NCBI GenBank assembly: GCA_035518095.1
Contig: DATIXX010000020.1
Span: 697 to 64,696 of the forward strand
Length of the DNA: 64,000 nucleotides
Source: Burkholderiales bacterium
GTDB taxonomy: Bacteria > Pseudomonadota > Gammaproteobacteria > Burkholderiales > JAHFRG01
Direction of reading: 5' to 3'
Shown: positions 1 to 64,000 of the stretch, piece by piece
Layout of the letters: each line of letters opens with the position of its first letter
Numbering within the stretch: the first letter of the stretch is position 1
Notes under the pieces: generated by a model
Seen by the model: only the letters and a program-made list of their open reading frames with translations
Databases searched by the model: none
What the model was told of the DNA's origin: nothing
Position numbers and translations under genes: made by a program

Positions 1-498
1 TTTCGCGAGTGCGCATCGAGTTTAGCGAGCAGCGTGGACCAGGTTGCATCCATGGACCAGGCGCCGTCGGCAATAGCGCGCTATCTGCGTGAGCAAGGGC
101 TCCCGCTGCAAGCCGTGTGTTGGCCCGAACTCGGGCGGCTCGATTGGGCTGCACAAGGAATGAGGGTGGCCGCGCGGCCTGCGAACGGAAGCGATGTTGT
201 GGGTATAACGGGGGCATTTTGCGCGATTGCGGAGACCGGAACATTGGTGATGCTCTCGGGACAGGATACGCCCCTCGTGACCAGCCTCTTGCCTGAAACG
301 CACATCGCCGTTATCGACGTCGCTCGCATTGTGAACACGATGGAACAAGCCTGGGATTTGCTGCGCAGCGAACGTTCGATGATACCTCGGGCGGTCAACT
401 TTATCTCCGGACCTTCCCGGACCGCGGACATCGAGCAAACTATCGTGCTCGGGGCTCATGGACCGTACCGCGTGCATGTCGTCATCGTGCAACGGTAA
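1..498 (+). CDS. LutC/YkgG-family (LUD domain) protein, 5'-truncated by the window edge
   Basis: The frame is open from nt 1. The C-terminal part carries GITGAFCAIAETGTLVMLSG and ISGPSRTADIEQTIVLGAHGP, typical of LutC-type lactate-utilisation proteins. Confidence 0.6.
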   Translation, partial: FRECASSLASSVDQVASMDQAPSAIARYLREQGLPLQAVCWPELGRLDWAAQGMRVAARPANGSDVVGITGAFCAIAETGTLVMLSGQDTPLVTSLLPETHIAVIDVARIVNTMEQAWDLLRSERSMIPRAVNFISGPSRTADIEQTIVLGAHGPYRVHVVIVQR

Positions 499-546
499 TT
501 TTCAATTGGATAAGGTTGGTTCAAAACGTACCGGAGCGAAGGCCTC

Positions 547-2505
547 ATGGATGCCATGAATGGCGGGTCAGCCGGCACGGCGCCGCGTCCACAGCATGTC
601 GATGCCCAGGCGCCGTGGCGGATCAGCGATCACGATGTTTTTTTGTTTAAAGAAGGAACCCATTACCGGTTGTATGACAAGCTTGGAGCGCATCGGGTAA
701 CGGTCGAAGAGGGACCTGCAGTTCATTTTGCAGTCTGGGCACCCAATGCTGAAGCCGTTTCCGTGATCGGCGATTTCAACGGCTGGAATTCAGAACTGCA
801 CCGCTTGCGGGTTCGCGGCGACGGGTCGGGGATCTGGGAAGGCGTTGTTCCCGGTTTAGGCGACGGCACGCTCTATAAATATCGAATCCGCTCCCGGATG
901 AATGCCTACGAGGCGGACAAAAGCGACCCCTTCGCATTTACCTGGCAGAAGCCGCCCGCAACCGCTTCCAAGGTAACTCGCCTCGATTATTCGTGGGGAG
1001 ACCAAAATTGGATGGCGGCGCGCCACGCAAAATTAGCGAGGGAAGCCCCGGTCTCAATTTACGAAGTCCACTTGGGCTCGTGGCGCAGGATTCCGGAACA
1101 GGGCAACCGGCCATTCAGCTATCGCGAGCTTGCACAGCCGCTTGCCGACTACGTCCAGCGCATGGGATTTACCCATGTCGAGTTTATGCCGCTTATGGAA
1201 CATCCCTTTTACGGCTCGTGGGGATACCAGATCACGGGTTATTTCGCGCCCTCGGCGCGCTACGGAACGCCGCAGGATCTCATGTATTTGGTGGATTACC
1301 TTCATCAGCGGGGGATTGGGGTCATTTTCGATTGGGTGCCATCGCATTTTCCCAATGATGAGCATGGACTGGTCTATTTCGACGGCACGCACCTGTATGA
1401 GCACGCGGACCCGCGGCAAGGCTATCACCCGGAATGGAAAAGTTGTGTATTTAACTACGGCCGCCATGAAGTTCGCGCCTTTCTTATGAGCAGCGCGATG
1501 TTCTGGCTCGACAAATATCATGTTGACGGGCTGCGTATCGACGGCGTCGCATCCATGCTCTATCTGGATTACGCAAGGAGCGAAGGTGACTGGATTCCCA
1601 ATGAATACGGAGGCAGAGAGAATTTGCACGCTGTGGACTTTCTGCGCCGCCTGAACGAGGCAGTGTACCGCGACTATCCGGACGTGCACACGATCGCCGA
1701 GGAGTCGACGGCGTGGCCCATGGTCACGCGTCCTACGTCAGTCGGCGGACTGGGATTTGGGTACAAGTGGAACATGGGCTGGATGCACGATGTGCTGCGT
1801 TATATGGCTGAAGACCCGGTCCACCGTAAGTATCACCACGACAAGCTGGCATTCAGCATCTGGTACGCGTTTAGCGAGAATTTCGTTCTCCCACTTTCGC
1901 ACGACGAAGTTGTCCATGGCAAGGGTTCGCTGATCGGCAAAATGCCAGGAGACGAGTGGCAGAGGTTTGCCAATTTGCGTTTGCTCTATGGTTACATGTG
2001 GGCACACCCGGGCAAGAAGCTGCTTTTCATGGGCGGCGAATTCGGGCAGATCAGCGAATGGCGACATGACGAAAGCCTCGAATGGAACGTTCTGGATTAC
2101 AACCTTCATCGCGGCATGCAGGCCTGGATCTCAGATCTTAACCGGACCTATCGCGCGCACGCCGCATTGCACGAATACGATTGTGAGTCACTGGGCTTCG
2201 AATGGGTGCAATGGCAGGACCGGGACACCAGTGTATTGAGTTTTTTGCGGAAAGGTCGCAGCGCTCGCGATGCGGTGCTCGTCGTATGCAACTTTACTCC
2301 CGTCGTGCGCGCGGGTTACAAAGTTGGCGTATCGTGCGGGGGATGGTGGCAGGAACTGCTCAATAGTGATGCTGTTGAGTACGGCGGCTCCGGAGTGGGC
2401 AATGCGGGCGGTATAGAGGCGCATCGCGAACCACACCATGGGCGCGAGTGGTCTTTGCATCTCAACGTCCCGCCTCTCGCAGTGCTATGGCTGAAAAGCC
2501 CGTAA
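547..2505 (+). CDS. glgB: 1,4-alpha-glucan branching enzyme
   Basis: 652 aa with GH13 motifs ([41 protein letters not shown]) and an N-terminal CBM48-like region ([10 protein letters not shown]). Confidence 0.95.
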
Positions 2506-2594
2506 AGCAAGTGATCCCGCGCATCGATCGTCGACAAGATACCCAATAGATCATCATCCTGCTCTGTGTGGTGGTTGTTACAACCGGCAAAAAA

Positions 2595-4808
2595 ATGAAT
2601 CCTGCTTTGCTCGAACAACTATGTGCTGCTTGCGGAGTCGCGACCCAGTATCGGGATGCGTGGGGAACGATGCGTACAGTATCGATCCAGACGCGCAGCG
2701 CGCTGCTCGAAGCGATGGGATACCGAGTTACATCGGACGAGCACATATGCAATGCTCTTAACGCACGCGTAGAACAACAATGGTGCCGGCCGCTGCCGCG
2801 GGTACACGTCGCGCGAGCCGGGGAGGAACTCGCGCTGGCGGTGGCGCTACCGGAAACCTGTGCCCATTTCAAGTTCGAGTGGACGCTGGAGGAAGAAGAG
2901 GGCGCGTCGCGCAGCGGAAGTTTTCTGCCCGCCGAAATGGCGGTCGAAGAAAGGCAATACGTCGCTGGCGCGGGGTTTATTCGCGTGAGGCTCTTGTTGA
3001 CCCGGCCTCCTCAGCCCGGCTATCACAAGTTCAAACTTCATGCGCCCGGGGAGGAATCCGCGCCGCAAGCAACCATGTCGCTGATCATTGTGCCGCATCG
3101 CTGTTATCTGCCCGCTTCACTTAAAAGTGGCAAACTTTGGGGCCCCATCGTTAATCTTTACGGAATTCGGTCACAGCGCAATTGGGGCATGGGCGATTTC
3201 ACCGACCTGCTTGCGCTGGTAGAACTAGCGGCGCAAAGCGGCGCCGCTTTTGTCGGCGTCAATCCCCTGCATGCGCTGTTTCCCCATGACCCCAGCCACG
3301 CGAGCCCGTACAGCCCTGCAAGCCGAGCGCTACTAAATATTCTCTACATCGATCCCCAACGCGTACCCGATTTTCGCGACTGCGTGAAAGCGCGCAAGTC
3401 GGTGGCACGCCGGGAATTTAAGGCTGAACTGCGTGATCTGCGCACGGCTAACTTGGTCGACTACCGCCGGACAGCAAAGCTCAAGTTTGAAATCCTGGAC
3501 CTGCTGTTCGAACATTTCCGTACTCATCATCTCGATTCAGGCTCCGATCGCGAGCGAGCCTTCCGCGCATTCCAAAACGCCCAGGGGGATACGATGCGGC
3601 TTGCCTCGCTGTTCTTCGCGCTTCAGGAGGAACTTCACGTGCGCGATGCCACGGCCTGGGGTTGGCGCACCTGGCCGGAGGAATACCGCGATCCTAATTC
3701 AAACGCGGTTCTCGAATTTGCCAGGAGCCATGCGCGGCGCGTCGAATACTATGATTACCTACAGTGGAATGCCGAGATGCAGCTGGACGCGGTCGGCAAA
3801 CGCGCGTTGGAGCTAAAGCTTGGGGTGGGTCTTTATCAGGATTTGGCCGTGGGCGCGGATTCGGGGGGCGCCGAAACCTGGGCTGCGCAAGGACTGTATG
3901 CCGGTCAGGCTACCGTGGGCGCCCCGCCGGACGAATTCAATGTCAAAGGACAGGATTGGAGTATGCCACCGTTTTTGCCGGAACGGTTGAAGGATGCCGC
4001 TTACAAACCTTTTATTACCTTGTTGCGCGCCAATATGCGCCACTCCGGGGCGCTGCGCATAGATCATGTGATGGGTTTGATGCGGCTTTACTGGATTCCC
4101 GGCAATGAAAATCCCGACTGCGGCGGATATGTCTCCTACCCTGTCGACGACTTGCTGGGGATCGTCGCGCTCGAAAGTGAGCGTAACCGCTGTATGGTGG
4201 TCGGTGAAGACCTCGGTACTCTGCCGGAGGGAATGAATGAGCGGCTGTACGCTTCAGGCATCCTTTCTTCCCGCCTACTGTATTTTCAGCGCGAGGGCAA
4301 CGGCGCTTTCTCGCCGCCTGCGCACTACCCGCCGCAATCCCTGGCAGCGGTCGGTACGCATGATTTGCCCACGCTGCGCGCTTTCTGGCTGGGTAACGAC
4401 CTCGAACTGCGTGCACGCCTGAACCTTTTTTCAAATGACGAGCAACGGCGACGACAGATCATGCAGCGCGCCCAGGACCGGTCCGGTTTGCTGATTGCGC
4501 TCGATCGCGAGAAACTGTTGCCGCCCGGTATCACCATTGATCCGGTTTCTGCGCCGGATATGACGCCCGAACTTGCCTTCGCGGTGCACCGCTTTCTTTC
4601 GCGTACGCCGTGCATGCTGTTTGCGGTGCAGCCGGAGAATGTCTTCGGCGAGGTGGAACAAATAAATATCCCGGCGACGACCGGGTCGCAGTATCCAAAT
4701 TGGAGACTAAAGACTACGCTGCGGCTGGAACGATGGGGCAAGAATAAGCGCTTTGCAGCATTGCTTGAGGCGCTCAATCCGGAGCGCGGTGCTCTTTTGC
4801 CAAGTTGA
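2595..4808 (+). CDS. malQ: 4-alpha-glucanotransferase (amylomaltase), long form
   Basis: GH77 motifs are present (GDFTDL, VNPLHALFP, YSPASR, ALRIDHVMGL, VGEDLGT, GTHD). I chose the ATG at 2595 rather than the track's GTG at 2568; the start is uncertain. Confidence 0.9.
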   Translation: MNPALLEQLCAACGVATQYRDAWGTMRTVSIQTRSALLEAMGYRVTSDEHICNALNARVEQQWCRPLPRVHVARAGEELALAVALPETCAHFKFEWTLEEEEGASRSGSFLPAEMAVEERQYVAGAGFIRVRLLLTRPPQPGYHKFKLHAPGEESAPQATMSLIIVPHRCYLPASLKSGKLWGPIVNLYGIRSQRNWGMGDFTDLLALVELAAQSGAAFVGVNPLHALFPHDPSHASPYSPASRALLNILYIDPQRVPDFRDCVKARKSVARREFKAELRDLRTANLVDYRRTAKLKFEILDLLFEHFRTHHLDSGSDRERAFRAFQNAQGDTMRLASLFFALQEELHVRDATAWGWRTWPEEYRDPNSNAVLEFARSHARRVEYYDYLQWNAEMQLDAVGKRALELKLGVGLYQDLAVGADSGGAETWAAQGLYAGQATVGAPPDEFNVKGQDWSMPPFLPERLKDAAYKPFITLLRANMRHSGALRIDHVMGLMRLYWIPGNENPDCGGYVSYPVDDLLGIVALESERNRCMVVGEDLGTLPEGMNERLYASGILSSRLLYFQREGNGAFSPPAHYPPQSLAAVGTHDLPTLRAFWLGNDLELRARLNLFSNDEQRRRQIMQRAQDRSGLLIALDREKLLPPGITIDPVSAPDMTPELAFAVHRFLSRTPCMLFAVQPENVFGEVEQINIPATTGSQYPNWRLKTTLRLERWGKNKRFAALLEALNPERGALLPS

Positions 4809-4952
4809 AGCCTGTTCTTTACGTGGACTGGCGAACCTGCGTTAACCTTCCGCTTAACCGTGCGCAGAAACAGTGTATGCGCGGGGTCAATGGTATCTCG
4901 AGGCTTTGGTGCCGCGCGCTTCTCTCGCCCCGGATGCTGCGAGAAATTCCGG

Positions 4953-4982
4953 TTGCAGAGAAAAATGCCCGTTGGTTATAAT
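4953..4982 (+). promoter_or_regulatory. Sigma-70-like promoter candidate upstream of the antiporter gene
   Basis: TTGCAG (4953-4958), an 18-nt spacer, then TATAAT (4977-4982), about 105 nt upstream of the ATG at 5087. Confidence 0.3.
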
Positions 4983-5086
4983 CCGGGTAGTTTCAATATA
5001 TCAGCGTAGCAGTTCCTGCCTCATGCGAGAGCCAAATATCGGCTCCCGCGCATCACACTCGTTGTTTTACTTCATCAGCCGTTACC

Positions 5087-6289
5087 ATGTCCAACTTCGA
5101 CTTCCTGCCAATCTTACCTCTCACGCTCACTCCGCCACTGTTATTCGGTTTGCTGCTGCTGCTGGGTTTGCTTGGCGGCGAGGTGGCACGGCTGTTCGCG
5201 CTGCCGCGTATCACCGGTTACCTGCTGGTTGGCGTGCTGTTCGGCCCGGGAGGTCTTGACGTATTGAGCCGCGACCTTATACAGGAAAGCCGGGTATTTG
5301 TGGATATTTCATTGGGACTGATTCTTTTCGAACTCGGCCGCCGCCTTGATTACCAATGGCTGCGCCGCAACCGCTGGCTATTTGCTACCGCGATTGCAGA
5401 GAGCGCGTTTGCCTTCTGGGCGGTTTATTTCGGGCTGCGTTATTTCCATTATGAGCCGGCGTTTGCCGCGCTTGCCGCGGCGATCGGAATCGCCACTTCT
5501 CCTGCAGTGGTGTTGTTGGTTGCGCATGAGTTGCGCTCGGAAGGGCAGCTTACTGAGCGCATGCTGCTGCTGACTGCGATCAACAGCGTGTTTGCCTTCT
5601 TCAGTGTGACCATGTTATTGCCGTTCCTGCTTTTGGAACAGCATGCCGGATGGGAAAAAACGCTGTTGCAACCGCTCTATGTCACGCTAGGTTCGCTGCT
5701 CACGGGCTTTGTCGGCAGTTATCTCGTGTTACGCTTCGCGGGCTGGCTGGGCAAGCGCGAGGATCGCCAGTTCATCATGCTTGTCGGCATGATTGTGCTG
5801 ACTGTCGGATTGGCCCGCACGCTTAATCTATCAGTACTGGTCGCATTGCTCACTCTTGGCATACTGGCGCGCAATCTCGACTTCGGCCACAAGCTGATGG
5901 CCGTTGAGTTCGGTCACGGCGGACAGCTGTTTTTTGTGATTCTGTTTGTGGTGACTGGCGCGGGCCTGCGCTTCGATGCGCTACCGCAAGCGTTGTTCAT
6001 CGCCGGCGTGTACATCGTGCTGCGTTTCCTGGGCAAGGCGCTGGCGATCCTGGTGTTTGGGCGTTTAAGCGGACTGCGGCCTGGCGCTGCGGGCTTGCTC
6101 AGTATTGCATTGTTGCCGATGTCAGGGCTCGCTGTCGTCCTGGTGCAGCACACGTCGAGTTTCTTTCCCGAATTCGGCGCCAGGTTGTCTGCAGTGGTGC
6201 TTACCGCAGTAGCCCTATTGGAGCTCATCGGTCCGCTGGCGACTCAGTTTGCGCTGAAGCAAGCGGGCGAGGCGGGAGAACGACGATGA
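5087..6289 (+). CDS. Cation:proton antiporter (CPA2/Kef-like membrane domain; no KTN/RCK domain)
   Basis: 400 aa and highly hydrophobic, with about 11-12 predicted TM segments and Na_H_exchanger-like features (GYLLVGVLFGPGGL). The stop overlaps the next start (ATGA). Confidence 0.8.
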   Translation: MSNFDFLPILPLTLTPPLLFGLLLLLGLLGGEVARLFALPRITGYLLVGVLFGPGGLDVLSRDLIQESRVFVDISLGLILFELGRRLDYQWLRRNRWLFATAIAESAFAFWAVYFGLRYFHYEPAFAALAAAIGIATSPAVVLLVAHELRSEGQLTERMLLLTAINSVFAFFSVTMLLPFLLLEQHAGWEKTLLQPLYVTLGSLLTGFVGSYLVLRFAGWLGKREDRQFIMLVGMIVLTVGLARTLNLSVLVALLTLGILARNLDFGHKLMAVEFGHGGQLFFVILFVVTGAGLRFDALPQALFIAGVYIVLRFLGKALAILVFGRLSGLRPGAAGLLSIALLPMSGLAVVLVQHTSSFFPEFGARLSAVVLTAVALLELIGPLATQFALKQAGEAGERR

Positions 6290-7413
6290 CGCTGGAATTC
6301 ACGCAATCGCAGGCGTGCACCACGGGCGTTGAGCTTGAACTGCAGCTGCTAAAGTCCCACGATTGCAATCTAGCGCGCGATGCCGCTGATTTGCTGGCGA
6401 GACTTGGCAAAGTGAAACATCCGGGTCAGGTAAAGCCGGAAATCACCGAGAGCATGATCGAGCTCAATTCCTCAATTCACACGCACTACACGGCGCTTGC
6501 CGACGAACTGCGGACGATACGAAACGTGGTGGTACGCGAGGCGGAACTGCTCAACCTGCGCGTGGCCGGCGGAGGCACGCATCCCTTTCATCAGTGGAGC
6601 GAGCGGCGCATTTATCCGACCGAGCGTTTCAAGCATCTGCTCAATCTTTACGGCTATCTCGCCAAGCAGTTCACGGTATTCGGGCAGCACATCCACATCG
6701 GCTGTCCCAATGGCGATGACGCGGTCTATCTCATTCACATGTTGTCACGCCATGTTCCGCATTTCATCGCGCTTTCCGCCTCTTCGCCGTTTTATCAGGG
6801 GGAAGACACTGGTTTTGCATCTTCGCGGCTCAACGCCATTAGCGCCTTTCCTTTGAGCGGCACTATGCCGTTTGTGCAAAGCTGGGATGAATTCAATGCT
6901 TATTTCGACCGCATGTACTGTTTCAAGATTGTGGAAAGCATGAAGGATTTCTATTGGGACATCCGCCCGAAGCCGGATTACGGGACGGTTGAAATCCGGG
7001 TATGCGATACGCCATTGACGGTGGACAAGGCGGCGCGAATCGCCGCGTTCGCCCAAGCGCTTGCGAATTACTACTTGACGGAACGGCCGAAGCGTGCGAC
7101 CCGGGATATTTACCTGGTTTACAATTACAACCGGTTTCAGGCCTGCCGCTACGGTTTTGCCGCCAATTTTATTAACGCGTATGACGAAAGCCACAGCAGC
7201 CTGGGTGACGACCTGATCGCGACGCTCAAACTCCTTGCGCCGTACGCCGAAACCCTGGAAAGTGGTTCCGCGCTCAATCAGCTACTCGACGAGACGGCGG
7301 CGCGCCGCAACGATTCATACTGGTTGCGCGAGCAACTCAAGAAATCCGGTTCACTTAACGACGTGGCGCGGCTGCAGAGCAATCTGTGGATGGGGAAACC
7401 GGAACGAAGCTGA
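6286..7413 (+). CDS. ybdK: YbdK-type carboxylate-amine ligase (glutamate-cysteine ligase family 2)
   Basis: The N-terminus TTGVELELQLL, plus PEITESMIELNS, GGGTHPF, HIHIG and WDIRP..YGTVEIRVCD, match the GCS2 family. Confidence 0.85.
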   Translation: MTLEFTQSQACTTGVELELQLLKSHDCNLARDAADLLARLGKVKHPGQVKPEITESMIELNSSIHTHYTALADELRTIRNVVVREAELLNLRVAGGGTHPFHQWSERRIYPTERFKHLLNLYGYLAKQFTVFGQHIHIGCPNGDDAVYLIHMLSRHVPHFIALSASSPFYQGEDTGFASSRLNAISAFPLSGTMPFVQSWDEFNAYFDRMYCFKIVESMKDFYWDIRPKPDYGTVEIRVCDTPLTVDKAARIAAFAQALANYYLTERPKRATRDIYLVYNYNRFQACRYGFAANFINAYDESHSSLGDDLIATLKLLAPYAETLESGSALNQLLDETAARRNDSYWLREQLKKSGSLNDVARLQSNLWMGKPERS

Positions 7414-7480
7414 AGCTTTGGCTGCATTTCCGCGGCGTCCGATGCAATTCGAGGAGCGCGCGGGTCCATGAAAGGGTAGC

Positions 7481-8869
7481 GTGGCTTTTTTTGAAAACAT
7501 CAAGCAGCGCAGCGCACGCAAGACAACTCGGCTAATGCTCGCGGCATTCAGCCTCACGTGGAATGGCTTGGCAAGCGCTGCGCCTGTAGCCGGGAGTGTT
7601 GCACGGGACGGCCCCGCGTTGCTTGGGATTCCGGTTGATTTTATCCTGTTTGCGCTGACACTCTTGGGCGTGGCTTTATTCCATCGCCATACGCTTTATG
7701 TGGCGCTTACCGGTCTAACCGTCGTCCTCAGTTATAAATTTCTTTTCGTTGGGTTCAGGCATGGCCCCGGTTTTTCTGGCTTCATCTCCCACATGGGGCA
7801 TGAGTGGGTGATTCTCACCAATCTTTTTCTGCTACTGGTCGGATTCGCGGTTCTTTCCAGGCATTTTGAAAAGAGCCAGGTGCCAGCCGTGCTGCCGAAA
7901 TTCCTTCCCGACGACTGGAAAGGCGCATTCGTGTTACTGGTGATGATCTTCGTTTTGTCGAGCTTTCTTGACAACATCGCGGCGGCAATCATCGGTGGCA
8001 CCGTCGCCGCGGCGGTATTTAAGCAGAAGGTGCACATTGGCTATCTCGCGGCCATTGTCGCCGCTTCCAATGCCGGCGGTTCGGGAAGTGTGGTTGGCGA
8101 CACGACCACCACCATGATGTGGATCGACGGTGTGAGTCCGTTTGATGTATTTCAAGCTTATGTAGGCGCATCGTTGGCGTTGGTAATTTGTGGCATTCCT
8201 GCGGCGCTGCAGCAACAGCGCTATTCGCCAATAAGAAAGGACCCGCCGCGCGGAGTCCGCATTGATTGGGGACGGGTTTTCATCGTCGCGCTGATCCTGT
8301 TTGCCGCGATCGTCGCGAACATCGTGGTCAACGTCAAGTTTGCCGATATCTCCGACCGTTTTCCTTTTATCGGCTCGGCAGTGTGGCTCGCGATCTTGAT
8401 TGCGATTCCGCTTCGCAAACCGGACTGGAAGGTCGTGCCGAACGCAATAAAAGGCAGCATTTTTCTGCTTTCGCTGATTCTGTGCGCGTCACTCATGCCG
8501 GTGGAGAAACTGCCGGCCGCGTCATGGCATACGGCACTTGGCCTGGGTTTTGTTTCCGCAGTGTTTGATAACATTCCGCTTACTGCCTTAGCGCTACATC
8601 AGGGCGGGTATGACTGGGATTATCTTGCATATGCAGTGGGTTTCGGCGGCTCGATGATCTGGTTTGGTTCGTCGGCAGGAGTGGCACTTTCGAACATGTA
8701 CCCGGAAGCCAAATCGGTCGGCGCATGGCTCACGCAAGGCTGGCATGTAACGGTGGCCTATATTATCGGTTTCGTTGCTTTGCTTCTGGTGCTCGGTTGG
8801 CACCCGAATGCGCCGCACAAATCATCAAGCGCCCCATTTCACGCGGTTGTGAAAGTCGGAAAGATTTAA
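7481..8869 (+). CDS. ArsB/NhaD-superfamily ion transporter (NhaD-type Na+/H+ antiporter-like)
   Basis: 462 aa and polytopic, with FLDNIAAAIIGG and FDNIPLTALAL repeat motifs. The start (GTG 7481 versus a downstream ATG) is uncertain. Confidence 0.6.
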   Translation: MAFFENIKQRSARKTTRLMLAAFSLTWNGLASAAPVAGSVARDGPALLGIPVDFILFALTLLGVALFHRHTLYVALTGLTVVLSYKFLFVGFRHGPGFSGFISHMGHEWVILTNLFLLLVGFAVLSRHFEKSQVPAVLPKFLPDDWKGAFVLLVMIFVLSSFLDNIAAAIIGGTVAAAVFKQKVHIGYLAAIVAASNAGGSGSVVGDTTTTMMWIDGVSPFDVFQAYVGASLALVICGIPAALQQQRYSPIRKDPPRGVRIDWGRVFIVALILFAAIVANIVVNVKFADISDRFPFIGSAVWLAILIAIPLRKPDWKVVPNAIKGSIFLLSLILCASLMPVEKLPAASWHTALGLGFVSAVFDNIPLTALALHQGGYDWDYLAYAVGFGGSMIWFGSSAGVALSNMYPEAKSVGAWLTQGWHVTVAYIIGFVALLLVLGWHPNAPHKSSSAPFHAVVKVGKI

Positions 8870-9081
8870 ACCCTAGACGTTCGCTTTCCAGACTTTACCG
8901 ATACCACGCGATTGATTTTAGCCTAACCTCGGTATACGATGGGAGCGTTCGCCTGATGCGTGGGGAATTGGGCTTATCGCGTTTGATTCAATTCCTTTAC
9001 AACAGCGCAAACCATACCAAGCCGGGCATCCTGCCCGAAACTTAAGTTGCTTTTAAAAACGCTTAAATGAAGGAGGAGTCC

Positions 9082-10248
9082 ATGAGCACAAATCGAACGG
9101 CTTCCGAAATTGCCAAGACCGAAACAGTGAACTCGCGCCGCAAATTTCTTAAAGGTGCCGCCGTTGGCACGGGCGCTGCCGCCCTTGGCTTTCCCATGAT
9201 CTCGCGCGGCGCCGGGCAGACGGTGCTCAAAATGCAGGGATCGTGGGGCGCGGGAGATATGCTGGAAGTGTACGCCATTCAGTATGTCGACATCGTCAAC
9301 GACATGGGCAAAGGCTCGGGGCTCAGGATCGACTATCTCACTGCCGGGTCGGTGGTGAAGGCGTTTGAGGTGCAAGACGCGGTCAACAAAGGCATTCTCG
9401 ACATGGGGCATTTAGTGGCCGCTTACTGGTACGGCAAGAACCGAGCGGCCTCGCTGTTTGGCACCGGCCCTTGCTGGGGCTGGAATGCCGATCAGTTCCT
9501 ATCATGGTACTACCTGGGCGGCGGCCGCCAGATGCACCTCGACCTGCTGCAAAAGACGCTAGGATTGAAGATCATTGGCTGGTACTACATGCCGATGCCC
9601 TGCCAGCCGCTCGGCTGGTTCAAGTTCCACCCGACGAGCGCGGCGCAGCTCAAGAATCTCAAGTACCGCACCGTGGGCCTCGCGACCAACGTCATGGAGG
9701 AGGTGGGTTGCAAGGTGACCCAGCTCCCCGGCGGCGAGATCATCCCCGCCATGGAGAAAGGCGTGATCGAGGCTTTCGAATACAATAATCCAACCTCGGA
9801 CCGCCGCTTTGGCGCCGCCGACGTGGCCAAGTACTACATGCTGTCGAGCTACCATCAGACCGGCGAGGCGCTCGAGATCGAGATCAACACGGCCAAGTGG
9901 AACTCTTTGTCGCCAGAGCACAAGTCGATCCTCGAGCACTCCGTGCAAGCCGCCAACTCGCAAGCGATCTGGACCGCTTTCGAACAGTATCCGAAGGACC
10001 TGCAGGATTTGATCCACAAGGACGGCGTGCACGTATACCGCACCGATCAGTCTATCCTCCAGGCCCAGCTCAACGCCTGGGACAAGGTAGTCGCGAAGTA
10101 CAGCGCCGAGGTGCCCGAATTCAAAGCGGTGTGCGACTCGCAGAAAGCGTGGGCCAAGAATAGCGCTTACTTCAACCTCCTGAATCGGGCCGACCTCAAG
10201 CTCGCCTACGACCATTACTACGGGAAGGAACTGCCGCTCGGCTTCTAG
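9082..10248 (+). CDS. TRAP transporter substrate-binding protein (DctP-type) with a twin-arginine signal
   Basis: AAGGAGG lies 6 nt upstream of the ATG at 9082. The signal is SRRKFLKGAAVGTGAAALG, followed by a DctP-like body, and DctQ/DctM genes come next. Confidence 0.85.
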   Translation: MSTNRTASEIAKTETVNSRRKFLKGAAVGTGAAALGFPMISRGAGQTVLKMQGSWGAGDMLEVYAIQYVDIVNDMGKGSGLRIDYLTAGSVVKAFEVQDAVNKGILDMGHLVAAYWYGKNRAASLFGTGPCWGWNADQFLSWYYLGGGRQMHLDLLQKTLGLKIIGWYYMPMPCQPLGWFKFHPTSAAQLKNLKYRTVGLATNVMEEVGCKVTQLPGGEIIPAMEKGVIEAFEYNNPTSDRRFGAADVAKYYMLSSYHQTGEALEIEINTAKWNSLSPEHKSILEHSVQAANSQAIWTAFEQYPKDLQDLIHKDGVHVYRTDQSILQAQLNAWDKVVAKYSAEVPEFKAVCDSQKAWAKNSAYFNLLNRADLKLAYDHYYGKELPLGF

Positions 10249-10282
10249 AAATCGGTAACCCTTCGGCACGCAATGAAGCGAC

Positions 10283-10312
10283 GGGGTGGCGCCTTCCGTC
10301 AAGCGCCACCCC
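10283..10312 (+). promoter_or_regulatory. Intercistronic stem-loop after the TRAP binding-protein gene
   Basis: A perfect 10-bp stem, GGGGTGGCGC (10283-10292) / GCGCCACCCC (10303-10312), with a 10-nt loop and no U-tract. Confidence 0.5.
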
Positions 10313-10354
10313 ATCGAAATGAAAACGACTTAAGGTGGGGGTTCGAGTCGCGCC

Positions 10355-10957
10355 ATGCAATCCTTCATTCTGAATATTGACCGCTGGAATACCGCGGTCG
10401 GCAAGGCGTTCGGCTGGTATATTCTCATTCTGACCTTCGGCGAATCCTACGAGGTCTTTGTGCGCTACCTGCTGAACGACCCCACCACCTGGGCGTACGA
10501 TGTTTCCTACAACATGTACGGGGCGCTGTTCTTCATGGCAGGCGCATACACCCTCGCGCGCCACGGCCACGTCCGCGTCGATGTGGTTTACCGGCTGTGG
10601 CGGCCGCGGGTGCAAGCAGGAATCGATCTCGTTCTGTACATCGCCTTCTTTTTCCCGGGCGTCATAGCCCTCATATACGCGGGCTCCCAGTACGCATCGG
10701 AGTCCTGGCGCTACCACGAGGTGGCCGTGTCCAGCCCTGCCGATATCCCGATCTTTCCCCTGAAAACGCTGATCCCCGCGGGTGGCGTCTTGCTGTTCGT
10801 GCAGGGTCTAGCCGAGGTGGCGAGGTGCGTGCTCTGCCTGCGAGACGGACAGTGGCCACCGCGACTGCATGACGTCGAAGAGCTGGAGACCGCCATCTTG
10901 CATGAACAGGAGGCAATCAGGGAACACGGATTGCGCGGCACGGAAGCGAAGTCGTAG
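10355..10957 (+). CDS. TRAP transporter small permease (DctQ)
   Basis: 200 aa with four hydrophobic segments, positioned between the DctP and DctM genes. Confidence 0.8.
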   Translation: MQSFILNIDRWNTAVGKAFGWYILILTFGESYEVFVRYLLNDPTTWAYDVSYNMYGALFFMAGAYTLARHGHVRVDVVYRLWRPRVQAGIDLVLYIAFFFPGVIALIYAGSQYASESWRYHEVAVSSPADIPIFPLKTLIPAGGVLLFVQGLAEVARCVLCLRDGQWPPRLHDVEELETAILHEQEAIREHGLRGTEAKS

Positions 10958-10996
10958 GTAAATAATCATCCAAACAAGAAAAAGGAGCGCGCCCCA

Positions 10997-12316
10997 ATGA
11001 CGAGCCCGGATGTCGCCTTACTGATGGTGGGCATTTTCGTAGTCACGATCATGCTCGGATTCCCGATCTGGGTCACGCTCATGGCGATGGGCGTGTTCTT
11101 CGGCTACTGGGCGATGGGCGACCGGATCTTCTTTCTTCTCACCCAGAACACCTTCAGCATCCTCAGCAACGATGTTCTCACCGCCGTCCCGCTGTTTCTG
11201 TTCATGGGTTACATCGTGGAACGGGCGAACATACTGGATCGATTGTTCTTCAGTATTCAGATCGCAGCTAGAAGGGTTCCGGGCTCGATGGCGGTGGCGA
11301 CCCTGCTTACCTGCGCCTTTTTTGCGACCGCCACAGGGATCGTAGGCGCGGTAGTCACCTTGATGGGGTTGCTCGCATTTCCGGCCATGCTCAAAGCAGG
11401 CTACGACACCAAGCTTGCCGCAGGGGTGGTTTGCGCCGGCGGGACCCTCGGGATCTTGATCCCTCCAAGTATTTTGCTCATCGTCTACGCGGCGACGGCG
11501 GGCATCTCGGTGGTGCAGCTCTACGCAGGGGCGTTCATCCCGGGCTTCGTGCTCGCCGGCTTCTATTGCCTGTACGTAATTGGACGGGTGATTCTCAACC
11601 CGTCGCTTGCCCCCGATTTGCCTAAGGAGCAGACGGACGTCCCGTTTCAAAAGGTTGTGGTCGCACTGCTCACCTCGTTCTTTCCGCTCGCGGTGCTCAT
11701 CATGTCGGTGCTGGGCGCGATTGTGTTCGGCCTCGCGACGCCCAGCGAGGCGGCATCGGTAGGCGCCCTCGGAAGCGTAATCCTAGCCGCCGGCTACCGC
11801 GCGATCGACTACCAGCGCCTCAAAGAGGCGGTCTACCTCACGGCGCGCACCACGGCGATGGTTACCTTCCTGTTCGTGGGTTCCTGGACTTTCGCCTCCG
11901 TCTTCGCCTACCTCGGCGGACAAGATCTCGTCATGCACGCGATTGGGAACATGCACCTCACGCGTGTACAGTTCCTGCTTCTCTCCCAGTTCATCATCTT
12001 CCTCCTCGGCTGGCCACTAGAGTGGACGGAAATCATCATCATCTTTGTTCCCATTTTCCTGCCGCTGCTTCCGGTGTTCGGTGTCGATCCCCTGGTGTTC
12101 GGCATCTTGGTTGCGCTCAACATTCAGACCTCATTCAACACGCCGCCAATGGCGATGTCTGCCTACTATTTGAAGGGGGTCGCACCGCCGCACGTGCGGC
12201 TGACCCAGATATTCGCGGGTGCGCTGCCGTACGTCTTTATGGTCTTCATCACGATGGCGCTGCTGTACGTGTTCCCGGACATGGCGAAGTGGCTTCCCAG
12301 GGTGATGTACCATTAG
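10997..12316 (+). CDS. TRAP transporter large permease (DctM)
   Basis: 439 aa and polytopic; LFMGYIVERANI, GTLGILIPPS and PPMAMSAYYLKG are typical of DctM. Confidence 0.9.
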   Translation: MTSPDVALLMVGIFVVTIMLGFPIWVTLMAMGVFFGYWAMGDRIFFLLTQNTFSILSNDVLTAVPLFLFMGYIVERANILDRLFFSIQIAARRVPGSMAVATLLTCAFFATATGIVGAVVTLMGLLAFPAMLKAGYDTKLAAGVVCAGGTLGILIPPSILLIVYAATAGISVVQLYAGAFIPGFVLAGFYCLYVIGRVILNPSLAPDLPKEQTDVPFQKVVVALLTSFFPLAVLIMSVLGAIVFGLATPSEAASVGALGSVILAAGYRAIDYQRLKEAVYLTARTTAMVTFLFVGSWTFASVFAYLGGQDLVMHAIGNMHLTRVQFLLLSQFIIFLLGWPLEWTEIIIIFVPIFLPLLPVFGVDPLVFGILVALNIQTSFNTPPMAMSAYYLKGVAPPHVRLTQIFAGALPYVFMVFITMALLYVFPDMAKWLPRVMYH

Positions 12317-12325
12317 ACGCCCGCA

Positions 12326-13705
12326 GTGATGACTGAAATCATGCCCGAGATACTCACCGAGCGCGCGCGCGCGCTGACCCGGCTCGGGGCGACCGAGGCG
12401 GCGGCAGCGATCCGCGACGGTCAGATCACGTCCGAGGAGCTGGTGGACGCGTGTCTAGCCTGGATCGACGAGGTGGAGCAGAGCGTTCAGGCCTGGGCGT
12501 TTCTGGAGGCAAAGCATGCGCTGGAGCAGGCGCGGGCAGCGGATGAAACGCGGCGCCGGGGAAAACCCGTGGGCGCGCTGCACGGGGTTCCCGTCGGAAT
12601 AAAGGACAACATCGACACGGCGGACATGCCCACGGAAGATGGCACGCCTCTGCATGCCGGGAGGCGGCCAAGGAAAGACGCAACTGTGGTGTCCCTGCTG
12701 CGGAGGGCGGGGGCAGTCATTCTGGGCAAGACCGTAACTACCGAGCTTGCGGTCTATGCTCCCGGCAAAACGCGTAATCCGCACGATCCCACGCGCACGC
12801 CCGGTGGATCATCGAGCGGCTCGGCCGCGGCGGTTGCGGCGCAGATGGTGCCACTCGCAATCGGCTCGCAAACCAACGGTTCGGTCATCCGCCCGGCGTC
12901 GTACTGCGGCATCGTGGGTTACAAGCCAACACACGGGTTGATTTCCCGCGGCGGGATACTGCGCCAATCACGCGTTCTCGATCAAGTCGGTGTCTTCGCG
13001 CGTTCGCTGGCCGATGCGGCACTGTTGGCGCAGGAGCTCATGGCGTTCGATTCTTCGGATCCGGATTTGCGACCCTGCGCTTCCCCGCGACTGCTCGATT
13101 TCGTTACCCGCCCGCTTCCACTTCCTCCACGTTTCGCGTTTGTCAAGACACCGATGTGGGATCAGGCTTCCGCCGATACACAGGCGGCCTTCGCAGAGCT
13201 GGTCGAATCTCTCGGCAACCAGGTTACAGAAGTGACGCTGCCGGAGCCGTTCGCCGACGCCGTCACGCTCCATCGGCTGATCATGGAAGCCGACCTTGCT
13301 CTGAGTTTTGCGCCAGAATACCAACACGGCGCGGCGCAGCTCAGCGCCACCCTGCGCCAGATGATCGAGCGCGGACAGCGCCACTTGGCGGTGGACTACA
13401 ACCGTGCGGTGGCGCGCATTCCGATCTTCAATGCAGCGCTGGACGACGTGTTTCACGAATTCCACGCCATCGTCACGCCTGCGACGATTGGCGAAGCACC
13501 ACGCGGGCTTGAAACGACCGGAAACCCGGTCTTCTGCACGCTATGGACTCTGTGCGGACTGCCCACCATCGCCGTGCCCATCATGCAGGGTGCAGAAGGC
13601 CTGCCGCTGGGAGTTCAGCTAGTCGGCCCGCGCGGTGATGACGCGCGACTGCTGCAGTGTGCGCGCTGGCTGGAAAATCATGTGGCTGGAGAGAGTTCCG
13701 ATTAG
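12326..13705 (+). CDS. Amidase-signature (AS) family amidase, paralog 1
   Basis: GVPVGIKDN (catalytic Lys), GGSSSGSAAAVA (Ser-cisSer) and GSQTNGSVIRPAS are present. Confidence 0.85.
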   Translation: MMTEIMPEILTERARALTRLGATEAAAAIRDGQITSEELVDACLAWIDEVEQSVQAWAFLEAKHALEQARAADETRRRGKPVGALHGVPVGIKDNIDTADMPTEDGTPLHAGRRPRKDATVVSLLRRAGAVILGKTVTTELAVYAPGKTRNPHDPTRTPGGSSSGSAAAVAAQMVPLAIGSQTNGSVIRPASYCGIVGYKPTHGLISRGGILRQSRVLDQVGVFARSLADAALLAQELMAFDSSDPDLRPCASPRLLDFVTRPLPLPPRFAFVKTPMWDQASADTQAAFAELVESLGNQVTEVTLPEPFADAVTLHRLIMEADLALSFAPEYQHGAAQLSATLRQMIERGQRHLAVDYNRAVARIPIFNAALDDVFHEFHAIVTPATIGEAPRGLETTGNPVFCTLWTLCGLPTIAVPIMQGAEGLPLGVQLVGPRGDDARLLQCARWLENHVAGESSD

Positions 13706-13783
13706 GCGGCAAGCCGCGTCGGGCAAAGAAGCGGCTCGTATTGCGCCTGGGCGGCGGGCGGCAACGGCATGAAGAGGTGAAAC

Positions 13784-13987
13784 GTGTTTGAAATCATCAT
13801 TACGTTAATAGCAGTTGCGATGAGCGCACTCTACATTGGTTACCTCGCGTACGCGATCCATTCCGTGCCTCTATGGATCATAGTGATCGTAGTCTTCGGC
13901 CTCATGATCCGCGAATTCATCGTCGAATTCCGGGAAACGCCAACCGAGGGGCCCAAGAGCGCGAATCGCGCGCGGAAGACCGACTGA
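13784..13987 (+). CDS. Hypothetical small membrane protein (2 TM)
   Basis: 67 aa with a GTG start preceded by GAAGAGGTGA, two hydrophobic helices and a charged tail. No family was recognised. Confidence 0.35.
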   Translation: MFEIIITLIAVAMSALYIGYLAYAIHSVPLWIIVIVVFGLMIREFIVEFRETPTEGPKSANRARKTD

Positions 13988-14410
13988 AAATCCGCAACCA
14001 GCGGACCGCTGGTGCAGCAAAACGCGAATCCTGTTCCCGAGCTGAGTTGCTCTTTGGCTTGTTGGTCCCGCGCCTCCAAGATAAGTGGCGTGGTTGCGCT
14101 TTGGAAACTCTAGTTCCGGAGTGCTTGCGAAGCTTTTCGTAGCCGCCAAAAGTCGGTATAAGCTGCATTAGAATTGCGGGATAAACGTGGAAGTTTTCAT
14201 CGTACCCGCCTTTTCCAAGACCTCGTTTTACCGGGTTAAATGCCGACGCGAATACGACAAGTCAAAAGTCATTGGTCCGTGACAAAAAAGCTGGAATTGC
14301 ATTTTGACCATAAAATTGGCGGCACATAAGCGAAAATTCCCATTTCGTACATTCTGAATATCGACACAAATTTGAAAACGCTTTAAAAACCTTTGTCAGC
14401 GTCGATTACC

Positions 14411-15391
14411 ATGAAACCAAAAATTCTGGTCACGAGAGAGGTGTTTGATGAAGTGCTGGAGCATTTGAAACAGCATTTCGAAGTGGACGCCAACCAGGAC
14501 GATGTACAGCTTGACGAGGCGACGCTGGCTCAAAGGCTTTCCGGCAAGAACGGCGTGATGACGGCCATTACCGACCGCGTGGACGAGAAGCTGCTCTCGC
14601 GCTGCCCCGGGCTCGAGGCCGTCTGCAATATTGCCGTGGGTTACAACAATATTGATCTGGCTGCATGCACTGCGCACGGTGTCATGGCCACCAACACGCC
14701 GGGAGTGCTGGATGAGACTACGGCTGATTTCACATGGGCCCTGATTCTCGCGGCGTCCCGGCGGCTTACTGAAGCCGAGGCTTACTTGCGCAGCGGCCAA
14801 TGGAAACGCTGGCAGTTGAAACAGATTATGGGCACCGATGTTCATCATAAAACTTTGGGCATTCTGGGCCTCGGGCGCATCGGACAGGCAGTGGCAAGAC
14901 GGGCATGCGGATTTGACATGACGGTGATCTACCATAATCGCGAACGTTTGCGCGAAAACATTGAACGCAGCGCCTGCGCGAAGCATGTCAGCTTTGGAGA
15001 ATTGCTCAAACAATCCGACATTCTTACTTTGCACCTGCCTTATTCGGCGGCGACCCATCACATCATTGGAAGAAAAGAACTGGCTCAGATGAAACCGGAA
15101 GCGATTCTAATCAACGCGGCGCGCGGCGGCATCGTGGATGACGAAGCGCTAGTTGAAATGCTGTCCACCGGAAAAATTGCAGCGGCGGGACTCGACGTTT
15201 ACGAAAACGAGCCCAAACTGAATCCCGGATTTCTCAGGCTCAAAAACGTGGTGCTTGCGCCGCACATTGCGAGCTCCTCGCGAGCTACGCGGCTGGCGAT
15301 GGCGATGAAAGCCGCAGAAAATCTGGTAGCCGCTTTGACTAACGGCAATCCGCCCAATCTTCTCAATCCCGAAGTCCTGTCGGGGCGATGA
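14411..15391 (+). CDS. D-isomer-specific 2-hydroxyacid dehydrogenase (glyoxylate/hydroxypyruvate reductase B-like)
   Basis: GILGLGRIGQAVARR (NAD fold), INAARGGIVDD and APHIASSS are present. I chose the ATG at 14411. Confidence 0.8.
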   Translation: MKPKILVTREVFDEVLEHLKQHFEVDANQDDVQLDEATLAQRLSGKNGVMTAITDRVDEKLLSRCPGLEAVCNIAVGYNNIDLAACTAHGVMATNTPGVLDETTADFTWALILAASRRLTEAEAYLRSGQWKRWQLKQIMGTDVHHKTLGILGLGRIGQAVARRACGFDMTVIYHNRERLRENIERSACAKHVSFGELLKQSDILTLHLPYSAATHHIIGRKELAQMKPEAILINAARGGIVDDEALVEMLSTGKIAAAGLDVYENEPKLNPGFLRLKNVVLAPHIASSSRATRLAMAMKAAENLVAALTNGNPPNLLNPEVLSGR

Positions 15392-16701
15392 AGGATATTT
15401 TTCGTCTGGGCGTGCGCGAAGCCGAGGAGGCGATCACAACACGTCATACCACCAGCACTGCTTATACCCGCTCTTGCATTCAGCGCGTCCTGGAAAAAGA
15501 AAACATTGTTCAGGCGTGGCAGTGGTTTGATGCCGAGCGCGCGCTCGAACTGGCGGCGGCGGCGGATAAAAAACTTGACGCAGGAAATACGGGACCGCTC
15601 CACGGCTTGCCTGTCGGCATTAAGGATATTTTCGATACCCGCAACATTCCTACTGAAATGGGCTCGCCGCTGTTCAAGGGCAATGTCCCCAAAGCCTCCG
15701 CCCGAGTCGTGGAAAAACTCGAGCAGGCTGGCGGCTTTGTAATGGGCAAGACCGTGACGGCGGAGTTTGCTTTTCTCAGTCCGGGCAAGACCAGTAATCC
15801 CTGGAATCCCGCCCATTCCCCGGGCGGCTCTTCCAGCGGCTCCGCCGCCGCCGTCGCGGCCGGCTTCGTGCCCGTGGCGCTGGGGACGCAGACCAACGGC
15901 TCGATCATTCGCCCCGCCGCGTTTTGTGGAGTAGTGGGATTCAAACCCAGTCAAGGCACGATTTCCAATCACGGCACTCTGGATTACAGTCCTACCTTGG
16001 ATCAGACCGGCGTGTTCACGCGCAACGTCAGGGATGCGGCGTGGGTGACTTCCTGCATCGCGGAAGCGCAAAATCCCATCCGCCGAGACATCATTGCGCT
16101 AGGCAAAGTACCCAAAGTAGCAGCAGTACGCTCACCGGCATGGACGCGTGCTGAGGAAGCGCAGCACAGATTCTTCGCCGATAATCTGAGAAAGCTGAGT
16201 GAAGCGAGCGCGGAGGTCGTGGAAATGGAGCTTCCTGCCACTTTCAATCAAGCCCACCCATGCCTTCGGCACATCATGGCTTATGAGGCGGCGCGATTCT
16301 TTCGGGAAGTTCAAATTCGAAACCGTGAAAAAATCAGCGCAGTTCTTAACGCGTTTCTCGATGAAGGGAGTGGTATTTCGGATTCCGTGCATCAGGATGC
16401 GCTGCGCTTGCGCAGTCAACTTCAGGAGGATCTTTCTTCTTTCCTGAAAGTATTTGACGCAATCCTTACGCCGCCTTCGAACGGAGAGGCGCCCGCCACG
16501 CTGGAGAACACAGGCGACCCGTCCTTTTGCACCATCTGGACCTTATGCGGCGTGCCTGCTATCACGATTCCCACCGGACTGGGCCCCCAAGGACTGCCGC
16601 TGGGCTTGCAGATTGTCGGCGCCTATCAAGATGACGACAAACTGCTTGCCATTGCGAACTGGTGCGAGGGGCGGCTGCCATTTTCCGGATTGTTCGGCTA
16701 G
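15388..16701 (+). CDS. Amidase-signature (AS) family amidase, paralog 2
   Basis: GLPVGIKDI, GGSSSGSAAAVA and GTQTNGSIIRPAA are present. The start overlaps the previous stop (ATGA at 15388-15391). Confidence 0.85.
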   Translation: MKDIFRLGVREAEEAITTRHTTSTAYTRSCIQRVLEKENIVQAWQWFDAERALELAAAADKKLDAGNTGPLHGLPVGIKDIFDTRNIPTEMGSPLFKGNVPKASARVVEKLEQAGGFVMGKTVTAEFAFLSPGKTSNPWNPAHSPGGSSSGSAAAVAAGFVPVALGTQTNGSIIRPAAFCGVVGFKPSQGTISNHGTLDYSPTLDQTGVFTRNVRDAAWVTSCIAEAQNPIRRDIIALGKVPKVAAVRSPAWTRAEEAQHRFFADNLRKLSEASAEVVEMELPATFNQAHPCLRHIMAYEAARFFREVQIRNREKISAVLNAFLDEGSGISDSVHQDALRLRSQLQEDLSSFLKVFDAILTPPSNGEAPATLENTGDPSFCTIWTLCGVPAITIPTGLGPQGLPLGLQIVGAYQDDDKLLAIANWCEGRLPFSGLFG

Positions 16702-16799
16702 ATTGACCACTCGAAAGGCGGCGATCAAAGCTTCGCAGGATGATCTCCAGGGTGCTTCGCGGAAATTTCATTGCTTAGCGTTGAGCGAACCGATCTGAC

Positions 16800-17762
16800 A
16801 TGAGTGTTTCAATGCAACTTTTTAAGCTCGATATCGAGGTGATGCTGCCGCTGACGCTGCTGGTGGCGGCAGGAGCTTTTTGGCCGCTGATTTTTCGCGA
16901 CGCGCCGGTTGCGCCTCTGCGCACCCAACTCAATCGGCTGGTGCTCTACATGTTTTATCCTTCGATCCTATTTTCCGTCGCTGCAATCACCCCGATTACT
17001 ACTGATTTGCTTTCTGTTCCCCTTCTAGTGGGGGTAGGTTCACTCCTTTCTGGTGCCATTCTTTACCCGTTGCTTTACCATACCCGCCTGGGAAAGGGAC
17101 TCAAAGACAGCACTCGGGCGATCCTTTTGCTGGGAGGCATGTTCGGCAACACGTTCAACATCGGCGTTCCGGTGCTTACTTTTTTTTACGGTCCAGATGC
17201 ACCGCGTTATGCGGTATTCAATGACATGCTGATGACCATGCCCGTCGTCTGGAGCCTGGGTGTGTGGATATCCACCCGATTGGGAGCAGACGATCCGAAT
17301 ATTCCTCATGAATCGTTTTGGCGAGCGATGCTTTCCATGCCACCCATTTGGGCATTTATCTTGGGGGCGGGAGCGCAACAGCTGGGGTGGGCTTATGTGC
17401 CGCTTGTCAACGCGACGCGCATGATAGGTCTGGCCACTATTCCGGTGATTCTTTTTGTTTTGGGCATGACCATACCCTGGGGCCGGCTGACCCCGCGCCG
17501 GGAAATCCTCGCAGTGGCTGCGATAAAACTACTGGCAACGCCCCTATTGGTATGGGTCGCGGCAAAACTCCTGTTTCACCCCATGGGAGAAGCCCAGTAT
17601 GCCGCGGTAGTAGAAGGGACCACGCCTACTATGGTGGCGGCGCTGGTGCTTGCCGACCGCTTTCACCTGGACCACTCCGCGGCTGCGCTCCTCATCGGCT
17701 GGAGCACCATCTTCTTCTGGGTTACGCTGCCGCTTTTCGTGGCATTGGGGTTGATCCGTTAA
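16800..17762 (+). CDS. AEC-family (auxin efflux carrier-type) permease
   Basis: 320 aa with about 10 TM segments and the two-lobed organisation typical of the Mem_trans family. Confidence 0.8.
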   Translation: MSVSMQLFKLDIEVMLPLTLLVAAGAFWPLIFRDAPVAPLRTQLNRLVLYMFYPSILFSVAAITPITTDLLSVPLLVGVGSLLSGAILYPLLYHTRLGKGLKDSTRAILLLGGMFGNTFNIGVPVLTFFYGPDAPRYAVFNDMLMTMPVVWSLGVWISTRLGADDPNIPHESFWRAMLSMPPIWAFILGAGAQQLGWAYVPLVNATRMIGLATIPVILFVLGMTIPWGRLTPRREILAVAAIKLLATPLLVWVAAKLLFHPMGEAQYAAVVEGTTPTMVAALVLADRFHLDHSAAALLIGWSTIFFWVTLPLFVALGLIR

Positions 17763-17855
17763 TAAGTGGGTGAACGAATTGCTGGCTCCGATTTCGTTTA
17801 TTATTTGTATTTGGGGTTCTTCGCCATCAATGCAGTCAATCCTAAGGAGAACATC

Positions 17856-18725
17856 ATGAAAGTCGGTTTTGTAGGCTTAGGCATCATGGGTAAACCCATG
17901 GCGCTCAATCTCATCAAAGGCGGCCACTCGCTTTCAGTTTATGCGCGTCGCGCGGAATCCATGAAACCTTTGAAAGACGCGGGGGCCATAGCGTGCGGCT
18001 CACCCAAGGAAGTGGCGGAAAAATCCGAAGTCACGATAGTTATTGTCTCCGACACGACCGACGTAGAGGAGGTCGTATTGGCGACAAACGGTTTAATCCA
18101 TGGCGCAAAGCCGGGCTCAGTAGTAGTGGACATGAGCACAATTTCTCCTGTCGCAACGCGGGCGATGGCGGAAAAACTTTTAGAGAAAGGCGTGGAAATG
18201 CTCGATGCACCGGTTTCGGGGGGCGATATCGGCGCGATCAATGCCACGCTCTCGATCATGTGCGGCGGCAAGCCGGAGGTATTTGCCCGCGTCAAGCCGC
18301 TATTCGAATGCCTGGGGAAGAACATCGTGCTCACCGGCGGCAACGGAGCCGGACAGGTGACCAAGGCGTGCAATCAAATCGTAGTGGCTTTAACCATCGA
18401 AGCGGTGGGCGAGGCGCTCACCTTTGCGCGCAAGAACGGCGTCGACGCGGCCAAGGTTCGCGACGCGCTGTTGGGCGGTTTCGCCAACAGCAAAATTTTG
18501 GAAGTGCATGGCAAGCGCATGCTGGATAACGTGTTCAAGCCCGGCTTTAAGGTGAGGCTGCATCAAAAGGACATGCGCATCGTCATGGAAACCGCGCATA
18601 AGCTGGGCTTGGGGCTCCCCGGCGCGGCTTTAGTCACTCAACACATGAATGCACTTATGGGCAGCGGCGATGGCGAACTCGATTCCGCCGCGCTGGTCAA
18701 GGTGGTCGAACGGATGTCCCAATAA
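17856..18725 (+). CDS. Beta-hydroxyacid dehydrogenase (2-hydroxy-3-oxopropionate / tartronate-semialdehyde reductase-like)
   Basis: MKVGFVGLGIMGKPMALNL Rossmann start, DAPVSGG and GAGQVTKACNQ are present. AAGGAG lies 7 nt upstream of the ATG at 17856. Confidence 0.75.
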   Translation: MKVGFVGLGIMGKPMALNLIKGGHSLSVYARRAESMKPLKDAGAIACGSPKEVAEKSEVTIVIVSDTTDVEEVVLATNGLIHGAKPGSVVVDMSTISPVATRAMAEKLLEKGVEMLDAPVSGGDIGAINATLSIMCGGKPEVFARVKPLFECLGKNIVLTGGNGAGQVTKACNQIVVALTIEAVGEALTFARKNGVDAAKVRDALLGGFANSKILEVHGKRMLDNVFKPGFKVRLHQKDMRIVMETAHKLGLGLPGAALVTQHMNALMGSGDGELDSAALVKVVERMSQ

Positions 18726-18764
18726 AAAGCCGGCCTTTCGCTGTTATGCAAAAGACCGGCTTTT
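18725..18764. terminator. Bidirectional terminator-like hairpin between convergent genes
   Basis: AAAAGCCGG (18725-18733) pairs with CCGGCTTTT (18756-18764), with A/T runs on both sides. A second GC hairpin, GCCGGC-gaa-GCCGGC, lies at 18777-18791. Confidence 0.5.
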
Positions 18765-18794
18765 CAGTTAGTAGCAGCCGGCGAAGCCGGCGGA

Positions 18795-19022
18795 CTACGC
18801 GTTATTTTTTTTGGCCTGCGGACCTGGGTGGGTCTGCTCGTACTTTATCCATTCTTGTGGTTCAATCAGGTTGTCATGATTGGTGTCAATCTGGCTCCAG
18901 CAGCGCACTTTCATGCAATTCTCCTCAGACTGTTTTTGGTTTCTTGCCAGCGCCACGCTCGAGCTCAAGCCCAGTAGAACTGCAACAAGGATAGGTACGG
19001 TCATCTGCTTATGCTTAGTCAT
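18795..19022 (-). CDS. Small secreted protein with a single EF-hand-like loop
   Basis: AGGAG lies 6 nt upstream of the ATG at 19022. Signal peptide MTKHKQMTVPILVAVLLGLSSSVALA; the 12-residue loop DTNHDNLIEPQE (nt 18852-18887) fits the EF-hand positions 1,3,5,9,12 = D,N,D,E,E; there are two Cys. Confidence 0.5.
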   Translation of the reverse strand: MTKHKQMTVPILVAVLLGLSSSVALARNQKQSEENCMKVRCWSQIDTNHDNLIEPQEWIKYEQTHPGPQAKKNNA

Positions 19023-19302
19023 CTTTTGGCTCCTATTCGAGATTAAAAAAGATAAACACAAGCACACATAACCCGGATTGATGCATGCACAAAATCAGAT
19101 TCCCCGGATCAACAAAAGTTTCATGCAATTTTATTATCGATTCCGAACACAGGGTCGGGCTGCCCTAGGGTGTTGAGCATTTGGAAGAAAACGCGAAATT
19201 CCCGGTAATCTATGCTTGTATCGCAGTACACGGAACAAACGAGCTATAAGTGGCTATAATTAAGACGGGTTGCCTGCGTGACTTGTAACTCGGGAGGCAA
19301 AC

Positions 19303-19731
19303 ATGAAAACCGTAAAACAAATTTTGCAGAGCAAAGCACGCCGTATCCTTTCCATTGCGCCGGACGCCACGGTTTATGATGCGCTGAAGCTGATGGCGGT
19401 AGAAGAAGTCGGAGCGCTGCTGGTGATTGACGCCGACAAACTGGTGGGAATCATTTCCGAGCGCGACTATGCGCGCAAAGTGATTCTGCACGGCAAATCG
19501 TCCAAGGAAATCCACGTCAGCGATATCATGACCGGCAGAATCGTTTACGTGACGACAGCGCAAACCGTGGACGAGTGCATGGCGTTGATGACCGACAAGC
19601 GGGTCCGGCATCTGCCGGTCTACGAAGATAATTTGCTGGTCGGGGTGGTATCCATCGGCGACTTGGTGAAGGAAGCGATATCTGAACGCGAATACATCAT
19701 TAAGCAACTCGAAAGCTACATAATGGGATGA
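19303..19731 (+). CDS. CBS-domain pair protein
   Basis: 142 aa with two CBS repeats (VGIISERDY.. and VGVVSIGDLV). Confidence 0.8.
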   Translation: MKTVKQILQSKARRILSIAPDATVYDALKLMAVEEVGALLVIDADKLVGIISERDYARKVILHGKSSKEIHVSDIMTGRIVYVTTAQTVDECMALMTDKRVRHLPVYEDNLLVGVVSIGDLVKEAISEREYIIKQLESYIMG

Positions 19732-20483
19732 CGCAGCTTGGCGCCATTATCATCGGCGACGAGATTATTAGCGGCAAGCGCCAGGACCAGCATTTTGCTC
19801 AAGTCGTTCACGCGCTCAACAAGCGGGAGTTGGGACTTAGCTGGTGCGAATATCTCGGGGATGACCCGCAGCTAATCACATCCACCTTGCGGCGGACCCT
19901 CGCCACGGAGGATATCGTTTTTTGCTTTGGCGGCATCGGCGCCACACCCGATGATCACACCCGGCGCTGCGCGGCGGAGGCCGCAGGTGTGGAACTGTAC
20001 CGCCATCCCGACGCGCTTGCAGAATTGGTGGCACAGTTTGGCGACGCCGCGTATCCCAAACGGGTATTGATGGCAGACTTGCCTCGAGGCAGCCGCATCA
20101 TTCCCAATCCCTACAACCGCGTGGCCGGTTTCAGCGTGAAGCATCATCATTTTCTCCCCGGATTTCCGCAAATGGCATGGCCGATGCTGGAGTGGGTACT
20201 GGATACGCATTACCGCCACCTGCAGTATTTGGGGCGCGGCGCGGAGCAAGCGATCATCGTGCCGGGCGCGATGGAAAGCGTGCTCCTGGATCTGATGAAT
20301 GACTGCGTGGCGCGCTTTCCAGAACTCAAGTTATTCAGTCTGCCGCATCTTGCGCCGGGTGAGCGCTGGATCGAAATCGGCGTGCGCGGGGACAAGCAGC
20401 AGGTGCCGCAAGCGATGCGGCTTCTAAAAGACGGCGTAACGGCGCTGGGCTTCAAATGGGAAAAAGGGCAAAGCGGCGGCTGA
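19728..20483 (+). CDS. Molybdopterin-binding (MoCF_biosynth/CinA N-terminal-like) domain protein
   Basis: GAIIIGDEIISGKRQD and FCFGGIGATPDD are present. The start overlaps the CBS gene stop. Confidence 0.7.
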   Translation: MTQLGAIIIGDEIISGKRQDQHFAQVVHALNKRELGLSWCEYLGDDPQLITSTLRRTLATEDIVFCFGGIGATPDDHTRRCAAEAAGVELYRHPDALAELVAQFGDAAYPKRVLMADLPRGSRIIPNPYNRVAGFSVKHHHFLPGFPQMAWPMLEWVLDTHYRHLQYLGRGAEQAIIVPGAMESVLLDLMNDCVARFPELKLFSLPHLAPGERWIEIGVRGDKQQVPQAMRLLKDGVTALGFKWEKGQSGG

Positions 20484-20652
20484 GCATTTCCGCTAATCTT
20501 TTCCCGTTTTTTAATTCTCTGCTGAAGCAAAAAGCCAGGCGAACCTGATTTTTTTGATATCAAGCCCGGGCGTTATTTTTTATCTCGCAATGTGTTATAA
20601 ATGCAACGATGCGTCCCAGAATGACCGCATTGATGTTTTGCCAAGGCTAACG

Positions 20653-21426
20653 ATGTGCCAGTTGCTGGGCATGAATTGCAACGTGCCTACCGACATATGT
20701 TTTTCTTTCGAGGGATTTCACTCCCGCGGTGGCGGAACGGACCACCATGGCGACGGCTGGGGAATCGCTTTTTTTGAGGGTGCGGGCTGTAGGCTGTTTC
20801 TTGATTCCAAGCCCGCGGCGAAATCACCGGTAGCGGATCTGGTGCGTAAATATCCCATTCACTCGCTCAACGTAATCGCGCACATCCGCAAGGCCACGCG
20901 CGGCGCGGTGTGTCTGCAGAACACTCACCCCTTCATGCGTGAAATGTGGGGGCGCTATTGGATCTTCGCGCACAACGGCACGCTCAAGGACTTTTATTGC
21001 CCGCTGAACGGAAATTACCGCCCTGTCGGCACGACTGACAGCGAGCATGCTTTCTGTTTCATGCTCGAGACCTTGCGCACTTTGTTCCCAAATGGACAAC
21101 CGCGCGCTGAATCTCTTTATAACACGGTCAAGAACGTGACTCGCGACTTGGCGCACCACGGTGTGTTCAATTACCTGCTTTCCAACGGCGAATATCTTTT
21201 TGCCCACTGCGCTGATAAGCTTTCCTATGTACTGCGCCATGCGCCGTTTGGCCGTGCACACTTGAAGGACCAGGATATCACTGTGGATTTCAGCCGGCTC
21301 ACCACGCCAAATGACAAGGTGGCGGTGATCGCTACATTGCCGCTAACCGACGACGAGACCTGGACCACAATGGCCCCTGGCGAGCTCCTGATGTTCAGGG
21401 ACGGCGAGCCCTCGGCTAGTACTTGA
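20653..21426 (+). CDS. Class II (Ntn) glutamine amidotransferase, YafJ-like
   Basis: MCQLLGMN places the Cys2 nucleophile directly after the ATG at 20653. HGDGWGIAF and FAHNGTL are also present. Confidence 0.8.
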   Translation: MCQLLGMNCNVPTDICFSFEGFHSRGGGTDHHGDGWGIAFFEGAGCRLFLDSKPAAKSPVADLVRKYPIHSLNVIAHIRKATRGAVCLQNTHPFMREMWGRYWIFAHNGTLKDFYCPLNGNYRPVGTTDSEHAFCFMLETLRTLFPNGQPRAESLYNTVKNVTRDLAHHGVFNYLLSNGEYLFAHCADKLSYVLRHAPFGRAHLKDQDITVDFSRLTTPNDKVAVIATLPLTDDETWTTMAPGELLMFRDGEPSAST

Positions 21427-22075
21427 GCGCCAGAGTAAGCCCGTCGGCAATCGGCAGCAGTGACAGCGCAATCCGCGGGTCATGAAGCAGCTTGCCGTTA
21501 AACTCGCGCAGCGCCACCGTGTCCGCTTCGCGATTGTCGGCTTCAGCGACGCGGCCCGACCATAAAGTATTGTCGATCGCGATCAATCCACCGGTTCGAA
21601 GTAGCTTCAGACAATGTTCGTAATAAGCGAGATAATTTCCCTTATCGGCGTCAATGAAAGCAAAATCGAAGGTGCCGGCGTGGTTTGCGACAAGCAACTC
21701 GCCCAGCGTCTCAAGCGCAGGCGCGAGGTGAAGGTCAATTTTCTGCGCCACACCCGCTTCTTTCCAATAGCGGCGCGCAATCCGCGTCCACTCGTCATTT
21801 ACATCGCACGCAGTAATTCTGCCGTCCGGCGCCAATGCCAGGGCAATACAGAGCGAGCTGTAACCGGTATAAACGCCAATCTCCAGGCATTTTTTGGCGC
21901 GCATGAGCCGTACCAGCAGCGCCATGAATTGTCCCTGTTCCGGCGCAATCTGCATGCGCGCCATCGGGTCTTTAGCCGTCTCATTGCGTAATTTGCGCAG
22001 AATCTCGGGCTCGCGCAGCGACACCGACAACAAATAGTCGTATACGTGATCGGCCAAGGAAATAGTTTTATTCAT
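21416..22075 (-). CDS. Class I SAM-dependent O-methyltransferase (caffeoyl-CoA OMT family)
   Basis: KCLEIGVYTGYSSL (SAM motif I), FDFAFIDADK and DNTLWSG are present. The start overlaps the gluQ stop (ATGA). Confidence 0.8.
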   Translation of the reverse strand: MNKTISLADHVYDYLLSVSLREPEILRKLRNETAKDPMARMQIAPEQGQFMALLVRLMRAKKCLEIGVYTGYSSLCIALALAPDGRITACDVNDEWTRIARRYWKEAGVAQKIDLHLAPALETLGELLVANHAGTFDFAFIDADKGNYLAYYEHCLKLLRTGGLIAIDNTLWSGRVAEADNREADTVALREFNGKLLHDPRIALSLLPIADGLTLALKY

Positions 22076-22995
22076 GATTTAAGCGAATTTGCCTGCAGAG
22101 CCCGAGCCTTGGGAATGTTTCGCGGTTGCCAGTGGCTGATCGCCCAGTTCCAGAGATCGTGGAGCGTGCCTCGCGTAAGTTCTTGCGGCGGCTTTTGACC
22201 GAGAAAGCACAGAACCTGCCATAGCCATAATAACGCCTCCGCCTTATTCACTGCTGGCGCGAGAGTCTGCTTGCTTAGCTTCTCTCCCGCGCTGTTCAGC
22301 GCTACCGGCAGGTGCATGTAATTCGGGGTCGGGTAGCCCAGCAGCTTTTGCAAATAAAGCTGGCGGGGAGTCGAGCTCAGCAGATCGGCACCGCGCACGA
22401 CATCGGTGATTCCCTGTTCCGCGTCGTCAACGACAACAGCGAGTTGATATGCGTACACTCGGTCTGCGCGGTACAGCACGTAATCCCCGACATTGATTTC
22501 GAGGCGCTGCGCCACGCATCCTTGTACTATATCGATGAATTCAACAAGCTGCCGGTCGGTTCTCACGCGCCACACGCGCGCACTGCGCTGCGGCTGCAGT
22601 CCGTTGCGGCAGGTACCCGGATAAACGGGGCCGTCAATCCCCGCGATTGCCGAATCTGCTATTTCGCGGCGGCTGCAGGCACAGGGATAGATCAAACCGC
22701 GGTCTCGCAGGCTGTGCAGCGCGGCATGGTACGCATCGCGACGCGTGCTCTGGTAGACAATTTCACCGTCCCATTGCATCCCGCACGCCTCGAGCGTTCG
22801 CAGAATGTCATCGCCAGCGCCGGGCTCCTCGCGCGGCGGGTCCAGATCCTCAATGCGCACCAGCCACTCGCCATTGCGGCTTCTTGCCTCTAGGAAACTG
22901 CCGACCGCAGCAACCAAGGAACCGAAATGCAGCGGCCCAGTCGGAGAGGGCGCAAAGCGGCCACGGTAAGGCGTGGGTTCTTTGGTTATTGCCAC
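22072..22995 (-). CDS. gluQ: Glutamyl-Q tRNA(Asp) synthetase
   Basis: GRFAPSPTGPLHFGS (HIGH-type), LVRIEDLD, the Zn-site Cys cluster (CACSR...GTCR) and KLSKQ are present. The GTG start at 22995 overlaps the fhcC stop by 10 nt. Confidence 0.9.
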   Translation of the reverse strand: MAITKEPTPYRGRFAPSPTGPLHFGSLVAAVGSFLEARSRNGEWLVRIEDLDPPREEPGAGDDILRTLEACGMQWDGEIVYQSTRRDAYHAALHSLRDRGLIYPCACSRREIADSAIAGIDGPVYPGTCRNGLQPQRSARVWRVRTDRQLVEFIDIVQGCVAQRLEINVGDYVLYRADRVYAYQLAVVVDDAEQGITDVVRGADLLSSTPRQLYLQKLLGYPTPNYMHLPVALNSAGEKLSKQTLAPAVNKAEALLWLWQVLCFLGQKPPQELTRGTLHDLWNWAISHWQPRNIPKARALQANSLKS

Positions 22996-23798
22996 ACTAG
23001 GATTTCACCTGTTCCCGAGTTGGCGACGTCGCCCATGTAGCGGCGCACGCTTGAGTGCGGTTCAAGCAACGCGAATTTGGTGTCAAGCGAGTGCCAGGAT
23101 TTAATGAGCAGCGTCAGATAATTTAGATGATGCGCGCCGCAATCGTTGAAAGTAGCGGGTAATTCCGCCGGCATGGAATTGAGCAGCAGAGTGCCGCGCC
23201 TCATTCCGAAGCCAGCGCCGCGTGCCGCTGTTCCCAGCACCGCAATAGTGCCAGCGATCATGCGCGACGCGCAAAAATCACCGCAATTGCCCTCGATCAG
23301 TACTTGTCCCCGACGCATGTGGTCGCCCGTGCGATCCCCGGCATTACCGGTGACGATCACGCGGCCCCCGTTCATGCCGTGCCTCTCACCGGGGATCGCC
23401 GCCGCGAGAAAATCATCAGCATTGCCGTGAATGCGCAGCAGGCCGCTTATCATGCCGCTCGCAGCATAAGCACCGGCGTTGCCGTGCAAGGTGATAGCGC
23501 CCTTTTTCATGGCGTACGCCAGGTAGGCGCCCGCATCACCGTGTATCGTGATGCTGCCGATGCTCATCGCTTGCCCGATCCGGTCGAGTTTGCAACAACT
23601 GTTATTAATTATCAGGCTGGATGCGTCATTACCACTCACATCGAAAAGCTCGCCTACCCGCAGCCTGCGGTTGCCGCACACAAGTTCTATGGCGGAAATT
23701 TGCGCATGGGTTTTCCCTTTAAGAAAATCGGGCGTGAGCGGGGACAGATCGACACGCTGGCGCGGCGTCTCTTTCAATGACAAAGTCAACGCGCTCAT
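22986..23798 (-). CDS. fhcC: Formyltransferase/hydrolase complex subunit C (FwdC-like)
   Basis: Repeated G-rich beta-helix motifs are present (HGDAGAYLAY, HGNAGAYAAS, TGNAGDRTGDHMRRG, EGNCGDF). Confidence 0.9.
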   Translation of the reverse strand: MSALTLSLKETPRQRVDLSPLTPDFLKGKTHAQISAIELVCGNRRLRVGELFDVSGNDASSLIINNSCCKLDRIGQAMSIGSITIHGDAGAYLAYAMKKGAITLHGNAGAYAASGMISGLLRIHGNADDFLAAAIPGERHGMNGGRVIVTGNAGDRTGDHMRRGQVLIEGNCGDFCASRMIAGTIAVLGTAARGAGFGMRRGTLLLNSMPAELPATFNDCGAHHLNYLTLLIKSWHSLDTKFALLEPHSSVRRYMGDVANSGTGEILVWQ

Positions 23799-24691
23799 GA
23801 CATGATTTGACGCAATTGAAAATTAAACTGTCCAAGCTTGCCGCCGTAATTGCCCGCGGTGACGCGGCGTATGCCGTTTTTGACCCCGAGCCCGCACACT
23901 GCTGCAATGCCCGCCTGCATGGCGCTGCGCACATCGGCTTCAGTCAATCCGTCAATAACGATTTCCAGCACCGCGTGCACTTCTTCGGAAAGTTCTGATC
24001 GTGTGATGCCGCGAATAGTCGGACAAAATGCATCGTTGGTGGAGGCCATCAGCGTTTTGTATTTGGAGCCGACTTTAGAGCCCGAGCGCACCACACCGCC
24101 AGGGAAGGGCATAATGACGTTGGGCACTTTGCGCATGGCTTCAATAGCCGCCTCACCCGCAGCGAGCGCCTGCGATTGGGATTCCGCGAGAATCAGGAAG
24201 TTCCCTCCACCCACTGCTTTTACCATGCCGGTTGTTTCTTCGCACAGAAACTCGCCGTCCATTACCGGCACGCGCCACAACCGTTTGCCCCCGATCAATT
24301 TGGACGACTGGAACCCGTCCCCGAAATAACGCAGATTCTTGCCCAACGGTAATCGCTCGCCTTCCGAAATTCCGGCAAACGCGGCGCTGGTGGGAGAGGT
24401 CAGTACACATTGCCCGATGCGCCTTTCCAGTTGTTTCGCGAGCTCCTTGCCTGAAACCGCGAATAACAAAATCGCCGCGCCCGGTCGCCCGTCCGGCGTA
24501 TCCTCAGGTTCGAGCTTGCGTTCAATTCCAGCCTCGCAGCCGCAGGCAATGACCGAGGTGGCAAAACCGGTGGCCGCGTTGGCCGCGTGATAGGCCCATT
24601 TGAGATTGTATGCGGTGATGACGACGCGTGTCGCCTTCATGCCGAAGGCTTCAGCAAACGTGTCGTCTATAGTGACGCCGTTAATGACCAT
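23795..24691 (-). CDS. fhcD: Formylmethanofuran:H4MPT formyltransferase (Ftr)
   Basis: 298 aa; MVINGVTIDDTFAEAF..., the Ftr-like length, and its position in the fhc cluster support the call. Confidence 0.9.
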   Translation of the reverse strand: MVINGVTIDDTFAEAFGMKATRVVITAYNLKWAYHAANAATGFATSVIACGCEAGIERKLEPEDTPDGRPGAAILLFAVSGKELAKQLERRIGQCVLTSPTSAAFAGISEGERLPLGKNLRYFGDGFQSSKLIGGKRLWRVPVMDGEFLCEETTGMVKAVGGGNFLILAESQSQALAAGEAAIEAMRKVPNVIMPFPGGVVRSGSKVGSKYKTLMASTNDAFCPTIRGITRSELSEEVHAVLEIVIDGLTEADVRSAMQAGIAAVCGLGVKNGIRRVTAGNYGGKLGQFNFQLRQIMS

Positions 24692-24780
24692 GATAGTTTA
24701 CTTATCTCTGAACCGCGGAGACGCGGAGGCGCTGAGAAGACAAATGTTTACTCTGCGTCCCAGAGCCTCTGCGGTAAAAA

Positions 24781-26451
24781 TCATGTTTGTTTGCGGCAGG
24801 GATGCGACAGAAGCTTGTTAGCGTGTCCAAATTCCTGCATCTCGTCATCACTGATTTTGAAATTGTCCATCCGCATCGTCTGGTAGCGTTCGAAATAAGT
24901 TTTAAGCGGCTGCTCAATGCTTTTATCGTACTCAGGTTTTACCACATGTGTATTGCCCCAGGAAACTTTGGTTATTTTGCCGTTTTGAACCACCAGTTCG
25001 CCGTCCTTAAACACATAGCGGGGCTGGGCGAACATTTTTTGCTTGTCGGCATCGTCGCTGTAGACGGTAATATCGGCGCCCGCTCCGGGACCGAGATGCC
25101 CGCGGTCGGTAAGGCCCAGGATTTTCGCTGGGGCGGCGCGAGTCATGATGGCGATTTCATAAAGGGAATATTCGCGCGTAAGACTTGCCAGCGTGCTTTC
25201 CGCGGCAGCGTCAGGGTTAATCGTGTCGAGCATGCTGTTTCGATAGGTCTTGTCCATGAGCAGCTTAATCAGGTGGGGGTAACTCATGAATGGCGCGCCG
25301 TTAGGGTGATCGGTGGTGATGAAAATGCGCCATGGGTCGCTGACCATCAGGAAAATTTCAAGGCCGATCGCCCATTGCAATGCATTGACGAAATTCGTGT
25401 CGCGATAACGAAACGGCACCACACCGCAGCCGGCATCGCACTCGATGTCCATCACGACCCATTTTTTTGGGCGGCCGAACGGCGCATTGCGGAACTGCGT
25501 CATGCTGTCGCCGGAAGCGGTGACGGTCTGGCCAAACATGATTTGCCCCACGTCTGTGGAAATGTTTTTGTTCTGGTTAATCGCCTCGGCGACGCGCGCG
25601 GCACCCGATGAAAATTTCCGGTCACCCTCGGTTCCATAGCTGTGGAACTGGATATGGGTAAGATGCATCGGCAAGCCTTCGGCAGCTTTTACGGTTTCCA
25701 ATGTGGTTGCGACATTTCCCGGTACGCCGAGATTGCATCCGTGTACATGCAAGGGGTGCGGTACGCCAAGGTCGCTGAGCGCTCGCGCCAAAACCGTGAG
25801 AATCTGGCGTGGCGTCACCTGATAATAGGAATGGTCCTCATCCAGGTCCATCGCGCGCTGGTTGAATTTAAATGCCGAGATGCCTCCAGGATTCACAACC
25901 TTGATGCCGATGCAGTGCGAGGAATTCAGCGTCCACGCCACGTAATCGTTGATCGCTTTTTGATCGGATTTAGCGGCCATCATTCTCAGTAGGAAATCGT
26001 CGCTTCCTAAAAGCGCGTAACCGCCCTTGTCCACGATGGGCGTGTCGCCCATTTCCATGTGCGCCTGGCGCGCATTCATCGGCAACACCGCCGGCTCGAA
26101 GCACGCGGTATAGCCCATTTCCGCATAGCGATAGCCCGTGGTAAGCGTGGCGGGCGCCGCATGACCGCAGCCGGAGCGGGTGAGCGACGTGCGCGCAACG
26201 ATGTCGCGGCGATGGTCTTCGGGCAGCATCGCGCGCGCGATATTCACTTTTCCCCCGCCTATGTGGGTGTGCAGATCTATTGCGCCCGCCATCACGATGT
26301 GCCCGGTCAGATCGTACTCACAGTGCGTGCGCTCATCGTGAACAGGCGCGGCGACGATACGGCCATCGCGCACATATAAATCCCGCACTTCCCCGTTCAC
26401 CTGATTGGCGGGGTCGTAAACTTTGCCGCCTTTGAGTTTCGTGAGCATCAA
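24781..26451 (-). CDS. fhcA: Formyltransferase/hydrolase complex subunit A (FwdA-like amidohydrolase)
   Basis: 556 aa with the metal-dependent hydrolase motif AIDLHTHIGGGKV and FwdA-like overall features. The start overlaps the fhcB stop. Confidence 0.9.
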   Translation of the reverse strand: MMLTKLKGGKVYDPANQVNGEVRDLYVRDGRIVAAPVHDERTHCEYDLTGHIVMAGAIDLHTHIGGGKVNIARAMLPEDHRRDIVARTSLTRSGCGHAAPATLTTGYRYAEMGYTACFEPAVLPMNARQAHMEMGDTPIVDKGGYALLGSDDFLLRMMAAKSDQKAINDYVAWTLNSSHCIGIKVVNPGGISAFKFNQRAMDLDEDHSYYQVTPRQILTVLARALSDLGVPHPLHVHGCNLGVPGNVATTLETVKAAEGLPMHLTHIQFHSYGTEGDRKFSSGAARVAEAINQNKNISTDVGQIMFGQTVTASGDSMTQFRNAPFGRPKKWVVMDIECDAGCGVVPFRYRDTNFVNALQWAIGLEIFLMVSDPWRIFITTDHPNGAPFMSYPHLIKLLMDKTYRNSMLDTINPDAAAESTLASLTREYSLYEIAIMTRAAPAKILGLTDRGHLGPGAGADITVYSDDADKQKMFAQPRYVFKDGELVVQNGKITKVSWGNTHVVKPEYDKSIEQPLKTYFERYQTMRMDNFKISDDEMQEFGHANKLLSHPCRKQT

Positions 26452-27731
26452 CGGGATTCCAGCACTTTTTCAATTTCAGCGGCAACTTGAGCCACCGAGG
26501 GCAGCGCACTCTCGCGCAGCTTTCTTAGCGGCAGAGCCACCACGTTGTCGGTGCGATAAATGTGCCCCGAATGATCAACACCGGGTGTGGCCACGGGTAT
26601 ATAAACGCGCGGTTCTTTGCGGAATTTCATGCCCCTGCGCCCGAGAACTGCCACTGGAACCGAAGTCTCCGGCGGTGTGTTTTTCTCATTGAAGCTGGAG
26701 ACCCATAACAACGCATCCGCCTCGTTTTCCCTGAGCATGCGCTCGGCAGAAAAGTGACGCGGATCGTAATAGGGCCCCCCGCTTGCAAATCCCGTGCGCA
26801 CCGGAAAACCGCACTGCCAAGTGCAAACTTGGTTGGCGGTCACATCTCCTTCGTTGCCGCCTAATGGAAGACCGCAAAAACGGGTGCTACGATTCAGATC
26901 GTTAACCAGCCCGCACAGACTTTGCACGGCAAGTTCCGCGTGTTTGAAATCAAAATCTGCGGCAGCCCAAGCAAGCACGCCATAGCGTGCGGCTTGCATG
27001 CGTGCTGCAAGCTTCTGCAATTCCTGCAACGGGACGCCGGCAATTCGAGTAGCCTGTAACTGCCTTCCGGCGATTAGACATCGCAAGGCCCCCGCGACTT
27101 CACCGATGCGAGTGATATCGCAGGCGATGACAGTCGGTTTCCGCCCGTCGGGGGCGGTTCCGGCTTGCGTGTCCAGTCCCCGTCCCAGATACACGACTTC
27201 ACGGGCGTTGCTGACAAACAGATGGTCGCGATTCCAGACATAACGTTCAAAAAAGCGCGGAAATCGGCTCGTGACATCCGTTCCCGCAAGCACCAGCAAA
27301 TCAACACGGTTTTTCAATTCGCTTAAAGTTGTAGTAACCCAGCCGCTATCCTGAAGCGCAAGAATATTACTCATGAGATAAACGCTGTTCATGTGATCTA
27401 CTACTGCGCCTATGCGATCCGCCAATTGCATTAGCGCCCGCATGCCCGCGACATCGGTGCCCAAGCCGGCGACAAGCGGTTGTTTTGCGTTGCCAAGGAA
27501 ATCGGCAACCGCGGCTGCCGCGTTATCGAGCGAAGCAGTTTTTCCGGCGATCTGCGGAGCGGCGGGTTCGGACAAACTTAATGTGGCGAACGCCCTGCTG
27601 CTGATGGGACAGCCGTTCGCAATGACCTCAAGCTTTCCGGAATGCGTGGTGATGCGCAGATCGTCGCAAACCAGTCCGCAAAACGGGCAAGGTACTTCGT
27701 CCCACATTCCGGGTGATAAAAATTGCGTCAT
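26448..27731 (-). CDS. fhcB: Formyltransferase/hydrolase complex subunit B (FwdB-like)
   Basis: 427 aa with an N-terminal CPFCGLVCDD Cys motif and a molybdopterin-oxidoreductase-like fold. It is the first gene of the fhcBADC operon. Confidence 0.85.
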   Translation of the reverse strand: MTQFLSPGMWDEVPCPFCGLVCDDLRITTHSGKLEVIANGCPISSRAFATLSLSEPAAPQIAGKTASLDNAAAAVADFLGNAKQPLVAGLGTDVAGMRALMQLADRIGAVVDHMNSVYLMSNILALQDSGWVTTTLSELKNRVDLLVLAGTDVTSRFPRFFERYVWNRDHLFVSNAREVVYLGRGLDTQAGTAPDGRKPTVIACDITRIGEVAGALRCLIAGRQLQATRIAGVPLQELQKLAARMQAARYGVLAWAAADFDFKHAELAVQSLCGLVNDLNRSTRFCGLPLGGNEGDVTANQVCTWQCGFPVRTGFASGGPYYDPRHFSAERMLRENEADALLWVSSFNEKNTPPETSVPVAVLGRRGMKFRKEPRVYIPVATPGVDHSGHIYRTDNVVALPLRKLRESALPSVAQVAAEIEKVLESR

Positions 27732-27986
27732 GGAAATATTTCGCTTGCCGAAAGAGGCGGATTGTAGTGGTTAGGCACGCCCAATACCAGCCTATAATGC
27801 GCAAATGGGTCTGCCGTGCGCGATGCAAGCTCCGAAATTTTGCTATATTCTAACAATATATCGATGGCTCGGCAGCGCAGCAAAACCGACCCTAATGCGC
27901 TGATAGAGTGACACCCTGTTCCGCGCCTGTCGCAATGACAGTTTTATCTTGTGATGACCGGCTTGAAATACAATGATAAAAATGAA

Positions 27987-28002
27987 TGGCATAATAGTTG
28001 CT
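27987..28002 (+). promoter_or_regulatory. Sigma-54 (-24/-12) promoter candidate upstream of mptG
   Basis: TGGCAT-aatag-TTGCT matches the consensus TGGCAC-N5-TTGCW with correct GG/GC spacing. It is intergenic, 29 nt upstream of the mptG ATG. Confidence 0.55.
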
Positions 28003-28030
28003 GAACGTTTTAGGTTTAAATTAAGAGATA

Positions 28031-29038
28031 ATGAACGGCTTGGCAAGCGCCGATAAAGAAGTTCAAACTGTAGTTGTGGAGGCCCCGGCGCGCTTGCACC
28101 TTGGCTTCATGGATTTGAACGGTGCCACCGGCCGGCGCTTTGGCAGCTTGGGCTTGACGCTGGAGGGGTTTAGCACACGCATTTACGCGGAACGCGCTGC
28201 GACGTTTTCGGTAGAGGGCGCACAAACGCAGCGCGCCATGCGAGTTCTGCGGCGCTTGCAGGAACGGCTGAGGTTGGACGGCGCGGTGCGAATGGCGGTG
28301 GTGCAGGCAATACCCGAGCACACGGGTCTCGGATCGGGCACGCAGCTTGCAATCGCCGCCGGCATCGCGGTCACGCGCCTTTATCAACTCAGCCTCAGCG
28401 CCAGAGAAATCGCTGCATTGCTGGACCGTGGAAGCCGCTCCGGCATTGGAATAGGGGCATTCGACCACGGCGGATTTCTCATCGATGGAGGGCGAGGCGA
28501 AAGCGAAGAGCCTCCGCGCATCACCAGCCGCATCACTTTCCCGTCAAACTGGCGGATATTGCTGATTTTCGATTTACGGGCCCAGGGTCTGCACGGCGCG
28601 GATGAGGAGAGGGCCTTTGATGCCTTGCCGCTGTTTCCGGAGGCAAGCGCCGCGCACTTGTGCCGCCTGGTACTGATGCATTTAATGCCGGCCTTGGCGG
28701 AGGCCGATGTTCTGGAATTTGGAAAAGCGGTAAGCGAACTACAGCGCGTGGTCGGCGACCATTTTGCGCCAGCGCAGGGCGGACGCTATGCGAGCCGGAA
28801 AGTAAGCGAAGTGCTTGCGTGGCTCGAACGTCAAGGCGTGAATTGCGTCGGGCAGAGCTCATGGGGGCCCACGGGATTTGCCGTAGTGGATTCCGAAATC
28901 TGCGCAGGCAAGCTGCTGTGCGAGGCTGAAAAGCGCTGGGGCGCAGATAATGCGCTGCGCTTTAAAGTCTGCGCCGCGCGCAATCGGGGTGGGGAAGTGC
29001 TGCTGCAGCAACGCAGCATCAAAACCGGGACGATCTGA
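28031..29038 (+). CDS. mptG: Beta-ribofuranosylaminobenzene 5'-phosphate (RFAP) synthase (GHMP-kinase fold)
   Basis: VVVEAPARLHLGFMDLNG, IPEHTGLGSGTQLA and GQSSWGPTGF are present, and the gene sits in the H4MPT cluster. Confidence 0.85.
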   Translation: MNGLASADKEVQTVVVEAPARLHLGFMDLNGATGRRFGSLGLTLEGFSTRIYAERAATFSVEGAQTQRAMRVLRRLQERLRLDGAVRMAVVQAIPEHTGLGSGTQLAIAAGIAVTRLYQLSLSAREIAALLDRGSRSGIGIGAFDHGGFLIDGGRGESEEPPRITSRITFPSNWRILLIFDLRAQGLHGADEERAFDALPLFPEASAAHLCRLVLMHLMPALAEADVLEFGKAVSELQRVVGDHFAPAQGGRYASRKVSEVLAWLERQGVNCVGQSSWGPTGFAVVDSEICAGKLLCEAEKRWGADNALRFKVCAARNRGGEVLLQQRSIKTGTI

Positions 29039-29060
29039 TAAACAAGTTCTCAAGGGACTT

Positions 29061-29963
29061 ATGGAAAAACCTTTTTTGCTGCACATGATAACGCCGAGTC
29101 CAAATGTCAGCCCATTCGACGTGAACATGGCATACGACGCCGGTTACAACGCGGTTGCGGCCTATACCAATATCACCCTCGACCAAGTTGCGGCGCTTAC
29201 ACAGGATGCGATATTTTCACGTGGACCAAGCGGCGTTAAACGCACCGGAATTTTCATCGGCGGACGCGAAATTGGCATGGCCGCGGACATGTTGGATGCG
29301 ACAAAACTCGCGATGGTGCCGCCATTCGAAGTATCAGTTTTCGCGGATCCTTCCGGAGCGTTCACTACCGCGGCGGCTATGGTTGCGGCGGTGGAACGGC
29401 AATTGAAACGGGTGCATCACTGCGATTTGAAAGGACTCGAAGTACTGGTGCTGGGCGGCACCGGGCCGGTGGGCACTGCTGCTGCAGTGTTGGCTTCGGG
29501 GGCGGGAGCCAAAGTCAAAATTGCAAGCCACAGCAGCGGTACCCGAGCACGCATGTCCGCGCAAGTTGCCAATGCCCGTTACGGGGCAAGCACCGAACCG
29601 GTAGACGCTAGTTCAGAAGAAAACAAAACAGCGGCTATAACGAACATGGACGTGTTGATGGCCACGGCAAAAGCCGGTGTGCAGGTGTTGAGCCAGCAGC
29701 TACTGAAACAGGCACGGCGCTTGCTGGTGGCTGCAGATATCAATGCCGTGCCGCCTGCCGGCATCGAGGGCGTGGGGCTGATGGACGATGGCGTGCCTTT
29801 TGCGGCTGGGTCCGGCAAAGCGGTAGGAATCGGCGCGCTGGCGATCGGTAACATCAAATACCAGGTGCAGCGGGGTCTCTTCGAAGCAATGTTGCGGGCA
29901 GAAGCACCGCTTTACCTAGATTTCCGCGAGGCGTTTGCATTGGCGCGCAAATATGTCAGTTGA
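29061..29963 (+). CDS. mtdB: NAD(P)-dependent methylene-tetrahydromethanopterin dehydrogenase (MtdA/B/C family)
   Basis: The ATG at 29061 gives MEKPFLLHMITPSPNVSPFDVNMAYDAGY and VLVLGGTGPVGTAAA, characteristic of the Mtd family. Confidence 0.85.
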   Translation: MEKPFLLHMITPSPNVSPFDVNMAYDAGYNAVAAYTNITLDQVAALTQDAIFSRGPSGVKRTGIFIGGREIGMAADMLDATKLAMVPPFEVSVFADPSGAFTTAAAMVAAVERQLKRVHHCDLKGLEVLVLGGTGPVGTAAAVLASGAGAKVKIASHSSGTRARMSAQVANARYGASTEPVDASSEENKTAAITNMDVLMATAKAGVQVLSQQLLKQARRLLVAADINAVPPAGIEGVGLMDDGVPFAAGSGKAVGIGALAIGNIKYQVQRGLFEAMLRAEAPLYLDFREAFALARKYVS

Positions 29964-31074
29964 AGACAAGCTTTTCCTTGTCGCCGCTCTTACCGGCAGA
30001 ACATTGGCGCAGTCCGCCAACCGCGGCGGCATTCCGGTAGTGGTGCTCGATTTATATAACGACTCGGATACCCACCGCTTTGCACAGCACAGCCGGGCGG
30101 TGGCGCAGCATGATCATGGTTTCGACGCGGCGTCACTGCTGAAAGCGGCGGACGAGCTGTGCCCGCCCCAGCGCTGCTCCGGCCTGGTATACGGTTCAGG
30201 TTTCGAGGACCAGCCGCAACTGCTCAATCAGCTCGCTACGGGCAGAGCGCTATTCGGCAATAATCCTGAGACAGTGACGCGCATAAAGGATCCGCGGCTT
30301 TTTTTTACGTTGCTCGATGGGCTTGAAATGGCGCACCCGGAAGTGCGCTTTGCACCGCCACGGCCAGCTTGCGGCTGGCTTGCAAAAAAAATTGGCGGCT
30401 ACGGTGGAATTCACGTATTGCCCGCGGCGGGCAGACAACCGGATGGAATGCATTACTACCAGAAGCTCGAGTCGGGGCGCTGCATGTCGGTAACTTTTCT
30501 CGCCGACGGTAGGAAGTCGCACATTATTGGTTTTAACGAACAGTGGACTACAAGTGCAGGATCGCCCTTTAGTTATGCTGGCGCGATTAGCCACGCGAAA
30601 CTCGATTCCGCTTTACAGGCGGAAATCGCGCAGAAGCTGAATCGGCTGGTGCAGGCAACCAGCCTCGTGGGATTGAACGGTATGGATTTTCTGCTGCGGG
30701 GCAATGAATACCGGGTGTTGGAAGTCAACCCGCGGCCTTGTGCAACCGTGGATCTTTACGATGTAGATTGCGCGGAGTCCCTTTTTTCCTGGCACCTGCG
30801 CGCATGCCGGGGCGAATTGCCTGACCTGCAGTTGGTTATACAAAAAATTACAAGAGGGCACGCAATGGTTTATGCCGAGAGGTCTCTGCGCATTTCTTTG
30901 AATACCCGATTTCCAGAATGGGTCAGTGACATTCCTGGAGCAGGAAGGGAGTACCCGCCGGGCTCGCCGCTATGCATGGTGCATGCGCAAGGCGGGTCGA
31001 CGCAGCAAGTCAAGCGGTTGCTGATGCAACGGCAAAAGATGATCGCACGGATGATTACGGAGGAAGCGGCGTGA
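29953..31074 (+). CDS. ATP-grasp protein of H4MPT islands (Orf5-type, function unknown)
   Basis: The C-terminal half has ATP-grasp features ([19 protein letters not shown]). It overlaps the mtdB stop by 11 nt. Confidence 0.7.
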
Positions 31075-32093
31075 GTGCTCAGAATCGCGATATTGCGGCC
31101 AACTCTGCGCTAAACGCGCAGTCCGCACATTGGCCCAGCGTTAATAATCAGGCTGCGCCTTTAGTGGCGGAGCTGTTGCGTGAGCATCAGGCGCTGCGTC
31201 TAGGAGTTACCCATGGGCCGCAGGGGCATACCGTCGTGGACGCCGGAATTACTTTCGACGGCGGGTTGGAAGCGGGTCGCCGCATCGCTGAAATCTGCAT
31301 GGGAGGACTCGGCACTGTGAGCCTTTGCGTAAATGCGGCCCGCTGGCCGCTGCAGGTAACCGTGCATTCCAAGAACCCAGTTTTGGCATGTCTGGGCAGC
31401 CAATATGCCGGGTGGAGCCTTTCACACGGGAGCGGTAAAGGCGCATTTCACGCATTAGGGTCAGGGCCGGGACGCGCTCTTGCCGGCAAGGAAGACCTGT
31501 TTGCTGAGCTTGGCTACCGCGACAAGGCCGACCGCACCTGCCTAGTGCTTGAAGTCGACAAGCCTCCACCTCAAGAAGTGGTGGAAAAAGTACTGCGTGA
31601 TTGTAGGGTCGAGGCGGATAAGCTGACGTTTATCCTGACGCCGACGCGCAGTCTGGCGGGCGTTGTCCAGATCGTGGCGCGCGTTTTGGAGGTGGCTTTG
31701 CACAAGGTCCATGCGCTAGGGTTTCCACTGCAGCATGTCGTCGACGGAGCAGGAAGCGCGCCGCTACCGCCGCCTTGCAAAGATTTCATCGAAGCCATGG
31801 GGCGCACTAACGACGCCATCTTGTTCGGTGGAGAAGTGCAGCTTTTCGTGAATTGCAGTGACAGCGATGCTGCTGATCTTGCGCACAAGCTCCCATGCTC
31901 GGCCTCACGCGACTATGGCAAGCGCTTTGCGGATATTTTCAGGCATTACGAATATGATTTTTACAAGATCGACCCAATGCTATTCGCACCAGCGCAAGTC
32001 GTCGTAAGCTGTCTCGAGAGCGGTAAGAGCTTCCGTGCCGGCAAGCTCAATGCGGATTTACTGGATGTTTCATTTGGGGGAATCAATGGTTAA
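31071..32093 (+). CDS. mch: Methenyl-tetrahydromethanopterin cyclohydrolase
   Basis: The GTG at 31071 overlaps the upstream stop (GTGA). The length (~340 aa), [10 protein letters not shown] and [10 protein letters not shown] are Mch-like. Confidence 0.9.
31916..31930 (+). promoter_or_regulatory. Sigma-54-like -24/-12 match inside mch (possible internal promoter, or chance)
   Basis: TGGCAA-gcgct-TTGC(g), about 155 nt upstream of the mptN start. Confidence 0.25.
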
Positions 32094-33000
32094 GCGGATC
32101 GCCATCATCACGGATGATCCGGGCTGGCATGGCCGGCAATTACGTCAAGCATTCGCTGCACGCGGCTGCGAAAGTCAGTTTGTTTCCCTGCAGAATTGCC
32201 ATTTCGATTTAGCGCGTGCGCGCAACAGTGTAGTGATCCCGGGATTTAAAAATTGCCTGCCGGACGCCGTTTTCGTGCGTGGCGTACCCGGGGGCACGCT
32301 GGAGCAAGTTATTTTACGCCTCGACGTGCTGCACGCGCTGCGTGAACTCGGCGTGCCGGTCTACAATGATGCACGCGCTATCGAGCGCAGCGTCGATAAA
32401 GCAATGACAAGTTTTTTGTTGAAGCGTGCCGGCATTCCCACTCCGGCAACCTGGGTGTGCGAGTCCGCGGCCCGAGCGCGCGCCGTATTATTGCGCGAAA
32501 CTGCAGCGGGGCGCGAGCTGGTATTGAAACCGTTGTTCGGTTCGCAGGGATTTGGCCTGCAGCGCTTGAAGAGCGGTATGGATGTCCCCGATCTCGTCAA
32601 CTATTCGGGGACGGCTTATCTGCAACGGTTTATAGCGTGCGCCGAGGGCCGCTGGCATGACTTCCGGGTGCTGGTGGTGGGCGGCAGCGCGCGAGCGGCG
32701 ATGGTGCGGCGGGGCACCAGCTGGCTCAATAACGTGGCGCAAGGGGCTAAATGCGAAAAAGCACCGCCGGATGAGATCTTGCAAAGGCTGGCACAGGATG
32801 CGGCGTGCGCCGTGGGTATGGATTATGCCGGTGTGGATCTTATGCGTGACGTGGACGGCGAGCCTTATGTCATTGAAGTCAACGGCATTCCGGCTTGGCG
32901 CGGCTTGCAGGGGGTATGCCGAGACAACCTGGCACAATATTTGGTGGATGATCTGCTGGCTCGCAAACTGCCGCAAGCGGGTGTGAAGATGGTATGCTAA
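32086..33000 (+). CDS. mptN: RimK-family ATP-grasp ligase (MptN-like H4MPT:glutamate ligase)
   Basis: [27 protein letters not shown] and [11 protein letters not shown] are present. The ATG at 32086 overlaps the mch stop. Confidence 0.75.
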
Positions 33001-33920
33001 ATACAATCTCGCGTGAGCAGCTGGCGCAGGCATTGAAGGGCGCATGCCTTGCGGAAATCCGCGCGCCGAAGCCCGGCAATGTAAGCATATACAGCGCCGG
33101 CCACCATATGACCGCGCTGCAGTTTGCCGCGAGCGCTGATGCCATCTTGGCGCCGTTAACTGATTCCTGCGCCAGCGTGGGCGAGCGCATTCTACGTTCG
33201 GTTCAAGAGACGCAAAAGGCGGTGGGCTGCAACACCAATCTTGGAATCGTGCTTCTCGCCGCACCGCTAGTGTGCGCGGTTCAGCAGCACGACGCTCGCG
33301 AATTGCGACCCGCTTTGCGCGGGGTACTGGCGCAGCTTACGCAGCGCGATGCGGAGCTCGCCTATGAAGCGATTCGCCTCGCGAATCCGGCCGGGCTTGG
33401 GACTAGCCCGCGCCATGATGTGAGCGAGACACCGCAGGTGACACTGCTTGCGGCTATGCAGGAGGCGCAAGGTCGGGACAGCATCGCGCGCCAATACGCG
33501 AACGCATTTGCAGACGTTTTCGACGTGGGTGTGCCAAATGCGCGTCAAGCATTTGCCCGTTTCGCGAGTGACGAATGGGCAGTGCTCGCGGCTTATCTGG
33601 CATTACTTGCACGCTTTCCCGACAGCCACGTGGCGCGCAAGTTCGGCATTGAGTTGGCACGCGAGGTCAGTTCCCGCGCCGCGATTCTGGAAAGTGCCTG
33701 GCAGGCCAGCGAATCGCCGCATGCGATGATGCCGCAATTGCTGGGTTTGGATGCAGAGCTCAAACGCGATCAAATTAATCCGGGTACAACCGCTGATTTG
33801 AGCGTCGCCAGCCTGCTTGCCCTGCGATTGCAGGATTTGTTGGTCGGAAGCTTTACCGGCGGCGAGGCGAATCACCCCTCGCACCGTAGTAAAACGAACC
33901 CTCAGCATGTCGGCGCTTAG
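32994..33920 (+). CDS. Triphosphoribosyl-dephospho-CoA synthase (CitG/MdcB)-like protein, Orf7-type
   Basis: APKPGNVS, TNLGIVLL and INPGTTADL motifs are CitG-like. It overlaps the mptN stop. Confidence 0.75.
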   Translation: MLNTISREQLAQALKGACLAEIRAPKPGNVSIYSAGHHMTALQFAASADAILAPLTDSCASVGERILRSVQETQKAVGCNTNLGIVLLAAPLVCAVQQHDARELRPALRGVLAQLTQRDAELAYEAIRLANPAGLGTSPRHDVSETPQVTLLAAMQEAQGRDSIARQYANAFADVFDVGVPNARQAFARFASDEWAVLAAYLALLARFPDSHVARKFGIELAREVSSRAAILESAWQASESPHAMMPQLLGLDAELKRDQINPGTTADLSVASLLALRLQDLLVGSFTGGEANHPSHRSKTNPQHVGA

Positions 33921-33990
33921 GAGGGCGGCCGCCGCCGGGGATTCGGAGTTATGTTTCACTGTTTAAACAGCCAAACTAAGGAGAGGCAAA

Positions 33991-34500
33991 ATGGCGAAAA
34001 TTGATCGTGTACTCGTTGGAGAATCGCTGGTTGGCGAGGGCAATGAAGTGGCTCACGTAGACCTGATTATGGGACCGCGTGGCAGCTCAGTAGAACGTGC
34101 GTTCTGCAATGCGCTGACCAACAACAAGGACGGCTTTAGTACCTTGCTTGCGGTAGTAGCGCCCAACCTGCTAACCAAACCCAACACCATTCTATTTAAC
34201 AAGGTGACCATCAAGGGTGCCAAGCAAGCGGTCCAGATGTTTGGGCCTGCGCAGCGCGCCGTGGCGATGGCCGTTGCGGATTGCGTGCAGGATGGAACGA
34301 TTCCGTCAAATGAGGCTGACGACACTTTTATCTGTGTCGGCGTGTTCATCCACTGGTTAGCCGAGAACGACACCAAGATCTACGATTACAATTACCAGGC
34401 TACCAAGGAGGCGATTAAGCGAGCAGTGGCGGGCCAACCCAGGGCCTCTGAAGTGGTGAGCAAGAAGGGCACCGTAGCACATCCGTTCTCCCCGAAATAA
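33991..34500 (+). CDS. fae: Formaldehyde-activating enzyme
   Basis: 169 aa; [24 protein letters not shown] is diagnostic of Fae. A strong SD (AAGGAGAGG) lies upstream. Confidence 0.95.
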
Positions 34501-34538
34501 TCCGGATGCGCAGGTGGGCGATGGGCAGCCGATGCTGC

Positions 34539-35270
34539 TCATTGCGCGCTCCTGGAATCCGCGCCCGCGGTCAATGCAGCCAGATCGCTGGCGCTGATGC
34601 GGCGCTGGTGCAGCGCGCTCGCAAGCAGAGCGCCGTCTGCGCCTGCGCGCGCTAAGCGCGTGAGGTCGTGCGCGCTACGCACTCCACCGGCGGCGTAAAT
34701 TTTTTTTTGCGGTGCGAGCCGCCTGATCGCGGTGAACTGATTTAGATCCGGTCCGCGGAGGCGTCCGACACGTGCGAGCGTCATGACAATAACATGCTCC
34801 GGCCAAAGCTCTGGGTGGTCGAGCAAGTGCTGTTCGCCATTAAAATGGTTGTCTTTAAAATCCAGCGATAGCAGGGGGTAAATGGCGTTGGTACCGCTGC
34901 GAATAGTGGAAAGCAGCGCTGCTTCAGGAATCGATTCACTGCCGATTACTGCGTGCCCGATTCCGCGTTCCTGCCATCCCGTAAAGGCTGCAGCGTCCGC
35001 TATTCCGGAGTCCACCCAAAGCTCAAGCTGCGGAAAACGCTTATGGAGATTTTCGATTACCTCAACGTTGCCGCCGTTCTTTTGGATCGCATCAATGTCG
35101 GCAATATAAAGCACGCGAAACGGACACAGTTCGAGTAGCGCGCAGGTAATGTCGAGCGCGCTGCTGCCGGCGCATAATCCGGATTCAATGGGACGATATT
35201 GATGGCGCTCACCTCCAAGCGCGTGTACCACTCGGCCCTGCATCAGATCCAGAACTGGAATAATTTTCAT
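34539..35270 (-). CDS. HisA/HisF-fold protein of H4MPT islands (Orf19-type, function unknown)
   Basis: MKIIPVLDLMQGRVVHA, IADIDAI and YAAGGVRS are HisA/HisF-like barrel motifs. Confidence 0.7.
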   Translation of the reverse strand: MKIIPVLDLMQGRVVHALGGERHQYRPIESGLCAGSSALDITCALLELCPFRVLYIADIDAIQKNGGNVEVIENLHKRFPQLELWVDSGIADAAAFTGWQERGIGHAVIGSESIPEAALLSTIRSGTNAIYPLLSLDFKDNHFNGEQHLLDHPELWPEHVIVMTLARVGRLRGPDLNQFTAIRRLAPQKKIYAAGGVRSAHDLTRLARAGADGALLASALHQRRISASDLAALTAGADSRSAQ

Positions 35271-35387
35271 CGCCTGATTAACCTTGCAGACGACGAAGCA
35301 AAGAGATGCATATGATTAATATTGAGTCCGGTTCCAAAAGATTTTGCGCGCGCCCCCGCGCTTCTGCGGGCGGATAATTCGTTTCAA

Positions 35388-36386
35388 ATGCGCATCTTCG
35401 TATACGAGCATATTACCGGCGGCGGGCTGCTTGACCAAGCGCTGCCGGTTTCGCTTGCACACGAAGGCGATATCATGCTTAACGCGTTATTGCGCGATCT
35501 CGTCGATATACCCGGAATGGAAATAATCACCATGCGCGATCCACGCCTTTCCGCATTGGATTTCCGGATCACTGCGCACACTCCACGAACAGCCGAGCAA
35601 ACGGCACGGATTATGGAGCGGTGCATCGATATTGCAGATGCCGTATGGCCAATCGCGCCGGAGAGCGGAGGGGTGCTTGAGCGCATCCATCGAAGCGTGC
35701 TTAACCGGGGACGCAGGTTATTGGGCAGCCATCCGGACGCGGTGCACCTTGCCGCGAGCAAGCGCGCGACTTCATGCCATCTTGAGAGCGCAGGAATCGC
35801 GGCGGTGCCGACTTACTCGCCGGCGCAAGCCGTATTGCACGACGCAGTAGGACAGTGGGTTGTGAAACCCGATGACGGCGCAGGCTGCGGGGACACGTTC
35901 TTGTTCCAGAATCTCGTGACGGCGCAGGAATGGCTTAAAGCGAGACCGGACAATTACGTATTGCAACCGTTTATTCCCGGAAGCGCACTGAGCCTTTGCG
36001 CACTGTGCCGCGCAGGCGAGGCTCTTCTTTTAAGCTGCAATCATCAGCGCATTGCCGTACGCAACGGTCGATTCCATTTTCTCGGCAGCGTGGTCAATGC
36101 CTTGATTGACGTAGACGGCGCATTTGCAGCTTTGGCAGACCGCGTTGCGGCGGCGATTCCTGGGTTGTGGGGCTACGTCGGCATAGATCTTGTGCAATGC
36201 GGTTCCCGGCACGTAGTGATGGAAGTGAACCCGCGGCTCACTACGTCCTACGCAGGTTTGCGGCAGGCGCTGGGCCGCAATCCTGCGGCGCTGGTGATGA
36301 ATCTTATGGACGATGCCAAACCTTTTCGCGTGCCGAAATTCGCGCGGCGGCGAATTGAGATCGATGTCGAGGGTATGTATGCATGA
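35388..36386 (+). CDS. ATP-grasp ligase, MfnD-like (tyramine-glutamate ligase type; Orf9)
   Basis: MRIFVYEHITGGG, VVKPDDGAGC and GIDLV..VMEVNPRLTTSY are present. The ATG at 35388 is preferred over the track start. Confidence 0.7.
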   Translation: MRIFVYEHITGGGLLDQALPVSLAHEGDIMLNALLRDLVDIPGMEIITMRDPRLSALDFRITAHTPRTAEQTARIMERCIDIADAVWPIAPESGGVLERIHRSVLNRGRRLLGSHPDAVHLAASKRATSCHLESAGIAAVPTYSPAQAVLHDAVGQWVVKPDDGAGCGDTFLFQNLVTAQEWLKARPDNYVLQPFIPGSALSLCALCRAGEALLLSCNHQRIAVRNGRFHFLGSVVNALIDVDGAFAALADRVAAAIPGLWGYVGIDLVQCGSRHVVMEVNPRLTTSYAGLRQALGRNPAALVMNLMDDAKPFRVPKFARRRIEIDVEGMYA

Positions 36387-37425
36387 TTGCACAGTCGGAT
36401 GGGATCTAGGGGGTGCGCATCTCAAAGTCGCGCTGGTGGACAGCGGCGGACGCGTATGCAACGCCATGCAGCTGCCTTGTCCGCTCTGGCAAGGCTTGCA
36501 GCACTTGGATAGTGCCGTGGCTCAGGCGCTGAAAAACTTTGGTCGCGCCGGGGCGCTGCACGCGCTCACTATGACTGGAGAACTTGCGGATATTTTTCCC
36601 AATCGCGTTGCAGGCGTGACCACGCTGGTGGAGGCGATGCACGCCAAGTTGCCGCATGCGAACCTGATGGTGTTTGCCGGACGCAGCGGTTTTGTCGGCG
36701 TAGCTCAAGCCAAGAATTACGCCGGCGACGTGGCTTCGGCGAACTGGTTTGCGACCGCCGAACTGGTGGCCAAGCACGTAAGGCACGGGTTATTGATTGA
36801 CATCGGCAGCACCACCACCGATCTGGTTTTGCTGAATTCCGGCGCAGTGCACGCCCGGGGATGGAACGACCAGCAGCGCATGGTGTTTGATGAGCTCATT
36901 TACACGGGAGTGGTGCGTACGCCGGTGATGGCGATCGCGTCCTGCGCGCCGTTCGCGGGAGAATGGCAGGGGTTAATGGCCGAGCAGTTTGCAACTATGG
37001 CGGATATTTACCGGCTGACCGGAGATCTGCCGGACGGGGCGGATCAGTTGCCGGCTGCCGATGGGGGCGGCAAATCCATGCAGGACAGCGCTCGCCGCCT
37101 GGCGCGCATGCTGGGCAGGGACCTCGAGTCTTCGCCTATATCAAGCTGGCAGCGCGTCGCCGGTTATATCGCTGACCTTCAACAAAATCGTTTGCACCAG
37201 GCTTGCTCAAGATTGTTTTCGCTGGGGATAGCGGGCGATGAGGCGCCGCTTATCGGAACAGGTTTCGGCCGCTTCTTGGTGAAAAGGCTTGCTTCCCGCT
37301 TTGCGCGGCCTTATTTGGATTTTTCCGGGCTGGTGGCATCGTCGCTCAACGATCGCTTGTGGATTGATGCGTGCGCGTCTGCGGTTGCAGTCGCTGCGCT
37401 GGCGCAAAGCAGAGTCCAGGAATAA
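36379..37425 (+). CDS. ASKHA/hydantoinase-fold 'H4MPT-linked C1 transfer pathway protein', MfnF-like (Orf20)
   Basis: GWDLGGAHLKVA and LIDIGSTTTDLV are phosphate-binding motifs. The ATG at 36379 overlaps the upstream stop. Confidence 0.65.
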   Translation: MHDCTVGWDLGGAHLKVALVDSGGRVCNAMQLPCPLWQGLQHLDSAVAQALKNFGRAGALHALTMTGELADIFPNRVAGVTTLVEAMHAKLPHANLMVFAGRSGFVGVAQAKNYAGDVASANWFATAELVAKHVRHGLLIDIGSTTTDLVLLNSGAVHARGWNDQQRMVFDELIYTGVVRTPVMAIASCAPFAGEWQGLMAEQFATMADIYRLTGDLPDGADQLPAADGGGKSMQDSARRLARMLGRDLESSPISSWQRVAGYIADLQQNRLHQACSRLFSLGIAGDEAPLIGTGFGRFLVKRLASRFARPYLDFSGLVASSLNDRLWIDACASAVAVAALAQSRVQE

Positions 37426-37434
37426 AATCCTAGC

Positions 37435-38820
37435 ATGCCACGGCTGACTGAATTGCCCTATCATGAGGACAGCGCGCGGCTGTTTGAAGCGATCGCTGAC
37501 CAGCCTTGGGCGGCGTTCCTGGACAGCGGCACGCGTTTTGGCTCGCAGGCACGCTACGATATTTTAGTGGCGGAGCCATATGCCACCCTGGTTACCCGCG
37601 GCAAGGTCACCGAAATACGCCGCCATGGCGTAAGCGAGCTTTCCCCCGAAGACCCATTCGCCCTGCTAAGGCGCTACTTGGGACCCATGGAGGAAAGCCA
37701 TTGCGCCTTGCCTTTCACCGGCGGAGCGCTTGGATATTTCGGATACGATCTGGCGCGCCGACTGGAGACGCTGCCGGCGCTTGCCGACGACGCGGATAGA
37801 CTGCCGGAAATGGCTGTCGGCATTTATGACTGGGCGCTGGTGGTGGATCATCACTCGCGCCGCAGCTACCTGGCAAGCGGGGAACGCGAGCCGGAAACGC
37901 GCGAAAAATGGAATGAATTGGTGGCTTGTTTCAGTCAACCCGCGCAAGAGCGATTTCGGGCACCGTTTCGCATAACCAGCAAAATCGCCTCCAACCTGAC
38001 CCCGGAGCATTATGCGCGCGCATTTAAGCGTGTTCACGACTACATCCGCGCTGGCGATTGTTACCAAGTGAATCTCGCGCAAAGGTTTTCCGCAACTGCG
38101 GTGGGCGACCCGTGGTTGGCTTATCAGGCGCTGCGCATCCTCAATCCGGCACCGTTTTCCGCTTACCTCAACACCCCATATGCGCAGATCCTGAGCACTT
38201 CGCCTGAGCGTTTTCTCAAACTCAGGGATCGCCAGGTTGAGACCAAGCCGATCAAGGGCACTCGACCGCGCGCGGGCCACCCGCGTCTGGACGCGGCGCT
38301 TGCCGAGGCGCTGCGCGAAAGCGAAAAAGATCGCGCGGAAAACCTGATGATTGTCGATTTGCTAAGAAACGACCTTGGTAAATCATGCGAGATCGGCTCA
38401 GTGAAAGTGCCGAAGCTGTTTGAGGTCGAGGGCTTCGCAACGGTCCACCATCTAGTGAGTACTGTAACCGGCAAGCTTGCTCGCGACAAAAGCGCGCTGG
38501 ATTTATTGCGCGGCTGCTTTCCTGGCGGCTCGATTACCGGCGCACCCAAACTGCGCGCGATGCAGATTATTGAAGAACTCGAGCCGCACCGGCGCGGTGT
38601 GTATTGCGGTGCCATTGGCTATGTCGGTTACGATGGCGGCATGGACAGCAGCATCGTCATCCGGACCCTGGTGTATTCCGCCGGCACGATACGCTTCTGG
38701 GCTGGCGGCGGAATTGTCGTTGATTCGCGCATGGAAGACGAATACCAGGAGACTTACGACAAAGCAGCAGCCATGATGAGGTTGCTCGAGCACAATTTAA
38801 TGGCCGATGTGGGTCGTTAA
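37435..38820 (+). CDS. pabB: Aminodeoxychorismate synthase component I
   Basis: Chorismate-binding motifs are present: SPERFL, IKGTRPR, ENLMIVDLLRND, GGSITGAPK, RGVYCGAIGY. Confidence 0.85.
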   Translation: MPRLTELPYHEDSARLFEAIADQPWAAFLDSGTRFGSQARYDILVAEPYATLVTRGKVTEIRRHGVSELSPEDPFALLRRYLGPMEESHCALPFTGGALGYFGYDLARRLETLPALADDADRLPEMAVGIYDWALVVDHHSRRSYLASGEREPETREKWNELVACFSQPAQERFRAPFRITSKIASNLTPEHYARAFKRVHDYIRAGDCYQVNLAQRFSATAVGDPWLAYQALRILNPAPFSAYLNTPYAQILSTSPERFLKLRDRQVETKPIKGTRPRAGHPRLDAALAEALRESEKDRAENLMIVDLLRNDLGKSCEIGSVKVPKLFEVEGFATVHHLVSTVTGKLARDKSALDLLRGCFPGGSITGAPKLRAMQIIEELEPHRRGVYCGAIGYVGYDGGMDSSIVIRTLVYSAGTIRFWAGGGIVVDSRMEDEYQETYDKAAAMMRLLEHNLMADVGR

Positions 38821-39418
38821 GCTTGGCGGCAGTCTGGCCAATTATCCTGAAGATTTGAAGCGCTGGCTCGAAATGCTCGCTGAAATGGGCCGGGGCCGCG
38901 TGGTGATTGTCCCAGGAGGCAGCTTTTTCGCCGATTGGGTGCGCGAAGCTCAGAAAAAATGGGGCTTCGACGATACCGCGGCCCACGCCATGGGGCTGAG
39001 GGCCATGGAGCAGTACGGCCTCATGCTTTGCGGTTTGCAAAAAGGTTTCGGTCTTGCCCGCACCGAAACCGAAATTCGCGACCTATTGCGTGACAACCAA
39101 GTGCCGGTCTGGCTGCCTGTACAAACCCTCGCTTCCGAAGACGTGGCTCCAAGCTGGGACGTGACCTCGGACAGCCTTGCCGCTTGGCTGGCGCGCCGCC
39201 TCAAAGCCGAACGCTTGGTGCTGGTCAAATCCTGTTCATTGCATAAGGGGGAAGCAGACATCGCGGAAATTTCAGCACAAGGCATTGTGGATGCCGCTTT
39301 CCCGGGTTTTGTTGATGTCGCGGCTTTCGATGTGCAACTGGTCGGCCGAGAGGATTACGCCTGGGTCTGTTCGCTTTTGGCAACTGCCGGAGCAGGAATC
39401 GGCGGTTCGCGTCAGTAA
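38807..39418 (+). CDS. Amino-acid-kinase-fold protein, MfnE-like (Orf21)
   Basis: VVKLGGSL and VIVPGGSFFAD are present. The gene overlaps pabB by 14 nt. Confidence 0.65.
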   Translation: MWVVKLGGSLANYPEDLKRWLEMLAEMGRGRVVIVPGGSFFADWVREAQKKWGFDDTAAHAMGLRAMEQYGLMLCGLQKGFGLARTETEIRDLLRDNQVPVWLPVQTLASEDVAPSWDVTSDSLAAWLARRLKAERLVLVKSCSLHKGEADIAEISAQGIVDAAFPGFVDVAAFDVQLVGREDYAWVCSLLATAGAGIGGSRQ

Positions 39419-39641
39419 CCTAATAAATCTGTATTAGCGAATGCGCAGTTGCGCGGGCAAATTGAGGCCGGCAAAAATAAACCTTCAAATAATTTCTGCA
39501 GGAGGAGGAGCCATGCGCGCGCTAATTCACATCAATTACTTGGCTGTATTCGTACCCAAGACTTGGCCCGCCTTTCCCATATGACACTCTGACAGGCGCG
39601 CCGGGTGGTCGAAAATATGAATTTTCATTGAAGCGCTCTGG

Positions 39642-40334
39642 TTATCGGGCAATAACCGTATTTGGGTCTTTCGCCCGGCAGGAAATTGCATGACGCATCG
39701 CCGAGAGCCGGGAGGAATCCAAAGACTGGTTTCTTTGGTTTCCCGCACACAGCGCGCCACGAAATCCAAGATAGTCCGGTCCAAGTTCGATTAAATAGGG
39801 CACGTCGTCCAGCTGCAGCGAGCCGGCAAGACCCGCCATCAGCCCCAAGGCTTGCGCACGCTGTACGAATTCCCGCAATGCTGCGGCAGCCATCTGGCCG
39901 CGAAGACCGCCGTTGACCTTGTTGGCGGTGTCAAGCATGGCACCCGCAAAGCCGGCCTTGGCAAGATCGGCAAGCAGGCCAAAGTCGCAACTGCGGTCGG
40001 CAAAAAGCACGGCGATTAGCCGCGTATTTCCTGCAAGAGCGGCGATACAATTCTTGTCGGCATCGAAAAAACCGACTTTAATGAAATCCACCCCGGTGGC
40101 GGCCATTCGCGCAGCGGCGTCGCGCAAAATTTGCGGCTGCATCGGCAAATTCCCCAAGGTTGCGCTGACCGTGCAGCGTCGATCCACCATCTTTACCGCA
40201 CGCGCCACGGTAGCCAGAGGCAACGCACCGAGCATGCCGGCCTCGGGATCCTTTAAATCAACGACGTCAGCGCCGCAGGCGAGCGCGAGACGTGCTTCAG
40301 TCAATGATCTTACGCTTGCGAGCAGTCGGGTCAT
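39642..40334 (-). CDS. mfnB: (5-formylfuran-3-yl)methyl phosphate synthase, MfnB-like (Orf22)
   Basis: LASVRSLTEARLALACGADVVDLKDP and DFIKVGFF indicate an aldolase-type TIM barrel. The ATG at 40334 overlaps the upstream stop (ATGA). Confidence 0.8.
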   Translation of the reverse strand: MTRLLASVRSLTEARLALACGADVVDLKDPEAGMLGALPLATVARAVKMVDRRCTVSATLGNLPMQPQILRDAAARMAATGVDFIKVGFFDADKNCIAALAGNTRLIAVLFADRSCDFGLLADLAKAGFAGAMLDTANKVNGGLRGQMAAAALREFVQRAQALGLMAGLAGSLQLDDVPYLIELGPDYLGFRGALCAGNQRNQSLDSSRLSAMRHAISCRAKDPNTVIAR

Positions 40335-40906
40335 GCGGTGTGTTTTTGCGCCAAAAGCGTGCGGTGCGCGTTGATTTTTTCCAACAACCAGCCCCATGCT
40401 TCGCGTTCTGCGGGACCGGCGGTTTTTTCAATTGCAATGGCGAGGTATTTCACTTCGCTTTCGATCTTGTCCCACGGTAGCATTTGCAAACGACTCACCA
40501 GGATTGCCGCCTCCAGCACCGCCGCCTGTGCGCGGTTAAAGCCGCGGAATGGTAAGTGGTTGACGCGATGTACCACCTGGCAATAGAGCCGTGGGCGTAA
40601 CTCGTCCTCGTCCATGTGGTCGAGTTTCAGTTCACAGTGTGCAAGCGCCGATTCGAGCCGCACGCAGGGCACTTTGTCCGCGGGTACAGTGGGCCAGTCA
40701 CGACGGTCCGTAAGGCAGCCGGCGAATACGCGCACATCGTCGCAACAATTGACCACTGCGCAGTTGCTCTCGAGGACATTATCCAGGGTGGTGGACGGGC
40801 GAAACGGCGCGAGTAGGATCATACCGCGGTCTTCGCGAATGCCCATGGGCGCGATGTGAACGCGGCCGTCATTGGCCCTGGTGGAAACTATTGTTTCAAA
40901 AATCAT
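40331..40906 (-). CDS. DUF447-type split-barrel protein of H4MPT islands (Orf17-type, function unknown)
   Basis: 191 aa; MIFETIVSTRANDGRVHIAPMGI is typical of this family. Confidence 0.65.
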   Translation of the reverse strand: MIFETIVSTRANDGRVHIAPMGIREDRGMILLAPFRPSTTLDNVLESNCAVVNCCDDVRVFAGCLTDRRDWPTVPADKVPCVRLESALAHCELKLDHMDEDELRPRLYCQVVHRVNHLPFRGFNRAQAAVLEAAILVSRLQMLPWDKIESEVKYLAIAIEKTAGPAEREAWGWLLEKINAHRTLLAQKHTA

Positions 40907-40936
40907 ATCGGGCCTGAACCCTCCAGTAAATTCTGC

Positions 40937-42358
40937 CTATTTGTTTTTTGCTTTTTTCTTCACCACTTCAAGCGTCGTGCCCGGTGCACGATGCTGCGTC
41001 AAATCCTCTGGCTTGCGCTCAACTGCGCAGCCCCAATCCAGTTCCTCATCCTGATTGTAACGCTTGGCCAATTGCCAGGCGACTTGCGCGCGCGCCAGCT
41101 CCACCCCGAGATAGAAAGCGTGCGCGGCATCGTTCTTCAGATCGAGATGGGGAAACAAGGCAAACGGATCGGTGGCAATATGTAGGCCATCGCGGTTGTA
41201 AATGTGAATGCCTTGTTCGCTGACTTGAATTCTGTAGCTCGGATCCTTGATAGTGCCTGCCAGCTCGGCGATCTCTTCCGCGCTGTCCGGAAAAGGTTTG
41301 CGTGCATGGACGGTAAGCAGTTGCGAGGAGAAATCGCGCGGCAGGCTCGACGCTTCCCGCGCCGCGTACATAATACGTCGCGCCACGTCCGCTTCGCGTA
41401 CCGCACGCCGCGCATGCGGGCTTACTTGGGTCGTGAGAACGTTGGTGACACGCAATTCCGATATGATGCCCATGAGCAGCGCGTTAATCCCCGTAGTGTC
41501 GGCATCGGTCAATTCCGTCAGATTACCGATCCCCATCATGATCTCGGCTTCCGGATGCCGCCGCCTCAGCTCGTAATACCGCGCCAGCGAGTCGACAAAT
41601 CCGGTGTGTATCGGGTCCAACACCGAGTCGGCAATAAACCGGCGGCCGCGCGCCGCCATTTTTTTCATCGCTCGCTCAAGCGACGCGATATCGCCGGGCA
41701 AGTCAGGAATCAGCACCGGAGTTGACTCAACTTCCTCCGCAACCCATAAGGTATTTTCCTTAAGGCTTAACAGATAATCCGCTCCGGCTTTGCCGCCGCG
41801 CAGCAGTTCTTCCGGTTCGATCGAATCCACACTGATTTCATATCCCGACGACTTCAGTGTGAGAACCGCTTCTTCGAGATGGGGAAACGGTGTTTCCGGT
41901 AGGCAGCCGAGGTCAATCACATCTGCACCATCGTTACGGTAGCTTTTCGCACACCGCAGAATCTGTTCGATGTTTAGTTGAGGCGCGTCAACGATTTCGG
42001 CGAATATGCGCACATCGTAACGGCTCAGGTCTTTGTTTGCGTCACGCCTGCCGAAGTACTGCGGCAGGTCTTTCAATTCATCGGGCCCGCGCACCACGGG
42101 CACGCCGTAGTGTTCTGAAATGGCTTCAAGATTACCGCGGCAGCGGCCGGGCACCATGATACGAGTGCTGTTGCCGGCCGTGGGCAGGCGTCGCATGATC
42201 AAATCGGCGGTCATCAGGCCCGCTACACTGATGCCGATGTTCAATACCTGGTAAGTGAATTCGCCGGGCTGCATTTGGCTGAGTACCCGATTGAGGCTTT
42301 TTTCGGCCAGCCTGCCGGTGAGAAATAAGATGTGTTCGGACATACGCTTAATATACAC
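40937..42358 (-). CDS. Dihydropteroate-synthase-like pterin-binding protein (H4MPT biosynthesis)
   Basis: It has a pterin-binding barrel (GADVIDLGC, ISVDS, IMMGIGNLTE) plus a C-terminal extension. The start (GTG 42358 versus ATG 42343) is uncertain. Confidence 0.75.
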   Translation of the reverse strand: MYIKRMSEHILFLTGRLAEKSLNRVLSQMQPGEFTYQVLNIGISVAGLMTADLIMRRLPTAGNSTRIMVPGRCRGNLEAISEHYGVPVVRGPDELKDLPQYFGRRDANKDLSRYDVRIFAEIVDAPQLNIEQILRCAKSYRNDGADVIDLGCLPETPFPHLEEAVLTLKSSGYEISVDSIEPEELLRGGKAGADYLLSLKENTLWVAEEVESTPVLIPDLPGDIASLERAMKKMAARGRRFIADSVLDPIHTGFVDSLARYYELRRRHPEAEIMMGIGNLTELTDADTTGINALLMGIISELRVTNVLTTQVSPHARRAVREADVARRIMYAAREASSLPRDFSSQLLTVHARKPFPDSAEEIAELAGTIKDPSYRIQVSEQGIHIYNRDGLHIATDPFALFPHLDLKNDAAHAFYLGVELARAQVAWQLAKRYNQDEELDWGCAVERKPEDLTQHRAPGTTLEVVKKKAKNK

Positions 42359-42385
42359 CTGGGGCGGGGACCGGCGATTTCAGCT

Positions 42386-42931
42386 CTATATGCCCAGCGC
42401 CTTCATGCGCGCGCTAACCGCGTCGCGCAACTCTTCGATGCGCATAACCACTGTGACATTTTCAAAGCTTTTCAGTTTTTCCGTGTTGTCGAGATCAATT
42501 TTGCGCGGGTATAGCGTCACCCACTCCTTTGGCGCTTCAGTGGTTACCACCGGCTCGGTATCGCAAGCAAAGACGATGCTGTGTACTCGACACTTTCCGG
42601 CTTGCGCGAAAATGTTGGTAACCAGGCTGTCTGAAATGCCGCAAACGCATTTGGCGACCGTGTTGGACGTAGCGGGAGCGATGACCACGGTATGGTAATG
42701 CCCGTAGTAGAACAAACCTACCGGCGCAGCACTTGCGGTGTTGTCCCGGAATACGCGAAAGCGCGCGCGCAGTTCCTTCAAATTGTGAGCGTACATGTGC
42801 ACAACCTCGGCCGCTGCTTTCGACAGATATAGGTCGACGTGCGGCAACTCAAGCGCGATGTTCAGTGATTCCCTGAGGAAATGTCCGGAGCCGGTTAGTG
42901 CCCAGGCGAGGCGGGGCTTGTGATCGCGCAC
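42386..42931 (-). CDS. AfpA/DmrB-family flavoprotein (candidate dihydromethanopterin reductase)
   Basis: LAWALTGSGHFL and VVIAPATSNTVAK are flavoprotein (CoaC-fold) motifs. The start is a GTG, 14 nt after the upstream stop. Confidence 0.75.
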   Translation of the reverse strand: MRDHKPRLAWALTGSGHFLRESLNIALELPHVDLYLSKAAAEVVHMYAHNLKELRARFRVFRDNTASAAPVGLFYYGHYHTVVIAPATSNTVAKCVCGISDSLVTNIFAQAGKCRVHSIVFACDTEPVVTTEAPKEWVTLYPRKIDLDNTEKLKSFENVTVVMRIEELRDAVSARMKALGI

Positions 42932-42945
42932 GCTAGAACCTGTCT

Positions 42946-44892
42946 CTAGCGAAGGGTATCTTTATTTGGGTCTTTAATATTCAGCCGCTGCATTTTTCGG
43001 TACAGGGTATTGCGGCTGACCTTAAGTTGCCGCGCCACATTCGTGATGTTCCAATGGTGGCTTTCCAATTCGCGACACAGTGCGCCCCTCTCTGCAGACT
43101 CCAGAGGATTGAGCGCTGCCATCGTATCGTTGCGGATATCGCGCGCTGGCTCCCGGCCGCCGCCGATTTCCTGAGGTAGGTCCTTGATGGCGATGGTGTC
43201 GTCTTCGCGTAGCGCAAGCACGGTGCGCAGTACATTGCGCAACTGGCGGATATTGCCGGGCCAGCGATAACGTTCCAACGCCGCCAGGGCCTGCTCGTCA
43301 ATTTCAACTTTACGGCTCTCGGTATTTTCTGTTGCCAGAATATTTTTTATTAGGCTGCGCTTATCGGCGCGCTCGCGCAGCGGGGGCAAGGAAACACTGA
43401 GTCCGTTGAGGCGGTAATACAGATCCTGGCGGAACTCTCCCTTAAGTATTTTTTCAGTAAGATTGCAATGCGTGGCGCTGATCAGTTTGATATCCACTTT
43501 TACCGGGAGCTCGCTGCCGAGAGGCAGGACCTCGCGTTCTTCGAGCACGCGCAGCAGCCGCGCCTGAAGCTGGATCGGCATATCTCCGATTTCGTCCAGG
43601 AACAATGTGCCCCCGTTCGCCTGAAAAATTTTTCCTCTCTGGCCTTCCCTGCTTGCGCCGGTGAACGCTCCGGCCTTGTACCCAAACAATTCGGACTCGA
43701 TCAGCGTTTCCGGAATGGACGCACAATTGATAGCCACGAACGGCTTATCGGCGCGGCTGCTCGAATAGTGCAGGGCTTTGGCGAACATTTCCTTACCTGT
43801 GCCGGTTTCTCCATAAATAAGCACCGCCACTTCACGGCTCAGCACGCGCTTGGCCGCACCGATATTGCGCTGCATTAATGGATCGCCAAACTCCAGCTCA
43901 TCAAGCGGTGAGGTCCCGGCTGCAGGAGGGGTGTTTAAGCCTTTCCGGTACCCGCGCGGCGCGGCCGGAACCGGCTTGACGCCTTCGGGCTGTTGTGCAA
44001 CCGCGAAATAGCGGCCGCCGTGTCGCGCTTCGAAGATCGGCATCGGGCGGAATGAATTGCGCGAGGAAAGCTCAAGCGAGGATTGCAGTGTTGTATTGAA
44101 CAATTCGCCAATGTCCTTGCCGCAAACATCGCGCGGCACCGAATATCCGAGCTGAAATAAAGCGCTGTGATTCGCCGCCATCACGCGGCCGTCCCCTGCA
44201 AAAGCGATCGCGCCCTCGCCCAGGGTGCCCACAAATTCAGGTCGGCTGTGGAAGCGCACGATGAATTCCCTGCTGAAATTCGAAAGAAAAACCCGGTTCT
44301 CTATCATTTGCGCCGACATGTTGACCAGTACCAGGGTGTGCTGCTGTGCCAGCCGAGATTCCCCCGAAGCATCCAATACGGCAAGCAGCTTTCCCTCGTG
44401 GTCGAAAATCGGCGCGGCGGAGCAGGTAAGCCCGATATTGCGCGCCAGGAAATGTTCCCGGTGATGAATGATCAGCGGTTTTTTTTCGATCAGGCAGGTG
44501 CCCATTCCATTGGTACCTTGGTATTGCTCGCTCCACACCGCGCCCAGCATCAAGCCTGTTTTTGACGCGGTAACGGTGAACTCAGGGTCACCAAAATAAC
44601 TGAGCAGCACGCCGTCCACATCGGTAAGCATGATGGCGTACCGCGAGCCCGCGAGTTGCTGATAAAGATTGGACATTTCGGTCTTGGCTATAGACAGTAC
44701 CTCGACGATTCGCTCCTGGCGTTCCAGCAATTCGCGCCGGTCCACGACGGCCGGGTCCCGGGGGCCTGCAGGGTCCAACCGGTAATCGTCGAGGCAACGC
44801 TTCCAGGAACGGATGACTCTGGCGTCGTCAAATTTTACCGCGCCCTTCAGGACGGAATGAATGAACTTGGCGTGCGTGGTGAGATCAGACAT
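42946..44892 (-). CDS. Sigma-54-dependent enhancer-binding protein with an N-terminal GAF-type sensor (AcoR-like)
   Basis: Walker A GETGTGKE, the GAFTGA loop (KAGAFTGA), LFLDEIGDM and a C-terminal Fis-type HTH (NITNVARQLKVSRNTLYRKM) are present. The N-terminal ~300 aa are AcoR/GAF-like. Confidence 0.9.
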   Translation of the reverse strand: MSDLTTHAKFIHSVLKGAVKFDDARVIRSWKRCLDDYRLDPAGPRDPAVVDRRELLERQERIVEVLSIAKTEMSNLYQQLAGSRYAIMLTDVDGVLLSYFGDPEFTVTASKTGLMLGAVWSEQYQGTNGMGTCLIEKKPLIIHHREHFLARNIGLTCSAAPIFDHEGKLLAVLDASGESRLAQQHTLVLVNMSAQMIENRVFLSNFSREFIVRFHSRPEFVGTLGEGAIAFAGDGRVMAANHSALFQLGYSVPRDVCGKDIGELFNTTLQSSLELSSRNSFRPMPIFEARHGGRYFAVAQQPEGVKPVPAAPRGYRKGLNTPPAAGTSPLDELEFGDPLMQRNIGAAKRVLSREVAVLIYGETGTGKEMFAKALHYSSSRADKPFVAINCASIPETLIESELFGYKAGAFTGASREGQRGKIFQANGGTLFLDEIGDMPIQLQARLLRVLEEREVLPLGSELPVKVDIKLISATHCNLTEKILKGEFRQDLYYRLNGLSVSLPPLRERADKRSLIKNILATENTESRKVEIDEQALAALERYRWPGNIRQLRNVLRTVLALREDDTIAIKDLPQEIGGGREPARDIRNDTMAALNPLESAERGALCRELESHHWNITNVARQLKVSRNTLYRKMQRLNIKDPNKDTLR

Positions 44893-45095
44893 CTGAAGAA
44901 ATAATTCTTTTTGGCTTTTGTGTTTTAAAATTGAAAATGCTGCAGCCAGTTGTGGCGCAAATTTTTTTTATAGCCAAGACGAAAGCTTGATACAGCAACT
45001 ATGTGTATTATAGTGTTTTACGTTAAAACTGGCTACGTTGTGTAAGTTGTCCTTTTGCAAAGTTTTTTAATGGCATATCACGAGGAGTTGATTCG

Positions 45096-45437
45096 ATGAA
45101 AAGGTATTTAGCTTGGCTGGCGCTGCTATTTTTGCCGGGGGCAGCGCTTGCTTACGATTACCCGACATACGACAGAGTGGCGTTCGTTTTGCAATGCGCC
45201 CAACAATATCCCGATTATCAGTATTACGGGTCCCTGTATAAGTGTTCCTGCGCGATTGACGCCATCGCCAAAAAAATGAAATACGACGATTTCGTGGAAC
45301 AATTTACCGCGGCGCGGGGACAACACACTGCAGGCGAGGGCGGCGGCATTTTCCGGGATGCACCCGAGATCAAAAAAATGGCGAAACGCTACGAAGAAAT
45401 CAAAGCCGAGGCTGAAAAGGAATGTCTGCTCAAGTAA
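45096..45437 (+). CDS. Hypothetical small secreted Cys-containing protein
   Basis: GAGGAG lies upstream. Signal peptide MKRYLAWLALLFLPGAALA; the mature protein has 4 Cys. No family was recognised. Confidence 0.5.
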   Translation: MKRYLAWLALLFLPGAALAYDYPTYDRVAFVLQCAQQYPDYQYYGSLYKCSCAIDAIAKKMKYDDFVEQFTAARGQHTAGEGGGIFRDAPEIKKMAKRYEEIKAEAEKECLLK

Positions 45438-45759
45438 GGCTTTAATGCGAAAGTTGCACAGATTTGGCCAAGGAGCATAGTTGTTTGCGGTCGCGGGCTT
45501 CGCGTCACGGGCGCTGCTATTTTAAGCTGTAAAAAACGGCGCTTTCAGCAATAGACCGTTACGAGAACTTTAGCGATCCAGGGCCCAGCTTCACTCATGA
45601 TTACGCCCGCCATCGGCCGGATCGCTGAATATCCATGAGATAAACTGCATACATTGAGTCCGGCACATCAACCCATGCTGCGCGGAGGATGGAGGTAATG
45701 CAGTACGGGAGGCAATTTTCCTGCAGCTCCCTCAACCCGCCAATCCCAGATCCAGCAGC

Positions 45760-46605
45760 TTAACTTCCCGCGGCGGTCACGCCGGGTTCCACATGGATGG
45801 AGCTGTTGAATTTGAGATCATTTGAATCAATGACCTCGGCTTTCAGATCGCCGGATGTGCGCGGAGTGAAATAAAAGCGGAAGTTCGGGTTTTCGCTGAT
45901 GGAAAAATCCACGTCAGCCGAGAGTATCAACTTGCCGTTGTAAGTAACGTCTACCTTTTTCACATAACGCGCGGGAATGTAGAGACGCGTCAACTGATCC
46001 ATTTGTAGCCCCGAGTTATTGGGATGGCTGATCATGAGCTGAGCGAGATTCGGATGATCGAGCGCAACTTTATTGTCAACGCGGAATTTCATTTTGCCGA
46101 GCCGGGCCAGTGCTGCCTCTTGATCTTTTCCTGCCGGTGCCGAGCAGCCGCCGGACGCTTTTACATAGCGCGTTGCCATGTATAGCTTGCCATCGCTCGT
46201 TTCGGCGATTGCCCGTACGTAGGTGTATTGTTCGATTCTCACCCGCGTGTCGATGTCCGCGCGCCCGCTATCCGGAGTGAGGTGAAATACTGCAGCAATT
46301 GGCGAGGGGTTCTGGTCGATAATCAGATAAATCTTTTGCACATACCTTTGCGATGTCTGCGGGATTCCGGCTTTGATGGAAATCGGAACCGTGGCCGCAT
46401 CTTCTGCCCGCACCGGCGCTTCAAGCGTGATTATTTCGTTTCCAGACGTCTCAATCGGCCGGCCTTCGAACAGCATATTTCTTACCTTGATCCAGGTTTC
46501 GGATTTGGAGGGATCCGTAGCGGTATCGGCCGCATTGGCGTGAGCGGCGCACAAAATCGTGCTTAAAACGAGCGCAAGCCGCGTCAAAGAAATTAAACTG
46601 TTCAT
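45760..46605 (-). CDS. Fused SoxY-like/SoxZ-like periplasmic carrier protein
   Basis: The ATG at 46605 gives a signal peptide. The SoxY-like half (ITLEAPVRAEDAATVPISI, IYLIIDQNPSP) ends in GGC (Cys codon 46144-46146). The SoxZ-like half follows (ISHPNNSGLQMD, SISENPNFRFYF). Confidence 0.75.
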   Translation of the reverse strand: MNSLISLTRLALVLSTILCAAHANAADTATDPSKSETWIKVRNMLFEGRPIETSGNEIITLEAPVRAEDAATVPISIKAGIPQTSQRYVQKIYLIIDQNPSPIAAVFHLTPDSGRADIDTRVRIEQYTYVRAIAETSDGKLYMATRYVKASGGCSAPAGKDQEAALARLGKMKFRVDNKVALDHPNLAQLMISHPNNSGLQMDQLTRLYIPARYVKKVDVTYNGKLILSADVDFSISENPNFRFYFTPRTSGDLKAEVIDSNDLKFNSSIHVEPGVTAAGS

Positions 46606-46675
46606 TTTTTGCCTTCCAAAAGCGGGTTCGGAAACACCACTGACAGTAGTATAGACGCGAACCTCAGCCCAGTCA

Positions 46676-47602
46676 TCAGTCTTCCCATTCGAGCTCGGCA
46701 TAAGCTGCCGTGACATTGCGCCGATGGAATGAATCGAACAACAGCCAGTGGTCGCGCTGCGATAATCCCACAGTATCCACGGCTTGTTGCAAGGTCTCCC
46801 CGCGCTTGATCGCAGCGCGCACTTCGCGCAGCAGATCATTCAAATAATCGGATTCCGCCTGCAGCGCCTGAGGCCAGGCCGGATCAAGCTCTCCATGTCC
46901 GGGAATGACGTGGCGCGCTTTGATTCCCCGAAGTTCCGTAAGCACACTGAGCCAGCCTTTGAGGCTGCCGTCAACGACCGGAATATGCCCGGTGAAAAGC
47001 AGATCGGCGAGCCACAGCGTCTGTGTTTTTTCGTCAAATATTGTCAAGTCGTTATCAGTATGCGCAGTAGGCCAGGCCTTGAGGACAAGCCGGCGGTTTC
47101 CGAGGTCAAGTTCCGTCGAATCCTTGACGGTCAGTGTCGGCAGGATGATTTCACTTCCTTGAGCCTCGGGCCCGACGTCGCGCAACAGCGCATGCAGATA
47201 GTTGGCGCCGCGCGCCGCCATTGCCGCAGGTAATTTGTAATGGCCGACAAACACCGGGTGATCCTGTTTGAAAGCCGCATTGCCGAAAATATGATCAGGA
47301 TGCATGTGCGTGTTGATGACATAGCATATCGGCAGAGGGGTTCTGCTTAATACCGCCTGGCGCAATCTGCGTCCAATTACAATGCTACCGCCAGTGTCGA
47401 TAACCGCAACGCATTTATCTCCAACGATAAAGCCGATGTTGGCGATATCCCCCAGATTTCGCGGCGAGCTTTCCTCTTGCGCGCCGGTGTGTACATAAAT
47501 TCCGGGCGCGATCTCGCTGATGGCGAAATCATCGGCCCGGGCCTTGACTGAAGCAAAAGCCAGAAATAAGCATAACAGTATGCGCAAAGACGGAAATACC
47601 AT
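46676..47602 (-). CDS. Periplasmic metallo-beta-lactamase-fold hydrolase (SoxH-like)
   Basis: The signal peptide starts at the ATG at 47602. The NTHMHPDH zinc motif and downstream PGHG are present. The gene is co-directional with, and 70 nt upstream of, the SoxYZ-like gene. Confidence 0.8.
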   Translation of the reverse strand: MVFPSLRILLCLFLAFASVKARADDFAISEIAPGIYVHTGAQEESSPRNLGDIANIGFIVGDKCVAVIDTGGSIVIGRRLRQAVLSRTPLPICYVINTHMHPDHIFGNAAFKQDHPVFVGHYKLPAAMAARGANYLHALLRDVGPEAQGSEIILPTLTVKDSTELDLGNRRLVLKAWPTAHTDNDLTIFDEKTQTLWLADLLFTGHIPVVDGSLKGWLSVLTELRGIKARHVIPGHGELDPAWPQALQAESDYLNDLLREVRAAIKRGETLQQAVDTVGLSQRDHWLLFDSFHRRNVTAAYAELEWED

Positions 47603-47644
47603 TTCTGCTACTATTACACAAATTGTCGTTAAGTAAAAAATCCG

Positions 47645-48979
47645 ATGAAGGTCCACTCGAACCCTGAATCATCCCCGCACCGCATCGTGATTGTCGGTGG
47701 CGGCGCGGGCGGACTGGAACTCGCCACAGAGCTCGGCGATTCGCTGGGTAAAAAACTCCGCGCCCAGATCACGCTCATTGACAAAATGCGCACGCATTTG
47801 TGGAAGCCCTTGCTTCACGAAGTGGCGGCGGGCAGCATGGACCTCGATACCAATAAACTCGAGTATCTGGCGCAGGCACACTGGCATAATTTCCAGTTTC
47901 GTCTCGGAAGCATGGATGGGATAAGCCGCGCGCAACGGCAGGTCTTTGTCGCGCCCACTTTTGATGACCAGGGCGAGGAGCTTATTCCGCGACATGTCAT
48001 TGCGTATGACACGCTGGTGATCGCGGTGGGGAGCACCACCAATGACTACGGCACGCCGGGAGCGGCACAATACGCAATCGCATTGGATACGCCGGAGCAG
48101 GCCGAGCACTTCCGCCGGCGGCTGATCAATGCTTGCATCCGTGCCAACTTTCAGACTGTGCCGCTGCGCCCGGAGCAATTGCAAGTAGCGATTATCGGTG
48201 GCGGCGCCACGGGAGTGGAACTTGCCGCTCATTTACATAACACCACCCGCGAACTGATCGCTTACGGACTGGATAGAATAAACCCGGAAAAAGATATCAA
48301 GGTTTCCATCATCGAGGCTGCGGAGCGCATATTGCCGATGTTGCCCGAGCGCTTGTCAAAAGCAGCGGAACATCAGCTTAAGCCCCTCGGCGTACACGTC
48401 TATGCGGGCGAGCGGGTGACTCAGGTTTCGGCAAACGCGGTGCAAACGCAAAACGGCAGGACGATTCCGGCAGAACTCATCGTTTGGGCGGCTGGCATTA
48501 AGGCGCCGGATTTCCTGAGAAACCTGGACGGGTTGGAAACGAACAGGTTAAACCAATTGATGGTGCGGCCCACGCTGCAGACCACGCGCGACGCAAATAT
48601 TTTTGCCTTCGGAGATTGCGCTTCGTGCCCGTGGCCTGAAAGGAACAGCAGCGTGCCGCCACGCGCTCAAGCCGCGCACCAGCAGGCTTCATTTCTGGTG
48701 AAGGCCATCAAATACCGATTGCGTGGGCACAGCTTGCCTGCCTACCGCTATCGAGATTTTGGTTCGCTGGTATCGCTGGGAAAATACAGCACCATCGGCA
48801 GTTTGATGGGCGCGCTTACCGGCGGTACTCTTTTTCTCGAAGGTTATTTCGCGCGGCTGATGTATGTCTCGCTCTACAAGATGCATCTTTACGAGCTGCA
48901 CGGCTTTTGGAAGGTTTTTTTGGATACGTTGGCGCGGCTGATTACGCGGCGCACTGAGCCGCCGGTCAAGCTGCATTAA
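47645..48979 (+). CDS. ndh: Type II NADH dehydrogenase (NDH-2)
   Basis: HRIVIVGGGAGGLELA and VAIIGGGATGVELA form two dinucleotide folds, and FAFGDCAS is present. Confidence 0.85.
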   Translation: MKVHSNPESSPHRIVIVGGGAGGLELATELGDSLGKKLRAQITLIDKMRTHLWKPLLHEVAAGSMDLDTNKLEYLAQAHWHNFQFRLGSMDGISRAQRQVFVAPTFDDQGEELIPRHVIAYDTLVIAVGSTTNDYGTPGAAQYAIALDTPEQAEHFRRRLINACIRANFQTVPLRPEQLQVAIIGGGATGVELAAHLHNTTRELIAYGLDRINPEKDIKVSIIEAAERILPMLPERLSKAAEHQLKPLGVHVYAGERVTQVSANAVQTQNGRTIPAELIVWAAGIKAPDFLRNLDGLETNRLNQLMVRPTLQTTRDANIFAFGDCASCPWPERNSSVPPRAQAAHQQASFLVKAIKYRLRGHSLPAYRYRDFGSLVSLGKYSTIGSLMGALTGGTLFLEGYFARLMYVSLYKMHLYELHGFWKVFLDTLARLITRRTEPPVKLH

Positions 48980-49044
48980 TCTTCAGAAAATCGCCCGGCG
49001 CGGTTACGCGCATGCAAGTCGGCGAATTGAGCCACAGTGAACCA

Positions 49045-49428
49045 CTACTCGTCGTACTTGACATACTTAAACCGCTGATCCTCATTCGGCGTACCTTCCA
49101 GAGCGCCACCCTCCTTGCCGGGTTGCCACTGGATCACGCTTTCGATTTTCTTGGCGAGTTCGAAATCCTTATCGGTGATACCTTTGGCTGCGTGATTCAT
49201 GAGCTTAACGATCACGAATGCGTAGGAAACCGTAAGGTCGGGGTGGTGCCACGCGGCCTCGGCGAGATGTCCAACGGTGTTTACCACCATGAGCGTGCCC
49301 TTCCAACTCCCGGTACGGTATTTCCTGCGGATCCATCCGTCCTCGTAATACCAGTGTGGCAGCTCCTTTTCCAGCCGTGCCTTGATTTCCGGCTCAGAAT
49401 ATACGCGGGTTTGCTTTTCTGCCTGCAT
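49045..49428 (-). CDS. phhB: Pterin-4a-carbinolamine dehydratase (PCD/DCoH)
   Basis: LPHWYYEDGWIRRKY and AAWHHPDL match the family. Confidence 0.85.
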   Translation of the reverse strand: MQAEKQTRVYSEPEIKARLEKELPHWYYEDGWIRRKYRTGSWKGTLMVVNTVGHLAEAAWHHPDLTVSYAFVIVKLMNHAAKGITDKDFELAKKIESVIQWQPGKEGGALEGTPNEDQRFKYVKYDE

Positions 49429-49525
49429 GTCAACCTCATGTCTAATTTAACATAAACCGGAAGTTCGCCTATTAATTATTTGCGCTATTCAAAATCCTTT
49501 AGCTGGATTTGCATCTAATGGCTTT

Positions 49526-49545
49526 TCATTTCTGACACAAGATGT
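49526..49545 (+). repeat. Direct repeat copy 1 upstream of xoxF (TTCATTTCTGACACAAGATG)
   Basis: It is 18/20 identical to 49566-49585, with a 40-nt start-to-start spacing. Confidence 0.6.
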
Positions 49546-49565
49546 TAACTAGTTTAATTGAAGGA

Positions 49566-49585
49566 TTCATTTATGACACAAAATG
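49566..49585 (+). repeat. Direct repeat copy 2 upstream of xoxF (TTCATTTATGACACAAAATG)
   Basis: It is 18/20 identical to 49526-49545. Confidence 0.6.
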
Positions 49586-49660
49586 CAAATTCATATTGAT
49601 CAATTAATATGTTGTAAATTAACAACAAAAACCGGTTCTGTTGTGCTCATAAATTGCAAT

Positions 49661-49688
49661 TTGATTCGGGCATATTCTGTGCTATAGT
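49661..49688 (+). promoter_or_regulatory. Sigma-70-like promoter candidate for xoxF
   Basis: TTGATT (49661-49666), a 16-nt spacer, then TATAGT (49683-49688). The predicted TSS is near 49695. Confidence 0.35.
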
Positions 49689-49692
49689 GCGT

Positions 49693-49770
49693 GAAGGTAA
49701 TGCACCTCGTTACCTTCCCCTAAAGTAAACTCTTGTGACGAACAATTTTTTGCTGTTCGTCATTTAGGGG
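49693..49770 (+). promoter_or_regulatory. Two adjacent stem-loops in the xoxF leader
   Basis: HP1 pairs GAAGGTAA (49693-49700) with TTACCTTC (49710-49717). HP2 pairs CCCCTAAA (49717-49724) with TTTAGGGG (49763-49770) and TGACGAACA (49736-49744) with TGTTCGTCA (49754-49762), with an 11-nt 5' bulge. Confidence 0.6.
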
Positions 49771-49825
49771 CCGTGGTGAAAAATAGTTTTTCTCTCTTAA
49801 AGATTCTTTGAAGGAGGAAGTTGAT

Positions 49826-51637
49826 ATGACGATTAAATCGCAATTGAAGCACCTGCCATGGGTGCTGGCTGCGCTGGCAATATCAGGTTTGGCGTTCGCC
49901 GGTTCCGATTCCGACTTGGAAAAGCTCATGAACAATCCCAGCAACTGGGCTCATCCAAGCGGCAATTTTTATCTTTGGCGGTATAGCAAACTGAACCAAA
50001 TCAACAAAGAAAACGTGGGCAGGATGAAAGTGGCTTGGACCTTCTCCACCGGGGTATTGCGTGGGCATGAAGGCGGGCCGCTGGTGATTGGCGACACGCT
50101 GTATATCCATTCGGCGTTTCCCAACAAAGTGTTTGCAATTAACCTGGCTGACCAAACCATCAAGTGGAAGTACGTGCCCACCCAAGATCCCAGCGTGATT
50201 CCCGTAATGTGTTGCGACACGGTAAATCGCGGCTTGGCCTATGGCGAAGGCAAGATCCTCCTGCAGCAAGCGGATACCACTTTGGTGGCGCTGGATGCTA
50301 ATAGTGGCGAAGTAGTCTGGTCAGTGAAGAACGGCAATCCCAAGATCGGCGAAACCAACACCAACGCGCCGTTTGTCATGAAAGACAAGGTGATGACCGG
50401 CATCAGCGGTGGTGAGTTTGGTGTGCTGGGCCGTGTTACTGCCTATAACCTCAGCGACGGCAAAAAGGTGTGGAGTTGCAATAGCTCGGGACCGGATGAC
50501 ACGATCTGCGTGGACCCGAACAATACCATGACCTGGACCGACGGCAAGATGGCGCCGGTTGGCCCCGATTCTTCGCTGAAGACCTGGCAAGGCGATCAGT
50601 GGAAAATCGGTGGCGGCACGACTTGGGGCTGGTATGGCTATGATCCTGCCTTGGGCCAGATGTTCTACGGTTCGGGCAACCCGAGCACTTGGAATCCGCA
50701 TCAACGTCCCGGTGACAACAAGTGGTCCATGACGATCTGGTCGCGCAATGTTGATACCGGAATGGCTAAGTGGGTCTACCAAATGACGCCGCACGACGAG
50801 TGGGATTACGACGGTATCAACGAGATGATCCTGGCTGACATCCCGGTGCATGGGAAACACACCAAGGCATTGGTGCACTTCGACCGCAACGGCTTCGGCT
50901 ACACGCTTGACCGCGTGACCGGTGCCCTGCTGGTGGCTCAAAAATATGACCCGGCGGTGAACTGGGCGACGCACGTTGACATGAAGACCGGCCGTCCGCA
51001 AGTGGTTGCGAAGTACAGCACGGATCAAAACGGTCCCGATGTCGACACCAAAGGCGTGTGCCCGGCGGCACTGGGCACTAAAGACGAGCAACCCGCTTCA
51101 TTCGACCCGCAAACCGGCCTGTTTTATGTGCCCACGAACCACGTGTGCATGAACTACGAGCCGTTCAAGGTTGAATATACCGCAGGCCAGCCGTATGTAG
51201 GGGCAACGCTGTCGATGTTCCCCGCACCCGGCGAACATGGCGATATGGGCAACTTCATCGCTTGGGATGCGGGTACGGGCAAGATCGTTCAATCCCACGG
51301 GGAGAGATTCTCGGTGTGGAGCGGCGTTCTGACCACCGCGGGTGGAATTGCCTGCTACGGCACGCTCGAGGGCTACCTGAAGTGCGTGGATGCTAGGAAC
51401 ATCAACAAAGAACTGTACAAGTTCAAAACTCCGTCCGGCATCATCGGCAACGTCAATACCTGGGAATATAAAGGCAAGCAGTACATCGGTGTGCTATCCG
51501 GCATCGGTGGCTGGGCCGGCATTGGTTTGGCGGCCGGTCTGACGAAAGACACTGACGGCCTCGGTGCCGTGGGTGGCTACAAGGATCTCTCCAGGTACAC
51601 AGATCTGGGCGGCACGCTGACCGTGTTCTCGCTATAG
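49826..51637 (+). CDS. xoxF: Lanthanide-type PQQ-dependent methanol dehydrogenase (XoxF)
   Basis: AAGGAGGA lies 8 nt upstream of the ATG at 49826. A signal peptide, the vicinal Cys pair (VMCCD) and W-D-Y-D-G (nt 50801-50815) are present; the D-Y-D signature marks XoxF, where MxaF has D-x-A. Confidence 0.95.
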
Positions 51638-51674
51638 AGAACGAGGTCGTTTGGCAATTTAGTTGAACCGAATA

Positions 51675-51712
51675 ACTGGCATCTTGACTAAAGTTGAGAT
51701 GCCAGTTTTTTT
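51675..51712 (+). terminator. Rho-independent terminator/attenuator between xoxF and xoxG
   Basis: A perfect 10-bp stem, ACTGGCATCT / AGATGCCAGT, with a 12-nt loop, followed by TTTTTT. Confidence 0.8.
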
Positions 51713-51748
51713 GTTGCCGCGCGATGCCCAACTGAAAAGGTATTTCGC

Positions 51749-52141
51749 ATGAAATTTAAAATTGTGCTTTTGGCGGCTCTTCTGCTGACAAGCGTTGTGG
51801 TCTTTGCAGATGACAAGCCGCTGTATACCGTAGCGGACGGCAATAAGGTTGACGCGAATACCCTCGCAGGGTGGAAAACTTGGCGCGCGATGGCATGCGA
51901 ACGCTGCCACGGCGCGCAGCAGCAAGGACTGGTCGGGCCGTCTTTGATCGAGGGGCTGAAGAAGCTTACCAAGGAACAATTCAAGGAAACGGTGTTGAAC
52001 GGCAGGCCCGGTACGGTGATGCCGCCATTCAAGGAATCCAAAATGGTTAACGACAACATCGACAATCTTTATGCGTATCTCAAAGGGCGTTCCGACGGTG
52101 CGATCAAGCCCGGTCATCTTCTTCCAATTGAAAGCAAATAG
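51749..52141 (+). CDS. xoxG: Periplasmic c-type cytochrome (XoxG-like electron acceptor)
   Basis: It has a signal peptide and a single CERCH haem-binding motif, and lies immediately downstream of xoxF. Confidence 0.8.
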   Translation: MKFKIVLLAALLLTSVVVFADDKPLYTVADGNKVDANTLAGWKTWRAMACERCHGAQQQGLVGPSLIEGLKKLTKEQFKETVLNGRPGTVMPPFKESKMVNDNIDNLYAYLKGRSDGAIKPGHLLPIESK

Positions 52142-52205
52142 CGATATCTGTGGCAGCATCGGTCTTTCTTCACGAAAAAGTGTATTATTCACAGAAGGCA
52201 AATTA

Positions 52206-53060
52206 ATGATTCGCATTCAAAACCTGCAGGTCTTAACATTCATATTGGCAAGCCTGGCTTGCATGATAAGCGCGCCGGCCTTCGCCGAACCACCGGGCGG
52301 TAAAGCTTTACGTGTCTGCGCAGACCCGAATAACTTGCCATTCTCCAACAGCAAACAGGAAGGTTTCGAAAACAAGATCGCGCAACTTTTCGCGAAACAA
52401 CTGGGCTTGCCGCTCGAATATACCTGGTATCCGCAGCGCTTCGGGTTTTTGCGCAACACCCTGAGGGCGCGCGTCGAGGACGGCAGTTTTAAATGCGACC
52501 TGATTATGGGCGTATCAGCCAATTATCCGGAGACAGCGACCTCCATGCCGTATTACCGGTCGACATATATGATGGTATATGTCAAAGGCAAGGGACTCGA
52601 CAGCGTGAAAACGCCCCAAGACCTGCTCAAGCTACCCAACCTCCGTTCGCTCAAATTCGGCGTGTTTGGCCGCACTCCGGCGGCGGATTGGGTGCTCAAG
52701 TACAACCTTATGGAGCAGGTAGTGCCTTACCAATTGCAGACCGGAGACATCGCGGATTACACGGGTAAGGTTATTTTTGACGACCTGCTGCCCGGCAAGG
52801 TCAACGTGCTGTTCATTTGGGGGCCGATAGCGGGTTACTTTGCCAAACAACATCCTGAGCTCGTCCTCGTTTCCATGCAGTCGGAAAATGGTCAAGTGTA
52901 CCAAGGCCGTAACGTCGCTTTTGACTACGCCATCGCCATGGGTATGCGCCAACCGGACAAGGAATGGAAAGAAGAAGTCAACAAGCTGATAGAAAAAAAT
53001 CGCGACCAGATTAATGCGATTCTCGACGAGTACGGTGTGCCTTTAGTCAAGGAGCAGTAA
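52206..53060 (+). CDS. xoxJ: MxaJ/XoxJ-family periplasmic binding protein
   Basis: The ATG at 52206 gives a signal peptide. LRVCADPNNLPFSN is typical of the MoxJ family. Confidence 0.85.
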   Translation: MIRIQNLQVLTFILASLACMISAPAFAEPPGGKALRVCADPNNLPFSNSKQEGFENKIAQLFAKQLGLPLEYTWYPQRFGFLRNTLRARVEDGSFKCDLIMGVSANYPETATSMPYYRSTYMMVYVKGKGLDSVKTPQDLLKLPNLRSLKFGVFGRTPAADWVLKYNLMEQVVPYQLQTGDIADYTGKVIFDDLLPGKVNVLFIWGPIAGYFAKQHPELVLVSMQSENGQVYQGRNVAFDYAIAMGMRQPDKEWKEEVNKLIEKNRDQINAILDEYGVPLVKEQ

Positions 53061-53077
53061 CGAGGCTAGCGCCCGAA

Positions 53078-54118
53078 ATGGCTGAAAAAAAATTCGCGAC
53101 CCTTGCCCTTTTTGCGCCATTGCTATTATTTCCGCTGCCTGGCGCCGCCGCGATGGATTTTGAGTTTTACGCCAAAATTGCCTCCACAGTAGTGAAAATC
53201 GAAGCAGCGAACCCCGATGGCAGCACTTCGGTTGGTTCTGCCGTAGTGGTCGGCCCGAACCGGTTGGTTACCAATTGTCATGTAACCCGGAACGCCACCA
53301 CAATCGCGGTGATTAAATCCGGACAGCGCTGGTCCGCGCAAAAACAGCTGAGCGATGTGCAGCATGATTTGTGTCTGCTTTATGTTCCGGGAGCCACGGT
53401 GCCGGTGGCCCGGTTTGCGAACGACGAGCTCAAAGTAGGACAGCTTGTGTACGCAATCGGTTACGTCAACGGACTGGGCCCGCGCATGACCAGCGGCCAG
53501 GTCCGGGCGCTGTATAACTATGACGGCGGCAAAGTCATACAAAGCACAACTCAATTCAGGTTTGGCGCCAGCGGCGGCGGACTGTTTGACGAGCAAGGCA
53601 GGCTGGTCGGGGTCGTGACCTTCATTTCGCGGCTCGATCAGAGCTACGATTTTTCGCTGCCGGTGAGCTGGGTAACGCACCGGATGGCGATGGACAAGTT
53701 GCAGAACGTGGCGCCGTTGCCCGAGGAATTTGCGTTCTGGCAACAACCGTATGAGCGCGAGCCGTTCTTTTTGCAGGCAGCGGCTCTGGAAGCAAGCAAA
53801 AAGTGGAACCAAATGCTGGAACTTGCGCAAAGATGGTCGGCCGCCGAGAGCGGCAACTCAAATTCCTGGCTGGCTTTAGGTAAAGCCCACCAGCAACTGC
53901 AGCAATATGACCAAGCCGTTGCAGCCTACCGCAAAGCCATCGCACTGGAGCGCGATTATCCGGAGGCCTGGTACAATCTCGGTTTGGTGTATCTCGACTT
54001 GGGAAAAGACCGCGAAGCCGAGGACGTGAGCAAAGTGCTGGGCGGCATGGACCAGGAGCTGGCGCAAGAGCTGTCAAAAGCACAGACTTTGCACCAGAAT
54101 TCCGATAGCGCAATGTAG
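53078..54118 (+). CDS. Secreted trypsin-like (S1) serine protease domain fused to TPR repeats
   Basis: It has a signal peptide and a His/Asp/Ser triad context (VTNCHV, HDLCLL, GASGGGLF). C-terminal TPRs are present (WLALGKAH..YDQAVAAYRKAI, AWYNLGLVYLDLG). Confidence 0.7.
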   Translation: MAEKKFATLALFAPLLLFPLPGAAAMDFEFYAKIASTVVKIEAANPDGSTSVGSAVVVGPNRLVTNCHVTRNATTIAVIKSGQRWSAQKQLSDVQHDLCLLYVPGATVPVARFANDELKVGQLVYAIGYVNGLGPRMTSGQVRALYNYDGGKVIQSTTQFRFGASGGGLFDEQGRLVGVVTFISRLDQSYDFSLPVSWVTHRMAMDKLQNVAPLPEEFAFWQQPYEREPFFLQAAALEASKKWNQMLELAQRWSAAESGNSNSWLALGKAHQQLQQYDQAVAAYRKAIALERDYPEAWYNLGLVYLDLGKDREAEDVSKVLGGMDQELAQELSKAQTLHQNSDSAM

Positions 54119-54160
54119 TTGCGCGCAAATTTTATTTTCAGTTGACGGGGGTAAGGCCTG

Positions 54161-54862
54161 ATGCAGGCAAGACATATTTTTACGGCAGGTGCAGTGATGT
54201 TTTTTTTATTTTCGCCGGCAGCCGCGTTTGCCGATGAGAAAATTTCGGAGGCGGAAATTCTGCTTTTTGAAACCAACCACTTGAAAACGATCACCAAGCC
54301 GGAAAAATTGCACTACATTTTTATTAGAAGCGGGACATTGGAGCCAAACTTCCACGATAACGTTGAAATCTCGATTGATAAGGTCATGCCGGATGGTGGT
54401 AAGACCGTGACGACTGAATTCTTGTCCGGGTCAAACAAAGTAAATTATCCACCCATGGAGGACGTGACGGGCAACCCGGTTTTATTGTGGTTTCTGGAAC
54501 GGGATATTCACGAAATGCAGCGCATCACCGGCGGCAAATCTCCGTTTTTCAGGCGTCGCATACGGCTTGCGCTGGCCGACCATGCCGAGGTGCATCCGGT
54601 TAAAATTGCCTATAACGGCAAGGAAATGGACGCGAAAGAAATCAAGATTTCGCCCTACGTCAATGACGAGGTGATGAAGGAGCGTGCCGCCACGCATATC
54701 GGCAAGTATTATCTTTTTGTTCTGTCCGAGGGGATTCCGGGCGAAATATACCAATTGCGCAGTGTGGATCCCGATAGCCGGGTGGACAAATCCGGCAAGG
54801 TATCGCCGCTGATAGAGGAAACCCTCACGTTCAGCCCGGACGAAAACCGGGCTGCGCAGTAA
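54161..54862 (+). CDS. Hypothetical secreted protein
   Basis: 233 aa with a signal peptide (FFLFSPAAAFA). No family was recognised. The gaps to its neighbours are 43 nt and 22 nt. Confidence 0.5.
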   Translation: MQARHIFTAGAVMFFLFSPAAAFADEKISEAEILLFETNHLKTITKPEKLHYIFIRSGTLEPNFHDNVEISIDKVMPDGGKTVTTEFLSGSNKVNYPPMEDVTGNPVLLWFLERDIHEMQRITGGKSPFFRRRIRLALADHAEVHPVKIAYNGKEMDAKEIKISPYVNDEVMKERAATHIGKYYLFVLSEGIPGEIYQLRSVDPDSRVDKSGKVSPLIEETLTFSPDENRAAQ

Positions 54863-54884
54863 ACCGCTTCTGAACGAGGTACAA

Positions 54885-55256
54885 GTGGCCATCATACAGC
54901 TTACCAAGGATAATTTTGAACAGACTATCGCCGCGAACTCGATGGTGATTGTGGATTTTTGGGCTCCATGGTGCGGACCGTGCCGCTCGTTCGCTCCGAT
55001 TTTCGATGCGGCTTCCCAGAAATATCCCGAGATCATATTTGCCAAAGTGAATACCGACGAGGAACAGGAGCTCGCGTCGAAATTTCAGATTCGATCGATT
55101 CCGACATTGATGATTCTGCGCGAACAGGTCATTTTGTTCTCGCAACCGGGCGCACTTCACGCTTCAGCGCTTGAAAACATCATCAAGCAGGCACAGGCGG
55201 TGGATATGGCGCGGGTGCACGAGGAAATCAAGAAGGAGCAGCCGGTTAGCCATTAG
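54885..55256 (+). CDS. Thioredoxin
   Basis: The WCGPC active site (DFWAPWCGPC) and IPTLMI are present. No signal peptide. The start is a GTG. Confidence 0.9.
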   Translation: MAIIQLTKDNFEQTIAANSMVIVDFWAPWCGPCRSFAPIFDAASQKYPEIIFAKVNTDEEQELASKFQIRSIPTLMILREQVILFSQPGALHASALENIIKQAQAVDMARVHEEIKKEQPVSH

Positions 55257-55352
55257 TTCTGGGTCCGGCGCTAGCCGGAAGGCTTTCCTTTACGGTGTCG
55301 CATCACGAACGCTTCGTATCAGTGCGTGAGCGTGACGCGTACTGAGTGATGT

Positions 55353-55367
55353 GCAAGCGCGTTGCCA
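55353..55367 (-). promoter_or_regulatory. Orphan sigma-54-like -24/-12 element (minus strand)
   Basis: The reverse complement reads TGGCAA-cgcgc-TTGCA. It is intergenic and points toward the 3' end of the thioredoxin gene. Confidence 0.3.
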
Positions 55368-55707
55368 ACGCCGTACCGCTTGCGGGTGCCACGGACATAC
55401 CCCGTTCATGGTGTACCGAATGCGCGCTGTAAAACGGCACAATTCCGGTTCGCATCAGGCGCGGATTACATCATTTCCAGTGTCTTACTAATTAACTATG
55501 TGCTTGCTTCGAACTCGGGCTTTACGCTCACAATCTCGCGCTTCTTGCTTCATGTTTCTCATCCGGGCTTGCAGGCAACAAAATCCAATGAGGAGGTTCG
55601 AAGCCCAATAGAATTGCGCTTGTCAATAAATTTGCGCACCATCAATATTCAGCCAAAGCACACAAGCTTGCATAGGATCGACTCGGTAAATATTGCGAGG
55701 TTTTGCC

Positions 55708-56406
55708 ATGATAGATGTAAGAAAGAGCTCTGACCGTGGTTATTTCGATCACGGTTGGCTTAAGACGTACCATACTTTTTCTTTTGCGGATTATTTCGAC
55801 CGTGAGCAGATGGGCTACGGCAGCCTGCGCGTCATCAACGAAGATTATGTTAAAGCGGGGAAAGGCTTCGGAACGCATCCCCACCGCGATATGGAAATTA
55901 TCACTTATATTTTAGAAGGTCAATTGGCGCATAAAGACAGCATGGGGAACGGCTCGATAATCAAGCCCGGCGACGTGCAGCGGATGAGTGCGGGAACCGG
56001 CGTAACCCACAGCGAGTTCAATGCGTCGCAAGATGCGCTTGTGCATCTTCTGCAAATATGGATTTTGCCAAAATACACCGGGTTGCAGCCGAGCTATGAG
56101 CAAAGATATTTTGACACCCAGGAAAAACGGGATAAATTGCGCTTGGTCGCGTCTCCGGACGGTCGCGACGGTTCCGTCACCATTCACCAGGATGCCTTGA
56201 TGTACGCCGCGACATTGAGCCAAAACAAAGAACTGCGCCACCCGCTTGCCAACGGCCGGCGCGCGTACGTCCAAGTTGCGCGCGGCGCGCTCAAATTAAA
56301 CGGTGAGCACCTTAGTGCGGGGGATGGCGCAAAAATCAGCGGTGAGAAGGCGGTGAAGGTTAATGCTGCAGCTGAAAGCGAATTGCTTTTGTTTGATCTT
56401 GAATGA
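55708..56406 (+). CDS. Pirin-family protein
   Basis: FGTHPHRDMEIITYILEG and the two-cupin layout match the family. I chose the ATG at 55708. Confidence 0.9.
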   Translation: MIDVRKSSDRGYFDHGWLKTYHTFSFADYFDREQMGYGSLRVINEDYVKAGKGFGTHPHRDMEIITYILEGQLAHKDSMGNGSIIKPGDVQRMSAGTGVTHSEFNASQDALVHLLQIWILPKYTGLQPSYEQRYFDTQEKRDKLRLVASPDGRDGSVTIHQDALMYAATLSQNKELRHPLANGRRAYVQVARGALKLNGEHLSAGDGAKISGEKAVKVNAAAESELLLFDLE

Positions 56407-56432
56407 GCTGATTCAATGAAAGGAGCACAGTC

Positions 56433-56861
56433 ATGAACAAAACGTGTGAAATGACCAAGCAATATGCACCGCTCATCGGGCGCATTTTGCTGGCAGCAAT
56501 ATTCGTCATTTCAGGTTTCGGTAAGATCATGGCATTTCACGCGACCGCGGGTTACATGGCGAGTCGCGGGTTGCCAATTGCGGAAGTGCTTTTGGTACCC
56601 ACCATAATTATTGAGTTGGGCGGGGGGCTGATGCTGCTTTTGGGGTGGAATGCGCGCTGGGCAGCGCTGGCGCTTTTCCTATTTATCATTCCCACCACGC
56701 TCATTTTTCATCCATTCTGGATTGCTGACGCGACGCAAATGCAAAACAAGGTAAACTTTCTGAAGAATCTTGCGATTATGGGCGGCATGCTGTACGTCAT
56801 GGCTTACGGCTCCGGCCGATTCAGTTTGGGCAAGAAGGACACGTGCGGAGACAATCCGTGA
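56433..56861 (+). CDS. DoxX-family membrane protein
   Basis: 142 aa with 4 TM segments; GRILLAAIFVISGFGKI is typical of DoxX. Confidence 0.8.
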   Translation: MNKTCEMTKQYAPLIGRILLAAIFVISGFGKIMAFHATAGYMASRGLPIAEVLLVPTIIIELGGGLMLLLGWNARWAALALFLFIIPTTLIFHPFWIADATQMQNKVNFLKNLAIMGGMLYVMAYGSGRFSLGKKDTCGDNP

Positions 56862-57463
56862 TTGTAGAGAAGAAGGCCCAAACCGCGACCGCTATACACG
56901 ATATCATCGCCAGGCGCTGGAGTCCGCGCGCTTTTGAGGAATCGAAACCGGTAAGCCGCGGACAGGTAATGGCGCTGCTGGAAGCGGCGCGCTGGGCGCC
57001 TTCCTGCTCTGCCGCCGAGCCGTGGCGCTATTTGATTTGGGACCGCTACCGTGATCCCGCATCGTGGCAAAAAGCGTTCGAATGCCTCTCCGAAGGCAAC
57101 CAGGTATGGGTGAAAAACGCGCCGCTGCTTCTGGCTTCGGTCGCCAGCAGCCAGTTCGAGCAAAGCGGCAAACCCAACCGCTGGGGACAGCACGACACGG
57201 GCGCAGCGAGCGAAAACCTGGTGCTGCAAGCTGTGGCACTGGGGTTGGCGGCGCACCAGATGGGCGGCTTCGACGCTGATAAGTTGTGTGAAAGATTTTC
57301 CATTCCTGCGGGCTATGCGCCGATGGCGATGATCGCGGTCGGCTATCAAGCAGATCCTGAAATTCTGCCGGCGGAAATCAAGGCGCGCGAACTCGGGCCG
57401 AGAGCACGCAGACCGCTCGGCGAAAAATTCTTTGAAGGTACCTGGGGCGCGCCGGTTATCTGA
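56843..57463 (+). CDS. Nitroreductase-family protein
   Basis: IIARRWSPRAF and EAARWAPSCSAAEPW are present. The exact start is uncertain. Confidence 0.8.
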   Translation: MRRQSVIVEKKAQTATAIHDIIARRWSPRAFEESKPVSRGQVMALLEAARWAPSCSAAEPWRYLIWDRYRDPASWQKAFECLSEGNQVWVKNAPLLLASVASSQFEQSGKPNRWGQHDTGAASENLVLQAVALGLAAHQMGGFDADKLCERFSIPAGYAPMAMIAVGYQADPEILPAEIKARELGPRARRPLGEKFFEGTWGAPVI

Positions 57464-57499
57464 ATTCCGAGTCCGCCGGATGCATTTCGGCTCTGCCAA

Positions 57500-58228
57500 T
57501 CAATGGTGGAGGATCTTTGACAGGAATTGCTGCGCGCGCTCCGAGCGCGGTTTGGCGAAGAATTTATCCTTCTCATCGTCCTCCACAATTCTACCCTGGT
57601 CCATGAAAATTACCCGGTGAGCGACTCTGCGAGCAAAACCCATCTCGTGGGTTACGCACATCATGGTCATGCCCTCCCGGGCCAGCTCGACCATTACATC
57701 GAGCACCTCGTTGATCATCTCCGGATCGAGCGCGGAGGTCGGCTCGTCGAACAGCATGGCAATTGGATCCATCGCCAGCGCGCGGGCAATAGCCACACGC
57801 TGCTGCTGCCCACCCGAGAGCTGGCCGGGAAACTTGGCGACATGTGCGGTGAGGCCGACGCGCTCGAGCATTTTAAAGCCTCGCGCCACCGCTTCCTCGC
57901 GGCTTCGACCCAAAACCTTGATTTGCGCCAAGGTCAGATTGTCGGTTATGGTCATGTGGGGAAACAACTCAAAGTTCTGAAATACCATACCGATGCGGGC
58001 GCGAAGCTTGGGCAAATTGGTCTTTTTAGCGCCCACCGAAACGCCATCCACCGTAACCGTGCCTTTCTGGAACGGCTCCAGGGCGTTGACGCACTTGATC
58101 AGCGTCGATTTGCCTGAGCCCGACGGCCCGCAGACGACCACGACCTCGCCTTTCTTTACGTGGGTCGTGCAGTCGGTCAGCACCTGGAAACTACCGTACC
58201 ACTTGCTGACATTGCTGATCGAGATCAT
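57500..58228 (-). CDS. gltL: Polar amino-acid ABC transporter ATPase
   Basis: Walker [10 protein letters not shown], signature LSGGQQQR and Walker [12 protein letters not shown] are present. The ATG at 58228 overlaps the gltK stop. Confidence 0.9.
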
Positions 58229-58899
58229 TTGGCGAGCCTGCGCTGGTATTGTCTGACCAGGAGGGAGGCACCGAAGCAAATCACGAAATACACCGCCCCC
58301 GCAAACAGCAGCAGTTCAACGATGCGACCGTCGCGATCGCCCACCTTGTATGCGGCGCCAAAAAAGTCAGCCAGACCGATCACATATACAAGCGATGTGT
58401 CCTGAAAAAGTATGATTGCCTGAGTGAGCAGCAGGGGAATCATGTTGCGGAAAGCCTGCGGCAATACCACCAGGCGCATCGCTTGGCTATAAGTAAGCCC
58501 GAGTGCGTATGCAGCGCTCACCTGGCCGCGTGGAACGCTTTGAATCCCGGCGCGGATAATCTCGGAATAATACGCGGCCTCGAACAGCGCGAATGCTGTG
58601 AAGGCCGAGGCAAGGCGAATGTCCGCGATCCCCTCGCCGAAAATCGCCTTTAGCAGCGATGGCACTATCAGGAAGAACCAGAGGATGACCATGACCAGCG
58701 GCACGGAGCGGAACAGGTTTACATAGCCGGCAGCGAGCCATGCCACCGTGCGGTTTGCAGACAGGCGCATCACTGCGAGCAGCGCGCCCCAGATTATGCC
58801 GACAACAATAGCGACGCCGGTAATCTCCAACGTGGTTTTCGCCCCCGTCCACAAGTACGGTACCGCGCCGGGGATGGAACTCCAGTCAAAATCGTACAT
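58225..58899 (-). CDS. gltK: Polar amino-acid ABC transporter permease
   Basis: It is HisM/GltK-like, with the EAA loop [21 protein letters not shown]. Confidence 0.85.
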
Positions 58900-59640
58900 T
58901 TATTTGCCTGTAGTGATAAACCCGGGGATGCGGGCGCGCAACTCGACCCAGCGCATGAAAGCCATAATGATGACGTTCAGTATAAGGTAGGCTAACGTCA
59001 CAACAATGAATGCCTCATAGGGTTGGGCGGTGTAATCCACCAGCTGCTGCGCCTGGCGCGACAGTTCGACAAAGCCGATGGTCGAAATTACCGCGGAATT
59101 CTTGAATATGTTGAGAAACTCCGAGGTGAGTGGCGGGATGATGATGCGAAACGCCATTGGCAAGAGTACGTACCGGTAGGTTTGTGGCAGAGTCAGACCG
59201 GTCGCCAGCGCTGCGTTTTTCTGTCCCTTCGAGAGCGCTCCAATGCCCGAACGTACCTGTTCGCAAACACGAGCGGCGGTGAACAGCCCAAGACAAAGCA
59301 TGCCGGCCAGGAACTGCTGCAGAAGCGGTGGCGAGCTCTTGATGGCTGTGCCGATCGAAACCGGCAGCAGCTCAGGTACTACGAAGTACCAGATAAAGAG
59401 CTGCACCAGCAACGGGATATTGCGAAAAATCTCGACGTACGCCGCCGCGGGGCCGGAAAGCCAGCGGTTGGGAACGGTGCGCATTACCCCGAGCAGCGCT
59501 CCAATGACGAGCGCGAGGATCCATGAAGACAGGGATATGATTACCGTCCACTGCAGCCCCTGGAGGAACCAGCCGAGATAGGTAGTTCCTCCCGAGGGAA
59601 CCTTGGCAAAGAATATACCCCAGTTCCAATGGTAAGCCAT
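58900..59640 (-). CDS. gltJ: Polar amino-acid ABC transporter permease
   Basis: The EAA-type loop AARVCEQVRSGIGALSKGQ is present. The gene abuts gltK. Confidence 0.85.
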   Translation of the reverse strand: MAYHWNWGIFFAKVPSGGTTYLGWFLQGLQWTVIISLSSWILALVIGALLGVMRTVPNRWLSGPAAAYVEIFRNIPLLVQLFIWYFVVPELLPVSIGTAIKSSPPLLQQFLAGMLCLGLFTAARVCEQVRSGIGALSKGQKNAALATGLTLPQTYRYVLLPMAFRIIIPPLTSEFLNIFKNSAVISTIGFVELSRQAQQLVDYTAQPYEAFIVVTLAYLILNVIIMAFMRWVELRARIPGFITTGK

Positions 59641-59669
59641 CTCGCCCCGTCGCTACATCAGTTGTCAGC

Positions 59670-60569
59670 TTACTGGAAGGCCTTGTCGTTGGGGTCCTTG
59701 AAAAGTTTCTTCATGTCGTCGCTCAAGGGGAAGTCCAGATTGAGTCCCTTTGGGGGAATTGGTGATCTAAACCATTTGTCGTAAAGCTTTACAGCCGCGC
59801 CGCTGGTCTCAAGGTCGGCAATGGTTTGGTCCGCGAGCTTCTTGAATGCGGTATCGCCCTTGCGCAGCATGCAACCGTAGGCCTCGTAGGATTGCGGCGT
59901 GCCGACCACGATCCATTCCGCGGGGTTCCTCGCCTTCGCGCGCTCGCCGTACAGCAGCGCGTCATCCATCATAAACGCCACGGCGCGCCCCGTTTCCAGT
60001 GTAAGGAACGCCTCGCCGTGGTCCTTGGCGCTGATGATGTTCATCTGCATGTGCTTTTCCGCATTCATTTTGCGCAGCAACTGTTCAGAGGTCGTGCCGG
60101 CCGTGGTCACCACGTTTTTCCCCGCGAGGTCCGGAAAGTCCTTGATCCCGGAGCCGGATTTGGTCATCAGCCGCGTACCGATGACGAAGATCGTGTCGGT
60201 GAAGTCGACTTGTTTCTGTCGCTCAAGGTTATTGGTGGTTGAGCCGCACTCCAAGTCCACCGTGCCGTTTTGGATGAGCTGAATGCGGTTGGCCGGAGTT
60301 ACGGGTATCAGCTTGACATCCAGGTTGGGCTGCTTGAGTTCCGCCTTGACCGCATCCACGATCTTTGTTGCGATCGCAAATGAATAGCCGACAACCTGCT
60401 GCTTATTGTCGTAATAGGAAAACGGGATCGACGACTCGCGGTACGCTAGGACGATGGTGTTGGTATCCTTGATTTTCTTGAGGGTGCCGGTAAGTTCCTG
60501 GGCGAGGGCGGGCGCAGCGAATACCGCGTATGCGGCGAACACCAAAAGCAGGCGGGACGAGCGGCTCAT
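59670..60569 (-). CDS. gltI: Glutamate/aspartate ABC transporter periplasmic binding protein
   Basis: AGGAGG lies upstream of the ATG at 60569. A signal peptide and the family-3 SBP motifs (DLECGSTTNN) are present. Confidence 0.85.
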   Translation of the reverse strand: MSRSSRLLLVFAAYAVFAAPALAQELTGTLKKIKDTNTIVLAYRESSIPFSYYDNKQQVVGYSFAIATKIVDAVKAELKQPNLDVKLIPVTPANRIQLIQNGTVDLECGSTTNNLERQKQVDFTDTIFVIGTRLMTKSGSGIKDFPDLAGKNVVTTAGTTSEQLLRKMNAEKHMQMNIISAKDHGEAFLTLETGRAVAFMMDDALLYGERAKARNPAEWIVVGTPQSYEAYGCMLRKGDTAFKKLADQTIADLETSGAAVKLYDKWFRSPIPPKGLNLDFPLSDDMKKLFKDPNDKAFQ

Positions 60570-60920
60570 GAATTCCTCCTTGTAGAATATCCCTGGGTTC
60601 GTTGTTGTAGCAGTCTGGCGGCGCATCCTGAGCCGACCATCTTTTTTAATCTAGCCGATGGGCATTTTATTGTCCAGCAGTATATATTGATCATTCTGCA
60701 TTGGCTGATGGGGAATTGTCGGTCGCTTATGTCCGTGCGCAGATAAGCACCGGTGTTCACCGAAAAATAAGCCCCGACTCTATTCTGGAACGCGGCCCGC
60801 GCGCGCATTTTTGCGCCTTATGCGGAACGGAACAGAAACCTGGGGCGATGGACCAAACTCGCGGCGCCAAGGTGGCGCGAAGCTTGATGGGTAGTTGGAA
60901 AATCTTTTTAGGAGAGCCAA

Positions 60921-62342
60921 ATGTCAGATGTCTTAAGGCGATCTGAACACGATCTGCTAGGCGAACGCCAAGTCCCGGCAAGCGCCTACTACGGTGTGCA
61001 CACGCTGCGTGCAATTGAAAATTTCTCGATAACTGGCACGCCTGTCTCGATTTACCCGGAGCTGATCAATGCCCTTGCCTGCGTCAAGCAGGCGGCCGCG
61101 CTCACCAACAATGGGCTTGGGCTGCTCGACAGGGAAAAAACCGAGGCTATCGTCCGGGCTTGCGAAGAAATCCGTGCAGGAAAATTGCACGACCAATTTG
61201 TCGTCGATGTAATCCAAGGCGGCGCGGGCACATCCACCAACATGAACGCCAATGAGGTGATCGCTAACCGCGGTTTGGAACTGCTGGGCCGCCGGCGTGG
61301 GGAGTATCAATATCTGCACCCGAATGAACATGTCAATATGAGCCAGAGTACGAATGACGTCTACCCAACTGCGGTAAAAGTGGCATTACATTTTGCCATC
61401 TCGCGTCTGGTGGACGCGATGAGCGAGCTGCGGCGTGCTTTTGAGGCCAAGGCTTTAGAGTTTGCGGAAATTTTGAAAATGGGACGTACCCAGCTGCAGG
61501 ACGCGGTACCTATGACCCTTGGCCAGGAGTTCAGCACCTACGCGGTCATGCTAGGGGAGGATGAAGAGCGTCTGAAAGAAGCTTCCGCGCTGATTCAGGA
61601 AATCAATCTGGGAGCAACCGCGATCGGCACGGGAATCAACGCCCATCCGGATTACGCAGCGGCGGTGTGCCGACACCTCGCAAACATTACCGGAATTCCG
61701 CTGGTTACTGCGATCAATCTGGTGGAGGCAACTCAGGATGCAGGAGCGTTTGTGCAGCTCTCGGGGGTGCTCAAACGGGTGGCAGTGAAGCTTTCCAAGA
61801 CTTGCAATGACCTCAGGCTGCTTTCGTCAGGGCCGCGCGCCGGTCTCGGTGAAATCAATTTGCCGCCAGTGCAGGCGGGTTCCAGCATCATGCCGGGCAA
61901 AGTCAATCCTGTTATTCCGGAAGTCATGAATCAAATCGCCTTCGAGGTGATAGGCAACGACATTACCGTGAGTTTTGCCGCTGAAGCGGGCCAGCTTCAG
62001 CTCAATGCCTTTGAGCCCATAATAACCCACAGCCTGTTCAAGAGTTTAAAACATTTGCATGCCGGCTGCCTCACTCTTGCCAAGCGTTGCGTGGCCGGCA
62101 TCACTGCAAACCGCGAGCAATTGCAGCGCAGCGTCGAACGCTCCATCGGTATCGTCACTGCGCTCAACCCGTACATCGGCTATGCTAACGCCACTGTAGT
62201 GGCCCAGGAGGCGCTAAACACCGGCAGAACCGTCTATGAGCTGGTGTTAGAGAAAAAACTTCTGACAAAAGCAGAGCTCGACAATATCTTGCAGCCCGAA
62301 ATCCTAATCAAACCGCGTCCGATCCCGCTGGCGAGGGAGTAA
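60921..62342 (+). CDS. aspA: Aspartate ammonia-lyase
   Basis: The fumarate-lyase signature GSSIMPGKVNP, plus TNMNANEV and the overall AspA-like sequence, support the call. Confidence 0.95.
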   Translation: MSDVLRRSEHDLLGERQVPASAYYGVHTLRAIENFSITGTPVSIYPELINALACVKQAAALTNNGLGLLDREKTEAIVRACEEIRAGKLHDQFVVDVIQGGAGTSTNMNANEVIANRGLELLGRRRGEYQYLHPNEHVNMSQSTNDVYPTAVKVALHFAISRLVDAMSELRRAFEAKALEFAEILKMGRTQLQDAVPMTLGQEFSTYAVMLGEDEERLKEASALIQEINLGATAIGTGINAHPDYAAAVCRHLANITGIPLVTAINLVEATQDAGAFVQLSGVLKRVAVKLSKTCNDLRLLSSGPRAGLGEINLPPVQAGSSIMPGKVNPVIPEVMNQIAFEVIGNDITVSFAAEAGQLQLNAFEPIITHSLFKSLKHLHAGCLTLAKRCVAGITANREQLQRSVERSIGIVTALNPYIGYANATVVAQEALNTGRTVYELVLEKKLLTKAELDNILQPEILIKPRPIPLARE

Positions 62343-62455
62343 GTCGTAGCGAGCGGGTCGTTTTACATTGGTGAACGCTCGGATGTCTTGAGCAGACTGC
62401 CATCGCGTCAATTCGCGGTGCTTAACCCGTTGCGAATCGGCGAGATGGTTCTTCT

Positions 62456-63373
62456 TTAAGGCTTGCAGATGATGGTGTCGAGAAACTTTTCGATTATTGT
62501 GGCAACTTGCGCCGGCTGCTCGAGGTGCAGCATGTGACCGGCGTCAGGAATCACACATTCGCTGAAATTTCTAAATGCGAGCTTGCGCTGGTCGAATTCC
62601 TCGGAGCTGTCCTTCAGCCAGTCCCGGATCCACGACGCGCCTCCGGCAACCCATAGCACCGGCGCAGTTACATTTCTCCAACAGGCCAGTGCTTCTTCCA
62701 GTCGGTAAAGTACCGCATTGACGATTTTGTGCTTCGGATCGCTCAGCAGTTCCACACCGCCTGTTTCGGTTTGTTTTGCCCAGTGCTGAGCAAGAAAAGC
62801 TGCCTGGCTTTCTGTCAGTCGCGGATTATTTTTCTTCAAGCGCTCCGCAACTTCCGCAAATGAAGCATAAGGTCTGAAGCGCGGCGGATTGGAAAGTTCC
62901 GCCAACCACCTGGCATAATGGTGCGGTGCTTCGCTGGGGGTGTTGCGCGGAACACCGAAGCCTTCCAAGGACACGATGCGTCTTACCCGCTCGGGTCTTA
63001 CACCGCCGTAAATGCAGGCCACTGTTCCCCCGAGGCTGTGCCCGACTAGATTGACCGGTGCATCCGGACTGCAGCAGTCAATCAGCGCGTCGAGATCAGC
63101 GAGGTAATCCTGGAACCAATACGTTCCTTGGTTCCATTCAGAGAGCCCGAAGCCGCGCCAGTCAGGCGCGAATACGCGCCAGTCTCGACTTAACGCGTCC
63201 ACCAGAAACTGAAACGAGGCCGATACATCCATCCAGCCGTGCAACAGGAACAGTTGGGGAGCGCCGGCCTTGCCCCAGGTACGCAGGTGATACCGCAGGC
63301 CGTTGATGTTTTGGTAAAGGGAATCGCTGGCTCTCATGATTTCGCTTTGTCGGCAATATGTGAGATGATTCAC
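62456..63373 (-). CDS. Alpha/beta-fold hydrolase
   Basis: HGWMD and the nucleophile elbow GHSLGG are present. The start is either the GTG at 63373 or the ATG at 63337. Confidence 0.8.
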   Translation of the reverse strand: MNHLTYCRQSEIMRASDSLYQNINGLRYHLRTWGKAGAPQLFLLHGWMDVSASFQFLVDALSRDWRVFAPDWRGFGLSEWNQGTYWFQDYLADLDALIDCCSPDAPVNLVGHSLGGTVACIYGGVRPERVRRIVSLEGFGVPRNTPSEAPHHYARWLAELSNPPRFRPYASFAEVAERLKKNNPRLTESQAAFLAQHWAKQTETGGVELLSDPKHKIVNAVLYRLEEALACWRNVTAPVLWVAGGASWIRDWLKDSSEEFDQRKLAFRNFSECVIPDAGHMLHLEQPAQVATIIEKFLDTIICKP

Positions 63374-63432
63374 TGCATAATGTTTTCGGAAAGCGTGAAC
63401 TGTAACTCACGCATCTTCTGGTGATCAATAGC

Positions 63433-64000
63433 ATGAAAAAACTATTTGCTATTGCGTCAAGCTTTTTGCTTGTCGTGGTGGCGGGTGTTACTTTTGCAGA
63501 CAATCCACCCGGAAAATTTTCCAAAGGTCTATTGTGGAGAATCGATAGCGCGAATGCCGAGCCGAGCTACATTTTTGGGACCATTCATCTCGACGATCCG
63601 CGCGTCACCAATTTGCCGGCGCCGGTGGAAAAGGCTTTTACGCGCAGTAAAAGCTTTACCATGGAAATGATTAATGACGAAACGAGCACCGAGAAATTTA
63701 CTGCATCAATGCTGCGAGCGGACGGAAGCGACCTGAAAGTTCTTCTAGGCGAACCCCTGTATACCAAGACCACTGAGATGATGGGTGAATATGGCATGCC
63801 GAGCGAGTTGACCGCGCAATTTAAACCTTGGGCACTGATGCTCACGTTGGTTCAGCCTAAGGAACGGCAAGGCGCGATAGTGGACGATGTGCTATATGAG
63901 CAGGCGCAGATACAGCACAAGCCGATTTACCAGTTGGAGACCATTGAAGAGCAGATCGAAGTGTTTGACGGCTTGGCCATGAATGTTCAAATAGGCCTAC
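63433..64000 (+). CDS. TraB/GumN-family protein, 3'-truncated by the window edge (not in the ORF track)
   Basis: My own translation from the ATG at 63433 is stop-free to nt 64000: MKKLFAIASSFLLVVVAGVTFA (signal), then GLLWRI..EPSYIFGTIHLDDPRV and KPWAL, typical of GumN/TraB. Confidence 0.7.
   Translation, partial: MKKLFAIASSFLLVVVAGVTFADNPPGKFSKGLLWRIDSANAEPSYIFGTIHLDDPRVTNLPAPVEKAFTRSKSFTMEMINDETSTEKFTASMLRADGSDLKVLLGEPLYTKTTEMMGEYGMPSELTAQFKPWALMLTLVQPKERQGAIVDDVLYEQAQIQHKPIYQLETIEEQIEVFDGLAMNVQIGL

Follow-up and report, generated by a model that had tools for sequence, protein, structure and literature searches.

What controls the H4MPT formaldehyde-oxidation genes in a bacterium such as this one? 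The regulation of the pathway is poorly understood, and so is its presence in non-methylotrophs (Thiobacillus, lucinid-clam symbionts, uncultured Burkholderiales). The window analyzed here, by which we mean the whole 64-kb stretch, carries 2 operons of the pathway that diverge from a 299-nt intergenic region between fhcB and mptG. The one on the minus strand is fhcB-fhcA-fhcD-fhcC (22986-27731), encoding the formyltransferase/hydrolase complex as recognized by NCBIfam TIGR03129, TIGR03121, TIGR03119, and TIGR03122. The one on the plus strand runs from mptG to fae (28031-34500), and its members are assigned by NCBIfam, synteny, and Pfam matching on orthologs.

Within the plus strand operon, mptG (28031-29038), mch (31071-32093), mptN (32086-33000), and fae (33991-34500) have NCBIfam matches. 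No specific NCBIfam match is found for mtdB (about 29061-29963), orf5 (29953-31074, an ATP-grasp protein), or orf7 (32994-33920). The first 2 are placed by their synteny in all 80 loci of the comparison set described below and by Pfam matching on the Thiobacillus orthologs, and orf7 is called CitG-like from a weak NCBIfam match to CitG/MdcB together with synteny; Mpt_N and CitG are among the Pfam matches on the orthologous genes in Thiobacillus. Overlaps of 11, 4, 8, and 7 nt had been given for the operon in a preliminary description, and they hold for mtdB/orf5, orf5/mch, mch/mptN, and mptN/orf7, while mptG and mtdB are probably 22 nt apart, with the mtdB ATG at 29061.

The -24/-12 element upstream of mptG

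The candidate promoter of the mptG operon is TGGCATaatagTTGCT at 27987-28002 on the plus strand, identified by direct reading of the sequence, by weight matrix, and by conservation. It lies inside the fhcB-mptG intergenic region, pointing toward mptG, and consists of TGGCAT (27987-27992), the spacer AATAG (27993-27997), and TTGCT (27998-28002), with GG at 27988-89 and GC at 28000-01 in the canonical GG-N10-GC spacing. Compared with TGGCAC-N5-TTGCW, there is a single mismatch, C to T at -21. The mptG ATG (28031) begins 29 nt past the last base of the motif, with 28 nt in between. The preliminary description had reported a near-consensus sigma-54 match with exact spacing, 29 nt upstream of mptG in the divergent intergenic region, and the sequence and coordinates bear this out. 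Its reading of the match as a sigma-54 promoter is supported as well, by conservation across lineages, by a phased enhancer-like element, by the lack of a plus strand sigma-70-like site, and by RNA contigs from relatives. Hence, 27987-28002 is very probably a functional sigma-54 (RpoN) -24/-12 promoter driving mptG-mtdB-orf5-mch-mptN-orf7, and fae is probably driven from it also. The motif earns this standing because many distantly related bacteria have it too, together with an enhancer upstream whose distance is fixed; the sigma-54 dependence of the operon is what we infer from these sequence comparisons.

The motif count by itself is not significant. The core TGGCA-N6-TTGC is found 3 times in the window versus 1.19 expected from dinucleotide shuffles, with at least 3 in 9/100 shuffles, and an early chance figure of roughly 0.5 per 128 kb of two-strand sequence was thus too low. 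The consensus TGGCAC-N5-TTGCW at ≤1 mismatch is found 6 times versus 3.5 expected. The significance comes from having the top-scoring intergenic match and from its conservation in orthologous promoter regions. By a sigma-54 weight matrix, which follows the published consensus and is not a curated model, 27987-28002 is the top match in the whole 64-kb window at a score of 15.8. Matches within coding regions have similar or equal matrix scores, for example at 28336 and 29710, and only 27987-28002 among the high-scoring matches is intergenic with a same-strand gene downstream. The matches at 31916, 55352, and 45178 are rejected as further sigma-54 promoters, being within coding regions or without a same-strand gene downstream, and the window scan finds no matrix match of at least 11 upstream of fae, the mfnD-like operon, or the activator gene.

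Conservation upstream of mptG orthologs had been set beforehand as one of the tests that could refute the promoter reading, and the motif is strongly conserved there. The comparison set is 80 genome loci carrying MptG orthologs, in which GG-N10-GC motifs within 150 nt 5' of mptG were counted against a background taken from elsewhere in the same loci. At ≤1 mismatch, the motif is upstream of mptG in 35 of the 80 loci (3.03 versus 0.025 per kb, about 120-fold), and at ≤2 mismatches in 50/80 (about 22-fold enriched), these counts being of non-independent events in phylogenetically related loci. With the weight matrix, the mptG side exceeds the background 99th percentile in 43 of 66 fhcB-mptG intergenic regions. 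The carriers include Thiobacillus, Pelomicrobium, and Thiodiazotropha, and span Beta- and Gammaproteobacteria whose MptG is 49-62% identical to the window's. Across lineages, GG, GC, and TTGC are invariant and the spacer and flanks variable, and the orientation of the motif and its distance to mptG are constant. The divergent fhcB/mptG layout is kept in most loci, and the motif is kept even where the upstream neighbor is fhcD/fhcC instead of fhcB. A strong, well-placed mptG motif is present in 0 of the 11 Methylophilaceae loci examined.

By standard sigma-54 promoter geometry, the predicted transcription start is 28012-28014 on the plus strand, 12 nt downstream of the -12 C, giving an 18-nt leader with AAGAGA before the ATG at 28031. 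The sequencing runs listed with more than a trace of this stretch are all wetland DNA metagenomes, and because no RNA run is listed for the window's organism, we turn to RNA from relatives. In 4 RNA-seq runs of a T. thioparus-like organism (locus L038), the mptG-side contigs start at 2965 or 2967 and the fhcB-side contigs end at 2703-2709, where the predicted starts are 2952 and 2726, respectively. Both sigma-54 motifs fall in the 255-nt gap between the RNA contigs, as does the enhancer-like element, and the promoter stays uncovered, the first base of the mptG-side contigs being 13 nt past the predicted start. A Thiodiazotropha metatranscriptome contig begins at 2990 of locus L052, 27 nt downstream of the predicted start, and again leaves the promoter uncovered; the motif there is at 2937-2952. 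These are assembled contigs without strand, which miss the predicted start by 13-27 nt and would look the same for sigma-54 as for another co-located promoter, and the data from relatives, coarser than single-base resolution, are consistent with a start near 28013 but not decisive.

A consensus scan finds no sigma-70-like promoter on the plus strand of the window's fhcB-mptG intergenic region or in the T. thioparus region of L038, and on these grounds a sigma-70 alternative for the mptG operon is rejected. A riboswitch or other RNA element is rejected also, since Rfam gives no match in the intergenic region or the leader. As for the sigma factor itself, rpoN is absent from the window ORFs scanned, and its presence in the genome is implied solely by the intact activator discussed below.

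Upstream elements and the divergent fhcB side

In a de novo expectation-maximisation search, 37 non-redundant loci yielded the motif GTGACACACTGnnCCGC (14 bits of information). The window's element is GTGACACCCTGTTCCGC at 27908-27924 (plus strand), a candidate activator-binding site reading GTGACAC-N-CTG..CCGC, which is a degenerate version of the palindrome GTGACA-N3-TGTCAC. Its enhancer matrix score of 20.6 is unique in the window, the runner-up scoring 13.8. The hexamer GTGACA/TGTCAC is found upstream in 24/37 loci versus a control-window mean of 1.2. In the window, GTGACACCCTGTTCCGC begins 79 nt upstream of the -24 TGGCA. In most lineages the start of GTGACACACTGnnCCGC lies upstream of TGGCA at one of two distances: 78-80 nt for the window and 16 diverse loci, or, shorter by one helical turn, 68-72 nt for Thiobacillus and Thiodiazotropha. 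Comparative analysis of these sequences shows GTGACACCCTGTTCCGC to be a conserved enhancer-like element at a fixed helical phase.

Alignment brings out a second conserved element, TGTCGCA at 27928-27934 (plus strand), beginning 20 nt downstream of the start of the first. As (T)GTCGCA it is conserved in the window and in L001-L005, L007, L010, L012, L013, L015, L023, and L060. It overlaps the left arm of CTGTC-N5-GACAG, an inverted repeat that had been proposed as an upstream site. The repeat is there, at 27927-41, but we reject it as a conserved upstream site: it is not kept as a palindrome in the closest relatives, and relatives with 88% protein identity already differ in the right arm GACAG.

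Between these elements and the promoter is an A+T-rich spacer (27947-27986, plus strand) with a block, GACCGGCTTGAAATACAATGATAAAA, that is nearly invariant within the window's own clade in alignment A1. Across loci, A+T content is raised in the 60 nt preceding the -24 element, 0.49 versus 0.38, and we suggest, as a conjecture, that the spacer may help the DNA bend. The IHF consensus WATCAANNNNTTR has no site at ≤1 mismatch between the enhancer and the -24 element in the window, and an IHF-assisted promoter is set aside here for lack of a consensus site; across the 37 loci, 6 have such a site versus 0.7 expected, mainly in Thiobacillus.

Facing fhcB on the minus strand, the matrix and a 6-sequence alignment indicate a weak sigma-54-like element, TGGTATTGGGCGTGCC at 27774-27789, that keeps GG-N10-GC and has a predicted start near 27763. 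Its matrix score of 8.4 is under the background 95th percentile of 11.3, and all 6 aligned sequences have the same GG and GC. On the fhcB side of 34/66 other loci, a strong TGGCAC-N5-CTGCA is found at the same place, above the background 99th percentile. Most motif-carrying lineages have a second sigma-54 motif toward the divergent fhcB, which is degenerate in the window, and in most other lineages both divergent promoters are strong.

From these parts we propose a mechanism. Sigma-54 RNA polymerase would wait at 27987-28002 as a closed complex, and a hexameric AAA+ activator, 79 nt farther upstream than the -24 element, would bind GTGACACCCTGTTCCGC and TGTCGCA (27908-27934). Looping of the DNA over the A+T-rich spacer would bring this activator to the polymerase, and it would use ATP to open the promoter, with transcription starting near 28013. 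The enhancer, being about 120 nt from the minus strand element at 27774-27789, would serve both divergent formaldehyde-oxidation operons. The activator in the proposal is the GAF-PAS-AAA+-HTH protein encoded at 42946-44892, which would be C1-responsive; the H4MPT pathway would therefore be inducible rather than constitutive.

Were 27987-28002 instead a chance match, some promoter that has escaped recognition in this A+T-rich intergenic region, of sigma-70 type or another, would have to drive the operon. The 3 core motifs in the window for 1.19 expected, and the similar or equal matrix scores within coding regions, fit with that, but chance does not account for a 120-fold enrichment upstream of orthologs whose spacers and flanks have diverged, nor for a partner element at fixed helical phase; there is also the empty plus strand scan for sigma-70-like sites, and the relatives' RNA contigs begin just downstream of the motif. 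We regard a chance match as very improbable. As little credence is due to the idea that sigma-54 holoenzyme binds the site without driving mptG, sitting there poised or as a roadblock that modulates the divergent fhcB promoter. Genome-wide studies in E. coli and Salmonella have reportedly found many sigma-54 binding sites without a transcript, and the window's fhcB-side element is weak; both speak for this idea. Against it, the site points toward mptG at 29 nt from the ATG with a suitable leader length, its orientation and distance are kept across lineages, it persists where fhcB is not the upstream neighbor, and the relatives' mptG RNA coverage begins right after it. We consider it highly unlikely.

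The candidate activator in the island

The preliminary description had pointed to a sigma-54 enhancer-binding protein in the same island, and it is a real gene (42946-44892, minus strand) with GAF, Sigma54_activat, AAA_lid_14, and HTH_8 Pfam matches, an intact GAFTGA, and a Walker A motif. The domain order is an N-terminal helical region, GAF, a PAS-like domain, AAA+ with GAFTGA, and HTH_8. A weak similarity to the DhaR sensor 4LRX (E = 6e-4) is found in the N-terminal region, and the precomputed Pfam domains of orthologs include MimR_N and GAF, making it a candidate cognate activator of the AcoR/DhaR/MimR type; the JGI source names for orthologs read "transcriptional regulator of acetoin/glycerol metabolism." The AlphaFold2 model has a mean pLDDT of 76.8, and its Foldseek matches are sigma-54 activators, so the structure search returns the generic sigma-54 activator fold alone, with no effector clue. 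The GAF sensor has invariant cysteines C133 and C157. The gene heads the operon activator-flavoprotein-DHPS-like-DUF447-MfnB, and among the scanned window ORFs of at least 100 aa it is the sole activator of its kind.

This protein had been proposed as the partner of the mptG promoter. The orthologs consistently adjoin xoxF, formaldehyde-oxidation, and formate-dehydrogenase genes with sigma-54-like promoters. An ortholog with 65% identity has the same neighboring genes and is on the same contig as L006, where the promoter and enhancer-like element are present. Orthologs with 57% identity, in L150 and L160, are directly preceded by a GTGACA-type dyad, a perfect palindrome GTGACACAGTGTCAC in L150 and GTGACGCACTGTCAC in L160. 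The dyad is followed by a sigma-54-like promoter, and the genes downstream are flavoprotein-DHPS-like-fhcB-fhcA, with an extra sigma-54-like promoter before that set in L150.

In other metagenome loci, orthologs are beside xoxF or adhC clusters, whose promoters read TGGCAC-N5-GTGCT or TTGCG and whose upstream element contains TGTCAC. For its own xoxF, the window has a conserved element, GGGCAT-N5-GTGCT. When the enhancer matrix from the H4MPT loci is run on the xoxF upstream elements, 6/18 exceed the 95th percentile, mostly via the shared GTGACA half-site, and the upstream region of the window's own xoxF scores 4.8. The motif likeness tying the activator to the enhancer, including the xoxF/adhC elements, is thus a weak match and suggestive only.

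Altogether, the island activator is the likeliest partner of the mptG promoter in this organism, a pairing that is plausible but unproven. The link is only circumstantial, and in Thiobacillus (L166) and Parasulfuritortus (L167) there is no activator gene within 10 kb of mch. The C1 signal to which it would answer, formaldehyde or methanol, is surmised because of the neighboring genes only.

The promoter and enhancer might be real and sigma-54-dependent while the acting activator is encoded elsewhere in the genome and the island protein controls something else, for example xoxF. We take this as possible, if rather unlikely. It would explain how Thiobacillus and Parasulfuritortus come to have the promoters and a palindromic enhancer with no activator gene near mch, and it fits with the weak match of the enhancer matrix to the xoxF/adhC upstream elements. 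In 43 of 80 metagenome loci, moreover, the ortholog adjoins xoxF and not H4MPT genes, and in M. flagellatus a sigma-54 regulator adjoining xoxF has been linked to xoxF expression (PMC9988556). On the other side, no other activator was found in the 64-kb window, the gene of the island protein lies within an H4MPT/methanofuran biosynthesis island, and 3 separate clades (the window, L081/L006, and L150/L160) keep the activator with H4MPT or fhc genes under sigma-54-like promoters. The GTGACA-type dyad and sigma-54-like promoter directly upstream of the activator gene in L150 and L160, and the TGTCAC half-site common to the xoxF upstream elements, also favor the island protein as the partner.

Relation to known regulators

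The arrangement is like that of glnAp2/NtrC and nifH/NifA in its exact -24 GG/-12 GC spacing, its dyad upstream site about 70-120 bp away on a fixed helix face, and a GAFTGA AAA+ activator with a Fis-type HTH encoded nearby. It differs from these in its target, an H4MPT formaldehyde-oxidation and cofactor-biosynthesis operon instead of nitrogen metabolism, in the proposed sharing of one enhancer by 2 divergent sigma-54 promoters, and in having no IHF consensus in the window. The NtrC site is TGCACC-N5-GGTGCA and the NifA site is TGT-N10-ACA, and the window enhancer, of the GTGACA-N3-TGTCAC type, is different from both.

AcoR (acetoin/acetaldehyde) and MimR (acetone) have the same domain architecture and family as the window activator. 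Regulators of this kind respond to small carbonyl compounds, and formaldehyde is therefore a reasonable candidate effector. They serve acetoin and acetone catabolism, whereas the context of the window type is C1 oxidation (xoxF, adhC, H4MPT/fhc, formate dehydrogenase). A likeness in function is found with FrmR, HxlR, EfgA/TtmR, and FlhSR, which match formaldehyde-detoxifying capacity to formaldehyde load. EfgA is said to be a formaldehyde-responsive regulator, and none of the group is, to our knowledge, a sigma-54 activator.

FhlA is a sigma-54 activator (PMC6540204). The formate regulon of E. coli (fdhF, hyc) offers the parallel of a GAF sigma-54 activator that answers to a C1 compound and induces its disposal, but FhlA senses formate and controls formate hydrogenlyase, and the window protein is of the AcoR/DhaR/MimR group. 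M. flagellatus has a sigma-54 activator gene (Mfla_0343) beside a lanthanide-dependent methanol dehydrogenase gene with a predicted sigma-54 promoter (PMC9988556). The likeness is that orthologs of the window activator are beside xoxF with TGGCAC-N5-GTGCT in many metagenome loci. That work, however, is about xoxF and the lanthanide switch, not H4MPT, and the Methylophilaceae loci examined are without the mptG motif. The papers searched do not portray H4MPT in model methylotrophs as an enhancer-dependent pathway, and a full-text search found no paper tying sigma-54 to H4MPT, fhc, or mptG genes; a Paraburkholderia phymatum study has fhcA and fhcD induced in bacteroids, without a tie to rpoN.

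A conserved sigma-54 promoter pair with a phased enhancer implies that these lineages switch the pathway tightly on and off through a dedicated sensor. The obligately methylotrophic Methylophilaceae do not have the mptG motif. A broader idea, which we put forward tentatively and hold to be doubtful as yet, is that an AcoR/MimR-type activator working through phased GTGACA-type enhancers is a master switch of C1 oxidation, with its GAF sensor (C133, C157) detecting formaldehyde or methanol directly. Its scope may be the facultative and non-methylotrophic Beta- and Gammaproteobacteria, including sulfur-oxidising symbionts, and its route may take in XoxF methanol dehydrogenase, H4MPT- or glutathione-linked formaldehyde oxidation, Fhc, and formate dehydrogenase. 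If this is true, formaldehyde sensors would gain a new class in this activator, and there would be an explanation for the deployment of H4MPT in non-methylotrophs. The present comparison also links control of H4MPT to the sigma-54 regulators recently noticed beside xoxF, and the module might serve as a C1 biosensor, should formaldehyde or methanol be the effector. The promoter, operator, and candidate-regulator coordinates can be used in cultured carriers, among them T. thioparus DSM 505, Parasulfuritortus cantonensis, and Pelomicrobium sp. G1.

The probable mptG promoter and its conservation

Direct reading of the sequence bears out the letters, position and canonical GG/GC sigma-54 spacing that the preliminary description gave for TGGCAT-AATAG-TTGCT at 27987-28002 (+), with GG at 27988-89 and GC at 28000-01, and with the mptG ATG downstream at 28031. 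NCBIfam recognises the downstream ORF as a beta-ribofuranosylaminobenzene 5'-phosphate synthase family protein (MptG) and also recognises mch, mptN and fae; mtdB, orf5 and orf7 have no specific NCBIfam match and are named by synteny and by the Pfam matches of the orthologous Thiobacillus genes. The stop/start overlaps of 11, 4, 8 and 7 nt described for this operon hold for the four junctions downstream of mtdB, but mptG and mtdB are separated by a gap of about 22 nt. The divergent operon has the order fhcB-fhcA-fhcD-fhcC.

The number of chance matches had been underestimated. The window has 3 copies of TGGCA-N6-TTGC versus 1.19 expected from dinucleotide shuffles and, with one mismatch allowed, 6 of the full consensus versus 3.5, so the motif count by itself is no evidence. 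With a simple, non-curated sigma-54 weight matrix based on the published consensus, 27987-28002 is the top match in the whole window on both strands, and no other high-scoring match is both intergenic and followed by a gene in the same orientation. An Rfam scan of the promoter region gave no match.

The nearest genomes to the uncultured wetland Burkholderiales-like bacterium of the window are MAGs with MptG 88-89% identical, and the comparison set is 80 genome loci with MptG orthologs of 48-89% identity, most of which retain the fhcB <-> mptG-mtdB-orf5-mch arrangement. Conservation upstream of mptG orthologs had been named as a check on the promoter, and it is found: in the 150 nt ahead of mptG, 35 of the 80 loci have a GG-N10-GC motif that departs from TGGCAC-N5-TTGCW at no more than 1 position, rising to 50 at up to 2 mismatches. 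At up to 1 mismatch the rate is 3.03 per kb upstream of mptG versus 0.025 per kb in the remainder of the same loci, both strands, an enrichment of about 120-fold. T-GG-CA and TTGC are constant among loci while the spacer and flanks are free to vary, and the motif is retained also where fhcD/fhcC, not fhcB, is the upstream neighbour. Carriers include Pelomicrobium, Thiobacillus, Parasulfuritortus, Sedimenticolaceae and Candidatus Thiodiazotropha, along with Thiohalobacter-like and Arenicellales MAGs. This comparative evidence strongly supports the sigma-54 reading, and we consider 27987-28002 very probably a promoter of that class.

A strong, well-placed motif is absent from the Ferrovum, Azospirillum and Geminicoccaceae loci, and from all 11 Methylophilaceae loci examined (L030, L036, L045, L046, L051, L062, L069, L070, L072, L075 and L076). 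These 11, from obligate or restricted methylotrophs, lack the motif despite retaining the fhcB <-> mptG arrangement, which suggests a different, possibly constitutive, mode of H4MPT operon expression in Methylophilaceae.

The putative divergent promoter, the element between, and transcripts from relatives

The same scan gives an opposite-strand sigma-54 motif toward fhcB, consensus TGGCA(C/T)G-N4-CTGC(A/T); of 66 intergenic regions, 34 score above the background 99th percentile for it. The window and its close relatives have a degenerate form of this sigma-54-like element (TGGTATTGGGCGTGCC, 27774-27789, -); the window copy scores 8.4, under the background 95th percentile of 11.3, and its GG and GC are invariant in a six-sequence alignment. 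Either the fhcB-side promoter is weakening in the window lineage, or the -12 region is tolerant of GTGC. Thiobacillus, Pelomicrobium, Thiodiazotropha and others have a strong TGGCAC-N5-CTGCA at this position.

A de novo expectation-maximisation motif search of 37 non-redundant loci, run from several seeds, converged on GTGACACACTGnnCCGC, with 14 bits of information, located between both promoters. Its window form, the candidate enhancer GTGACACCCTGTTCCGC at 27908-27924 (+), scores 20.6 and is unique in the window, the runner-up scoring 13.8; the Thiobacillus form is the perfect palindrome GTGACA-N3-TGTCAC. The hexamer GTGACA/TGTCAC is found in 24 of 37 upstream windows, whereas size-matched controls average 1.2 and never exceed 4. 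In the window and 16 diverse loci, the distance from the start of the element to the -24 TGGCA downstream is 78-80 nt; for Thiobacillus, Parasulfuritortus and short-spacer Thiodiazotropha it is 68-72 nt, shorter by one helical turn. A dyad element in fixed helical phase, 70-80 bp from the -24 box, is a hallmark of enhancer-binding-protein sites.

A second conserved piece, TGTCGCA (27928-27934, +), begins 20 nt past the start of the first, and is the left arm of CTGTC-N5-GACAG, the inverted repeat proposed earlier as an upstream site. That proposal had the right neighbourhood, the left arm being conserved, but the palindrome was rejected as a functional unit because its right arm is unconserved even in the closest relatives. 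The phased candidate enhancer at 27908-27934 is the better-supported replacement. No IHF consensus lies in the window spacer between this element and the -24 box; 6 of the 37 loci have one there versus 0.7 expected, and the spacer is A+T-enriched. Spacing varies: the sigma-54 promoters are about 190 nt apart in L050 and L058, but 450-600 nt apart in the Candidatus Thiodiazotropha loci L052, L057, L061, L067, L071, L074 and L080. In these seven loci over 200 nt separate the conserved enhancer GGTGACACATTGGTTCA and the mptG promoter, and the extra intergenic DNA resembles an insertion.

The runs listed as containing the window sequence include no RNA run; transcript data come from relatives, as assembled contigs without single-base resolution. 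In four RNA-seq runs with near-identical T. thioparus sequence, contigs span mptG onward and start at 2965 (3 runs) or 2967 (1 run) of L038, a T. thioparus-like locus, and fhcB-side contig coverage reaches 2703-2709. The stretch 2710-2964 has zero coverage in all 4 runs, and holds the palindrome and the sigma-54 motifs at 2926-2941 (+) and 2752-2737 (-). The predicted starts are 2952 and 2726, from which the contigs are short by 13 and 17-23 nt, a shortfall we would expect when k-mer assemblies of low depth reach RNA 5' ends. In L052, where the sigma-54 motif is at 2937-2952, a contig from a Thiodiazotropha gill metatranscriptome begins at 2990, joined straight to Illumina adapter sequence. 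The contigs exclude read-through from upstream in these relatives. They are consistent with start sites just downstream of the motifs, without being decisive, and leave the sigma factor used undistinguished; a consensus scan of the relevant strand in the window and L038 found no sigma-70-like promoter.

The candidate activator and its neighbourhoods

A sigma-54 enhancer-binding protein is encoded at 42946-44892 (-), as had been described, with GAF, Sigma54_activat, AAA_lid_14 and HTH_8 domains and an intact GAFTGA motif. Among the window ORFs of at least 100 aa that were scanned it is the only sigma-54 activator, and rpoN was not found. It heads an operon with the cofactor-biosynthesis genes for a flavoprotein, a dihydropteroate-synthase-like protein, DUF447 and 4-HFC-P synthase (MfnB). 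The AlphaFold2 model (mean pLDDT 76.8) has an N-terminal helical region followed by GAF, PAS-like, AAA+ and HTH domains, with Foldseek matches to ZraR, NtrX, FleQ and NtrC1. The DhaR sensor is a weak match to the sensor region (4LRX, E = 6e-4), and orthologs carry JGI source names as regulators of acetoin/glycerol metabolism, with MimR_N among the precomputed Pfam domains.

The 65%-identity ortholog has the same neighbour genes, shares a contig with L006, a locus with the mptG promoter and enhancer-like element, and is divergent from an NAD-type formate dehydrogenase with a sigma-54-like site. In the 57%-identity orthologs of loci L150 and L160, a GTGACA-type dyad (the perfect palindrome GTGACACAGTGTCAC in L150, GTGACGCACTGTCAC in L160) lies directly upstream, then a sigma-54-like promoter, and the genes downstream are flavoprotein-DHPS-like-fhcB-fhcA-DUF447-mfnB. 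L150, a 234-kb metagenome contig with its relevant sites at 9768-9955 and 11999-12014 (L160 has the equivalent region), also has GTGACGCTGTCC and sigma-54-like AGGCACgcttcTTGCG upstream of the activator ortholog, another sigma-54-like site ahead of flavoprotein-DHPS-like-fhcB-fhcA, and an upstream ORF whose C-terminal sequence looks by eye like formate dehydrogenase. This layout suggests autoregulation.

Of 80 metagenome loci, 43 have an ortholog of 55-65% identity beside a conserved C1 cluster. This cluster contains genes for an adhC-like protein (similar to glutathione-dependent formaldehyde dehydrogenase), a 113-aa secreted protein, xoxF, cytochrome c, a xoxJ-like protein and an mfnD-like ATP-grasp protein. 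Of 39 loci, 14 have TGGCAC-N5-GTGCT ahead of xoxF, and 5 of 14 have TGGCAC-N5-TTGCG ahead of adhC; in most of these, GAC-TGTCAC-GAATCTGAACA, which hardly varies, precedes the -24 box by about 60-90 nt. From these neighbourhoods, the activator family is consistently placed among C1-oxidation genes with predicted sigma-54-like promoters. In L083 (Noviherbaspirillum sp. Root189, 8311-19385) a 61%-identity ortholog sits amid pqqABCDE and xoxF-cytochrome c-xoxJ-like genes, with a class-III-type Zn alcohol dehydrogenase and a GST-like gene that recall the glutathione-dependent route of formaldehyde oxidation, and with sigma-54-like sites upstream of xoxF and of the 113-aa, ADH and mfnD-like ATP-grasp genes.

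A simple partner assignment is weakened by two results: Thiobacillus and Parasulfuritortus lack any activator gene within 10 kb of mch, and the H4MPT enhancer matrix fits the xoxF-type upstream elements via the GTGACA half-site only, 6 of 18 exceeding the 95th percentile. That the island activator is the partner of the mptG promoter is a reasonable hypothesis, which we favour slightly. Its effector could tentatively be a C1 compound, formaldehyde or methanol. The GAF domain has motifs QGTNGMGTC (residues 126-134) and L(T/S)C(S/A)AAP (155-161), in which C133 and C157 are invariant or nearly so in 44 orthologs; that these are reactive sites for an aldehyde effector is speculation.

Precedents and the xoxF region

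The element type, an enhancer-dependent sigma-54 promoter, is ordinary, but we could find no description of such control of the H4MPT pathway, and a full-text search found no literature linking sigma-54 to H4MPT, fhc or mptG genes. Functional analogues are MmoR/mmoX, FhlA (formate), and AcoR and MimR (small carbonyls). The nearest precedent comes from Hemmann et al. 2023 (PMC9988556): in Methylobacillus flagellatus the sigma-54-dependent regulator Mfla_0343 is divergent from xoxF, and a sigma-54 promoter is predicted in front of xoxF. In Methylosinus sporium, a transcription-start map from 2025 has sigma-54 motifs at nitrogen-metabolism genes only. The probable promoter and candidate enhancer described here give the H4MPT pathway of non-methylotrophs a specific regulatory circuit that can be tested.

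Upstream of the window's XoxF-type PQQ dehydrogenase (ATG 49826), a sigma-54-like GGGCAT-attct-GTGCT (49668-49683, +) lies in a 32-nt block identical in L086, a locus with xoxF 88% identical. Its matrix score, by hand estimate about 10.3, is under the threshold of 11. Conserved TGACAC-containing blocks, TTTCTGACACAAGrTGTTAA (49531-49550, +) and TTTATGAyACAAAAT (49571-49585, +), precede it, and the inverted repeat TTGTAAATTAACAA is also found further upstream. Because activator-adjacent orthologous xoxF genes carry TGGCAC-N5-GTGCT, the window xoxF may belong to the same sigma-54 regulon.

A small secreted protein of 113 aa (45096-45437, +), with signal peptide MKRYLAWLALLFLPGAALA and no Pfam match, is encoded divergently from the activator. 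Of 82 loci, about 50 have a homolog of this protein along with an activator ortholog, usually immediately ahead of xoxF. Genes for a SoxY-SoxZ fusion protein (45760-46839, -) and a metallo-beta-lactamase (SoxH-like, 46676-47656, -) lie in the interval from the activator gene to the xoxF cluster. This linkage matches the 'soxYZ-S4 next to xoxF/fdh' linkage of lucinid symbionts (PMC11237559), and extends it to a wetland Burkholderiales-like organism.

Follow-up and report, generated by a model that had tools for sequence, protein, structure and literature searches.

The window, by which we mean the whole stretch of 64,000 nucleotides of Burkholderiales DNA that was analysed, carries on its minus strand a gene for a fused SoxY-SoxZ-like carrier and, directly upstream of it, a gene for an MBL-fold hydrolase. 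Genes for a lanthanide-type methanol dehydrogenase lie nearby, and the features of the locus are the following:

45096..45437 (+), small secreted protein of 113 aa with conserved C34, C50, C52 and C110 and a KCSC motif; a conserved partner of the pair
45760..46605 (-), fused SoxY-SoxZ-like carrier, predicted periplasmic, 281 aa, TIGR04557 plus Pfam SoxY and SoxZ
46144..46146 (-), codon of Cys154 in GGCSAP, presumed to be the cysteine of the carrier function; translation context KASGGCSAPAG
46676..47602 (-), 308-aa MBL-fold metallohydrolase related to SoxH ('type 2'), predicted to be periplasmic; its gene immediately precedes that of the carrier on the same strand
47645..48979 (+), NDH-2 gene, between the PCD-like and MBL genes
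49045..49428 (-), pterin-4a-carbinolamine-dehydratase-like (PCD-like) gene, Pfam Pterin_4a
49808..51637 (+), lanthanide-type PQQ methanol dehydrogenase XoxF, TIGR03075 693.6 bits
51749..52141 (+), XoxG-like c-type cytochrome, Pfam Cytochrome_CBB3
52203..53060 (+), XoxJ-like periplasmic binding protein of the MoxJ_2 subfamily, TIGR03871 275.9 bits (cut-off 212)
53078..54118 (+), secreted serine protease of the trypsin-like type whose C-terminal part has TPR repeats, Pfam Trypsin_2 plus TPR
54161..54862 (+), secreted 233-aa protein without a family, AF2 model pLDDT 87.5

Four genes of the conserved set (45096-45437, 53078-54118, 54161-54862 and 49045-49428) come in addition to those named in the original prediction for this locus.

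The 281-aa carrier protein starts at 46605, inside a minus-strand ORF that spans 45760-46839; its homologues also begin at the Met of 46605, and four metagenome contigs have a gene call of equal length. All peptides quoted in the original prediction are present in the translation of 45760-46605, and Pfam agrees with the SoxY and SoxZ halves that were described there. The two halves had been taken as fused directly, which they are not, because Pfam SoxY (residues 46-154, 5.4e-38) ends at residue 154 and SoxZ (residues 180-269, 6e-27) begins at residue 180; the SoxY-like N-terminal and the SoxZ-like C-terminal domains are thus joined in one chain by a linker of about 25 residues. The carrier reaches 290.2 bits against NCBIfam TIGR04557 (cut-off 140, E 8.5e-87, model positions 1-225 of 226) and stays below the NCBIfam models of true SoxY (87.7 bits vs cut-off 125) and true SoxZ (60.9 bits vs cut-off 76). 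By these models it is neither an ordinary SoxY nor an ordinary SoxZ, and the window has no sox operon. JGI pipelines label many homologues of the carrier 'sulfur-oxidizing protein SoxY'. The signal peptide is of the Sec type and a twin-arginine motif is absent. In the AF2 model (pLDDT 85.6), the carrier folds into two beta-sandwich (Ig-like) domains, for which Foldseek returned SoxY (2ox5_Y, TMt 0.85) and SoxZ (2ox5_A, TMt 0.87).

Cys154, to which the original prediction gave the carrier role, follows Gly-Gly and sits internally at the domain junction, as was claimed. This residue is invariant in alignments of 36 close and 76 distant homologues, down to 32% identity; G152, G153 and C154 are all invariant in alignments A1, A2 and A3, and GGC was found in 144 of 150 cluster representatives of the carrier. 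In 4uwq_B and 2ox5_Y, the residue that aligns with Cys154 is the arm cysteine of SoxY. In the AF2 model, the loop that carries Cys154 runs from one Ig-like domain to the other and is made up of small residues (A-S-G-G-C-S-A-P-A-G), with a pLDDT below 50 at residues 153-159. Covalent loading of this cysteine would be in keeping with such a position.

The upstream MBL-fold hydrolase, which the original prediction recognised by its HMHPDH motif, matches TIGR04559 with 419.7 bits (cut-off 280, E 5.6e-126), compared with 194.4 bits for the sister model TIGR04558 (cut-off 300). The TIGR04557 and TIGR04559 matches of the pair far exceed chance, and with both above their cut-offs, the family names given in the original prediction (quinoprotein-associated SoxYZ-like carrier and relay-system metallohydrolase) are the right ones. 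All five metal motifs (D, HxHxDH, H, D, H) are complete in the hydrolase, and among 58 orthologues the conservation of D69, H99, H101, D103, H104, H181, D200 and H236 is 97% or higher. Its closest relatives are B1 lactamases and chlorothalonil dehalogenase, the latter being the nearest solved structure (6uxu, E 6e-15). The likeness to glyoxalase II, with which an analogy had been drawn, is that of the generic metal motif alone: the hydrolase scores 29.9 bits (cut-off 200.8) with the glyoxalase II model GSH_gloB (TIGR03413), over residues 56-119 only. Glyoxalase II, or the hydrolysis of S-formylglutathione, shares with it the MBL fold and HxHxDH; unlike glyoxalase II, the hydrolase of the window is predicted to be periplasmic. 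Among its 11 NCBIfam matches with E of 1e-3 or less there is no model of a persulfide dioxygenase (ETHE1/PDO type), an enzyme whose metal ligands are a subset of the motifs of the hydrolase. Both proteins of the pair are probably exported to the periplasm, and a covalent thiol carrier served by an adduct-resolving hydrolase fits the conserved cysteine on a flexible loop, the intact metal site and the tight pairing of the two genes.

XoxF starts 2.2 kb from the MBL gene, and the family matches at 49808-53060 bear out the XoxF, XoxG and XoxJ that the original prediction had placed at this distance. XoxF contains DEWDYD, with the extra Asp two residues past the catalytic Asp, and VMCCDTV, with vicinal Cys-Cys; its best PDB matches are the lanthanide XoxF structures 6dam (925 bits) and 6oc5 (902 bits). 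The window also encodes Fae and a complete H4MPT route for formaldehyde. The 113-aa protein with four cysteines matched no Pfam or NCBIfam family, and a homologue search with it gave at least 19 clusters, all named 'hypothetical protein' among the matches listed; its spread was taken from the locus analysis described below rather than from this search. Neither Pfam nor NCBIfam matched the 233-aa protein, for which Foldseek found nothing beyond weak LolA-superfamily matches (TM 0.2-0.3).

The original prediction reported no SoxAX, SoxB or SoxCD in the window. SoxA, SoxB, SoxC and SoxD are indeed missing from its ORFs of at least 180 aa (antisense shadow ORFs excluded), and a lone small SoxX falls outside a scan of this size range. 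An FCSD-like gene and a CxxC MBL paralogue are likewise missing from the window, and a rhodanese-like CXXCW gene was found neither there nor in 80 related loci (the best 80 of at least 588). The NDH-2 gene (47645-48979) was rejected as an SQR/FCSD-type partner: it is far below every NCBIfam cut-off, with a weak SQR-like match of 36.1 bits vs 525 that is confined to its N-terminal part (residues 13-140), it resembles E. coli Ndh, and a homologue is present in just one of these 80 loci. A neighbouring sigma-54 activator gene prompted a scan for the sigma-54 promoter consensus, which occurs near the locus at chance level (42 found vs 43.8 expected). Because scans of 44800-50000 for sigma-70 promoters and terminators were at chance level too, we claim no operon boundaries.

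To describe the neighbourhood of the carrier gene, we used loci found with the intermediate alignment A3 (48-73% identity). Because these are the best 80 of at least 588 loci, the neighbourhood statistics lean to beta- and gammaproteobacterial relatives. Full-length loci (n=36) have at least 8 kb on each side of the carrier gene; the contigs of representatives P0186 and P0245 were too short and were left out of the reading of gene context. Single-linkage clustering of neighbour ORFs was discarded, as overlapping or fused ORFs made it join SoxYZ to MBL and XoxF to XoxG and XoxJ; the ORFs were instead labelled by reference with a stricter coverage rule.

The linkage to PQQ dehydrogenases that the original prediction had assumed proved strong, with XoxF in 28 of the 36 full loci, all of the lanthanide type. 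An MBL protein is present in 33 of them, the small four-cysteine protein in 31, a XoxG homologue in 30, XoxJ in 29, the 233-aa protein in 22 and the trypsin-like/TPR protein, located between XoxJ and the 233-aa protein, in 15; the xox gene set is arranged in at least three different gene orders. Across the best 80 of at least 588 loci, an MBL protein of either paralogue occurs in 72, at most 300 bp from the carrier gene in 62, and the four-cysteine protein in 64; nearly all MBL copies directly upstream of the carrier gene are type 2. The other paralogue has lost the metal ligands (HxHxDH kept in 0 of 52, CxxC in 52 of 52) and occurs in the closest relatives of the window locus. Among 49 PQQ dehydrogenase ORFs, including that of the window, 46 are close XoxF homologues (65-81% identical) with D-x-D (and vicinal Cys-Cys in 43), and the other three are distant (28-32% identical) and without it. 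The order PCD-MBL-SoxYZ on the same strand recurs in the closest relatives (L006, L010, L019, L038, L046, L054 and L060). Genes for glutathione-dependent formaldehyde oxidation, NAD-formate dehydrogenase and pqq genes are also present in related loci: FlhA-like, FghA and Gfa genes in 9-15 (best 80 of at least 588), and NAD-formate dehydrogenase adjoining the pair in L034, L036 and L075.

More distant TIGR04557 members, at 33-42% identity, adjoin FCSD/SQR-like flavoproteins, with or without a TIGR04559 MBL protein, and have no PQQ enzyme nearby. Because these relatives still exceed the TIGR04557 cut-off, nearness to a PQQ dehydrogenase fails for the family as a whole and its name over-reaches; the FCSD-linked members could be functionally distinct subfamilies. 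Natural fusions also occur, one of the carrier with a rhodanese-like TIGR03865 CXXCW domain and others with the CxxC MBL paralogue.

With SoxYZ of Paracoccus pantotrophus and Thermus thermophilus (2ox5, 4uwq), the carrier shares the same two Ig-like folds (TMt 0.85-0.87), a cysteine preceded by Gly-Gly where the last SoxY strand ends, and an expected role as a covalent carrier. It differs in being one polypeptide with an internal GGCSAPxGKD on the inter-domain loop, whereas SoxYZ has a free C-terminal GGCGG tail, and in its Sec-type signal, which is Tat-type in SoxYZ. SoxH and SoxG of sox clusters are likewise periplasmic MBL-fold proteins beside a SoxYZ-type carrier, and the SoxF/FCSD-like flavoproteins that adjoin distant relatives of the pair recall the same setting; the hydrolase of the window, however, falls into the quinoprotein-associated subfamily TIGR04559, and its linkage is to XoxF, whereas that of SoxH and SoxG is to SoxAX, SoxB and SoxCD. 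In Paracoccus, soxH is dispensable for thiosulfate oxidation. SoxB, a dinuclear-metal hydrolase that frees the terminal group from the carrier cysteine, may be regarded as a functional analogue only; its fold is of the metallophosphoesterase type, which differs from MBL and shows no homology to it.

Both families and their link to PQQ dehydrogenases have already been published, and the window adds no new kind of system. The TIGR04557/TIGR04559 pairs PP_2677/PP_2678 of the P. putida ped cluster and the Sox(YZ) fusion with SoxH of Hyphomicrobium denitrificans belong to the same families, show the same adjacency of MBL and carrier and are likewise found near a lanthanide-type PQQ alcohol dehydrogenase, a cytochrome c and a MoxJ_2-type binding protein (PMC12997753, PMC11582611, PMC11237559). 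Unlike them, the pair of the window is cut off from xoxFGJ by the inserted NDH-2 gene and is transcribed divergently, and it lacks a rhodanese-like CXXCW partner of the PP_2666 type. The same C1-gene surroundings were reported for the clade 'SoxYZ-S4' (PMC11237559). That the pair has no assigned function, as the original prediction stated, agrees with PMC12997753, PMC11237559 and PMC11582611.

Carrier and hydrolase belong to a conserved set of accessory genes of the lanthanide-dependent XoxF5-type methanol dehydrogenase and not to Sox thiosulfate oxidation. We tentatively propose, with a probability of roughly 0.35, that together they serve XoxF as a relay for a sulfur adduct. In this relay, with both proteins exported to the periplasm, Cys154, on a slender and flexible loop of small residues that separates the SoxY-like from the SoxZ-like Ig domain, would bind a small group covalently, as SoxY does, namely inorganic sulfur held through S-S as a persulfide or an S-sulfonate/thiosulfonate. 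The adduct might arise when sulfide, sulfite, thiosulfate or tetrathionate meets XoxF at its PQQ and strained vicinal disulfide, or alternatively from XoxF itself acting on sulfur oxyanions. The loop would then bring the adduct to the MBL hydrolase, at whose binuclear metal site the terminal group would be cleaved hydrolytically and the free thiol regenerated, a part similar to that of SoxB. The small four-cysteine protein may keep the redox state of the carrier cysteine right or pass sulfur along, a job that elsewhere might fall to the CxxC MBL paralogue or to a thioredoxin-like or rhodanese-like CXXCW protein. Our confidence in the individual steps is low; what the cargo is, and any benefit that XoxF draws from it, are conjectural.

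A sulfur cargo is suggested by the homology of both proteins to components of sox clusters, by the FCSD/SQR-like neighbours of distant members and by the fusions with rhodanese-like CXXCW and CxxC MBL domains. It has also been found that thiosulfate impairs the growth of Hyphomicrobium on methanol, and the SoxYZ fusion was suggested to be protective (PMC12997753, PMC11237559). A XoxF homologue, ThdT of Advenella kashmirensis, is reported to couple tetrathionate to a thiol (cited in 10.1101/683490 and 10.1101/708438), and one locus of the same family, the Alcaligenaceae (L040, Candidimonas), combines XoxF, MBL and SoxYZ in a full set. Against a sulfur cargo, expression of the H. denitrificans cluster was unaffected by thiosulfate (PMC11582611), and disruption of the P. 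putida homologues had minimal phenotypes, albeit in a screen without lanthanides (PMC12997753). The methylotrophy-island setting of the window and of many loci suits carbon equally well, the hydrolase alone cannot dispose of sulfane sulfur, the window lacks rhodanese-like CXXCW, FCSD-like and CxxC MBL genes, and the FCSD-linked members may differ in function. The Cys-rich partners do not discriminate between cargoes because any carrier thiol would need them to stay reduced.

We favour this sulfur-adduct relay over the formaldehyde relay put forward in the original prediction, which we consider unlikely. In the latter, Cys154 would capture formaldehyde or another aldehyde leaving XoxF as an S-hydroxymethyl thiohemiacetal, which is a primary alcohol and therefore oxidisable by XoxF to an S-formyl thioester, and the MBL enzyme would hydrolyse the thioester to formate and so free the carrier. 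The glutathione-dependent pathway (Gfa, FlhA, FghA or glyoxalase II) would thereby have a protein-tethered counterpart in the periplasm. Chemically the steps cohere, and thioesterases such as glyoxalase II are found among MBL-fold enzymes. The slender Cys154 loop, as modelled, could enter a narrow active-site funnel, and the pair is embedded in C1 islands with XoxF (28 of 36), FlhA-like, FghA and Gfa genes and NAD-formate dehydrogenase. However, the hydrolase resembles glyoxalase II in its metal motif only, Fae and the complete H4MPT route for formaldehyde are already encoded in the window, and carrier and hydrolase both descend from sox-cluster components. Distant members, moreover, are tied to FCSD-like flavoproteins and a rhodanese-like domain, not to alcohol oxidation, and Ca-dependent MDH/ADH systems make the same aldehydes, reportedly without the pair (PMC12997753).

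Just as doubtful, in our estimate, is a reading in which the lanthanide PQQ dehydrogenase acts on a carrier-tethered substrate, with Cys154 entering the active site of XoxF as co-substrate and the MBL enzyme resolving the product. Oxidation of S-hydroxymethyl to S-formyl would then turn formaldehyde into formate without a free intermediate; alternatively, Cys154 would be the thiol that XoxF couples to sulfur oxyanions. A precedent for the second option is ThdT of Advenella kashmirensis, a XoxF homologue that, in the passages of 10.1101/683490 and 10.1101/708438 that cite it, is reported to couple tetrathionate to a thiol, glutathione. Cys154 as co-substrate, if true, would explain why the genes follow lanthanide-type and reportedly not Ca-type enzymes, and it would be the first carrier-protein-dependent quinoprotein pathway.

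A little less probable still is a role in maturation or redox maintenance of XoxF without a small-molecule cargo, a hypothesis already voiced in PMC12997753. The carrier cysteine and the four-cysteine protein would form a thiol-disulfide relay that makes, proof-reads or repairs the strained vicinal disulfide beside PQQ, or that aids cofactor insertion with XoxJ and the protease/TPR and 233-aa proteins; elsewhere, CxxC and thioredoxin-like proteins would join it, and the MBL protein would have a separate or supporting role. Such a relay is consistent with vicinal Cys-Cys in 43 of the 46 linked XoxF homologues, with a gene set rich in periplasmic Cys proteins that includes chaperone-like and protease components, and with the CxxC MBL paralogue devoid of metal ligands. 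It leaves without a role, however, the metal site of the type 2 MBL enzyme, which is strictly conserved and, by its motifs, catalytically intact, although this enzyme is the carrier's commonest adjoining partner; the pair also exists without a PQQ enzyme nearby, and the same disulfide forms in Ca-dependent enzymes that do without these genes.

That the pair is an ordinary or remnant carrier of Sox thiosulfate oxidation that lies near xoxF by chance is highly improbable and, as far as sequence can tell, refuted: it has clear SoxY and SoxZ homology and fold and the JGI naming on its side, but the carrier is below the curated SoxY and SoxZ cut-offs, has internal GGCSAP instead of C-terminal GGCGG and a Sec-type instead of a Tat-type signal peptide, has no SoxA, SoxB, SoxC or SoxD beside it among window ORFs of at least 180 aa, keeps its synteny with XoxF in 28 of 36 full loci and belongs to a family that serves specialists as the outgroup when they study genuine Sox proteins (PMC6382920, PMC13500833).

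No methanol dehydrogenase is as widespread as XoxF, and no lanthanide enzyme has been studied better; even so, most of its companion genes lack a known role. The pair occurs in at least 588 species genomes and in more than 8000 protein clusters; solving its function would therefore annotate many genes, and could connect C1 with sulfur metabolism or reveal a periplasmic route for handling formaldehyde or a system for quinoprotein maturation or repair. To this our re-analysis adds a sharper parts list, with the four-cysteine partner, the metal-free CxxC hydrolase paralogue, the natural fusions and the FCSD-linked relatives.

Homology, structure and gene-neighbourhood searches bore out the original prediction of a fused SoxY-SoxZ-like carrier directly downstream of an MBL-fold hydrolase, with family scores, domain assignments and the cysteine codon all in agreement. 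The genes concerned, together with their neighbours in the window, are the following.

45096-45437, plus strand: secreted 113-aa protein with four cysteines; C34, C50/C52 (KCSC) and C110 are conserved
45760-46605, minus strand: carrier, 281 aa, within the ORF 45760-46839(-)
46676-47602, minus strand: secreted MBL-fold hydrolase, 308 aa, family TIGR04559
47645-48979, plus strand: NDH-2-type NADH dehydrogenase, separating the PCD-like gene from the MBL gene
49808-51637, plus strand: XoxF, with the vicinal Cys-Cys pair and, as in lanthanide enzymes, the additional Asp
53078-54118, plus strand: secreted trypsin-like serine protease with TPR repeats, directly behind xoxJ
54161-54862, plus strand: secreted, cysteine-free 233-aa protein, which in relatives lies between XoxJ and the 4-Cys protein
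54885-55256, plus strand: thioredoxin without a signal peptide, behind the xoxF gene set
22986-42931 and 33991-34500: block for H4MPT-linked formaldehyde oxidation and cofactor synthesis, adjoining the locus

The Met at 46605 is the start common to homologues in the alignment, and four metagenome contigs with the identical protein have a called gene of equal length. The N-terminus of the carrier reads as a hydrophobic Sec-type signal peptide (MNSLISLTRLALVLSTILCAAHANA) that lacks a twin-arginine motif. Pfam assigned residues 46-154 to SoxY and 180-269 to SoxZ. The protein reached 290 bits with the carrier family TIGR04557 (cut-off 140) and stayed below both NCBIfam equivalog cut-offs, for true SoxY (87.7 versus 125) and for true SoxZ (60.9 versus 76). 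An AlphaFold model built with 36 homologues (pLDDT 85.6, pTM 0.81) was of low confidence in the signal-peptide cleavage region and at residues 153-159, the Cys154 loop; with Foldseek, the two halves matched Paracoccus SoxY (TMt 0.85, rmsd 2.5 Å) and SoxZ (TMt 0.87). The predicted thiol, Cys154 (codon at nt 46144-46146, context KASGGCSAPAG), proved to be invariant together with G152 and G153 in 36 sequences of at least 60% identity and in 76 cluster representatives of 32-60% identity; GGC was present in 144 of 150 representatives and G-x-C in four further ones. Because Cys154 aligns with the arm cysteine of SoxY, is flanked by small residues throughout (A-S-G-G-C-S-A-P-A-G) and lies in a low-confidence loop, the swinging C-terminal arm of SoxY has been turned into a slender internal loop, which leads into a ~25-residue linker containing a short helix.

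The hydrolase scored 420 bits against TIGR04559 ("quinoprotein relay system zinc metallohydrolase 2", cut-off 280). All five MBL motifs (D69, H99, H101, D103, H104, H181, D200, H236) are at least 97% conserved in 58 type-2 orthologues, as are C64 and C93, which lie near the first two metal motifs and may be linked by a structural disulfide in the periplasm. Judged by the MBL motifs, the protein very probably has metallohydrolase activity. Its nearest solved structures were the chlorothalonil dehalogenase 6uxu (E 6e-15), the unnamed MBL protein 8d2z and B1 lactamases, and it reached 29.9 bits versus 200.8 with the glyoxalase II model, of which the metal motif alone was covered. Most relatives carry a second MBL paralogue, MBL', which is 27-36% identical to the MBL protein of the window and reaches the cut-off of neither TIGR04558 nor TIGR04559. 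HxHxDH is lost and CxxC (usually RCxxCL) present in 52 of 52 MBL' proteins, versus HxHxDH kept in 58 of 58 type-2 copies and CxxC in just one. A comparison of the window ORFs with related loci showed that MBL' is absent from the window and its lineage; examples from other loci are as follows.

L006, 11805-12794: MBL'
L018, 10764-11729: MBL'
L073, 10729-11721: MBL'
L040, 11891-12841: MBL'

The best PDB matches of the window XoxF were the Ln-XoxF structures 6dam and 6oc5, and its gene is followed by those for XoxG and a MoxJ_2-type XoxJ. The H4MPT block comprises the formyltransferase/hydrolase complex, MtdB-like, Mch, Fae, DUF447, DUF6513 and ATP-grasp genes. With Fae, the pathway for H4MPT-linked oxidation of formaldehyde and the genes that make its cofactor all encoded in the window, the host is, by its gene content, an uncultured methylotroph of the Burkholderiales type. 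The 113-aa protein, for which Pfam and NCBIfam returned no family, has the further conserved motifs D-x-P-T and GERG-x3-RD. No family was found for the 233-aa protein either; its confident structure model weakly resembles LolA-type half-barrels and nothing closer. The earlier statement that SoxB and SoxCD are missing from the window holds for gene-consistent ORFs of at least 180 aa (antisense shadow ORFs left out), among which SoxA was likewise not found.

By scanning one genome per species, we found carrier relatives in at least 588 species and retained the best 80 loci, whose ORFs were labelled with the window proteins.

Genes accompanying the carrier in the best 80 of at least 588 loci and in the 36 full loci (at least 8 kb on both sides)
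MBL: 72 of 80 (at most 300 bp from the carrier in 62); 33 of 36
113-aa protein of 45096-45437: 64 of 80; 31 of 36
XoxF: 45 of 80; 28 of 36
XoxG: 47 of 80; 30 of 36
XoxJ-like: 45 of 80; 29 of 36
233-aa protein: 37 of 80; 22 of 36
Trypsin-like/TPR protein: 22 of 80; 15 of 36
PCD-like gene: 13 of 80; 7 of 36
Sigma-54 activator: 11 of 80; 7 of 36

The expected linkage to PQQ dehydrogenases was borne out by XoxF in 28 of the 36 full loci among these 80, and the 113-aa protein was even more frequent than XoxF (64 versus 45 of 80 loci). Among the 49 PQQ dehydrogenase ORFs of these loci, that of the window included, 46 are 65-81% identical to the window XoxF and carry D-x-D, 43 of them with the vicinal Cys-Cys pair; the remaining three are distant (28-32% identical) and lack it. 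The most frequent order in the best 80 loci was XoxF-XoxG-XoxJ-(protease/TPR)-233aa-113aa-MBL-SoxYZ-MBL' on a single strand. Since the loci also show two further arrangements, a divergent one and another in which the pair is upstream of XoxF, the association of the pair with XoxF is more than inherited gene order. Subsets of loci add glutathione-dependent formaldehyde genes, pqqBCE, a YncE/PQQ_ABC_repeats propeller, a thioredoxin-like protein, DUF3280 or NAD-formate dehydrogenase, and a second carrier paralogue occurs in 14 of the 80.

Within the best 80 loci, the closest to the window were L005 and Pelomicrobium. The window set is complete yet split, since the NDH-2 gene interrupts what is a PCD-MBL-SoxYZ unit on one strand in the closest relatives. 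Because that gene was found at this place in L005 alone among the best 80 of at least 588 loci, a recent insertion or rearrangement is suggested. In two further loci, the MBL-SoxYZ pair adjoins NAD-linked formate dehydrogenase genes and not xoxF (L034 12373-16881, Methyloversatilis; L075 3480-7968, a Methylococcales MAG), in agreement with the "SoxYZ-S4 with fdh" context described previously (PMC11237559).

The carrier is fused to MBL' in two cluster representatives (P0123 and P0174) and to a rhodanese-like TIGR03865 "CXXCW" domain ("PQQ-dependent catabolism-associated") in a third (P0180). Distant fused SoxYZ proteins with 33-42% identity still passed the cut-off of TIGR04557, the quinoprotein-associated SoxYZ-like carrier family (205-259 bits). 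Three of six such carriers with sufficient context adjoin an FCSD/SQR-like flavoprotein, one of them with a TIGR04559 MBL and one with a redoxin.

L085, 4038-6415: carrier-TIGR03865 fusion, preceded by a TIGR04559 MBL; no PQQ dehydrogenase seen within 5 kb to one side or 10 kb to the other
L088/L089, 10001-13539: FCSD-linked carrier, TIGR04557 passed
L090, 10001-12138: FCSD-linked carrier, TIGR04557 passed
L092, 7538-10146: FCSD-linked carrier, TIGR04557 passed

Because these members pass TIGR04557 beside FCSD/SQR-like genes, with no PQQ enzyme seen nearby in any of the three, the "quinoprotein-associated" name fits only part of the family and over-extends.

The carrier-hydrolase pair is a module already catalogued and discussed, and its presence here will not surprise a specialist. 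PP_2677 and PP_2678 appear with these family names in a 2026 review of the Pseudomonas ped cluster, which describes them as conserved in methylotrophs and in Proteobacteria that encode Ln-ADHs, reports minimal RB-TnSeq phenotypes for them when rare earths are absent, and puts forward, as hypotheses, disulfide/cofactor maturation or the shielding of PQQ against sulfur nucleophiles (PMC12997753). In a 2024 study of SoxY diversification, SoxYZ fusion clades adjoin PQQ-ADH and soxH, and others xoxF and fdh (PMC11237559). A Hyphomicrobium cluster was noticed but set aside as not regulated by thiosulfate (PMC11582611), and in phylogenies of sulfur oxidation the family serves as an outgroup and is not regarded as genuine (PMC6382920, PMC13500833). 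Advenella kashmirensis ThdT, a XoxF homologue, reportedly couples tetrathionate to glutathione (cited in 10.1101/683490 and 10.1101/708438); a Paracoccus xoxF knockout lacked a ThdT-type phenotype. In our literature search, neither the carrier nor the hydrolase itself turned up as the subject of an experiment.

Both members of the pair are conserved and periplasmic, one a single-cysteine carrier whose slender loop is flexible, the other a hydrolase with an intact metal site; the pair is genetically coupled to a lanthanide-type XoxF and surrounded by Cys-rich helpers. From these features together, we propose a covalent relay in which Cys154 would be loaded and the hydrolase would unload it. As cargo we tentatively favour a sulfur adduct over formaldehyde (probability roughly 0.35), because both proteins derive from components that co-occur in sulfur-oxidation clusters, members outside the XoxF context adjoin sulfide-dehydrogenase-like flavoproteins, one member is fused to a rhodanese-like domain, and thiosulfate interferes with PQQ-dependent methanol growth, while the ThdT report, as cited, links a XoxF homologue to thiol/sulfur-oxyanion chemistry. 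The original prediction that Cys154 captures a XoxF product such as formaldehyde, freed by the hydrolase as in glyoxalase II, is chemically sound, an S-hydroxymethyl adduct being a primary alcohol oxidisable by a PQQ enzyme, and suits the C1-island context, including the formate dehydrogenase adjacency; we nevertheless consider it unlikely, as the glyoxalase II likeness is no more than generic, Fae and the H4MPT route are already available to the cell, and the FCSD and rhodanese links would stay unexplained. Somewhat less probable again is a pure maturation or redox role, which would leave the conserved metal site of the hydrolase without explanation. The Cys-rich helpers are uninformative about the cargo, since redox maintenance is required by every carrier thiol in the periplasm, that of SoxYZ included. 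An ordinary Sox function is very improbable and, as far as sequence permits, excluded. The function of the pair is a genuine, testable question, and the extended parts list (4-Cys protein, CxxC pseudo-hydrolase, fusions and FCSD-linked relatives) sharpens functional tests.

Two minor observations concern other parts of the window. A near-consensus sigma-54 promoter-like site (TGGCATAATAGTTGCT, 27987-28002(+)) with a single mismatch precedes by 29 bp the gene that starts at 28031, and the number of such sites window-wide is at chance level. The thioredoxin at 54885-55256 was found at none of the 80 loci; nine of these have a different thioredoxin-like gene behind a second SoxYZ paralogue.
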